From: Trichodesmium erythraeum IMS101
GTDB lineage: Bacteria; Cyanobacteriota; Cyanobacteriia; Cyanobacteriales; Microcoleaceae
Direction of reading: 5' to 3'
DNA: 32,000 bases
NCBI RefSeq assembly: GCF_000014265.1
Contig: NC_008312.1
Coordinates: 2,070,001 to 2,102,000 of the forward strand
Shown here: positions 1 to 32,000 of the stretch, piece after piece
How the letters are laid out: every line of letters starts with the position of its first letter
Position numbering within the stretch: the stretch's first letter is position 1
The notes under the pieces: model-generated
The model's input: the letters and a program-made list of their open reading frames with translations, nothing else
Database searches by the model: none
Told to the model about the DNA's origin: nothing
Made by a program: the position numbers and the translations under genes

Positions 1-1941
1 ATATCTGTAAATTTTAAAAAAATGAGCTTAAGAAAATGTATAATTAATTTTGTCAAGCTTAAAATATTAAATCCTGGTGTAGTCAACCGACACATCTAAA
101 ATTATGTAATTAGCTTATCTAAAGTTGAGGAACGAAAACCAAGCAAAATAAGACACATGTTGAGTTTGAGTTCATTTTATCAAAGCCTACATTTTTTAAT
201 TGCCTTAGTCCATTAGGGTATACTAGATGTAGATTCGCCCATTAAACTTAATAATCTCTGTGATTCATCATAACTTGCCTATATGTAAGCTGTAAGCAGA
301 CCTAATATATTTTTTTTAGTATACCTTCTAAGAGTTCTCCTATTTGCTTTAAATAACCATAATCATCTAAAATTTTAGTCTTTAGAGGCAATCTTTTGTC
401 AAACTTTTCCTGATTATAACAACATAATTTTTGTTTGTTTATAATGCTAGGCTTAACTTAATATATTATTTATAAGTATGAATAATTAATTCCAGCAATT
501 CTTGTTATTTTAGTAAAGTTTCTATTTATCTTTCTTTTAACTCCTCACGTTTTTTTGAACACACACCATCAGTATTTATACTAACCAAAACTCTAGTATT
601 AAGAATAATTTTATACAATGACAAAACACTAAAATTGAGGCTTATTTACTGAGCAATGTTTTTTAGACTGTAATTGTAAAACTTTAGGATCAGATATTAC
701 TGTTTTGCCTAGAAATTATAATATCAGGCCTCAAGAAGGAAAACGGAAATTGGAATAAAAAATAAATCTTGAGGAAAACAAGTTTATATTTCAACAATTA
801 CCCCTTATTGAAAAAAAAGAGGACTTAAGCCTTACAGCATATTCGGTAAGTAATGTGCAACAACTAACAGGGTAAATATTTTTTACAAGTTTACCATTCG
901 TAATTCCCATATTCCCTAACCCCTACTCCTATGACCCTAAAAAAATCAACATAACTACCTAACATAACAACCCAGGAGTCGTAAATTCAATATATATTTA
1001 CATTTTAGGAGTCGCTACTAATATTGTATGCGACGTTCGTAAAAAAGATAAACAATTCACACCCTCAGTGGATGCTAATGATGAAAAAAATTATTCTACC
1101 TGTGTTAATTACTTAATCGTTTAAGTTTCAAATTAAAAATAGCATTAAATAGCATTTATTTTTAACCCTTGGTGTAAGAATAGTTTAATAACTCATAGCT
1201 AATATTTGATAGCTGATGGTTAAATGCTAACAAATCATACTTATTTAAGAAAGTTGTAATTTAATAGTTCAATTAAGAATAATGTTATAGGAAAAAAAGT
1301 TTACTTTACCACAATTAGTAGTTTTTTTAATCAGTAGTCCCATGAATGTGGTGATATTTATTTATAAGTAGACCCCTTTCATTGTCAATAGTTTAACTGC
1401 AAAAATCATTACTTGTGCATCACTACCCTTTAATCAATGAGTTATAGTTATACATCCATCTCTGCCCACCTTTCAAGCTATGCTTTATAAACATCTTTAT
1501 TAACATAAAACTTGACAAAACAGAGAAGTTATGTGCTTTTCATTAAATAGATATTTTAGGAGAATAGACTTACTTAATTAGAGGCTTTTCTCACCTATAG
1601 CTAGGTCTATTACATCCAATGTCCCGACCCATGCTAAAGACACGGGGAGAGAAGTTTTTGATAAATTATATAAAACAGTGAGATGTTTAATTCAATTTCT
1701 CCTCATATAACTTTCAGCATTTCCGTGCTGGAATGCTCCCCAAACAACTATCAGCTCAAGTCAAAACTATTCGTGATCAAGCATTGTAATTTGATAAATT
1801 TCCTAACACTTTTTTGTAGTCTTATAGTGTTGGGAAAAATGTGTGTTTTTCTTGCATAAAAATGTATAAAAACAATATAAAAATTGTGGATTTTGTTGTT
1901 CCCTATTTCTGATTTACTAATTGATTCAATAAAAAGCAAAA

Positions 1942-2889
1942 ATGCGAATATTATTTACAATTCCTCATTTTTTCAACCCAGAAGGTAGCGGGCAACATGG
2001 TTCTTTACGAAAAGACCCACAAACGCGCAGAATAGCTATTACTACCTGTTTAACTGCATTAAAAGCCTTATATGGTCAATCTCAGTATATGATTGATATT
2101 AGCAGACACCAAGCTATTCCTGCTAATCAAAGCCATGGAAATAATGTGGATATTATTGTTTGTACAACTAAAGGTTTTCACTTATTATCTCAGATTCCTT
2201 TGGCGTCAAATTTCTTAATGCACCACAATACTAATGTAGAACCTATGTTATTAGGATTTGAATGTCAGGCAGTACTGAAATCATGTCTGGGAAAGTATGA
2301 TTATTATTGTTATTTAGAAGACGATTTAATTCTACATGACCCTTGGTTCTTTGTGAAGTTAAAATGGTTTAATCACCATACTGGAAATAGTAATTTACTA
2401 CAACCTAATCGTTATGAAGTGTCACCTTTGGGGCCTGTGCCAAAAGCTTATATAGATGGTAATTTAAAACCTGAAACAACAGCTAAGTTTCAAAATATTC
2501 GAGATCAACCTCAACTTAAGGGGAAAATAATGGAGAAAGTGATTGCTTTTCACAGAACTCTTAACCCTCATTCTGGTTGTTATTTTTTGAATTCTGAACA
2601 AATGGCAGAATGGGTTAGTAAACCATATTTTGGGGATAGAGATACTAGTTTTATTGGTCCTTTAGAAAGTGCTGCGACTCTAGGAATTATGAGGAGTTTT
2701 AGAATTTATAAACCTGCTATTGCTGATGCTAGTTTCTTGGAAATTCAGCATTTTGGTACTACGTTTCTTAGTTTAATTGGTAATCAAATATCACTCTGGG
2801 ATAAACTTATTCAGGGTAAAGAAAAAACTAAGACTGAAGCTAAAAATAAAGTCAACAAAGAAGTTAAAACAGAAACTAAAACTAATTAA
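1942..2889 (+). CDS. Hypothetical protein, 315 aa, with a Lys/Thr/Glu-rich C-terminal tail. Function not recognisable.
   Basis: ATG-initiated 948-nt ORF and the only long ORF in the first 3.5 kb. Composition looks globular until the low-complexity tail KEKTKTEAKNKVNKEVKTETKTN. I can name no catalytic motif. Confidence 0.5.
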   Translation: MRILFTIPHFFNPEGSGQHGSLRKDPQTRRIAITTCLTALKALYGQSQYMIDISRHQAIPANQSHGNNVDIIVCTTKGFHLLSQIPLASNFLMHHNTNVEPMLLGFECQAVLKSCLGKYDYYCYLEDDLILHDPWFFVKLKWFNHHTGNSNLLQPNRYEVSPLGPVPKAYIDGNLKPETTAKFQNIRDQPQLKGKIMEKVIAFHRTLNPHSGCYFLNSEQMAEWVSKPYFGDRDTSFIGPLESAATLGIMRSFRIYKPAIADASFLEIQHFGTTFLSLIGNQISLWDKLIQGKEKTKTEAKNKVNKEVKTETKTN

Positions 2890-3514
2890 TATTAAATATT
2901 TAACTATGAACTTTGAGGGAGAAAAGAAGACTCATCCAACCTAGCAAATTTTTGTGAACTAATAAGGAGTAAAAGGGTAGCAATTAGGATGGTCATTCTA
3001 CCTTTTCCTATTGTCTACCCTGTCTCTCTTTTCCGAAACTATAAATTCTAACAAAAGCTAACCATTTACAGTAGAAAGTAGAATTTTGTCCACATTGGAG
3101 GTATCTCCCAATAGACTTCCCCTCCAAAGGTTCCCAAACCCTTATACTCGTCTTTTCAGATCGGTATTTTTCGAGAAGTCTAATGTATATAAGAAAATCT
3201 TATAAACTTTTTTATGAGTTATGTAGCCTTAGTAGTAGGCGTTGACAGAGATATTCTTAGTTGCCAAGACTCAGGCGGTTGGATCACTTATCAGGAATTA
3301 GAAAACTCATAGTAATTAGTAATAAGAGGGCAGGCATCCCTAACTACTCTGACATATTAGATTACGATATGATTAGTAGCTTTGGATTGCCAACTATTAA
3401 TCCCCCTTGTCTAGCCACTCAAACAGCTATTTCCCTGGAAAGAAAACAACAATACCCTAGAAGGAGTTGGTTTTAGACCCAACTTTTTTGAGGATTTTTT
3501 CTAATTGCTCAGAA

Positions 3515-5386
3515 TTAGATAATTAAAATATCGCTGTTCTCAAGACCTGGATTACCGTTGAGACGAGCAATAGTAACAACATCGCTGTTATCATCTGGAC
3601 CACCACTACCACTAGGATCGTACTTTAATAAACCAGAATCTATTCTTTCATTTCCGTTTAGAGGCTCAGGCTCGTAGATAATTGTAGGATTAGTACTTCG
3701 AGCATCATCGTTGCTATAGTTATTGCCTGGGTCAATAAGAACCAAATCAGCATTAGCAATTGTTGAACCTGCCTCAGAGTTGGCTAAATTAAATCCTTGA
3801 TCTCGAAGCAGTATTTTGTCGTCAGCAGTATCGAAATCTACAATAACACTATTTGGACTTTGGTCCTTACCATCCAAACCAAAATAAACGAAACTATCGT
3901 TTCCTGCACCACCAATTAATGAATCGCCTGTACTGTCAAGACCTCCTACAATATAGTCATCACCATCACCACCAATAATTGTATCTTTGCCACCACGTCC
4001 GAATATTGTGTCATTCCCTGCACCAGCAACAATACGATCATCTCCTTCGTCTGGGGAATCTTCACTGACTGAGTTACCACCAGTAATAGAGTCATTACCT
4101 CCTCCAGTAACTAGTGTGTCATTTCCTTTACCACCAGTAATAGTATTATTGCCGAAGGTATCTTGAATATTAAATCCTGATGTACTAGTTCCAACCGCAG
4201 CAATAGTATCGTTACCTCTGTTGTTCCCAATTAACTGATCGTTAGTTGATCCAAACTGGATAAAGTCATTGCCTGTACCACCATCGAAGAAGTTAGATAC
4301 ACCAGCACTAGTATTACCTAGTAAACTGTCATTACCTGCACCACCAATAAGGGTAATTTGAGCAGCATCAGTACCTGCAGCAGTAGCATTTATGGTGTCA
4401 TTACCTCCACCACCATCTCCCTTTGTGAATATACCACTAAGGGAGTCATTACCATCACCCCCGATCATTGTATCAGTTACATATCCCCCTACTAAGGTAT
4501 CGCTACCTGCACCACCATCCAATCTGTTTTGACCATCAGAACCTTCATCAGTAGACTTGCTTACAATAGAGTCATTACCTTCACCACCAATCAAAGTGTC
4601 CCTCGCACCTCGACCAATGAGAGTATCGCTACCCGCACCACCCTCTAGACTATTTCTACTATTATTATTCTCATCACTAGGAGATGGATCAAGCCCGCCC
4701 ATAATCGAATCATCACCTTCACCACCAAGTAGGGTAGACCTTTCTTCCGAGTTAGTGATTGTGTCATTACCTTTATCTCCACTTATAAAGACTCGACTAC
4801 CCGAAGAAATTAGTGTATCGTCCTCCTTACCACCATAGATAGTATCGCGATCACCAGACACCTTGACATAATCTTCGTTATTGTTTGCAGATATAAAATT
4901 AAACCCAGAATTTTCTGATGGAGTTGAGGTATCCCTATTAAGAATAGTATCATTACCTTTACCTCCATAAACAGTATCTCTCTCTGTTATGAAGAATCTA
5001 TCATTATCTCGATTGCCTGATAGATAGTTTCCTTCAATCAAACTTATGAGAGAGTCCTCCCCATTACCTCCATACAGGGTAGTTTGGGTAATAGCTTTTA
5101 AGGTATCATTGCCCTCATCTCCAAATCCAGTGCCTCCTGCTGCTCTGAAGTCTAAGGTATCATCTCCATTCCCCCCTTCAAGAGTGTCACCTTCACCAGA
5201 GTTGCCAATTCCAGCAGGCCCTCTGGACAGCAAAGTATCGTTTCCATTTCCACCTCTAATTAGACTACCTCCCAGGGTAGAACTTAATATTATGTCATCT
5301 CCACCAATAGCATTAATGGTATCAGGTTTCATCTGGTCTGATTGGTCCTGATCAAAGTTATTGTCTGCGTCACTTAATGTCACCAT
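3515..5386 (-). CDS. RTX / hemolysin-type calcium-binding repeat protein, 623 aa. Probably secreted or surface-associated.
   Basis: Roughly two dozen GGxGxDxUx nonapeptide repeats (GGNGNDTLL, GGKGNDTIL, GGEGDDSIM, GGAGSDTLI, GGDGDDYIV and others) spread along the protein. No N-terminal signal peptide, as expected for type I secretion substrates. A GAGGAG Shine-Dalgarno sits about 10 nt upstream of the ATG at 5386. Confidence 0.9.
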   Translation of the reverse strand: MVTLSDADNNFDQDQSDQMKPDTINAIGGDDIILSSTLGGSLIRGGNGNDTLLSRGPAGIGNSGEGDTLEGGNGDDTLDFRAAGGTGFGDEGNDTLKAITQTTLYGGNGEDSLISLIEGNYLSGNRDNDRFFITERDTVYGGKGNDTILNRDTSTPSENSGFNFISANNNEDYVKVSGDRDTIYGGKEDDTLISSGSRVFISGDKGNDTITNSEERSTLLGGEGDDSIMGGLDPSPSDENNNSRNSLEGGAGSDTLIGRGARDTLIGGEGNDSIVSKSTDEGSDGQNRLDGGAGSDTLVGGYVTDTMIGGDGNDSLSGIFTKGDGGGGNDTINATAAGTDAAQITLIGGAGNDSLLGNTSAGVSNFFDGGTGNDFIQFGSTNDQLIGNNRGNDTIAAVGTSTSGFNIQDTFGNNTITGGKGNDTLVTGGGNDSITGGNSVSEDSPDEGDDRIVAGAGNDTIFGRGGKDTIIGGDGDDYIVGGLDSTGDSLIGGAGNDSFVYFGLDGKDQSPNSVIVDFDTADDKILLRDQGFNLANSEAGSTIANADLVLIDPGNNYSNDDARSTNPTIIYEPEPLNGNERIDSGLLKYDPSGSGGPDDNSDVVTIARLNGNPGLENSDILII

Positions 5387-6162
5387 ACCGTTTCACTCCT
5401 CTACATTTATCTATAATATTTATGGTCAATTATTCTGTTTAGTTATACCACTAAAAACAGAAGTTATTTTATATTCGGCTGTAGTTTAACCTGTTTATCT
5501 GGAATAAGTCTAGCCTTTTAACTACAAAAATTATTAGCCAAAGTTGGGCCTAACTATTTGTCTATAGATTTACTCTTATTGACTTGGAAGTACAACGTTA
5601 GTACTTATTCTAAGACAGCATATTTTTAACTTAATCCGCATTCAAGTTCCACTCTATTAGGTAGATTTTCTGTTCCCCAAAGCTGTACTTTCAATGTGGC
5701 AAGGCTTAAAATGCTGTCGCCGTCAGGAAAGGGGTTAGTATGAATTGCGGGATTTTACCTGCTACTTATAATCAAAGAGTCTATTAAAACTCTTCTAGAA
5801 TACCCAAACAATTTCGGCAAAATTAGGAAAAATTTGACCCACTCCTCTAGTTTCCCTTCCAGGATCGGTGATTTAACCTGGGAGGTCGGCCTATTTCATG
5901 AGACAGCACAAAAGTTTAGTCTATGGGAGATGGATATTTGCCTGTGGATGCTTATGTAAGACCAAGAAAGTTTTCAGATTTTCAAGGCATTGCATTAGGG
6001 TTTAAGTTTTAAAACCTAAACCATAAAAGACATAACTGGTTTGGGTAACTTTTGGTACTTTTTTAGTACTTTACTTATTGATTATAGTTTACAGTCTAAA
6101 CATTACCGGAGGACGGTATTAATTTACTAATGGTTCCCAGATATATCTAATTTTGAATGTAC

Positions 6163-7434
6163 CTAGAATTTAGATAAGGTAAGAGATCCTTTTGTTTCCT
6201 TACCTTTAGTTGGTGTTAAGCTACGATTAGCAACTTGATTAATTAGTTCTAAATGTTTTATTAATAGATTGGATAAAGCATAACGTTCTAATACAGTTTG
6301 CCGTGCTTTTTCTCGTATTTCTGCCATACGAGTTGGGTGATCTAAAACTTCATCAACACGGTCAGCTATATGCTTAGGAGAGAAGAAGTCTGCTAATAGG
6401 CCATTTTTCCCATCTTGAATAACTTCCCTAACTGGTGCTGTGTCTGAACCGACAATTAAGCAACCAGTTGATAGGGACTCAATCATTGACCATGAAAGCA
6501 CAAAAGGTCTGGTTAGGTAAATGTGAACATCTGATGCTTGAATGACTTTCAAGTATAATCCATAGGGCAATGATCCAACAAAGTGAATTCTTGATAAGTC
6601 CAAGGGTATTTTTTCTAGCATCTCTTGTTTGTAAGTTTTGCCATTTGGTAATGATTTACCATAGCAAACTCTTTCAGAACCAACTACTACTACATGACAG
6701 TTGGGCCTTCTTTCTTGGATATAGGCGATCGCTTCGATAAATTCTGGAAAACCTCGATATGGTTCCATTCCTCTTGCTACATAAGTCACCAGTTCATCTA
6801 CTCCAGACAAGTCTAAGTTGGGTAATACCAGTTTTGACCCCGGATTTGGTTTGAAATAGTCGGTATCCACCCCATCATGCAGTACAGATAGTTTGCTTTG
6901 GAGTTCTTGAGGAAATTGGGAGCGCTGCCAGTGTGTGGGAGATAGTCCCCAATCACAAGAGTACAAGTCTATTAATATGGGGGCATTTTTGATCCGAATT
7001 CTGGCCATATCATCTACTGTTAAGGGTTCTGCAGGGTCAAAATCTGCATCAGAACCCTGAGAATGATAGAACCATTCAAAGTAGCAAAGTAAGGGAACTC
7101 CAGGAAATGCTTCTTTAACAAATAGAGTAGGCCCCCATCCTGAATGACCACAAATTACATCTGGGACAAACCCTTTGACCTTAAGTTGTTCTGCCATTCT
7201 AAACACGGCTTGTCCATAAATTACTGCACTTTCTAAAGGACGCACATAATGGTGAGTTTCTGGGCGGGCTTCCCGACTGGGGTTGAATAGTGCTTTATGA
7301 ACTCCTGGTATTTTCCATTCTGGCCTTTCGTTTTTTGTACCAAAGACGACTTGGTTTTTTGGGTTAGCTCCTAAAGCGGTAATAATATGACGATATTGAG
7401 CCGGAAAATTCGGGTGTAGAAATAAAGCTTTCAT
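6163..7434 (-). CDS. Glycosyltransferase, GT4 / group 1 family (GT-B fold), 423 aa
   Basis: The N-terminus MKALFLHPNFPAQYRHI is typical of one GT4 subfamily. The C-terminal half carries the donor-binding region ...LSTGCLIVGSDTAPVREVIQDGKNGLL. The tracked ORF begins at a TTG (7479); the first ATG at 7434 is preferred. Confidence 0.85.
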   Translation of the reverse strand: MKALFLHPNFPAQYRHIITALGANPKNQVVFGTKNERPEWKIPGVHKALFNPSREARPETHHYVRPLESAVIYGQAVFRMAEQLKVKGFVPDVICGHSGWGPTLFVKEAFPGVPLLCYFEWFYHSQGSDADFDPAEPLTVDDMARIRIKNAPILIDLYSCDWGLSPTHWQRSQFPQELQSKLSVLHDGVDTDYFKPNPGSKLVLPNLDLSGVDELVTYVARGMEPYRGFPEFIEAIAYIQERRPNCHVVVVGSERVCYGKSLPNGKTYKQEMLEKIPLDLSRIHFVGSLPYGLYLKVIQASDVHIYLTRPFVLSWSMIESLSTGCLIVGSDTAPVREVIQDGKNGLLADFFSPKHIADRVDEVLDHPTRMAEIREKARQTVLERYALSNLLIKHLELINQVANRSLTPTKGKETKGSLTLSKF

Positions 7435-7703
7435 AAGTTTGATAATTGAAAATAATACTAAATCAGGAGAGACTTTCAATATACAACTAACCTAAATTAT
7501 AAGTTTAGAGAGTAGGTAAACTGTTGTGCATTTAAACGACTCATTGTTATGTGCATTGTTTACGCGAAAAACCATGATAAATTCTGACTTATTAAAGGCA
7601 CATTTTAAACTGGTATTAGCTGAGTAAGGGGTAGTAAATAGATACAGGAAAACAAAAAGGTCTAGTTCAAAAAATGATGATTTTTTTCCTGTTTCCTTAA
7701 CTG

Positions 7704-8402
7704 TTAATTATTTTCAGGTGCTTGACAAATCCAAACACAATCTCTCGGAACTGAGTTAATATCTTTATGAATAATTTGGTAGTTAAGATGGGAAAGAAAC
7801 TTTTCCATTATTTTGTCTGTCATTACTGAGTGAGCTGTACCATTTCGTTCACCCATAAGATTCTCATCCCAATCTTTGAGAAATCTTTGCCAACCTAAAT
7901 TACTAAGAGTATTTGTGTGATGAAAGATACAAAGCTTTTTTCCTTTTAATTTGCTAGGAATTTTAGTTAAGTAATTGAAAATATCTCTGGGTTCTAAATG
8001 CACCATTGTGTCATAGCAAAAGCAAACATCTGCTACTTCTGATTCAATTTCATTTAATGTTATTCCGTCAACTTTTACATATTTTATTTGATCTTCACCC
8101 AGTCTATTTTTAGTAGCATTTAACATAAACTTAGAAATATCAGCACATATTAATTTTTGGCAGTATTTAAGTAACAATGCTGCGGTTCTTCCCCCACCAA
8201 TTCCTATCTCTAACACTGTATCTTTTTGTTTTATATATGGAGCAATAAATTTTTTTTCTATTAATTTTTCGTAATCTGCTAATGAGTTTGCTGCTCCAGC
8301 TGCTTTGCCTATCCATTCATCACCTATATAGGTTAATTCTGGGTAATATTCTTGCCATTTTTTTGCATATTCTTCCCAGGCATTTTCATAATCAATAGTC
8401 AT
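7704..8402 (-). CDS. Class I SAM-dependent methyltransferase, 232 aa
   Basis: Motif I VLEIGIGGGR is followed by an acidic post-I residue (ICADIS) and the motif II/III spacing of Rossmann-fold methyltransferases. ATG start at 8402. Confidence 0.8.
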   Translation of the reverse strand: MTIDYENAWEEYAKKWQEYYPELTYIGDEWIGKAAGAANSLADYEKLIEKKFIAPYIKQKDTVLEIGIGGGRTAALLLKYCQKLICADISKFMLNATKNRLGEDQIKYVKVDGITLNEIESEVADVCFCYDTMVHLEPRDIFNYLTKIPSKLKGKKLCIFHHTNTLSNLGWQRFLKDWDENLMGERNGTAHSVMTDKIMEKFLSHLNYQIIHKDINSVPRDCVWICQAPENN

Positions 8403-9607
8403 GGGGTATAGTTATATTTTATAAGTTTATTAGCTATAAACATTTAGCTATCAGCTAAGTTCCTATGCAAAATTAATTACATATTTTTTCGGTATTTTAT
8501 CAAGTACTTTTTTGAGATATTGAAGTCAATTCTTTCAGTGGTAATCTATATCGTATACATAAATTTATACCCAAAACATCTTAATTATTAAGTTAACTAT
8601 TAGTAGTCTTTTTAGGTATAACTTCTATCAAGAAAACTCCAGGAAAATAATGACTCAATGAATCTCTAGGGCAACCAACTATTTCTACAAACTACTTTGA
8701 TGACTCTGGTAGTGGCGTTTTAAGCCTTAAATGTTGCTTTAGAGAAGTAGTACAATGCCAATTTTTCAAAACTTTTAGTTAAAAATATAGCGTTGGCGAA
8801 TCCAGCTATAAAACTTAAATTTGGCCCAAGATAAAATTATTTTGAGTTAATAGTTAGGCGATTACTATTAAAGCACAATCAAGGGTCAAAATCACCAAGG
8901 CCAAAATCTTCTATATGAGTTTAACTGCAAGCTTAAAGTCGTATTTTTTTTAACGAATAACCAAAATTCATTACTCATTATTTCTAAGATTTTGAGATTT
9001 TCTACAGCAACAAAAAAGTCATTAGCAAACCTTATTACTTGCTTAATTATTTCAAAAATTGAAGACTTAAAGAAAAATTGGGTTTAACACTTGGCCCACC
9101 CATCGGGCGATTTTCAATTGTTTAATAAGATTGGTTTAAATACCTGCCTTGTCTCATAAATATAGAGTTTTTCAAGGTAATGATGTACAGTTTTTTTCTT
9201 CTTTTCTATACTCTGTTTTCCTTGCTTACTAATCTTTAGGGGAGCTTAGATGCATCTTCCCTACTAAAATAAATTTTTACCGACTCAGTGTGAGAATTGC
9301 TATAGTGCAGAATAAAAAAGGTTTGTCGGACCACTTAAAAGTTGAGAGTTGAACTTGGGAAGCTTTCAGGTTTCTGAGTAACTTCTTTATGTCAAAGCAC
9401 AAATAAAGAAAAGACCAACAAGAATTTTTGGTAAGTCACCCTCGGGCATTCCGAGACTTAAAATGGACATAAAGACTAGGCTAACCCACCTCTCTTGCTT
9501 CTCCTAACAAGGAAAGTATGGGGATAAGTCTAGCAGCCCGTGAGATGTCAACCCGCATAGGTGTTATAGTTCGGTTGTTTAAGAGTTCCTAAAAGTCAGG
9601 CAGGATG

Positions 9608-10351
9608 TCAAAAGTAAATTCTCATATATTCAACTAATTTTTGATTGTATGGTTCAAAATATTCAACTAATTCTTGATATATTTCTTGACTAGGTTTTGA
9701 GTAATTACCAGGATTATATTGAATATATTTTTCTGAGGAATATGTAGGTATCTCTAAAAAATGAAATACTTTATTCATAGTTTCTTGAGGAGTACTAAAT
9801 AAGTCTTCACTTTTGAGAATGAGAAATTGTTCTTTAGGAAAAATGCTCATCCAATTTTGGAGTTGTTCAATATATTTGCCCCTTGCTAGATATGTATAAT
9901 GTTGATGGTTAAAACTATAATATGTTCCTGTTTGAATGATTTTATTAACTTCTCCCTGTAAACGAGTTTCTTCAGTAGCGATCGCCTCTTTCAAACTCAA
10001 AAATTCAGATCCTAATCTTACTTCATGGTAGTAATGAGAAATAGCTCTTTCAGTTGGGTTCCTCAAAAGAACAATTAGTTTCATCTGAGGATATTTATCA
10101 AAAACTCTTTGAGCTACTAGAGGATGAAATAAATAGTAAGGACTTGATTCTCCAGTAATCATTCCTAGTTCTAATTCGGGAAATTGTGATTTATACCATT
10201 CTAAATCTTTGTCAAAATTTAAATCAAAATAATGAATCTCATGTTGTAAAGATGGAGCAATTAAAGGATGTTGAACTAAATATTTATATAAGGAGTTAGT
10301 ACCACATTTCTGGGCTCCAATTATTAAAAAATATGGCTTGTTAATGTTCAT
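9608..10351 (-). CDS. PAPS-dependent sulfotransferase, 247 aa
   Basis: 5-prime-phosphosulfate binding loop IIGAQKCGTNSL at residues 10-21. 3-prime-phosphate binding motif LLRNPTERAISHY near residue 95. Size and order are typical of carbohydrate sulfotransferases. Confidence 0.85.
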   Translation of the reverse strand: MNINKPYFLIIGAQKCGTNSLYKYLVQHPLIAPSLQHEIHYFDLNFDKDLEWYKSQFPELELGMITGESSPYYLFHPLVAQRVFDKYPQMKLIVLLRNPTERAISHYYHEVRLGSEFLSLKEAIATEETRLQGEVNKIIQTGTYYSFNHQHYTYLARGKYIEQLQNWMSIFPKEQFLILKSEDLFSTPQETMNKVFHFLEIPTYSSEKYIQYNPGNYSKPSQEIYQELVEYFEPYNQKLVEYMRIYF

Positions 10352-11008
10352 TTTTTCCAGATAAAGTTGTGTTTTTTTGTAAAGTTGATAGGAATATGTT
10401 TATTTTATTTTTAGTTATATAATTAAAGGTATTCAAGAAAATTTTGATGGATTTATGAGTCAATATAATTTTTTTTTATCCTCAATATTCAGAAAATAAT
10501 CTATAGATTTTGTCTGCTAATTTAGAAAGTAAAATACTTTATTCAGAGTTCCTTAAGGACTCTCTAATAAGTATTTATTTTCCATAATTAAAAGTTTTTT
10601 TCTGAGGAAAAATTTGACCCAATTTTCAAATTACTCAATGTATCTAGCACAGTATAAATATGTAAATTGCTGATAGGTAACACTAGAATTTATTTCTGTC
10701 TTTATAACTTTATCTACTTCGACTTCTAGACGATAATATTATTAGGATATCTCCTGTTTCAAGCTCAGAATTTTATACTCTAATTTTCCTTCATGATGAT
10801 AAACTCCGATAATTTTTAGACTACCTAAAACAGTTTTCTTGAAACCTCTATATTTCAATAAAAAAGACAGTTATGGGTTGTATAAATCAATAAGTAAACC
10901 TCTATATAAGTTACGCATAAACCATACATATAGCTTTTAAAATATAACGTTATAGCTTTTGAAATCTATATATATTACCATTGCATAAGTCCTGACTTTA
11001 GATAACTT

Positions 11009-14000
11009 TCACACTCTACAAAAGTAAGCTTCTTGGAATATTTGACCGTAAGTTTCAGTCATTTCTGCAAAGTTATTTAATGACTCCAATACATATTTAG
11101 CATTAGTAGCAAATTTATGACGTAACTCTTCATCTATCAATAAAGACGTCAAAACATTTGCTAATTCTTCTGGGTTTTCAGGAGTATAGAATAAACCGTT
11201 AATATTTGGCTTGACTTGTTCAACTATGCCAAAAACTGGAGTAGTAACTATAGGTAAACTATAAGACATTGCTTCTAATATTACTCTGGGGAAACTTTCT
11301 ATGCGAGAAGTACAAACAAATATATCTGCTGCTTGATAATATTTTGCTGTTTCTGGAGTTTCTCCTACTATTTCTACTCTTTGTTGAATTTCTTCTGGTA
11401 AGTTTTTGACAAGCTCGTGTAATTTTAAGCTGTAAAGGTTGGGGCGATCACCTACTAGAAAACATTTAATTTTTTGTCTTTCTTCTTCTGGCATAAATGA
11501 TAGGGCTCTTATTAAGTCATGTTGACCTTTCCTTTCACAGACAGTACCTAATAATAGAATAACTATTTCATCTTCTTTTACTCCTAAAACTGACCTTGCT
11601 TCTTGTCTAGACCATTTAGCGCTGGCTTTTTTTAATAATTCTAAATCTAGTCCATTATGAATGACTGTAAAATTGTGATGACTATTTAAAGGAAGATACC
11701 TATTTCGAGTAGCATCAGAAACAAAAATTATGCGATAAGGATAACGGAAACATTCTAATGCTCTGGCAGCTATCTCATTTCCAAAACGATTAAAATAAGT
11801 TTGCCAAGGTTCACTTTCATGCACATTCCAGACACTGGGAATATTTAACATTTGAGCCACATCTACCATAAAAAAATTTTCTAAAGTATTGATATACATC
11901 ACATCAATATTTAGAGATTTTATTTCTTGAGCAAAAGTAGTTAAAGCTGTATCATAAGCATGTCTTTCGTAAATATGTTCTAGAGGATTATCTTTAACAA
12001 TAACTTGAATATTTTGTTGTTGATAAATTTCTCTTAACTCCCCATCATTTACGGAAAATATTATTGGTTCAACAATTCCATCTTTTGCTAACTTTAGAGC
12101 TATTTCTAATTGATGAAGTGGGGCACCAGTTAGGTCTAAAGAATTACTACACATCAATATTTTAATTCTGGGAAAAGCTTCTTTTTGAGAAGTATAGAAG
12201 TTTTCTGTACTATAACTAATCTGATTATTTATTTCTGATTCATTTGGATAATTTTTCTCTAATGTCTGATTATTTATTTCTGACTCTTTATCAGATTTAT
12301 CGACTTTTACTTGAGTATTTATTTCCGGCTCTTTCTTAGAACTACCTGAATTCATAAAAACTTCTGGCTTTTGACTTCTGACTTCTAAATTTCTAATAAA
12401 ATATCTTCTCGGTTGAATTTGAAAACAATCACTTTCTAGAGACAAATGAGGACTATAAAACCCATCTATCATCTGAGAATATTTCCTACGATAATTTGCC
12501 TCTTCTTGAGGATTATCAGAATAACCCCGACTCGTTCCTTCCTTATGAATTAATTCAGCATCTGCACAATAAACCGAACGATAACCACTTTTTAAAAGTC
12601 GATAACCATAGTCAGCATCATTATAAGCAACAGCAAAATTTTCCTCATCAAAACCACCTAATTCTAAAAATAATTTTCGGGGAGTTAACATACAAGCTGC
12701 GGTTACTGCCGAATAATTTTTTGAAACAAACGCTTGGGAAAGATAACCCCTATTTTCACTATGTAATAATTTAAAAGCATGACCTGCTAAACCATGGTGT
12801 AAACCATGAATTACACCAGCATGTTGAATTCTTTTATCCGGATAAATCAACTTAGCACCCACCGCACCGACTCCAGGAATTTTTGCATATCCCATCATTT
12901 GACTTAACCAGTAGGGAGAAATAATTTCTGTGTCATTATTTAGAAATAGAATATACTCAGTTTTTACCTGTTCGACAGCGCGGTTGTTTATAGCAGCAAA
13001 ATTAAATTTTCCATCAGTATTTTTCATCGGAAAAACTAATATATTATCTTCCCCAGAATACAAACATTTTAAACCTGCCAAATATTCTAAAGTTTCAGGT
13101 TCATCACTTTCATTATCAATCACAAAAATTTGATAATTCTGATAGGTTGTCTTTCTCAAAGACTCCACACAAGCTTTCAATAACTTAACCTGATTTTTCG
13201 TTGGAATAATAATAGTTACTGAGTCACCTTGATCGGGAAAAGTTGGTTTAAAAATTCCTAACTTTTCCCGCACTGCCCAGTCTGGTTGATAAATATTTCC
13301 TGCCACACCTCGACGAATTAAACTTTCTTGAAGTGCTTTTTGACCTGCTAGAAAACTTTTCGGTTTTTCCCCTCCAGAAATAGCAGTCGAACCTGGAGTT
13401 GTTCGCCAATGATATAACACTAAAGGTAAATGTCCGACTTGACGAGAAATTTCTGTTGCTCTTAAAGCAAAATCATAATCTTGAGAACCTTCAAAACCAA
13501 TTCTAAATCCTCCTATTTTGTCGAAAATTTCTTTTCTCACTACACACAAATGACCTATATACATATAGGAAAGTAATAATTCTGGAGAATATTCTGGTTT
13601 AAATTGAGGGTCGAATCTTTTGCCTTCCGTACTAATTTTATCGTCATCGGAATAAAGAAAATCTATCTCTGAATTTTGACTTATATATAAAGCAACTTCC
13701 CCCAAAGCATCCGGAGTAAGTTCATCATCATTATCCAAAAAGAGAAGAAAATCTCCCGTGGCCAATTCGGCGGCGGAATTAGTCGCAGCACTAATATTGC
13801 CATTTTCAGAGCGGAATGTAAGTTTAATACGGGAATCAGTCTTAGCTCTTTCTGTCAGAATTTCCCGAATTTTCGGATTACTACTACAATCATCGGCTAT
13901 ACAAAATTCCCAATTTTGGTATACTTGATTTAGTACACTGGATATTCCCTGATGCAAAAATTTTAGAGGAGGATCATAAACTGGCATAACCACAGAAATT

Positions 14001-16984
14001 TTTGGCAAAGGAGTCCGACAACTTTCTAAACGGGATATTAAATATTGACGGGAGCGATCGCCCCAGTTATTTACTGCCAACCAAGCATCATAAACATCTA
14101 CAGTTTCTGGTAGGACAAACCCAGGGGGAAGCAATAAATCTCCCCCTTGTTTTTGCTGCTGTCTATATATTGCTAATATTTGTCGGGCAATACTAGGTAA
14201 TTCTGAAGGTAGGGGGATGATGCGACCTAATCTTTGTTTTCTTTCGGAAATTCGTTTTTGAATAGCTTGAGTAAATTTGGATAATTGCCGAAATTTATCT
14301 TTAGCTTTTTCCCAAAAACCATAACGTTTTAGTTGCAAAACTTCTGAGCAAGGAAAACCAACTATTTCCCCACTTTCCAAATATGCTTCTAAACTAACTT
14401 GCCATTTTCCGGGTGGAAGTTCAACGGTTACTTCAAAGCCACTATGGCCACTTCCTACCCAATTTGGGAAAATTTCCTCTACATCTTTCCGACGCAAACC
14501 ATAAGCGCAGTCTACAGAAATATCCCCATATTTAAGAACTAATTTGGTAATTTTCTCTTCTCGATGGCAACACCAACCAGCAAATAAAATTACTCCCTCC
14601 CTTTGTTGCCAGTTTGTGGGAGCATCAAAATTTGCTTCGACGGTAGATATTGATATGGGGTAGGTTACCAATTCATGCCACTTTCCTTTCTTTTCTTCTA
14701 CTTCAAGTATTAATTGGTAATTTCCTGGGGAAAGTTGTACAGATATTTGAAAGCCAGAATTTTGAGCAGTAGAAATATCATTATATTGTTGGGCAACATC
14801 TGGTCGTGGGATACCATACTTACCAAAAAAAACTTCGGTTCCTACTCTGGCACGAATATTTTGGATCTTGAGAATACTATTGTGGAAACACCAACCTACT
14901 ATTTCTATTTGGGAGTTGGAAATTTTCCAATTAATAGGGGAGTCGATAGAAAAAATGAAGCGCCCTCGTAAATTTTTCAGTTTCTTTTTTAGTTTTCCTT
15001 TCAAACTAAACCACTTTTCTCGTAGTTTCCAGAATTTGGAAGATTTCATCCCAGAAATTTCTGCCCTAAGCATTTCTGTTTCGTAGTGTTGAGCATCTAA
15101 TTGAGCTTGAGTTTGTTGGAGAGTGGCTTGAGTTTCTTGGAGAGTGGTTTGAGTTTCTTGGAGAGTGGTTTGAGTTTCTTGGAGAGTGGTTTGAGTTTCT
15201 TGGAGAGTGGTTTGAGTTTCTTGGAGAGTAGCTTGAGTTTCTTGGAGAGTGGCTTGAGTTTGTCCCAATACTCCTTGAGTTTGCCCTAATTCTGTTTCCA
15301 GGAATTGAATTTTATTTTGAGATTCTAATAATTTTACCTGAGTACCATCGAGTAATCTTTGAGCTTCTCCGAATTCTGTTTCTAGGAATTGAATTTTATT
15401 TTGAGATTCTAATAATTTTATCTGAGTACCATCGAGTAATCTTTGAGCTTCTCCAAATTCTGTTTCTAACAGTTGAATTTTAGTTTGAGACTCTTGTAAT
15501 TTCAGAATATTGCCATTAAGTCGTAGTGTAGTCTGACCTAACTTAGTTTCTAATATTCCAATTTTTTCCTGAGACTCTCCTAACTTAATTTGATTTCTCT
15601 CAAGTTTCATTTGACTTTGCCCAAAGTCAGTTTCTACTCCTAATAATTTTTTCTGAGATTCAGTAAATTTAATCTGAGTACCTTCTAGTTGAACTTGAGT
15701 TTTTCCTAATTCTGTTTCTAAACTAAATATTTTGACTAAAGCTTCTTTAAACCTAGTTTTTGAGTTATTAAATTGTGTCTGAGTTTGCCCTAAGTCTACT
15801 TCTAATCTAATAATTTTCTGTTGAGACTCTTGTAATTTTGTTTGATTATTTTCCAGTTGAGATTGAGTCTGCCCTAGTGTTCTTTCTAATGTGACTACTT
15901 TAGTTTGAGATGCTTGTAAATTTTTTACTTTACCTTCGAGTTGAACTTGAGTTTTACCTAATTCTATTTCTAGTAATTCTATCTTTTTACTAGACTCTTC
16001 GAGCTTAACTGACCTAATATTAATTTGTTGCTGAGTTTCACCTAATTCGGATTCTAATTTTCCTACCTTTTTTTGTGCTTCTTTAAATATTTTTTGCCAT
16101 TTTTCTACATCTGTTTCTAAACTACTAACTTGTTTTTCTAAACATCGAATATTGAACCAATCCCTAAACTCCCATAATTCTGATTCACTTTTAACCTTCG
16201 ACTCTTGGATGTTGACCTCTAAATCTCCACCTATGCCATTTTTTTCTAGTTGCTGATAAGTTTCTAATGTTTCTGGAAAATATTTTTCTATGAGACTAGG
16301 TTTATTGGTTTGGCTAATGTCTTTCACCAATAATGATTCAGCAAAAATCTCAGGAGAAGGTGCTGGTAAATTCATTTCAAATTTTTCGTTAACTGCCTGG
16401 ATAAAGCTTTCAGGATCTCTACCAATAATATCAACTTTACCTATTAAACATTTTGCTGAACATTGTTGATAAAAGTCTAATATTCTCTGATTGTAATTCA
16501 ACCACATTTTTACAGCTATTTCTGGTTGATCCAATAACTTTTTATCTGTACTTCGTCGATAAAGAGAGTCTACTACTTCCCAAGGAGAACGATAAACAAA
16601 AATAAATTTAGCATCGGGCAATAACTTTAACCAAAAGTTTAAAAATAATGTAGTCCTAGGGTCTTTCCATCCCCATATTTTGTGAGATTTTTCATTTTCT
16701 TCTTGACGATTTTTTATAAGTTTTCTTGCTATTTTTAAGTTTGGCTTCTTGACTACAATTTCTTGAGTTTCTAAGTTACTACCGAGGTCATCTATATGTT
16801 GCGACCGCAATATTTTTTTATGGAGTTCTACAAACTCAATATCTTCAAAATGCCCTCTAATATTTCCCAATTCAGGACCGAGTAATTTTTCTCCTATATT
16901 CACTCCTAAACTTTGAAATAAAGAAGCAGTTAAGGAGGTTCCTGAACGGTGCATTCCGGCAATAATCAAAGCTGTTGTTTTCAT
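11009..16984 (-). CDS. Giant multidomain glycan-assembly protein, 1991 aa. Domain order: N-terminal sulfotransferase, long repeat-built coiled coil, basic amphipathic segment, two duplicated ~100-aa modules, GT2, GT2, low-complexity linker, GT4.
   Basis: Single uninterrupted 5976-nt ORF with ATG at 16984 and AAGGAGG 8 nt upstream. The approximate domain map follows.
- Sulfotransferase at nt 16984-16235 (AGMHRSGTS P-loop; WGWKDPR...FVYRSPWEVVDS).
- Coiled coil at nt ~16190-15040.
- Duplicated modules at nt ~14960-14330.
- GT2-1 at nt ~14000-13385 (ISVVMPVYD...LFLDNDDEL).
- GT2-2 at nt ~13219-12520 (VTIIIPTKN...LFLNNDTEI).
- Linker at nt ~12400-12180.
- GT4 at nt ~12165-11012 (IKILMCSNSLDLTGAP...FPRVILEAMSYSLPIVTT). 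Confidence 0.9.
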   Translation of the reverse strand: MKTTALIIAGMHRSGTSLTASLFQSLGVNIGEKLLGPELGNIRGHFEDIEFVELHKKILRSQHIDDLGSNLETQEIVVKKPNLKIARKLIKNRQEENEKSHKIWGWKDPRTTLFLNFWLKLLPDAKFIFVYRSPWEVVDSLYRRSTDKKLLDQPEIAVKMWLNYNQRILDFYQQCSAKCLIGKVDIIGRDPESFIQAVNEKFEMNLPAPSPEIFAESLLVKDISQTNKPSLIEKYFPETLETYQQLEKNGIGGDLEVNIQESKVKSESELWEFRDWFNIRCLEKQVSSLETDVEKWQKIFKEAQKKVGKLESELGETQQQINIRSVKLEESSKKIELLEIELGKTQVQLEGKVKNLQASQTKVVTLERTLGQTQSQLENNQTKLQESQQKIIRLEVDLGQTQTQFNNSKTRFKEALVKIFSLETELGKTQVQLEGTQIKFTESQKKLLGVETDFGQSQMKLERNQIKLGESQEKIGILETKLGQTTLRLNGNILKLQESQTKIQLLETEFGEAQRLLDGTQIKLLESQNKIQFLETEFGEAQRLLDGTQVKLLESQNKIQFLETELGQTQGVLGQTQATLQETQATLQETQTTLQETQTTLQETQTTLQETQTTLQETQATLQQTQAQLDAQHYETEMLRAEISGMKSSKFWKLREKWFSLKGKLKKKLKNLRGRFIFSIDSPINWKISNSQIEIVGWCFHNSILKIQNIRARVGTEVFFGKYGIPRPDVAQQYNDISTAQNSGFQISVQLSPGNYQLILEVEEKKGKWHELVTYPISISTVEANFDAPTNWQQREGVILFAGWCCHREEKITKLVLKYGDISVDCAYGLRRKDVEEIFPNWVGSGHSGFEVTVELPPGKWQVSLEAYLESGEIVGFPCSEVLQLKRYGFWEKAKDKFRQLSKFTQAIQKRISERKQRLGRIIPLPSELPSIARQILAIYRQQQKQGGDLLLPPGFVLPETVDVYDAWLAVNNWGDRSRQYLISRLESCRTPLPKISVVMPVYDPPLKFLHQGISSVLNQVYQNWEFCIADDCSSNPKIREILTERAKTDSRIKLTFRSENGNISAATNSAAELATGDFLLFLDNDDELTPDALGEVALYISQNSEIDFLYSDDDKISTEGKRFDPQFKPEYSPELLLSYMYIGHLCVVRKEIFDKIGGFRIGFEGSQDYDFALRATEISRQVGHLPLVLYHWRTTPGSTAISGGEKPKSFLAGQKALQESLIRRGVAGNIYQPDWAVREKLGIFKPTFPDQGDSVTIIIPTKNQVKLLKACVESLRKTTYQNYQIFVIDNESDEPETLEYLAGLKCLYSGEDNILVFPMKNTDGKFNFAAINNRAVEQVKTEYILFLNNDTEIISPYWLSQMMGYAKIPGVGAVGAKLIYPDKRIQHAGVIHGLHHGLAGHAFKLLHSENRGYLSQAFVSKNYSAVTAACMLTPRKLFLELGGFDEENFAVAYNDADYGYRLLKSGYRSVYCADAELIHKEGTSRGYSDNPQEEANYRRKYSQMIDGFYSPHLSLESDCFQIQPRRYFIRNLEVRSQKPEVFMNSGSSKKEPEINTQVKVDKSDKESEINNQTLEKNYPNESEINNQISYSTENFYTSQKEAFPRIKILMCSNSLDLTGAPLHQLEIALKLAKDGIVEPIIFSVNDGELREIYQQQNIQVIVKDNPLEHIYERHAYDTALTTFAQEIKSLNIDVMYINTLENFFMVDVAQMLNIPSVWNVHESEPWQTYFNRFGNEIAARALECFRYPYRIIFVSDATRNRYLPLNSHHNFTVIHNGLDLELLKKASAKWSRQEARSVLGVKEDEIVILLLGTVCERKGQHDLIRALSFMPEEERQKIKCFLVGDRPNLYSLKLHELVKNLPEEIQQRVEIVGETPETAKYYQAADIFVCTSRIESFPRVILEAMSYSLPIVTTPVFGIVEQVKPNINGLFYTPENPEELANVLTSLLIDEELRHKFATNAKYVLESLNNFAEMTETYGQIFQEAYFCRV
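15101..15262 (-). repeat. In-frame 21-bp tandem repeat, about 7.5 units, encoding TLQETQ[TA] heptads
   Basis: Units start at 15116, 15137, 15158, 15179, 15200, 15221 and 15242, with a partial unit at 15101-15115. Units 2-5 are identical (ttggagagtggtttgagtttc on the + strand). Units 1, 6 and 7 differ by 1-2 nt. Confidence 0.95.
15288..16127 (-). repeat. In-frame 84-bp (28-codon) tandem repeat array, about 10 units, diverging progressively
   Basis: Adjacent units 15288-15371 and 15372-15455 match at 81 of 84 nt. Units further upstream are recognisable mainly at protein level (LETELGKTQVQLEG..., LERTLGQTQSQLEN..., LESELGETQQQINI...). Confidence 0.85.
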
Positions 16985-16992
16985 CTAATTTT

Positions 16993-16999
16993 CCTCCTT
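16993..16999 (-). promoter_or_regulatory. Shine-Dalgarno (AAGGAGG) for the giant CDS, inside the 19-nt spacer after the upstream gene
   Basis: The reverse complement of cctcctt at 16993-16999 lies 8 nt upstream of the ATG at 16984. The upstream CDS stop (TAA) is at 17004-17006, which implies co-transcription. Confidence 0.6.
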
Positions 17000-17003
17000 A
17001 ATA

Positions 17004-19568
17004 TTAAGCAAAGTTTGCAAAATTCCAAGATACTAATACTTCTTGTTCTGGTGGTAAAGTGATTCTATCAGTAATTACAGTTTTTAATCTGACAATTACT
17101 TCTCCTGAATATTCAGGAATTTCTATTTCTATCAAACCATAATTAGTTTTACCAAATATATTTTTATTGTTTAGTGGCAGAGTTTTTTGTACTAAAATTT
17201 CTCCATTTTTGTTATTAACAATCTCAATTTTACAGCCAATAGAATAAGTACCTAACGGTTCTATTTGTGGATAAGCTCTAAATACTTTTTGACCTTCTAT
17301 TTGAAATTTCATCTCAGTATGATATTGATGACTCTCACAGAATACTTTTTCAGATAAATTTCCAGTTTTTACATCATTAGATAAAGGTATGTTTCCTACT
17401 TGTGTTGTTAGTTGCTCCTTTGTTTGACTATCAGACAATATTTTCTCTGACAAATTTTCACCTTCTCCATTATCAGATATGAGTATTTTTTCTACTTCTA
17501 TCTCTTTTCCTACTATTTCTTCCGTAGCATTTCCCACATTTTCTGTCTTTAGAAAATTATTAATTTCTAAATTATTATTTAGGAGTTCTAAATTGATATC
17601 TCCTGTTATTTTTTTGGTAATATTTTCCGCATCTTTCTTTTTACTAAAATTATTAATGTCTGATTTCTGACTTCTTACTTCTGACTTAATATTAATAGGT
17701 TGAGCAACTAAACTTCCAGAAATTGGTTTTTGTAAAATATATAAATCTTGACCATTTGCTAAATTACTTTGAGGAAATCTTTTAATGTGTTTAAACATAG
17801 AAAATATTTCCTGGTAAGCTGTTGGTGTATGAACTGCTGCAATAGTATGTTGACCTTGACCATCTGTTTCTCCTTGATGGTCAAGATATAAAAATAATCC
17901 CTCTTCACCAATACTATACATTTCTGCTATATGAGAATTTCCACTGCGAAAAACATCATAAACTATGGGGAAAAATTGAGGTCCGTGAAGAGTCATAAAT
18001 AATATTCCACCTGGTCGTAAAACTCGATAAATATCCCACGCCCAAAGATGTTGTAAATCTAAACTTAGATGAGTAAATACTGAGATAGCATTAATTAAAT
18101 CAAACTGATTATTTTCAAAAGGTAACGGTGGCTGAATATCGTTATTTTTGACAGTGGCAAATTTAATATTTTCTTGACACCATTCAGCACATTCGGCAAA
18201 AACGTCACAACCAAATAGTTTTTGATTAGGGGAAAGTTCAGGTTCAAATGCCATTAAGTAACGCCCTACCCCACAACCAAAATCTAGTATTTTCTCAAAT
18301 TGATTAAAATTAAATCCTGCGGTTTGAAGATAACTTTTTACGGTATATCTTAGGTCATCAAATGAACTAATAAAAGCTTTGATACTCGGGTTGCCACTTA
18401 TTCTTAGTAATAGATCATTTGGTGGTATTAATGCGATGTTATGAACGGGATAAATATTAACTACTCGCTCCAAATTAAAATTATTAATAATTTTAACTAG
18501 TATAATGTCATTTGCTGATAAATTTTGAGTATTAATAGTAGATGACCATTGATATTTTTGAGTTTTATTTTCAGGCTTTGGGTAACAGCTTTCTACTTCG
18601 TTTCCATTGATTAAAAATGATATTTTTTCTACCTTTTCTTCTGGATTAATATCTGCTGCCCATCCCTCTAAATAAATATCTCCTGTAACTGTCATTTGAA
18701 TTTTTTTGCAACCTCCATCAGGATGACAATGAAAGTTTAATAATTCATCTATTTGTTCCCCAACTTGTTCCTTATTACTTCTTCTTGCTTCCTTCTTTCT
18801 GATAATATATAAGTCATGATGTCCACAAAGACCTCTTTGAATTCGATGCCATTTTGCCTTTCCCTGAGTAACTTTTTGAATTACTTTAGCTACCCATTTT
18901 TCTCCCACATAAGTAACTCCATAATCTTCAGTTTTCAGAAAAAGACTTTCACTTTCTGGAGTAAAATAAATTTCTTCTGCTTCTACGTCTGCCTCTATAG
19001 TCATTAAAGATAAATCATGAGTACTGAAGATTAATATACCATTTTCAGTCAAGCTACTATATAATTTTTCTAACCAACTAGTAAAAGTTTTTTGGGGAGT
19101 GTGACTAAAAAAAGAACAAGCAAAAATGCAGTCAAATTTTTGATTTATTTGATAGTTTTCTGGATAATTAGTTGAAACTATCCCTTCGACACCAAACTGT
19201 TGTTTTTGAAATTCTACTGCTTTGGGATAAATATCCGAAACCCATATTTTATTGTTTGGTATTTCTTGAACCAAAAACCTACTAAAACGACCATAACCAC
19301 TAGCAAAGTCTAGAAAAGAGGATATATTTTCAAATCCATCAAAATACCATTCTACAATTTGTTTTACTGCATCTAAAATTCTTTTTCCATTAGAAAAATA
19401 TCGTAGCAATGCTTCATCTTTCCTCCCGTCTGTATTTTTCAAAGCATAGAGATACATTTCATCTTGTGGATGAATTATCACGTTTATTTTGTCAGATTTT
19501 TTAGTTTGGTCTTGAATAAATTGATCTATAATTAACTTGTTATTGAAATCTATTTTTTCAGGGTTCAT
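17004..19568 (-). CDS. Double class I SAM-dependent methyltransferase, 854 aa, with a low-complexity linker and a ~130-aa C-terminal domain of unknown function
   Basis: There are two separate motif I signatures. FLDFASGYGRFSRFL lies at nt ~19282-19318, and ILDFGCGVGRYLMAF at nt ~18255-18295, each followed by methyltransferase motifs. The tracked ORF starts at a TTG (19625); the first ATG at 19568 (MNPEKIDF...) is preferred. Confidence 0.85.
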   Translation of the reverse strand: MNPEKIDFNNKLIIDQFIQDQTKKSDKINVIIHPQDEMYLYALKNTDGRKDEALLRYFSNGKRILDAVKQIVEWYFDGFENISSFLDFASGYGRFSRFLVQEIPNNKIWVSDIYPKAVEFQKQQFGVEGIVSTNYPENYQINQKFDCIFACSFFSHTPQKTFTSWLEKLYSSLTENGILIFSTHDLSLMTIEADVEAEEIYFTPESESLFLKTEDYGVTYVGEKWVAKVIQKVTQGKAKWHRIQRGLCGHHDLYIIRKKEARRSNKEQVGEQIDELLNFHCHPDGGCKKIQMTVTGDIYLEGWAADINPEEKVEKISFLINGNEVESCYPKPENKTQKYQWSSTINTQNLSANDIILVKIINNFNLERVVNIYPVHNIALIPPNDLLLRISGNPSIKAFISSFDDLRYTVKSYLQTAGFNFNQFEKILDFGCGVGRYLMAFEPELSPNQKLFGCDVFAECAEWCQENIKFATVKNNDIQPPLPFENNQFDLINAISVFTHLSLDLQHLWAWDIYRVLRPGGILFMTLHGPQFFPIVYDVFRSGNSHIAEMYSIGEEGLFLYLDHQGETDGQGQHTIAAVHTPTAYQEIFSMFKHIKRFPQSNLANGQDLYILQKPISGSLVAQPINIKSEVRSQKSDINNFSKKKDAENITKKITGDINLELLNNNLEINNFLKTENVGNATEEIVGKEIEVEKILISDNGEGENLSEKILSDSQTKEQLTTQVGNIPLSNDVKTGNLSEKVFCESHQYHTEMKFQIEGQKVFRAYPQIEPLGTYSIGCKIEIVNNKNGEILVQKTLPLNNKNIFGKTNYGLIEIEIPEYSGEVIVRLKTVITDRITLPPEQEVLVSWNFANFA

Positions 19569-19866
19569 ATTTTTATATTTTAATTTGTTTCTCTCGTTTT
19601 TTTTACCATATAAAATATCTAACAATCAAGGTTAAGGTTTAAGAAAGAGGTAGTACAATTTAAAAAAAATATTTTTATCGTAGAAGTTTTATGAACAAAC
19701 ATCTACAATTTTTAATTAATTAATGGGTAAATGTAATATTTTTCAAGTTCCTTTTAATTGGGAATAAAAAAATATTCCCTATAGGTATTTGAAGTATAAG
19801 GATTCAGTAGTTGCTACTAATAAATAATAACTGAAATAATCTGATTTTTTCTACCCTATTTCTATT

Positions 19867-21285
19867 TTAAATAGATTCAATTTTGGCTTTATTGTTCAGA
19901 GTATTATGCTCAATGTTTAAGCTAGGTTCTATTAAAAAGTCAATGACACCTGTACCGCATGAATCACTATAATGTTGGACTTTAAACATTGCAATGTCAA
20001 TGCAACGGGATAAATAGGTTAGATGATCGTTTGCCATTCCAACAACTCCAGCATTTAAAAAATATACACCAGGATTTAGTAAACATTTGAACCTAAATTT
20101 AACTATAACTATTTGTTGTGCTGCAATATATTCTACTGATTTAGTATAACCATGTAAAGATGCTCCTCCTAACTCAAAACCACTGAGAGTTTTTATTAAC
20201 ATTCCAAACCTAATTTTGGATGTTGAATTAATAAATTTTACTCTATATGTATAGTAATATTCCCGGCGGTTAACTAAATGATTTACCCTTTTACCTTCCA
20301 AAGTAATAATATGGGGGTCAATAATTTTTGCTCCTTTATCAGGATAATGTATGGTATTTGAGGGTATCATATCTGGATCATAAATTTCTTCGTATTCTAT
20401 TGATTGTGCAATCTGATATTGATCTAGATTTTCACTATTTATTGCCGATTTAGATGGTGATTTATCTGTATTTTGATCATCAAATAAATCTTGAATGGTT
20501 AAATTAGGAATTTGGCGAATTTCTTCTCTTATTGATGGAATTTTATCTGGAAAAGCATAGATTAATTTCTGATATTTAGAAACTACATATTTAGGAGTAT
20601 GATAAAGCAACATTTCCCCATGATCCATCAAAATTGCTGAGTCACAAAGCTGAACCACTGTTGAAGCAGCATGAGACACAAATAAAATTGTACCTCCTCT
20701 TTCTTGAATGTCTTGAATACGTGCAAAACATTTTCTTTGAAATGCTTCATCTCCTACTGAAAGTGCTTCATCAACTACTAAAATATCTGGATCTACACTG
20801 GTAGCTACAGCAAATCCTAATCTAATAAACATTCCGCTAGAATAAGTTTTTACAGGTTGGTCAATAAAATCACCAATATCGGCAAAACTAGCGATTTGGT
20901 CAAATTTTGCTTCTATTTCTGATGTTTTTAATCCTAATAGTTGACCGTTAAAAAAAACGTTTTGTCTCCCTGTAAATTCTGGATTAAATCCACTACCAAG
21001 TTCTAGTAGTGCAGAAATTCTCCCTTGAATTTTTACTTTTCCTGTTGTTGGCGTTAGAGTTCCCACAATTATTTGTAAAAGAGTACTTTTTCCTGAACCA
21101 TTCCGTCCTACAATTCCTAAAGTATGCCCTTTTTCTATTTCTATATTTATATTTTGTACTGCCCAAAATTCATCAGCACAACTTTTTCCAGGGAGTAAAA
21201 TTTCTTTTAAACGGTCTACAGGATGTTGGTACCGTTTAAAACATTTAGAAACATTTTGTAGTGAAATTACAGTTTCAGGTATCAT
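19867..21285 (-). CDS. wzt: Polysaccharide-export ABC transporter ATP-binding protein, Wzt type, 472 aa, with a ~220-aa C-terminal glycan-binding-type extension
   Basis: Walker A GRNGSGKST, ABC signature YSSGMFIRLGFA, Walker B ILVVDEALSVGD and H-loop FVSHA all lie in the first ~240 aa. The remainder (nt ~20535-19870) has the beta-rich pattern of Wzt C-terminal domains (...YRVKFINSTSKIRFGMLIKTLSGFELGG...LNPGVYFLNAGV...). Confidence 0.9.
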   Translation of the reverse strand: MIPETVISLQNVSKCFKRYQHPVDRLKEILLPGKSCADEFWAVQNINIEIEKGHTLGIVGRNGSGKSTLLQIIVGTLTPTTGKVKIQGRISALLELGSGFNPEFTGRQNVFFNGQLLGLKTSEIEAKFDQIASFADIGDFIDQPVKTYSSGMFIRLGFAVATSVDPDILVVDEALSVGDEAFQRKCFARIQDIQERGGTILFVSHAASTVVQLCDSAILMDHGEMLLYHTPKYVVSKYQKLIYAFPDKIPSIREEIRQIPNLTIQDLFDDQNTDKSPSKSAINSENLDQYQIAQSIEYEEIYDPDMIPSNTIHYPDKGAKIIDPHIITLEGKRVNHLVNRREYYYTYRVKFINSTSKIRFGMLIKTLSGFELGGASLHGYTKSVEYIAAQQIVIVKFRFKCLLNPGVYFLNAGVVGMANDHLTYLSRCIDIAMFKVQHYSDSCGTGVIDFLIEPSLNIEHNTLNNKAKIESI

Positions 21286-21320
21286 GGATTTTATATGTAA
21301 GCGTTTCCTGGGGAATGCTG

Positions 21321-21345
21321 TACAAATAGCTGATGGCTATTTGTA
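21321..21345. repeat. Perfect 10-bp inverted repeat with a 5-nt loop (TACAAATAGC-TGATG-GCTATTTGTA), 36 nt upstream of the wzt start
   Basis: Read directly: 21321-21330 is the exact reverse complement of 21336-21345. It lies in the unusually long 379-bp wzm-wzt spacer. Confidence 0.6.
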
Positions 21346-21664
21346 ATAAGTTATTAACTTATTCTTATTATATCCAAGGAGGAATTAGTCTCCAAGGAGA
21401 ATTAAAACTTATCAATAAAAAGGTAATTGTTATGGTATACTATATACTGTATAAATTATCAAATTTTAATCCTTTTTTTTGTAAGTATTTGCTTATTAAC
21501 TATAAGCTCTTACATAATTTAGGAAGTAAAAGTAATTAAAAATTCAGTATAATTAAGGTTACTGTCAAAGTATTCTCTTTTAAGCATGAAAAATTATATT
21601 TTTCATTTAAACCTCGCTTTTAAAGGGGGTGAATATTAAGCTAATAGTTAGGGAATGAATACTT

Positions 21665-22519
21665 TCATAAAACATCGGCAAAAGCAGGACGTAATTTTTG
21701 ATAAACCCACAAGCCAAAATAAAATATTAGTGTAGACATTAAAGTAGCAATTCCTAATTCTCCCCAGTGTTGAATTTCTCCTACTAATATTAGGTCACGA
21801 TATACTTCGACTATCGCTGTTAAAGGATTACACCAAAATACCCAAACTCTCCAATTTTCTGGAATTACTGATGCAGGATATACTATTGGTGTAACATAAA
21901 ACCAAAGATTAATAATTACTCCTAAAGTCTGTGGAATATCCCGTAAAAATACTGTTAATCCGGCAGTAAAATATCCTAAACCTGCTGTTAATAAAAGTTG
22001 AGGTATAAATACTATAGGTAGTAGCCATAATGTTTGATTTATTACCCCAGATGATATATAAAGCATTCCTATTAAAGCTATTAACCCAAATGTACTTTCT
22101 AGAAATGTTGAAAGAATAGGAACTAAGGGTAATAAACTGAGTGGAAAGACTAATTTTTTAACTAAATTGGGCTGTCTAATTACACATCCAGAAGCTTGAG
22201 TTAATCCATTAGTGAAAGCTAGCCAAGCTATTAATCCTGCAAATAGCCATAGTCCAAAGGTTAGCTTACTATCTTCTGGTAATCCTCTGAGGCTCAGTTT
22301 AACTTTAAGAATAATTGAGAAGACGTAGGTATAAATTAAAAGTTGGGATAGCTGATTGAGTAGTGGCCATAAATTTCCAAGAATTGAGCCTTTATACCTG
22401 GCCTCTAAATCCCTTCGTACTAATGTGAATAATAAGTTTAAATTAACTAACCAATCAGTATTTACCACGGTTAGCCAATTACTAACTCTGCTGGTTTTGC
22501 GGATAATACTTTTCATCAT
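21665..22519 (-). CDS. wzm: Polysaccharide-export ABC-2 type permease, Wzm type, 284 aa
   Basis: The N-terminal RRDLEARYKGSILGNLWPLLNQL motif is characteristic of ABC-2 (Wzm/KpsM/TagG) permeases and is followed by about six hydrophobic segments. It sits upstream of wzt on the same strand. Confidence 0.9.
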   Translation of the reverse strand: MMKSIIRKTSRVSNWLTVVNTDWLVNLNLLFTLVRRDLEARYKGSILGNLWPLLNQLSQLLIYTYVFSIILKVKLSLRGLPEDSKLTFGLWLFAGLIAWLAFTNGLTQASGCVIRQPNLVKKLVFPLSLLPLVPILSTFLESTFGLIALIGMLYISSGVINQTLWLLPIVFIPQLLLTAGLGYFTAGLTVFLRDIPQTLGVIINLWFYVTPIVYPASVIPENWRVWVFWCNPLTAIVEVYRDLILVGEIQHWGELGIATLMSTLIFYFGLWVYQKLRPAFADVL

Positions 22520-22681
22520 AAATTTTTGGTAAGTGGAAAACCCACCTCATGTAAACCGGATTTAGTATAAACTACTTACGAATGAGAACAAGCCGGAAGC
22601 CGGAGAAAATTAATTACGCTCAAGAGCTTTCTCAGGCACAAACTACAGATTTCCGGTTTTATTTAATTTACGTTCCCTACT

Positions 22682-22709
22682 GGACTTAGTTGATAAAGTC
22701 CTTTTTTTT
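22682..22709 (+). terminator. Candidate intrinsic terminator oriented on the + strand: GGACTT-8 nt loop-AAGTCC followed by T8
   Basis: 6-bp stem 22682-22687 / 22696-22701, then T8 at 22702-22709. The U-tract exists only for a + strand transcript. On the - strand the hairpin is preceded by A8 and followed by non-U sequence. Confidence 0.35.
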
Positions 22710-23247
22710 AGCAAGCCCTAAGTAAGGGTTCTATCACTTCCTTAATTGCTTTTAATTGCTCAGTATCATAGCCCCAGCGTTTTAAAAAGCCTTTGTAGTT
22801 TCCCTCGCAAGTAGTTATACCTTGATATAATTCCTGAATATTACCTGATAAACTGGGTATTTTAATGCTTTTTATTAGTTTTGTGGTTCGCGATCGCACT
22901 TTTTTGGATTCATTGGCTGCCTTTTCATCTTGATTTCGCTGATGGTGGACTACCATTGCCGAACACATGGCCAAATTTTTAATCAACAGTTCTACTACTA
23001 TCTCTGGAGCTGATTCTAAAGCTTTGAATACTGAGGGTGATGGATTATCCGCTAAAGCTCGAGAATCTGTAAGATAACTGACGAAAAATCCTCTAGCACC
23101 ATTTTTGCTCTTGACTAAATCTCCAATTAATGATTCTATTTTAGTTTCTGATAGCTGACCTGTTTCTATCTCGGACATAATTTCTTGAGTTAGGGCGATC
23201 GCCTCTTCAAATGTTATATTTTCTGATACTGATAATAATGATTTCAT
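22708..23247 (-). CDS. Hypothetical protein, 179 aa
   Basis: ATG at 23247 ([15 protein letters not shown]...). The tracked 214-aa version starts at a TTG (23352) and would overlap ruvB. Composition looks like a helical globular protein, and I recognise no family. Confidence 0.6.
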
Positions 23248-23316
23248 AAATATGGGACAGTTATTAAATACACTACTTTGTATGATAATAAGGATGTTAG
23301 ATATAATTTTCCAGTT

Positions 23317-24477
23317 ATGGCCATAATTTCTTCTAAAAAACAATCTCCTCAACCAGAAAGGCCAGATGATGACATTTTCTTAGCCTCAGAAAATCAAGTT
23401 TCATATAAATATAAAACGAAAAAATCAAAGTCTCAAGCTCAAAGATCGGAAGTAGAAGCTTTATTAGAACCAGAGGCATCTGCTGCAGAAAAAAGTGATA
23501 ATCAAAATGAGGAAAAAATCCGACCTCAAAGGTTAGATGAATATATCGGACAGAAAGACCTAAAAGAGGTGTTGAATATTGCGATTTCGGCGGCTAAATC
23601 TAGAAAAGAATCTCTAGACCATTTACTATTGTATGGTCCTCCAGGATTGGGGAAGACTACTATGTCTCTAATATTGGCAGCAGAAATGGAGGTTAATTGT
23701 AAGATTACAACTGCACCTGCTATTGAAAAACCTAGAGATATAGTTGGTTTGTTAGTAGGTTTACAAAAAGGGGATATTTTGTTTATAGATGAAATTCATC
23801 GCCTTTCTAAAATGACCGAAGAAATACTTTATCCGGCGATGGAAGATTTTCGACTAGATATTACGGTTGGGCAAGGTAAGAGCTCTAAGACTAGGAGTAT
23901 TCCTCTCAAACCTTTTACTTTGGTAGGAGCAACTACTAAAGTGGGTTCTTTGACTTCTCCTCTACGCGATCGCTTCGGAATTATTCAGAGGTTACGGTTT
24001 TATGAGGTTGATGAACTGAGTTTAATTATTATCCGAGCAGCAAAAGTCTTAAATACGGATATTACAGAGGATGGTGCTGAGGAGGTTGCCCGTCGTTCCA
24101 GGGGTACGCCTCGAATTGCTAATCGTTTATTGAGAAGAGTGAGAGATTATTCGGAGGTGAAAAAGTTGACTCCGATAAATGCTGAGATTGCAGGTGAAGC
24201 TTTGGAGTTGTTTAATGTTGACCCTCTTGGTTTAGATTGGACTGACCGTAATTTATTGAGGACTATGATTGAGAATTATAATGGTGGTCCTGCTGGTTTG
24301 GAGACTATGGCTGCAGCAACTGGGGAGGATGCTCAAACTATTGAGGAGGTTTATGAGCCGTATTTGATGCAGATTGGATTTATGCAGCGTACTCCTCGTG
24401 GTCGAGTTGTGACTGCGGCTGGTTGGAGGCATTTGGGTTTTAGTCCGCCGGATGAGCAGTTGAGTTTGAAGTTGTAG
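23317..24477 (+). CDS. ruvB: Holliday junction branch-migration ATPase RuvB, 386 aa, with a ~50-aa N-terminal charged extension
   Basis: [12 protein letters not shown], Walker [13 protein letters not shown], Walker [11 protein letters not shown], sensor and arginine-finger region TLVGATT...PLRDRFG, and the C-terminal winged-helix region [17 protein letters not shown]. The tracked ORF starts at TTG 23278; ATG 23317 is preferred. Confidence 0.95.
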
Positions 24478-24681
24478 AGAAATAGATGATAGATGTATAG
24501 ATTATCTAAACTTACTTACTATCAACTTTTACAGGAAAAACTAGTGGAGGAAGTTGCTCATAACTTTTAAACCAGCTTTATAAAACTTACTCTTCTGAAG
24601 AAGCTGAACAAAAAGCAGCAAAGGAATTAGCAGATAGAGCAAAGCAATATCCTTTATTCAAAGAACATCTCAAAAATTGGA

Positions 24682-24748
24682 GGTTGGGGGGATTTGGATT
24701 TTAGTCCCCCAGATGAGCAGTTGAGTTGAAAGTTGTAGAGAAATAGAT
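24682..24748 (+). repeat. Degenerate second copy of the last ~67 nt of ruvB plus its stop-proximal flank
   Basis: 24421-24487 and 24682-24748 align without gaps with about 7 mismatches (offset 261 nt). Copy 2 would read [15 protein letters not shown] against authentic [18 protein letters not shown]. No start codon or upstream ORF is attached to copy 2. Confidence 0.8.
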
Positions 24749-25437
24749 AATGGGTATAAGGAGTGATAAACCGCCGTAAGATTCTTTTTATGAGATTTCT
24801 TCATAGATCTAGAAAGGTTTTAACTTTTAGTGAATCAGCGATCGCTTAATCTACCTAATATTTTCAATTATCTGCTCAAGATACTATCATCATTCCAAAA
24901 ACCCCTTCACTGTTTCAACGGGAATAGAAAAAGCAGGATGATTAAATATTGCTTTTAATGTTTCAAGACCCTCTGCTTTCTAAGCATTTATTAATCGCCG
25001 TTTGAAAGTTTGATGATTATTTATTTACTGTTGAATGGCTATTTCTGCCAAAGCTTCATTTGCAGTTATGGGATTTTGGGCAAGATGTTCTAATAGTGGT
25101 TGAATTTCCTTTCTAAGTTTCTCAATTTATGCCTCTAGTTGAGATTTTTCAAGTATTTTGTCAATATTTCCTGTTTCTAAATTACTATCATCTACATTTT
25201 CTGATATATTCATAGATGTATTACTTTCCTTAGAAAGTGAATCTTTAGAACTGCGAAGACTTCCAGTCTTCATAATAGTATCTATTACTTAACCAGTGAC
25301 TATAATAGATGTATTATTTTTTTTACTTATAGTTTTACCTCTTGTTTTTATATAAACTAAATGTAGCATTTTTGAAAGAGTTGTAGAAATTAGAATCTTA
25401 AAGCAGTATCCGCCACTCCCCAATTTTCTGGGGGGGA

Positions 25438-27009
25438 ATGTTTTTTTTAGCCATCACTTTGTACTCTCGATATATGTATAATCACATTTTAGAGTTAGAT
25501 AGTCCATTTTCTTTTGAACGCTTGTATAGTCATCCTGGTTCTCTTATTCCCTATGACCAGGGCGGTACTCGCAAACAAGTTGCAATTATTGGCGGAGGAA
25601 TTGCCGGACTTGTTAGTGCTTACGAACTAAGTCAACTAAACCATAAAGTTACTTTATTAGAGTCTGATTATCGCTTAGGAGGAAGGATTAAGACTCATTA
25701 TTTTAGTGATGGAACTTATGGAGAGTTAGGTGCAATGCGGATTCCTACAAGTCATGGTTGCACTTTACATTATATAGATAAGTTTAAGTTACCAAAAAGA
25801 CCTTTTATTAATTACAATCCTGCAACTTTTTATTACCTGAGGGGAAAGAAAACTCGTTTAGATAATTATCAAGAACTTTTTTCTGTTTATAATTTAACCT
25901 CTGATGAAAAAGAAGACCCTGGGGTAATTTACGACCAGTTATTGTCAGAGTTAATTAATTCTTTCTCTGAACAGGAGAAATGGGAGTTATTTGCGCCTAC
26001 TTTTACCAGCGATCGAGTTAGAAAATGGGATGATTTAACAGTTACTGACTATTTTTGTAGTCATCTTTCTCCCGATGCTTTTCAGTTGTTAGGTCATGCT
26101 ACTGGAGCAATTCATTATGAAAAAGTTTCTCTATTAAATGGTTTAATTGACTTCTTTGCTTGGCATCAAGTTGAACAATATGAATTAATTGGAGGAATGG
26201 AAACTTTAATTAAGGCTTTGGTTAAAAGAATATCAGGAAAAATTGAGACTGAAGCAAAAGTAACAAATATAGCGATGACAGATAAAGGGGTTCAAGTTGA
26301 CTGGAATAAGTTGGATAAGCAACAGACTGCAGAATTTGACTATATTATTTGTACTGTTCCAACTACTGCTTTAGCTCGGATTAATTTTGACCCTATTTTA
26401 CCTAGCAAACAACAGGAAGCTATTAACAATTTAGGTTATTGTAGTTCTAGTAAAAGTCTATTACACTGCACTGCTCGTCCTTGGGAATTTACAGAAAATA
26501 TTTATGGTGGGGGCAGTTTTACAGACTTAAATATTGAAAAGTGTCGGTATCCTTGCGATAATGCTAAATTAGATGGAAACAATTTTTCTCAACCTCATTT
26601 TGTGGTTAAGAATAAAGATATTTCTTATCAGGCATCTGTATTAACTGCTGCTTATCGTTGGGAAGATAATTCTAGAAAGTTTGTTACTTTAGATGAGTCA
26701 AATAAAACAGATTTAACCTTAGAAGAAATTTCACAACTACATCCTAATATTAAACAATATACTGATGATGTTGTTCATAGTATTTGGGATGAAGATAATA
26801 ATCCGGGTTCTGGTTCTTATGCTTATTTTGCCCCTGGCGATCGCGAGAAATATCAACCTTTTCTTGGTCAACCTTATCCTATAAATAATCCCCGTGTATT
26901 CTTTGCGGGGGAACATTTAGCTATTAATCATGCTTCGGTTCAGGGATCGATTCAGACAGCGGTTTCAGCAGTTATTGAGCTTTTGGAAACTGCTAATCTA
27001 AACTTGTAA
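25438..27009 (+). CDS. FAD-dependent amine oxidase / L-amino-acid oxidase family flavoprotein, 523 aa
   Basis: N-terminal dinucleotide-binding fold VAIIGGGIAGLVSAYEL...VTLLESDYRLGGRI. The GELGAMRIP motif is typical of the LAAO / tryptophan 2-monooxygenase / amine oxidase family. C-terminal FAD contact FFAGEH. An alternative start is ATG 25474. Confidence 0.85.
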   Translation: MFFLAITLYSRYMYNHILELDSPFSFERLYSHPGSLIPYDQGGTRKQVAIIGGGIAGLVSAYELSQLNHKVTLLESDYRLGGRIKTHYFSDGTYGELGAMRIPTSHGCTLHYIDKFKLPKRPFINYNPATFYYLRGKKTRLDNYQELFSVYNLTSDEKEDPGVIYDQLLSELINSFSEQEKWELFAPTFTSDRVRKWDDLTVTDYFCSHLSPDAFQLLGHATGAIHYEKVSLLNGLIDFFAWHQVEQYELIGGMETLIKALVKRISGKIETEAKVTNIAMTDKGVQVDWNKLDKQQTAEFDYIICTVPTTALARINFDPILPSKQQEAINNLGYCSSSKSLLHCTARPWEFTENIYGGGSFTDLNIEKCRYPCDNAKLDGNNFSQPHFVVKNKDISYQASVLTAAYRWEDNSRKFVTLDESNKTDLTLEEISQLHPNIKQYTDDVVHSIWDEDNNPGSGSYAYFAPGDREKYQPFLGQPYPINNPRVFFAGEHLAINHASVQGSIQTAVSAVIELLETANLNL

Positions 27010-27157
27010 AATAATTATTATAGCTATTACTTATACCAATTCCCAAAAATATTGCTATACTTAGGCTATACTTCAGTTATTAAGTAATTAATACAGGATA
27101 AATCATTTTTTACTAATAATAGCTTAGTTAATGTTTATTATTCTTATGTTTACTCCT

Positions 27158-27183
27158 CCCCACACTCCCCACACTCCCACACT
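27158..27183. repeat. Short tandem repeat CCCCACACT x2 plus CCCACACT
   Basis: Read directly in the convergent intergenic region between the amine oxidase and cupin genes. It resembles the short tandem repeats seen in cyanobacterial intergenic DNA. Confidence 0.7.
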
Positions 27184-27523
27184 TTCCCAGCAGATCGGTA
27201 TAGCATTATTTTTGAAAATGGTATTACCTATGGATAAACCACATCGCCATCACCAAAATTTTGTAGGGACGTTTTGCTGACGCAAAGCTCCACTTTATAT
27301 GTCGCGTAGCATTCCCTATAGGAAATTTTTGTCTGTCTAACCTCCCTACTCTGGTTTACCGTGCAGGAAAACCGCTGTAATGCCTAATTTAATCTTAAGT
27401 GCCTATAAATAAGTAACATGAAACATTACTTGCTAAAATTTGCCAAAAGTATTTCATCTGTCTGCCTTTTGACTACAACAAAATTAGCAAACTCCACAAG
27501 TAATCCCTAAATCCTTGAGCCAT

Positions 27524-27857
27524 TTACGATACACGAGTTCCAGTCACACCTTTTTCATGTTCGTAGCCATAGAGCCAATACACACGACTAGCTACTTTGC
27601 CAACACTCTTAAATGTATGAGGTTCACCAGCAGGAATAATTATTTCTTCCCCAATGGTGGAGCGAAAAGTTTTACCTTGTAAAGACTTTACCTTGTAAAG
27701 ACAATTCTAATTCCCCTTCCAAGGGTATAATTATCTCGTCTGTTTCATGACCATCACTTGACCAAAACTCTCCAGGCGGAGTAATTGAAATTTCGCACTT
27801 GAACCCCTTTTTTTGCCAAGTGTTCTTGATCTCTTTGATTCTAGATTCATTCATCAT
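27524..27857 (-). pseudogene. Small cupin-fold protein gene disrupted by a 16-bp tandem duplication (frameshift)
   Basis: The 5-prime part reads MMNESRIKEIKNTWQKKGFKCEISITPPGEFWSSDGHETDEIIIPLEGELELSLQGK and then hits a stop. The exact duplication tttaccttgtaaagac lies at 27671-27686 and 27687-27702. Removing one copy restores a 105-aa ORF continuing TFRSTIGEEIIIPAGEPHTFKSVGKVASRVYWLYGYEHEKGVTGTRVS*, stop at 27524-27526. That sequence carries cupin motifs 1 and 2. Confidence 0.65.
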
Positions 27858-27862
27858 TTTAT

Positions 27863-28603
27863 TTAAATCCTTTTTAAAATAGAATTCCAATTTTTTGAAG
27901 CATTATAACCGTAAATATCTTGATAGTAAGCATCGATTAAGTACTCATCTTGATGCTTCATTAACCAGCTTCTCAATTCATCAAGCTTGCGCCCTCCTCG
28001 CTGAATTAATTCCTGGTCTTCCCAATCATACCATACTTCCCACATGAACTTATTGGTGTCTTCGATAATCAGGTAATCTCCAGTTTGCAGACCATTGTGA
28101 TGAAAATGCTTAAGAATACCAACTAGATTATCATGAACATCCTCTATAATTAACCAAGGATGAGGCAGTGAGACAAGCAACCCTGTGGGTAAAACAGCAT
28201 TAATTTCTCGACAATCACCTTCTAAAAAATTAATCCTAGAGTCTGTTTTAGCTTTTTCATCAAGTTGAGAAAGGTCATTATCAACACAGTAAACCTCACC
28301 TTCAATACCAAATAATTCTAAGTGATCTGCTAACCAAATTGCACTTCCCCCTTTGAGCGCACCCAGTTCAATAATTGTCTTCGGTTGTAACTCCCGCAGC
28401 AGCATCGGATAAGCTGCTATTTGCATAGGGTCTTTCTCCAAAAGCACCCCTTTCCAAGTCTGTAAATAAGCATTGTTTGTCAGAGGTCTCCAAGCCGACT
28501 TGGGAATATCACATCTATCTTCTCGATCGGAGATTTTAACGAACCTTTTATTATCCAAGGTTTCTTGCTCAGATCGAGTGGATTGGTCAATTTTAGTATT
28601 CAT
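27863..28603 (-). CDS. CmcI / cephalosporin hydroxylase-family (rhamnosyl O-methyltransferase-like) SAM-dependent methyltransferase, 246 aa
   Basis: The block TWKGVLLEKDPMQIAAYPMLLRELQPKTIIELGALKGGSAIWLADHL matches the hallmark W-x-G...KDP...IIE-x-G-x3-GGS of the CmcI family. Its ATG overlaps the upstream stop (TAATG at 28601-28605). Confidence 0.75.
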   Translation of the reverse strand: MNTKIDQSTRSEQETLDNKRFVKISDREDRCDIPKSAWRPLTNNAYLQTWKGVLLEKDPMQIAAYPMLLRELQPKTIIELGALKGGSAIWLADHLELFGIEGEVYCVDNDLSQLDEKAKTDSRINFLEGDCREINAVLPTGLLVSLPHPWLIIEDVHDNLVGILKHFHHNGLQTGDYLIIEDTNKFMWEVWYDWEDQELIQRGGRKLDELRSWLMKHQDEYLIDAYYQDIYGYNASKNWNSILKRI

Positions 28604-29235
28604 TAATATCCCTCCCTTTTAAAACCAAGAAGATACATCAACTTGGCTTCGTCATAGATCGTAAAATTTTCTTCACTGACTAATGTCCACGGTAATTTAT
28701 CTAATGCTATCTGCATTTCACGGCGATAGTCTTCCCGTATCGTCAACAAAAAAATTCCGTCCTCTCTTAAAAGACCGAATAGATTGTTTAATACCTTAAC
28801 ACCAGCATGGGCATAAGCAAAAACTCCTGCTGCAATAATAGCATCAAAAGTTACTGAATTGTTAAAAATTTGGGAATCTTCTAAATTACAGTGATGGAGA
28901 GCCTTGTAAACTTCTCTCTCTTTAGCGATCGCCAGCATTTTTTCTGACAAATCAACAGCAGTAATATTTGTATATCCTTGTTGGGCTAAAGCTTCACCCA
29001 CTAAACCCGTTCCAGCACCAGCATCCAGAATTGCGGTTTCTTTGTGAGGAAGCAGTTGGCTTAATGTTATTGCTATATTACCAGGCATAAAAAACCAATC
29101 TTTTCTGACATCTGTATCATAAGTCTTAGCCCAACCATCATACTTATTTTTTAATTCCTCAGTGCTTTGAGTATCACAAATCCCTGATAACCAAGGTCTT
29201 GCTTCTAAGAAATCTTTGGATTGTTCTTCGACCAT
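28603..29235 (-). CDS. Class I SAM-dependent methyltransferase, 210 aa
   Basis: YDGWAKTYDTD lead-in, motif I ILDAGAGTGLVGEALA, post-I AVDLSEKML, and motif II/III FDAIIAAGVF...LREDGIFLL. Confidence 0.85.
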   Translation of the reverse strand: MVEEQSKDFLEARPWLSGICDTQSTEELKNKYDGWAKTYDTDVRKDWFFMPGNIAITLSQLLPHKETAILDAGAGTGLVGEALAQQGYTNITAVDLSEKMLAIAKEREVYKALHHCNLEDSQIFNNSVTFDAIIAAGVFAYAHAGVKVLNNLFGLLREDGIFLLTIREDYRREMQIALDKLPWTLVSEENFTIYDEAKLMYLLGFKREGY

Positions 29236-29241
29236 TTTTAA

Positions 29242-30564
29242 TTACGCACCTACTACTTCAACAACAGTATCAGGAGATAAACGTTCTATGTGCCAATTAG
29301 TTACTTCTTCTCCTGGTATCAAAATCGGACTCCCTGGGGGAACTTTCTTAATCCAACAACTACTAATTTTACCTAATACTTCCCCAATGGGTAACTTTTC
29401 TTTCCGGCAAAAGAAAGCATCTTTAGGTAAAGTATTTATTTGAGGGCGACGGGAAAAGTAACTGTCAGGTACAATCTGTTTTATGGGTTTTTCCCTCAAA
29501 ATTGCTACAACTTTAGCCAGAGTTTCCCGCATAAATTGGAAATCCTGTGGATTGTGATGAAAAGAGAAAATTAATAATAATCCCTCCTCTCCTGCAAATT
29601 CCCCATCTATGCCATATTCATACAAAAATTCTGCTAACTCTTCCCCTGTCATGCGATCGCTCTTTAAATAAATTTTCAGAGGATCGGTAACTTGAGGATC
29701 GTAAGTTAAAACCTGACCATAACTATCTAACTGACTACGCAGGAGGTCGCACTCTTGAATAGCTTTGTCAAATAAAGCCTTGCCTGATTCAGAATACCCC
29801 CTTTTAATAGCATCTTCAAGACTCAGCATCAACAAATTACTGCGGGTAGTAGTTTCAAACAAAGGTAAAACCCCCATCACTTGTTCGGTGCTAAACTGGG
29901 AAGATTTAGGTAAATGTAACAAACCAGTTTGTACTAAACTTCCGGCATATTTGTGCATACTATGGGAAACTATATCTGCACCAACACTAATTGCCGATTG
30001 CCATTGTTCGTCAAGAAAGGGAAAATGACTACCGTGAGCTTCATCTACTGCTAGAGCTATCCCATGCTTCTGACAATAATTAGCGATGGTGGCAAGCTCG
30101 ATAGTTACCCCTTCATAACTTGGATGAGTTAGTAACAGTGCTGATACGCCACTCGTTTCTAAAGCCGTAATTACCTCATCAGTAGTAGGCATCAGCGACT
30201 CAGAATCAATAAAATAAGGCTCTAATCCTGCTAAGATGATGCCGTTTATAGTGGAAATATGACTATTGAGGGCGATCGCCACTTTTTTATACTGAGTACC
30301 TAGTAAAGCACAAGTGGTTAAAACTCCTTGACTACCTCCTGCTGTGAGCCAGAAAGTATGTTTTGTACCATACAGCTTAGAGAAATGCTTCTCTATATTT
30401 TCAGTACGAGGACGAGTCAGAAATGGTGCATCATATTGGTAAATTTCTGCACTCAGACGATGACCATTACTTTTAATACCTTGATGAGCAGGAGTATAGA
30501 GGCTAATCTGAATATCCTGATTGTGGGATGCAATCAGCTTATAGGTAGAAGATACTTGATTCAT
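29242..30564 (-). CDS. PLP-dependent Orn/Lys/Arg decarboxylase family (fold type I) enzyme, 440 aa
   Basis: S-x-H-K PLP-lysine motif (VSHSMHKYAGSL), DEAHGSHF upstream of it, and a C-terminal domain ending ...KKVPPGSPILIPGEEV, typical of this family. The tracked ORF begins TTG-ATG; ATG at 30564 is preferred. Confidence 0.85.
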   Translation of the reverse strand: MNQVSSTYKLIASHNQDIQISLYTPAHQGIKSNGHRLSAEIYQYDAPFLTRPRTENIEKHFSKLYGTKHTFWLTAGGSQGVLTTCALLGTQYKKVAIALNSHISTINGIILAGLEPYFIDSESLMPTTDEVITALETSGVSALLLTHPSYEGVTIELATIANYCQKHGIALAVDEAHGSHFPFLDEQWQSAISVGADIVSHSMHKYAGSLVQTGLLHLPKSSQFSTEQVMGVLPLFETTTRSNLLMLSLEDAIKRGYSESGKALFDKAIQECDLLRSQLDSYGQVLTYDPQVTDPLKIYLKSDRMTGEELAEFLYEYGIDGEFAGEEGLLLIFSFHHNPQDFQFMRETLAKVVAILREKPIKQIVPDSYFSRRPQINTLPKDAFFCRKEKLPIGEVLGKISSCWIKKVPPGSPILIPGEEVTNWHIERLSPDTVVEVVGA

Positions 30565-30568
30565 CAAT

Positions 30569-31636
30569 TTACAGCAAAATTGGCTTAAGTTGTGGTATGG
30601 GGCGAATTGTACTTTCTATCGTAATCCCATTCCGTAAAGCTAACAGTAATCCTGTCGCTTCCATATAGCTATTTACACGATATATTTTATGCCCCTGAGT
30701 TTCAATTTGTAATTTTTCAGGAGTAATATCGTAATTCGTAGTATTATCTTTCACTAAGATTATAGGAACCCCTTGGTCTAAAGACGCTAAGAAAGGTATA
30801 TTTCCTACAGTTGTTTCTGGCATTACCACTGCGGAAATATTTTCAACAGATATCCTAGTTTCACCTGCTGCTAAAGGAGTATCAAATTTTACCGGGCGAG
30901 GAGAATTGATTAAACCATTTAGAGGAGAACAAACATAAGCACTGGAAATTAATTCGGCTCCATCCCTAGGATCTACTAATTTACCAAATCCTGTATGTTC
31001 CCACTCCAATAACAAGGGAGCATGGGCAGCAGTAAAAGGATAGAAATTAGTAGTCATGTGGGTCAGAATTGCTTCTGCACCACCCCAGGGATTGGCAATA
31101 GATTCTCCTCGGTATTAAGCTTGACGTACTTTGTCATCTACTTGCAAAGTGGTCATTAAAGCTACTGCCCTAACATCAGATTTTTCCACTACATCCAAAG
31201 CCTTCATCAACTCGTCCATCCCTTTAAATTCCCCGGAAGCATTTCCATACTGGGAATAGGTACATTCAGTTTCAACAGGACCACCTGTTACCACTACAGG
31301 GTCAATATTAATACCTCCTACAGCACGCAAGCCATTGAGAGCATTCAGAACATTATTTAAAAATCTTTCATCTTTGGGCTTTTCGATAATTGCTGCAATA
31401 TTTTTGCGCTTTTCTGGAATTACCCCAATATTGCCCAGGAGCAACTGACAGATTAAATTACCTTCTAGGTACAGAACATTATCCTGAGCGAAATAGATAT
31501 CTGATGCTGTAACTGCATTGGGATTAGTGATTAGATAGTCACAAGCAGTTGCTAAAAGATTAGTACTAGGAGTAGCATCTCCGGCAAAACCTCCTATTTC
31601 AGCTCTTACTCCTGTAGGAATAATACTAACTGCCAC
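30569..31636 (-). pseudogene. DUF3326-like conserved protein gene (would be 355 aa) interrupted by one in-frame TAA
   Basis: The two tracked ORFs (31115..31636 and 30569..31057) share one reading frame (1068 nt = 356 codons). The only interruption is TAA at 31115-31117. The 19 codons between the ORFs read YRGESIANPWGGAEAILTH, which looks protein-like. The N-terminus VAVSIIPTGVRAEIGGFAGDA resembles the family I remember as DUF3326; that assignment is from memory and is not verified. The start is GTG at 31636. Confidence 0.55.
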
Positions 31637-32000
31637 AAAAGGTTGGTTAGAAACCCGTTGACGAATATTAATGTCTAGTAATGATGGCTAAACCGGCTTT
31701 CTCTCAGTATCAATGAAACTTGATTCAAAAGTGAGAGTATCATCTTCAACTTTCGTTAAAATCAAGCGAATAGGAATACTAGGCAAGGCAAGGGCTCTAA
31801 TTTTCTGGGGAATTTTCTGGGAAATTTTTCTCCATGTGCGCTGTTCTGGAGGGCATTGAATGTCAAAGTTTTTGGTATATATTTGAGGTATGAAAAACTA
31901 TTTAGATATATATTTCTTAAGTACATTAATTTAAATTCCTTATTTTTGTATACTTCTTAAAGTTAGATTTATATTTAAGTAGGTAGGCAAAAATAGTTGT

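What the first reader, a model, noticed from the sequence alone, without database searches (positions are those of the whole stretch)
11009..22519. Sulfotransferase, coiled coil, GT2, GT2 and GT4 in one polypeptide beside Wzm/Wzt: a candidate ruler-measured, possibly sulfate-capped glycan assembly system
Seen in sequence. One 5976-nt ORF encodes, from N to C:
- PAPS-type sulfotransferase motifs;
- about 380 residues of heptad repeats;
- a basic amphipathic segment;
- two duplicated ~100-aa modules;
- two GT2 domains (DNDD and NNDTE);
- a linker;
- a GT4 domain.
It follows a double methyltransferase after a 19-nt spacer containing AAGGAGG. Further upstream on the same strand are a Wzt with an extra ~220-aa C-terminal domain, and Wzm.

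Established knowledge. In ABC-transporter-dependent O-antigen and S-layer glycan pathways whose Wzt carries a C-terminal carbohydrate-binding domain, polymerisation is stopped by a non-reducing-end cap (methyl, methyl-phosphate or beta-Kdo). Chain length is set by a coiled coil that spaces the terminator from the polymerase. The known examples are E. coli O9a WbdD/WbdA, and Klebsiella O12 / Raoultella WbbB, where terminator, coiled coil and GTs form one chain.

Inference. This protein has the WbbB-type logic, but a sulfotransferase occupies the terminator position and the coil is much longer. To my knowledge, sulfation as the termination and export signal has not been described. The adjacent double methyltransferase is an alternative or additional capping enzyme.
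Basis: partly seen in the sequence, partly recalled or inferred. Interest (0 to 1): 0.8.

Follow-up and report, generated by a model that had tools for sequence, protein, structure and literature searches.

The report
Sulfotransferase-on-a-ruler glycan assembly protein
A Trichodesmium-like cyanobacterium fuses a sulfate-adding enzyme, a rigid rod about 55 nm long and three sugar-polymerising enzymes into one protein beside a cap-reading export pump, so a sulfate group probably ends and measures a surface sugar chain, a chemistry I found in no readable paper on such systems.

Summary
The 1991-aa ORF (11009-16984, minus strand) contains:
- a PAPS-type sulfotransferase (ST) with invariant cofactor-binding residues;
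- 52 unbroken heptads, modelled as helix;
- a basic helix;
- two Ig-like modules;
- GT2, GT2 and GT4 domains.

Upstream lie Wzm, a Wzt carrying a Wzt_C domain, and a double methyltransferase.

The locus is not a one-off. About 75 of the 80 best-matching loci (one genome per species), nearly all Microcoleaceae, keep the same gene order. More distant cyanobacteria have an unfused version: ST, coil and a C-terminal SKFWKLR anchor motif, often next to Wzm/Wzt_C and sometimes next to APS kinase. This mirrors the known split between WbdD (separate) and WbbB (fused).

Coil length ranges from 210 to 476 aa but is a whole number of heptads in 51 of 53 orthologues, as expected for a rigid ruler.

Best reading (about 0.55): the coil-borne ST caps the non-reducing end, and the coil sets chain length. 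Main rival: the cap is a methyl group. In Microcoleus the neighbouring methyltransferase carries its own coil and the same anchor motif.

No chemistry was tested. I rate it a new variant of a known kind, of moderate to high interest.

The parts
21665..22519 (-). wzm, the ABC-2 permease of the glycan exporter
   Evidence: Pfam ABC2_membrane, E 6.7e-23. Weak NCBIfam matches to Wzm/RfbD and KpsM. Conserved in 75 of 84 loci.
19867..21285 (-). wzt, the ATPase of the exporter (472 aa). The NBD is about nt 20506-21285.
   Evidence: Pfam ABC_tran, E 3.6e-22. The best solved relative is Aquifex aeolicus Wzt (7k2t, 8dku), E 8e-70.
19939..20352 (-). Wzt_C carbohydrate-binding domain of Wzt (residues 312-449), the putative cap reader
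   Evidence: Pfam Wzt_C, E 3.3e-24, covering profile positions 3-142 of 143. Found by tblastn in 78 of 84 loci.
17004..19625 (-). Double methyltransferase (873 aa from a TTG start). MT domain 1 is about nt 19011-19328 and MT domain 2 about nt 17982-18350. The C-terminal ~230 aa are unassigned.
   Evidence: Two stretches match each of Methyltransf_12, _25, _11 and _23. No heptad coil and no SKFWKLR motif. The N-terminal half is 50-54% identical to a ~500-aa MT-coil-anchor protein at the same position in Microcoleus.
16985..17003 (-). 19-nt spacer with the Shine-Dalgarno-like AAGGAGG, between the methyltransferase and the giant gene
   Evidence: Sequence read directly.
16175..16984 (-). PAPS-type sulfotransferase domain (residues 1-270) of the giant protein, the putative chain terminator
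   Evidence: Sulfotransfer_3, 36.8 bits (gathering score 27). Invariant R13 S14 G15 S17 (5'-PSB) and R132...S140 (3'-PB) across 69 sequences. AF2 pLDDT 80-95. The top 38 Foldseek PDB hits are all sulfotransferases, including TPST1/2, CurM ST, OLS ST, Stf9, Stf1, Stf0 and 3-OST.
15044..16174 (-). Coiled-coil rod (residues 271-647, 52 uninterrupted heptads, about 55 nm), the putative molecular ruler
   Evidence: Heptad statistics. AF2 helices. Built from 84-nt repeats (15275-16056) and 21-nt repeats (15086-15303). Length is a multiple of 7 aa in 51 of 53 orthologues.
14969..15043 (-). Basic helix SSKFWKLREKWFSLKGKLKKKLKNL (residues 648-672), the putative membrane-proximal anchor
   Evidence: 11 K/R against 1 D/E; no transmembrane segment in the protein. 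Helical in AF2. The same motif ends the unfused ST-coil proteins and the Microcoleus MT-coil protein.
14321..14965 (-). Two tandem Ig/FN3-like beta-sandwich modules (residues ~674-781 and 782-888)
   Evidence: 32% identity, E 5e-17. AF2 pLDDT about 90. Foldseek matches tandem Fn3 and bacterial Ig domains, e.g. 3pdd at 8e-8 and SiiE. No Pfam family.
14015..14320 (-). Helical linker (residues 889-990) containing a second basic amphipathic helix at 895-912
   Evidence: AF2 helices 890-918, 926-945 and 976-988. Hydrophobic moment 0.58 and net charge +5.
13385..14005 (-). GT2 module a (residues ~994-1200, DNDD motif)
   Evidence: Glycos_transf_2, E 3e-45. The best solved relative is the second GT2 module of chondroitin polymerase K4CP (2z86/2z87).
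12470..13222 (-). GT2 module b (residues ~1255-1505, NNDTE motif)
   Evidence: Glyco_tranf_2_3, E 7e-19, and Glyco_tranf_2_2.
12170..12382 (-). Low-complexity linker (residues ~1535-1605)
   Evidence: Sequence read. No domain hit. Poorly conserved in alignment A2.
11009..12169 (-). GT4 (GT-B) module (residues ~1606-1991) plus the stop codon
   Evidence: Glyco_transf_4 and Glycos_transf_1, E 1.7e-37. The best solved relative is Anabaena Alr3699 (4xso), E 3e-21.
9608..10351 (-). Stand-alone Sulfotransfer_1 enzyme (247 aa), probably for internal sulfation
   Evidence: Pfam E 1.6e-21. Present only in the Trichodesmium/Okeania/Dapis/Planktothrix loci, 11 of 84.
7704..8402 (-). Small SAM methyltransferase (232 aa), a conserved cluster member
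   Evidence: Methyltransf_25 and Methyltransf_11. Found in 57 of 84 loci.
6163..7479 (-). GT4 glycosyltransferase (Glyco_trans_4_3 family), a candidate primer/adaptor transferase
   Evidence: Pfam E 2e-72. 80-89% identical in 53 of 84 loci. The adaptor role is inference by analogy with WbdB/WbdC.

Best explanation
This is the core of an ABC-transporter-dependent surface-glycan assembly line of the 'capped and measured' type.

**Proposed mechanism**
1. The giant protein is peripheral to the cytoplasmic membrane. It is held there by the basic helix at residues 648-672, and possibly also by the one at 895-912.
2. Its three glycosyltransferase modules (GT2, GT2, GT4) lie at the membrane. They polymerise a repeat-unit glycan on a polyprenol carrier.
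3. The 52-heptad coiled coil, an oligomeric rod of about 55 nm, holds the N-terminal PAPS-dependent sulfotransferase away from the membrane.
4. Only chains long enough to reach the sulfotransferase are sulfated at the non-reducing end. That sulfate blocks further elongation.
5. The Wzt_C domain of Wzt recognises the capped end, which licenses export through Wzm/Wzt.
6. The double methyltransferase, the stand-alone Sulfotransfer_1 and the small methyltransferase decorate the chain. The methyltransferase may also contribute to the terminal epitope.

**Shown here**
- domain identities;
- the helical, phase-perfect coil;
- conserved PAPS-binding residues;
- conserved synteny;
- the existence of fused and unfused formats;
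- heptad-quantised coil length.

**Inferred**
- membrane association;
- oligomeric state;
- sulfation of the chain end;
- termination;
- the ruler function;
- cap reading by Wzt_C;
- the identity of the glycan.
For: **Architecture.** The order is terminator-like enzyme, coil, membrane-proximal segment, polymerase modules. Kelly et al. 2024 (PMC11231755) describe this order for WbbB and ORF6-O7. They state that an extended coil with the terminating enzyme at its distal end is the marker of this assembly strategy.

**Transporter.** Wzt carries Wzt_C. tblastn finds it in 78 of the 84 loci compared.

**The sulfotransferase looks active.**
- The 5'-PSB residues (R13, S14, G15, S17) and 3'-PB residues (R132, S140) are invariant.
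- It has a sulfotransferase fold.
- An APS kinase gene directly flanks ST-coil genes in L085 and L088.

**Unfused relatives have WbdD topology.** They consist of ST, a Q-rich heptad coil and a C-terminal TSKFWKLR motif.
- They sit beside or near a Wzt_C-bearing Wzt in 4 of the 6 loci sampled; Wzm was also found in three of these.
- In L087 the cluster is only Wzm, Wzt_C and ST-coil.

**Rod-like behaviour.**
- The spacer between the ST junction motif and the anchor motif is a multiple of 7 aa in 51 of 53 fused orthologues, across 23 distinct lengths from 210 to 476 aa.
- It is a multiple of 7 aa in 28 of 45 other family members, against 1/7 expected (p about 2e-13).
- The next most common class is +4, a stutter.
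Against: - No structural chemistry exists for this glycan. I found no sulfate-terminated ABC-pathway glycan in the searchable literature.
- A methyltransferase sits immediately upstream in 78 loci. In 57 of them it has its own coil and the same anchor motif. Methyl could therefore be the cap, or part of it.
- Some family members lack both a long coil and a nearby Wzt (L001, L088). The ST family is not terminator-only.
- From memory, unverified: calcium spirulan of Arthrospira, which I recall as a related filamentous cyanobacterium, is a sulfated methyl-rhamnan. Its sulfates are internal and its non-reducing ends carry O-methyl sugars.
- The AF2 model is a monomer with two low-confidence fold-backs. 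Oligomeric state and straightness are not shown.
- The d positions of the heptads are half polar (T/S), which is unusual for a canonical coil.
Confidence: 0.55

Rival explanations
1. Methyl cap with decorative sulfate. The chain-terminating signal read by Wzt_C is an O-methyl group, or an O-methylated terminal sugar, added by the adjacent methyltransferase, as in E. coli O8 and K. pneumoniae O5. The coil-borne sulfotransferase sulfates residues along the distal part of the growing chain without stopping it. The coil only positions or oligomerises the complex.
For: - A methyltransferase lies directly upstream of the giant gene in 78 of 84 loci.
- In 57 of 78 it is a ~500-aa MT-module-coil protein ending in the same SKFWK[LI]R motif, which is WbdD-like.
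- All established small-group caps are methyl or methyl-phosphate (Kelly 2024).
- From memory: spirulan has methylated non-reducing ends and internal sulfate.
Against: - In the window itself the methyltransferase has lost both coil and anchor, while the sulfotransferase keeps the longest coil.
- L087 keeps only Wzm, Wzt_C and ST-coil, with no methyltransferase within 10 kb.
- A decorating enzyme has no obvious need for a 31-71 nm phase-conserved rod.
Confidence: 0.25
2. Scaffold, not ruler. The coil is an oligomerisation or scaffolding element that assembles a multi-enzyme complex. Chain length is set kinetically or by the transporter, and neither sulfate nor methyl acts as a length-coupled terminator.
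For: - Coiled coils commonly serve oligomerisation.
- Coil length varies widely even within Trichodesmium populations (259-385 aa), which could mean that length is not critical.
- Replication slippage in 21-nt and 84-nt repeats gives multiples of 7 aa without any selection.
Against: - Heptad quantisation also holds in distant family members whose repeat sequences differ (15 of 26 representatives of 50%-identity clusters, p 3e-7).
- The co-occurrence with Wzt_C is, per Kelly 2024, characteristic of capped, length-controlled systems.
- The enzyme-coil-anchor order is kept in both fused and unfused forms.
Confidence: 0.1
3. A different acceptor. The sulfotransferase acts on something other than the polymer end, for example a protein such as the neighbouring oscillin-family protein (tyrosine or glycan sulfation), or the lipid-linked primer.
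For: - The top fold matches are tyrosylprotein sulfotransferases.
- An oscillin-family RTX gene lies in or beside the cluster in the window and in L003, L004, L078 and L086.
Against: - Foldseek scores for TPST and for the CurM/OLS/Stf sulfotransferases are similar (3e-7 against 2e-6) and all at 11-19% identity, so the fold does not indicate the acceptor.
- The sulfotransferase is cytoplasmic, with no signal peptide or transmembrane segment, and is fused to the polymerase.
- Oscillin is not adjacent in most Microcoleus loci.
Confidence: 0.05

Closest known systems
WbbB of Klebsiella pneumoniae O12 / Raoultella terrigena (single-protein terminator, ruler and polymerase)
   Same: One polypeptide carries an N-terminal chain-modifying enzyme, an extended coiled coil and C-terminal polymerising glycosyltransferase modules. 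It works with Wzm and a CBM-bearing Wzt (described in PMC11231755; architecture here).
   Different: - The WbbB terminator is a beta-Kdo glycosyltransferase (GT99 from memory), not a sulfotransferase.
- There are two polymerase modules rather than three.
- WbbB has no Ig-like modules.
- The coil here (about 370 aa) is, from memory, several times longer.
- No sequence homology of the terminator domain was found.
ORF6 of K. pneumoniae O7 (Kelly et al. 2024, PMC11231755)
   Same: N-terminal small-group transferase, an Ig-like domain, a coiled coil, then two GT2 modules. Further GT activity is supplied separately. The authors note cyanobacterial orthologues.
   Different: - The ORF6-O7 cap is methyl-phosphate, made by a methyltransferase plus an atypical kinase.
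- Its Ig-like domain precedes the coil. Here two Ig-like modules follow the anchor helix.
- Here a GT4 is fused as a third module.
WbdD/WbdA of E. coli O9a/O8 (= K. pneumoniae O3/O5)
   Same: The unfused relatives (P0160, P0143, P0166, P0203) have WbdD topology: catalytic head, coil, C-terminal membrane-associated helix, with separate glycosyltransferases and a Wzt_C transporter.
   Different: The head is a PAPS sulfotransferase rather than a kinase/methyltransferase. In the window the terminator and the polymerase are fused.
Synechan (xss) system and 'ABC-type' sulfotransferase clusters of cyanobacteria (Maeda et al. 2021, PMC8205485)
   Same: PAPS-dependent sulfation of cyanobacterial extracellular glycans. 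The authors note sulfotransferase genes in ABC-type clusters and many sulfotransferases in Trichodesmium.
   Different: Synechan uses the Wzx/Wzy pathway with stand-alone sulfotransferases that decorate internal residues. The parts of the paper I read mention no coil, ruler or cap.
CurM / OLS activating sulfotransferases and tyrosylprotein sulfotransferases (structural neighbours of the ST domain)
   Same: Same PAPS-binding fold and 3'-PB motif region.
   Different: Identity is 11-19%. The acceptors differ (a beta-hydroxyacyl-ACP; protein tyrosine). None is attached to a coil or to glycosyltransferases.

Membership tests
Capped-glycan ABC-transporter systems with a coiled-coil terminator (WbdD/WbbB paradigm) | Wzm/Wzt exporter whose Wzt carries a C-terminal carbohydrate-binding (Wzt_C) domain | tested here: met
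   Pfam ABC2_membrane, ABC_tran and Wzt_C (E 3e-24, 140 of 143 profile positions). NBD closest to Aquifex Wzt.
Capped-glycan ABC-transporter systems with a coiled-coil terminator (WbdD/WbbB paradigm) | [quoted passage not shown] | tested here: met
   52 uninterrupted heptads, no proline, z=17 at period 3.5. AF2 helices over 271-647 except two low-confidence breaks. Oligomeric state not tested.
Capped-glycan ABC-transporter systems with a coiled-coil terminator (WbdD/WbbB paradigm) | The chain-modifying enzyme sits at the end of the coil distal to the membrane-association and polymerase end | tested here: met
   The order is ST (1-270), coil (271-647), basic helix (648-672), then the GT modules. 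The order is the same in unfused relatives, where the basic motif is C-terminal. Actual membrane binding was not tested.
Capped-glycan ABC-transporter systems with a coiled-coil terminator (WbdD/WbbB paradigm) | A non-reducing-end cap that stops polymerisation and is bound by the Wzt CBM | not testable with these tools
   Requires glycan NMR/MS, in vitro termination assays and CBM binding assays.
Capped-glycan ABC-transporter systems with a coiled-coil terminator (WbdD/WbbB paradigm) | Coil length determines chain length | not testable with these tools
   Indirect only: the spacer is a whole number of heptads in 51 of 53 orthologues and 28 of 45 other members.
WbbB / WbdD protein families (homology) | A terminator domain homologous to the WbbB beta-Kdo transferase or to the WbdD kinase/methyltransferase | tested here: not met
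   The N-terminal domain is a sulfotransferase by HMM and by fold. No kinase, Kdo-transferase or methyltransferase hit occurs in the giant protein. The protein works like these proteins but is not a member of their families.
PAPS-dependent sulfotransferases (Sulfotransfer_3, PF13469) | HMM match above the gathering score | tested here: met
   32.1 bits in the full protein and 36.8 bits for the isolated domain; gathering score 27.
PAPS-dependent sulfotransferases (Sulfotransfer_3, PF13469) | 5'-phosphosulfate-binding loop and 3'-phosphate-binding motif (R-x7-S) | tested here: met
   GMHRSGTS (R13, S14, G15, S17 invariant) and YRSPWEVVDS (R132, S140 invariant) across 69 sequences. Assigning these motifs to PAPS binding rests on general knowledge of the family.
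PAPS-dependent sulfotransferases (Sulfotransfer_3, PF13469) | Sulfotransferase fold | tested here: met
   AF2 pLDDT 80-95 for residues 1-250. Foldseek PDB ranks 1-38 are all sulfotransferases, best E 3e-7.
PAPS-dependent sulfotransferases (Sulfotransfer_3, PF13469) | Sulfotransfer activity and identity of the acceptor | not testable with these tools
   Supporting context only: APS kinase genes adjacent to homologues in L085 and L088.

The most novel reading that the evidence does not exclude
Sulfate is a previously unrecognised chain-termination and export signal; as a monoanion it resembles the methyl-phosphate cap of O9a.

The ruler that places it is evolutionarily tunable. Slippage in the 21-nt and 84-nt repeats adds or removes whole heptads. 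Natural Trichodesmium populations would then carry alleles specifying different glycan lengths (coils of 259-385 aa, about 38-57 nm). This could diversify the cell surface against phages or grazers.

In the Trichodesmium/Okeania/Dapis clade the measured, sulfated glycan may be attached to, or work with, the neighbouring oscillin-family Ca2+-binding surface protein rather than with lipid A-core.
Probability: 0.2. Interest if true: 0.85.

Novelty: new variant of a known kind. Interest (0 to 1): 0.62.

Why it matters
The experimentally established terminators of ABC-transporter-dependent glycans add methyl, methyl-phosphate or beta-Kdo. All were worked out in enterobacteria (Kelly 2024).

A sulfotransferase in the terminator position would add a new capping chemistry. 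It would also extend the molecular-ruler principle to a large and ecologically important group, the bloom- and crust-forming filamentous cyanobacteria (Trichodesmium, Okeania, Microcoleus). It would link sulfur metabolism (PAPS supply) to cell-surface architecture.

The family offers a natural experiment:
- dozens of alleles differ only in heptad number;
- fused and unfused formats both exist;
- clades exist with one coil-borne enzyme (the sulfotransferase) or two (sulfotransferase and methyltransferase).

This makes the ruler hypothesis, and the question of how Wzt_C domains read different caps, directly testable. It also gives a concrete gene set for the poorly understood biosynthesis of sulfated, methylated cyanobacterial polysaccharides.

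Tried and rejected
- **Promoter and terminator scan of 5300-23400.** It found fewer sites than in shuffled sequence, so it gives no operon boundaries.
- **Sequence search of the ST domain against PDB.** It gave only weak hits (CurM ST, E 0.012). The whole-alignment profile was dominated by the GT modules. The fold search settled the question.
- **Homology between the Ig-like modules and the methyltransferase.** I tested the middle region of the window's methyltransferase and the Microcoleus methyltransferase. BLASTP was not significant (E 0.5 at best). Only a motif-level resemblance remains (RPDV...SG), so I make no claim.
- **Hydrophobic moment of the basic helix.** The 648-672 helix is not among the 12 highest 18-residue hydrophobic-moment windows. 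I call it basic and aromatic rather than classically amphipathic. A second candidate is 895-912.
- **Literature.** Eight searches found no sulfate cap and no sulfotransferase terminator. The Mann, Kimber and Whitfield 2019 census and the paper under PMC7397119 cited in the same reference list are not held. I recall the census abstract mentioning predicted new chemistries, but I cannot confirm whether sulfotransferases were among them.
- **The look-up of encoding contigs for P0230.** No record was returned.
- **Source genome.** It was not identified. The closest named relatives are Trichodesmium MAGs at 82-86% identity, and an ENA contig is 98% identical.
- **Disordered Q/T-rich linker or single alpha-helix domain.** I rejected both because of the strict single-register hydrophobic position, the absence of proline and the AF2 helices.

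Full report
**1. What is in the sequence**

The finding covers four co-directional genes on the minus strand.
- wzm, 21665-22519.
- wzt, 19867-21285.
- An 873-aa methyltransferase gene, 17004-19625.
- A 5976-nt ORF, 11009-16984, encoding 1991 aa.

The giant ORF starts 19 nt after the methyltransferase stop codon. The spacer contains AAGGAGG.

Pfam assigns the following.
- Wzm: ABC2_membrane.
- Wzt: ABC_tran plus Wzt_C (residues 312-449, E 3e-24, almost the full profile).
- Methyltransferase: two SAM-methyltransferase domains.
- Giant protein: Sulfotransfer_3 (6-174), coiled-coil families (about 280-665), Glycos_transf_2 (997-1158), a second GT2 (1256-1485) and a GT4/GT-B module (1620-1963).

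The Wzt nucleotide-binding domain is closest to the solved Aquifex aeolicus O-antigen Wzt (E 8e-70).

Downstream on the same strand lie four more genes:
- a stand-alone Sulfotransfer_1 enzyme (9608-10351);
- a small methyltransferase (7704-8402);
- a Glyco_trans_4_3 GT4 (6163-7479);
- an RTX-repeat protein (3515-5386).

The closest named relatives are Trichodesmium MAGs at 82-86% amino-acid identity. An ENA contig is 98% identical. The window is therefore from a Trichodesmium-like cyanobacterium.

**2. The sulfotransferase domain**

Scanned alone, residues 1-284 score 36.8 bits against Sulfotransfer_3, above the gathering score of 27.

I aligned 69 homologues that are 33-85% identical. The invariant residues are:
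- R13, S14, G15 and S17 in GMHRSGTS, the 5'-phosphosulfate-binding loop;
- R132 and S140 in YRSPWEVVDS, the R-x7-S 3'-phosphate motif;
- a WGWKDPR block and E47.

The AlphaFold2 model has pLDDT 80-95 over this domain. Its first 38 Foldseek matches in the PDB are all sulfotransferases. They include TPST1/2, the CurM and OLS sulfotransferases, mycobacterial Stf9, Stf1 and Stf0, and heparan sulfate 3-OSTs.

An APS kinase gene, which makes PAPS, lies directly beside homologues in two other cyanobacteria.

I conclude that the domain is a bona fide, probably active, PAPS-dependent sulfotransferase. The fold does not reveal its acceptor.

**3. The coil**

Residues 280-645 are 52 consecutive heptads with no stutter or skip.
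- One position is L/I/F/V in 51 of 52 heptads.
- The position three residues later is T/L/S/A.
- There is no proline.
- Hydrophobicity power exceeds every one of 2000 shuffles, with z=17 at period 3.5 and z=10 at period 7.

At the DNA level the region is an array of 84-nt units (four heptads each) followed by 21-nt units.

The AF2 monomer model is helical over 271-396, 425-563 and 577-647. Two low-confidence breaks occur where the monomer folds back on itself. I read these as an artefact of modelling a single chain. The region is not predicted to be disordered.

At about 0.1485 nm per residue, a 371-aa rod would be about 55 nm long.

**4. The rest of the giant protein**

- **Basic helix.** Residues 648-672 (SSKFWKLREKWFSLKGKLKKKLKNL) carry 11 K/R against 1 D/E. 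The protein has no predicted transmembrane helix.
- **Ig-like modules.** Two modules are 32% identical (E 5e-17). They model confidently as tandem beta-sandwiches and match Fn3 and bacterial Ig domains.
- **Helical linker.** It contains a second basic amphipathic helix at 895-912.
- **GT2a.** It is most similar to one module of the bifunctional chondroitin polymerase K4CP.
- **GT4.** It is most similar to Anabaena Alr3699.

**5. Distribution**

All 120 listed full-length homologues keep ST, coil, modules and GT2. All but two partial sequences also keep GT4. They come from Trichodesmium, Okeania, Dapis, Kamptonema, Microcoleus and Tychonema.

A scan of one genome per species found 437 stretches encoding a relative of the query. 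In the 80 best loci the conserved gene order is as follows:
1. UCP020893-like gene;
2. wzm;
3. wzt (NBD plus Wzt_C);
4. methyltransferase;
5. giant gene;
6. Sulfotransfer_1 (optional);
7. small methyltransferase;
8. GT4.

Wzt_C is present in 78 of the 84 loci compared.

The ST domain family is large. It has 605 clusters at 50% identity with E<1e-30. Many members are proteins of 300-800 aa.

Those I inspected consist of the ST domain, a conserved W-x-F-x-D-W junction, a Q-rich heptad coil of 40-300 aa and a C-terminal TSKFWKLRxxW motif. That motif is the same one that follows the coil in the window protein. This is the WbdD topology.

Genomic contexts of the sampled stand-alone members:

| Locus | Context |
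|---|---|
| L085 | ruvB, UCP020893, Wzm, Wzt_C, APS kinase, ST-coil, GT4, GT2, GT2, RmlD-like, RmlC, MT |
| L086 | Wzm, Wzt_C, ST, RTX-like, ST-coil, GT2-GT2, MTs, RmlC, RmlD |
| L087 | Wzm, Wzt_C, ST-coil only |
| L003 | Wzt_C, Sulfotransfer_1, RTX, ST-coil |
| L001 | No Wzt nearby; short tail, beside a sulfatase |
| L088 | No Wzt nearby; beside APS kinase |

The fused and unfused formats thus parallel the known WbbB and WbdD/WbdA formats.

**6. Quantised rod length**

I measured the spacer between the junction motif and the anchor motif.
- It is a multiple of 7 aa in 51 of 53 fused orthologues. These span 23 distinct lengths from 210 to 476 aa, or about 31-71 nm.
- Among the 29 sequences closest to the window it takes 13 values from 259 to 476 aa (10 of them between 301 and 385 aa). 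All are multiples of seven.
- In other family members it is a multiple of 7 in 28 of 45 cases, where 1 in 7 is expected (p about 2e-13).
- In the representatives of 50%-identity clusters alone the figure is 15 of 26 (p 3e-7).
- The second most frequent class is +4, the classic stutter.

Repeat slippage explains part of this pattern. Its persistence in distant members with different repeat sequences argues that the phase between head and anchor is under selection. That is what a rigid rod predicts, and a flexible tether does not.

**7. The methyltransferase**

In the window it is a double methyltransferase with no coil and no anchor motif.

In 57 of 78 orthologous loci, mainly Microcoleus and Tychonema, the gene at the same position is different. 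It encodes a protein of about 500 aa with four parts:
- the homologous methyltransferase domain;
- a beta-rich module;
- a heptad coil of about 95 aa;
- a C-terminal ESSKFWKIR motif.

This is a second WbdD-like protein in the same cluster. It also raises the possibility of two coil-borne enzymes at different heights, or of a hetero-coil.

**8. Mechanism and comparison with known systems**

Kelly et al. 2024 (PMC11231755) summarise the paradigm.
- A terminator at the distal end of a coiled-coil ruler.
- Polymerase modules at or recruited to the membrane-proximal end.
- Terminal caps of methyl, methyl-phosphate or beta-Kdo.
- Formats that range from fully fused (WbbB) through partly fused (ORF6-O7: MT-kinase, Ig, coil, GT2-GT2) to separate (WbdD/WbdA and O4).

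From memory of the wider literature, the paradigm also includes a CBM on Wzt that reads the cap.

The window protein meets every architectural criterion I could test. Its head is a sulfotransferase, so it is not homologous to WbbB or WbdD heads. It works like them without belonging to their families.

A sulfate ester on the acceptor hydroxyl would block elongation just as the O9a phosphate does. It also carries the same single negative charge as a methyl-phosphate diester. Both points are inference.

I put the full model (sulfate cap, ruler and CBM read-out) at about 0.55. The methyl-cap rival stands at 0.25, a non-ruler scaffold at 0.10 and a different acceptor at 0.05.

The product is unknown. 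It could be O-antigen, a capsule or sheath polymer, or a surface-glycoprotein glycan. Rhamnose-pathway genes in the unfused clusters hint at a rhamnan. So does a CmcI-type rhamnosyl O-methyltransferase homologue at 27863-28603.

**9. Novelty**

Maeda et al. 2021 noted sulfotransferase genes in ABC-type clusters of cyanobacteria, and many sulfotransferases in Trichodesmium. In the passages I read, they did not mention a coil, cap or ruler.

Eight full-text searches found no paper that describes a sulfate cap or a sulfotransferase terminator.

The 2019 census by Mann, Kimber and Whitfield could not be read. I recall that it predicted new chemistries, and it may already list such proteins. If so, the prediction is not new, but it remains untested.

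I rate this a new variant of a known kind, with interest 0.62. The added value here has four parts:
- the breadth of conservation;
- the fused/unfused duality with a shared anchor motif;
- the heptad-quantised natural length variation;
- the second, methyltransferase-bearing coil protein in sister clades.

Noticed in passing
window 3515-5386 (minus strand): The 623-aa RTX-repeat protein downstream of the cluster belongs to the oscillin family. Full-length homologues at about 40% identity are named 'Oscillin' in NCBI records (P0453, P0477). RTX-like genes also lie in or beside the cluster in L003, L004, L078 and L086. In Dapis and Okeania, homologues are recorded on contigs of the same length as the cluster-bearing contigs. 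From memory, oscillin is an extracellular Ca2+-binding glycoprotein of gliding Oscillatoriales. The glycan made here might therefore be attached to it or interact with it.
   Followed up: partly
L034 8840-10351 (Microcoleus vaginatus HSN003) and 56 other loci: The methyltransferase upstream of the giant gene is here a ~500-aa protein made of a methyltransferase domain, a beta-rich module, a ~95-aa heptad coil and a C-terminal SSKFWKIR motif. It is a second WbdD-like protein in the same cluster. The window's clade instead has a coil-less double methyltransferase of 810-1110 aa.
   Followed up: partly
window 22708-23352 (minus strand): A 214-aa ORF with no hit in the local Pfam copy lies between ruvB and wzm. 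It is conserved at that position in 67 of 84 loci and is listed as PF27721 (UCP020893) in L085. It may be just a neighbour or an unrecognised component.
   Followed up: partly
window 30569-31057 and 31115-31636 (minus strand): Two adjacent ORFs match the C-terminal half (profile 204-335) and the N-terminal half (profile 2-165) of DUF3326. This looks like one gene split by a frameshift, a stop codon or an insertion.
   Followed up: no
window 27863-30567 (minus strand): A second small sugar-modification group lies about 5 kb beyond ruvB on the same strand. It comprises a CmcI-type rhamnosyl O-methyltransferase homologue, a SAM methyltransferase and a PLP-dependent OKR_DC_1/DegT-like enzyme.
   Followed up: no
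window 12215-12384 and 17654-17687: The low-complexity linker of the giant protein and the C-terminal region of the double methyltransferase share short DNA repeats (23-26 nt, 81-87% identity). These encode the peptide EVRSQK followed by E/I/N/K-rich sequence. The origin is unknown.
   Followed up: partly
window 8403-9607 and 10352-11008: Two long stretches between cluster genes contain no ORF longer than 41 aa. The 1-kb bin covering the second (10001-11000) has 26% G+C. Nothing was identified in them.
   Followed up: partly
L085 9460-10014 and L088 11257-11874: APS kinase (PAPS synthesis) genes directly flank stand-alone ST-coil genes in two distant cyanobacteria. This supports PAPS dependence. 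The Pfam scans of ORFs of at least 100 aa found no APS kinase in the window.
   Followed up: partly

Follow-up and report, generated by a model that had tools for sequence, protein, structure and literature searches.

The window, by which we mean the whole 32,000-nucleotide stretch of DNA analyzed, contains a gene for a multidomain protein of 1991 aa together with genes for the ATPase and permease of a Wzm/Wzt ABC transporter. From N to C terminus, the protein comprises a sulfotransferase domain, a coiled coil, two Ig-like domains, two GT2 glycosyltransferase modules, a linker, and a GT4 module. The genes and the protein's main parts are as follows.

11009..16984, minus strand: multidomain gene encoding the 1991-aa protein (ORF, Pfam, homologs)
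11096..13996, minus strand: glycosyltransferase modules GT2, GT2, and GT4 (Pfam and PDB sequence matches)
14327..14959, minus strand: two tandem Ig-like beta-sandwich domains, aa ~676-886 (AF2 pLDDT 79.5)
14969..15046, minus strand: conserved basic/aromatic helix (..MKSSKFWKLREKWFSLKGKLKKKLKNLRG..) at the coil's near end, modeled as a helix by AF2
15089..16129, minus strand: coiled-coil region, aa 286-632, 347 aa measured between conserved anchors
16175..16984, minus strand: sulfotransferase-fold domain, aa 1-~270 (Pfam Sulfotransfer_3, E=1.7e-7)
17004..19625, minus strand: dual methyltransferase, immediately upstream and in the same orientation (Pfam; gene order conserved)
19867..21285, minus strand: Wzt ABC-transporter ATPase with a C-terminal Wzt_C domain (Pfam ABC_tran, E=3.6e-22)
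21665..22519, minus strand: Wzm ABC-2 permease (Pfam ABC2_membrane, E=6.7e-23)

The N-terminal domain, modeled by AF2 with a pLDDT of 78.8, matched sulfotransferases or sulfotransferase-family enzymes in all of the best 29 Foldseek matches in the PDB (29/29). It contains two conserved stretches that we take to be the PAPS-binding loops: in GMHRSGTS, G, H, R, S, G, T, and S are invariant and M is conserved in at least 90%, and in YRSPWEVVDS, R, P, W, E, V, D, and one S are invariant, with Y, the other S, and the second V conserved in at least 90%. By analogy with known systems, this domain, at the far end of the coil, is a candidate chain-capping enzyme. Directly C-terminal to the coil lies the conserved SKFWKLR helix, a candidate membrane or polymerase docking element; no transmembrane-like segment was found anywhere in the 1991-aa protein. 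The basic-helix motif also occurs in 48 of 150 distant relatives of the N-terminal domain, usually 7-26 aa short of the C terminus, and many relatives consist of sulfotransferase, coil, and a short C-terminal motif and nothing more. Foldseek matched the Ig-like region chiefly to proteins with tandem Ig-like domains or other beta-sandwiches, at low TM-scores. The Pfam matches place the glycosyltransferase modules at aa 997-1158 (GT2), aa 1256-1485 (GT2), and aa 1608-1963 (GT4), and PDB sequence matches to the region include the GT2 modules of chondroitin and heparosan synthase and GT4 enzymes; together the modules are the presumed glycan polymerase.

The Wzt protein carries at aa 312-449 the carbohydrate-binding Wzt_C domain (PF14524, E=3.3e-24). 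Pfam further detects a free sulfotransferase and several methyltransferases in the cluster. The same gene order was found at three loci, on another Trichodesmium contig, in Okeania, and in Microcoleus vaginatus PCC 9802 (a 6.7-Mb record), and methyltransferases flank the gene in all genera examined, the window having two of them in addition to the free sulfotransferase. Among nine cluster proteins scanned, the 1991-aa protein is the only one with coiled-coil-type Pfam matches, and the dual methyltransferase at 17004..19625 has none.

Repeat structure of the coiled coil

Heptads run uninterrupted through the 347 aa of the coil (over about 350-400 residues). Position 1 (a) is hydrophobic in 49 of 49 heptads, and position 4 (d) is mostly T or S, with L in about every fourth heptad. 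Pfam matches to the coil are of tropomyosin and crescentin type, and both coil ends are helical in AF2 models. Presuming a continuous coil and an assumed 0.148 nm per residue, its length would be ~51 nm. Its repeats are arranged as follows.

15458..16129, minus strand: 28-aa units 1-8, aa 286-509, diverged (34-57 of 84 nt identical between units)
15290..15457, minus strand: 28-aa units 9 and 10, aa 510-565, near-identical (81/84 nt)
15101..15289, minus strand: array of nine 21-bp heptads, aa 566-628 (Tandem Repeats Finder, 7.5 copies, 96%)
15137..15220, minus strand: four identical 21-bp units, LQETQTT x4, each TTGGAGAGTGGTTTGAGTTTC (direct count)

The first-pass annotation of the window had described ten or so 84-bp units followed by a 21-bp array, and the protein bears this out: aa 286-565 form ten 28-residue units, in register and free of indels (consensus LGxTQxxLxxxQxKLxESQxKIxxLETE), followed by nine heptads at aa 566-628 and then LDAQ. 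Tandem Repeats Finder identified the 21-bp array at 15105-15261 (7.5 copies, 96% matches, score 272) and an 84-bp array at 15288-15502 (2.6 copies, 92% matches, score 360), which are the strongest tandem repeats within the window. A direct recount gave the same values as the annotation for the two adjacent 84-bp units (15288-15371 and 15372-15455, identical at 81 of 84 bases) and for the four identical 21-bp units. The 28-residue periodicity exceeds chance by a wide margin: at lag 28, residue identity is 0.489 compared with 0.103 ± 0.016 over 2000 shuffles, and units 1-8 taken by themselves give 0.408 compared with 0.093 ± 0.020 when shuffled. The annotation's description of the tandem repeats as near-identical applies to units 9 and 10 and the heptad end and overstates the similarity of units 1-8. 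Units 9 and 10 are 96% identical, most other pairs agree at 45-57 of 84 nt, and the first unit agrees with the others at 34-43 nt, sharing 6-9 of 28 residues with them; near-identity is thus limited to ~325 bp at the glycosyltransferase-proximal end of the coil. The longest perfect runs are 81 nt at lag 21 and 37 nt at lag 84.

Coil length among relatives

Measured from anchor to anchor, the coils of 121 homologs reaching down to about 55% identity are between 179 and 452 aa long, and 119 of them fall into one modulo-7 residue class; a single small non-heptad indel was found. Alleles differ by whole units, as expected from the earlier proposal that repeat gain or loss would keep both frame and coiled-coil register: whole units gained or lost change the coil by 7 or 28 residues at a time (roughly 1 or 4 nm at 0.148 nm per residue) and leave the reading frame and heptad phase intact. 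This quantization is a direct consequence of the 21- and 84-bp unit size, and by itself it is no proof of selection. It is specific to the coil, since another repeat-rich stretch of the protein, a linker of between 34 and 625 aa, shows differences of 2-3 aa and follows no modulo-7 rule. Among distant relatives, the spacing between two conserved anchors is in the window's modulo-7 class in 7 of 16.

The comparison of copy number across strains and metagenome-assembled genomes that the annotation had called for found 14 repeat-number combinations in Trichodesmium homologs (0-3 copies of the 28-aa unit and 1-11 heptads), some with 100% identical flanks, in alleles mostly from short-read metagenome assemblies, where individual copy numbers may be wrong because some contigs end within the repeats. 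Copy number therefore varies among strains and metagenome-assembled genomes, contrary to the invariance that the annotation had named as speaking against its proposal. The variable module spans 11 to 137 aa across Trichodesmium, and repeat number differs even between proteins from metagenome assemblies that are identical over 1,074 flanking residues. The exact protein of the window, present on a 7,750,108-bp contig, belongs to a Trichodesmium erythraeum cluster with three alleles: two units and nine heptads, three units and six heptads, and three units and five heptads, the last found in five genomes. The window and a 98.4%-identical allele (L001) are one 84-bp and three 21-bp units apart, with breaks at unit boundaries, and the window's unit 9 is a hybrid between two L001 units, a signature of crossover.

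Turnover had been placed at the C-terminal end of the coil, and the relatives agree: units 1-8 correspond one to one across genera, and only the C-terminal arrays vary. Compared with Dapis, each of units 1-8 matches the same-numbered unit best, giving a clean diagonal; compared with Okeania, the best match is mostly the same-numbered unit, with units 4 and 7 tying with or preferring another. Changes in copy number are confined to unit-9-type copies and heptads, at the end nearest the glycosyltransferases. At least 4-5 near-identical 28-aa copies are visible in Okeania-type relatives, and 84-bp arrays at 87-90% identity occur independently in Okeania, another marine relative, and Microcoleus. 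Most homologs of the Microcoleus group have a coil of 186 aa, and exactly this length is found in 54 distinct clusters at 90% identity, chiefly from Microcoleus and its close relatives. The units of these homologs likewise resemble one another; given this constancy despite similar units, length appears to matter.

A candidate ruler for glycan length

One strategy of glycan assembly is recognized by its characteristic marker, a coiled-coil ruler with a terminator at the far end, and in WbbB and ORF6-O7 the terminator, coil, and glycosyltransferases are fused in one protein (PMC11231755). The window protein has the same order of capping enzyme, coil, and glycosyltransferases in one polypeptide as WbbB (Klebsiella pneumoniae O12) and ORF6 (serotype O7), which are likewise encoded with Wzm and Wzt, and it shares with ORF6-O7 an Ig-like or carbohydrate-binding-like domain. 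The far-end domain of the known systems is a Kdo transferase or a methyltransferase-kinase, whereas here it has a sulfotransferase fold, and the window's coil differs from theirs in consisting of tandem 28-residue repeats that vary in number from strain to strain. Cyanobacterial orthologs exist for the N-terminal methyltransferase region of ORF6-O7 (PMC11231755). WbdD (Escherichia coli O9a and K. pneumoniae O3) is a stand-alone terminator; its coiled-coil ruler is trimeric, and its C terminus bears a membrane helix (PMC3482155, PMC5082667). The coil holds the terminator away from the membrane, as the window's layout would hold the candidate terminator. When heptads are inserted into or deleted from the WbdD coil by engineering, modal O-antigen length rises or falls (PMC5082667). 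The basic helix after the window's coil and the stand-alone sulfotransferase-coil-motif relatives mirror the WbdD layout, whereas the WbdD polymerase is a separate protein and the window's glycosyltransferases are in the same polypeptide. The WbdD cap is methyl-phosphate, unlike the candidate sulfate, and the window's coil would be ~50 nm long (calculated at 0.148 nm per residue) compared with 20 nm quoted for WbdD (PMC5082667). Within the literature searched, outside which the key primary papers lie, nothing described the WbdD coil as naturally polymorphic in repeat number.

By layout rather than terminator homology, the window protein would fit the WbdD/WbbB/ORF6-O7 type. The hallmarks present are Wzm and Wzt, a Wzt_C domain predicted to bind the cap, a long coil, and glycosyltransferase modules at its near end. 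PDB sequence searches with the N-terminal domain and the glycosyltransferase region gave no homology to the WbdD kinase/methyltransferase or WbbB GT99, the matches being sulfotransferases and generic GT2/GT4 enzymes only. The first-pass premise that the coil is a ruler thus stands as far as layout goes, and its basis is layout only: the sulfotransferase is at the far end, the glycosyltransferases are at the near end, and Wzm and a Wzt_C-bearing Wzt adjoin.

We lean, at somewhat better than even chances, toward the reading that the repeat-built coil is a naturally tunable ruler for glycan length in a capped, ABC-exported system. If WbbB, ORF6-O7, and WbdD are a guide, the glycosyltransferase end would sit at the membrane and extend a lipid-linked glycan, while the coil would keep the capping enzyme, here probably adding sulfate, ~50 nm off. 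Chains long enough to reach that enzyme would be capped, recognized by Wzt, and exported; if only such chains are exported, coil length would set modal chain length. Repeat changes, which may arise through replication slippage or unequal recombination between repeats, would shift glycan length in discrete steps. Since related strains differ by whole repeats, the probable ruler, a role drawn from layout, seems open to natural adjustment by whole steps of 7 residues, or about 1 nm. Counting against this reading are the missing homology to the WbdD and WbbB terminator domains, the free sulfotransferase and the methyltransferases of the cluster as other candidates for the cap enzyme, the prevalence of T or S at position d of the heptads, and the looser modulo-7 spacing in distant relatives.

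Alternative explanations

The repeat numbers and their differences between genomes could reflect collapsed or mis-joined repeats, which we judge very improbable. Beyond the predominance of short-read metagenome assemblies among the alleles, such errors are suggested by several 577-aa metagenome-assembled-genome fragments that end within 84-bp units and by the protein P0148, which looks chimeric between clades. However, the presence of the exact protein on the 7.75-Mb contig makes a short-read artefact unlikely for the window's own repeats, the Microcoleus array lies on the 6.7-Mb record, and the same alleles recur in independent assemblies (three units and five heptads in five genomes). The identical tracts (81 nt at lag 21 and 37 nt at lag 84) are also short enough that we judge them spannable by reads and long k-mers, and the other clade's units can be told apart by sequence. 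A more serious, though still unlikely, alternative is that the coil only oligomerizes or scaffolds the enzyme, its length being without effect and the repeat differences being noise from slippage or recombination. This would accommodate the wide length range of the variable module within one genus, a quantization for which unit size alone accounts, the similarly wide drift of the other repeat linker, and the failure of distant relatives to keep one modulo-7 class. It is harder to reconcile with the 54 diverged clusters that hold exactly 186 aa despite recombination-prone units, with one non-heptad indel among 121 homologs compared with the 2-3-aa differences in the linker, and with the finding that coil length sets chain length in every characterized system of such layout (PMC11231755, PMC5082667).

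A further possibility leaves the coil as a spacer or ruler and has the sulfotransferase sulfate along the chain or at a set distance, with a methyl or other cap made by a neighboring enzyme controlling export and length. The flanking methyltransferases and the window's free sulfotransferase speak for it, as do the methyl and methyl-phosphate nature of the established caps (PMC11231755) and our literature search, which found no paper on a sulfate cap. We nevertheless consider it quite improbable: coiled-coil-type Pfam matches are confined to this protein among the nine scanned, known systems have their terminator at the coil's far end (PMC11231755), and the many sulfotransferase-coil-motif relatives have the layout of the stand-alone terminator WbdD.

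Returning to the tunable ruler, a bolder and rather doubtful extension is that, in nature, Trichodesmium and related cyanobacteria adjust how long a sulfate-capped surface polysaccharide becomes by gaining or losing whole heptads, their populations holding a ladder of glycan-length alleles that arise much faster than point mutations. Because all repeat changes are in frame, the contingency-type mechanism that the annotation had proposed would here be graded tuning rather than on/off switching. If true, this would to our knowledge be the first case in glycan assembly of a ruler adjusted in nature through repeats, and the first in which the carbohydrate-binding module of a Wzt recognizes a sulfate chain terminator. 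The streptococcal M protein and YscP, the injectisome needle ruler, are elongated proteins whose length variants likewise come from recombination among in-frame repeats within the gene, and the length of YscP sets the length of another structure. Those are surface or secretion-apparatus proteins, whereas the window protein is a cytoplasmic glycan-assembly enzyme that would measure a polysaccharide.

Anatomy and genomic context of the large protein

The strongest tandem repeats of the whole window are a 21-bp array and an 84-bp array detected with Tandem Repeats Finder. The coil repeats are coding on the minus strand and lie within a single open reading frame (ORF), which also encodes the other elements of the large protein listed here.

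Features of the large gene (window positions)
11009-16984, minus strand: single ORF of 1991 aa, the large protein
15105-15261: 21-bp array, 7.5 copies, 96% matches
15288-15502: 84-bp array, 2.6 copies, 92%
14969-15046, minus strand: conserved basic/aromatic helix (SSKFWKLREKWF...), aa ~647-672, directly after the coil
14327-14959, minus strand: two tandem Ig-like beta-sandwich domains, aa ~676-886, between the coil and the first GT2
12176-12397, minus strand: low-complexity linker rich in S/E/I/N/Q/P, aa 1530-1603 (74 aa), between the second GT2 and GT4

In the encoded protein the repeats form ten 28-residue units in perfect register (aa 286-565; consensus LGxTQxxLxxxQxKLxESQxKIxxLETE), and nine LQETQTT-type heptads lie directly C-terminal to them. 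Residue identity at a lag of 28 was 0.489 vs 0.103 ± 0.016 in shuffled sequences and was still 0.408 for the diverged units 1-8 alone. Base counting gave the same 81 of 84 matching nucleotides that the first-pass annotation had claimed for 15288-15371 vs 15372-15455, and upheld its claim that four successive 21-bp units (15137-15220) are identical. Its description of the 84-bp units as near-identical is right for units 9 and 10 but not elsewhere, where most pairs agree at 45-57 of 84 nt and pairs involving the weak unit 1 at fewer. A plus-strand gene beneath the repeats was rejected: the sole nearby plus-strand ORF of at least 80 aa (14714-14971; 85 aa) is outside the repeats, inside the large gene, and was treated as spurious.

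Pfam matches in the large protein comprise Sulfotransfer_3 (aa 6-174; weak), coiled-coil-type matches (aa 279-644), two GT2 modules, and one GT4. The motifs GMHRSGTS and YRSPWEVVDS, which we take to be the two PAPS-binding loops of sulfotransferases, are invariant or almost so among 13 aligned N-domains. With an AlphaFold2 model of the N-domain (mean pLDDT 78.8), all of the best 29 PDB matches were sulfotransferases or sulfotransferase-family enzymes, including TPST, CurM, Stf9, and 3-OST, at modest TM-scores of 0.4-0.5. AlphaFold2 modeling also places a helical hairpin between the Ig-like pair and the first GT2, and runs the coil helix on through the conserved basic stretch. This post-coil helix may serve for docking to the membrane or the polymerase, comparably to the C-terminal region of WbdD; a membrane role is suggested by its conservation, and a hydrophobic-moment scan of the large protein did not pick it out. 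The large protein contains no transmembrane anchor, the highest 19-residue Kyte-Doolittle mean being 1.41, and PDB searches with its sequence gave no homology to the enterobacterial terminator/ruler proteins WbdD or WbbB. The linker before GT4 probably acts as a flexible tether.

The same strand carries, upstream of the large gene, genes for a dual methyltransferase, a Wzt ATPase with a Wzt_C domain (E=3.3e-24), and a Wzm permease, and downstream of the large gene are those for a free sulfotransferase, a methyltransferase, and a GT4 (Pfam). The core order Wzm, Wzt(Wzt_C), methyltransferase, large protein, methyltransferase, GT4 is kept in three other loci, from another Trichodesmium contig, Okeania, and a 6.7-Mb record of Microcoleus vaginatus PCC 9802. 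The start codon of the dual methyltransferase (17004-19625, minus strand) is uncertain: it is 873 aa long from a TTG start, and its ortholog on L001, a contig with another Trichodesmium allele, was called at 854 aa. At the end of the glycan cluster is a 623-aa RTX calcium-binding nonapeptide repeat protein (3515-5386, minus strand), which is adjacent in Okeania and absent from this position in Microcoleus; it was dropped as a candidate glycosylation target because the adjacency fails in Microcoleus. Elsewhere in the window, consecutive halves of DUF3326 (337 positions) occur in adjacent minus-strand ORFs, positions 204-335 at 30569-31057 and 2-165 at 31115-31636, which looks like a split or disrupted gene.

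In-phase copy-number variation of the coil

A homology search retrieved 120 relatives, distributed over Trichodesmium, Dapis, Okeania, Kamptonema, Tychonema, and Microcoleus. Coil length was taken as the distance from one conserved anchor, where the N-domain ends, to another, where the post-coil region starts. This stretch is 347 aa in the window protein vs 179-452 aa in the relatives. The first-pass annotation had proposed that gain or loss of repeats would preserve heptad phase, and 119 of the 121 values fall into one modulo-7 class; the two exceptions are one anchor misfit and one single-residue deletion within a unit. Units 1-8 correspond one to one across genera. Every unit matches its Dapis counterpart of the same number best (19-27 of 28 residues); for Okeania this is true of most units, with units 4 and 7 tying or scoring higher with another unit. 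Length change is confined to the number of heptads and of copies of the near-identical unit-9 type. The copy-number variation that had been predicted was found in 14 combinations within Trichodesmium (0-3 units, 1-11 heptads), and the T. erythraeum cluster (above 90% identity) contains three alleles.

Alleles of the T. erythraeum cluster (unit-9-type units + heptads)
2+9: window
3+6: strain 21-75 and one metagenome contig
3+5: five metagenome-assembled genomes

Close comparisons place the changes at the repeats themselves. The window and L001 are 98.4% identical in DNA across 6 kb; in the coil they are set apart by one 84-bp unit plus three 21-bp units, and these differences fall precisely on unit boundaries. 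Window unit 9 combines three 5′ diagnostic sites of L001 unit a with the 3′ site of L001 unit b, and such a hybrid is the trace expected if neighboring units had undergone unequal exchange. Some protein pairs differ in repeat number with 0 substitutions across 1,074 flanking residues, and Okeania, another marine relative, and Microcoleus each independently carry 84-bp arrays of 87-90% identity.

The same total coil of 347 aa arises from two compositions, 2+9 in the window (15101-15457) and 3+5 in P0127 and four other Trichodesmium genomes, which may be chance or may hint at selection on overall length. One homolog from the T. thiebautii-type cluster (P0148; 2130 aa) joins a coil end of the erythraeum type (three units and LQETQ heptads) to a C-terminal part of the thiebautii type, and represents a recombinant allele or else an assembly chimera from metagenome data.

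A ruler model and its alternatives

It is the accepted view that ABC-transporter pathways fix polysaccharide length with coiled-coil rulers, and the coiled-coil ruler is a kind of system already known. ABC-transporter glycan assembly is characteristically marked by a terminator positioned at the distal end of a long coiled coil, and terminator, coil, and glycosyltransferases share a single chain in WbbB and ORF6-O7 (PMC11231755). The same source treats the ruler role of the coil as established for both WbdD of E. coli O9 and WbbB of K. pneumoniae O12. According to PMC5082667, WbdD forms a trimer whose coil measures 20 nm, and engineered insertions in this coil raise, and truncations lower, the modal chain length. 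All layout hallmarks of the WbdD/WbbB/ORF6-O7 kind are present in the window protein, but its chemistry at the far end is different.

By this analogy, we think it somewhat probable that the large protein is a repeat-adjustable ruler. Its glycosyltransferase end would polymerize a lipid-linked glycan at the membrane, chains long enough to reach the sulfotransferase some 50 nm away would be capped, and the cap would be recognized by Wzt_C and the chain exported. Within the two homogeneous arrays, slippage or unequal recombination could then lengthen or shorten the spacer in steps of ~1 nm per heptad or ~4 nm per 28-aa unit, with coil lengths taken at 0.148 nm per residue. The anatomy, the gene context, and the natural in-phase variation in copy number are observed; ruler function, sulfate capping, and an effect on the glycan are what we infer, as is any adaptive value.

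The coil might instead be a neutral spacer, a reading that we regard as rather unlikely. The heptad quantization follows mechanically from unit sizes of 21 bp and 84 bp. It is nevertheless specific to the coil, since the internal control, the repeat-rich linker before GT4, follows no modulo-7 rule: in homologs it spans 34-625 aa, lengths can differ by 2-3 residues, and its tandem repeats have periods of 90, 93, and 135 bp. Coil length is also exactly 186 aa in 54 different 90%-identity clusters, mostly of Microcoleus and close relatives, and 179 aa in 13; the 186-aa clusters are constant in length although their 84-bp units also resemble each other, and this constancy is a sign that length matters. 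Universal modulo-7 spacing across distant family members proved only partly true (7 of 16 share the class of the window when anchors are set by crude motifs), and we do not claim selection on phase for the whole family.

Less likely again is a ruler coil whose far-end enzyme decorates the chain rather than terminating it, with a methyl cap added by a neighboring enzyme; literature searches for sulfotransferase terminators gave nothing relevant, and the conserved gene order includes methyltransferases on both sides of the large protein. That the differences in repeat number are assembly artefacts overall is very improbable. Some metagenome contigs do end within 84-bp units, a real caveat for individual alleles, but the exact window protein is encoded on a 7,750,108-bp contig, which makes the short-read artefact raised by the first-pass annotation very unlikely for the window repeats.

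Neither a sulfotransferase as the far-end domain of a ruler nor a tandem-repeat-encoded ruler varying in copy number among close strains was found in the searchable literature, outside which lie the 2019 census of Mann et al. and the primary WbdD and WbbB papers. The alleles come from a marine nitrogen fixer of global importance and from its relatives, and form a natural series of putative rulers differing by 7 or 28 residues with otherwise identical or near-identical flanks. They make it possible to ask whether coil length and chain length are proportional in an unrelated system too, whether sulfate is a new capping chemistry, and whether populations use length to vary their surfaces, for instance in defense against phage or grazers, in colony formation, or in metal binding by sulfated glycans.

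The wider sulfotransferase-coil family

A profile of the N-domain matched 1,152 clusters at E <= 1e-30 (of 1.84 billion representatives); no description of this large sulfotransferase-coil family was found in the searchable literature. Among the best 150 distant relatives (P0158-P0307), a strict custom screen found at least 70 heptad-patterned residues in 50, and the SKFWKLR motif of the post-coil helix is present in 48, usually 7-26 residues from the C-terminus. The relatives that end in this motif are stand-alone sulfotransferase-coil-motif proteins with the same layout as WbdD. Coils are strongly self-similar in 18 of the 100 proteins of at least 400 aa, and the repeat period is 7, 14, 28, 35, or 56 residues in 17 of the 18, indicating that building coils from tandem repeats with heptad-multiple periods is a recurrent habit of the family. 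In one relative, P0190, a perfect 14-aa repeat (LHQTQVELEQSNQQ) occupies most of the coil.
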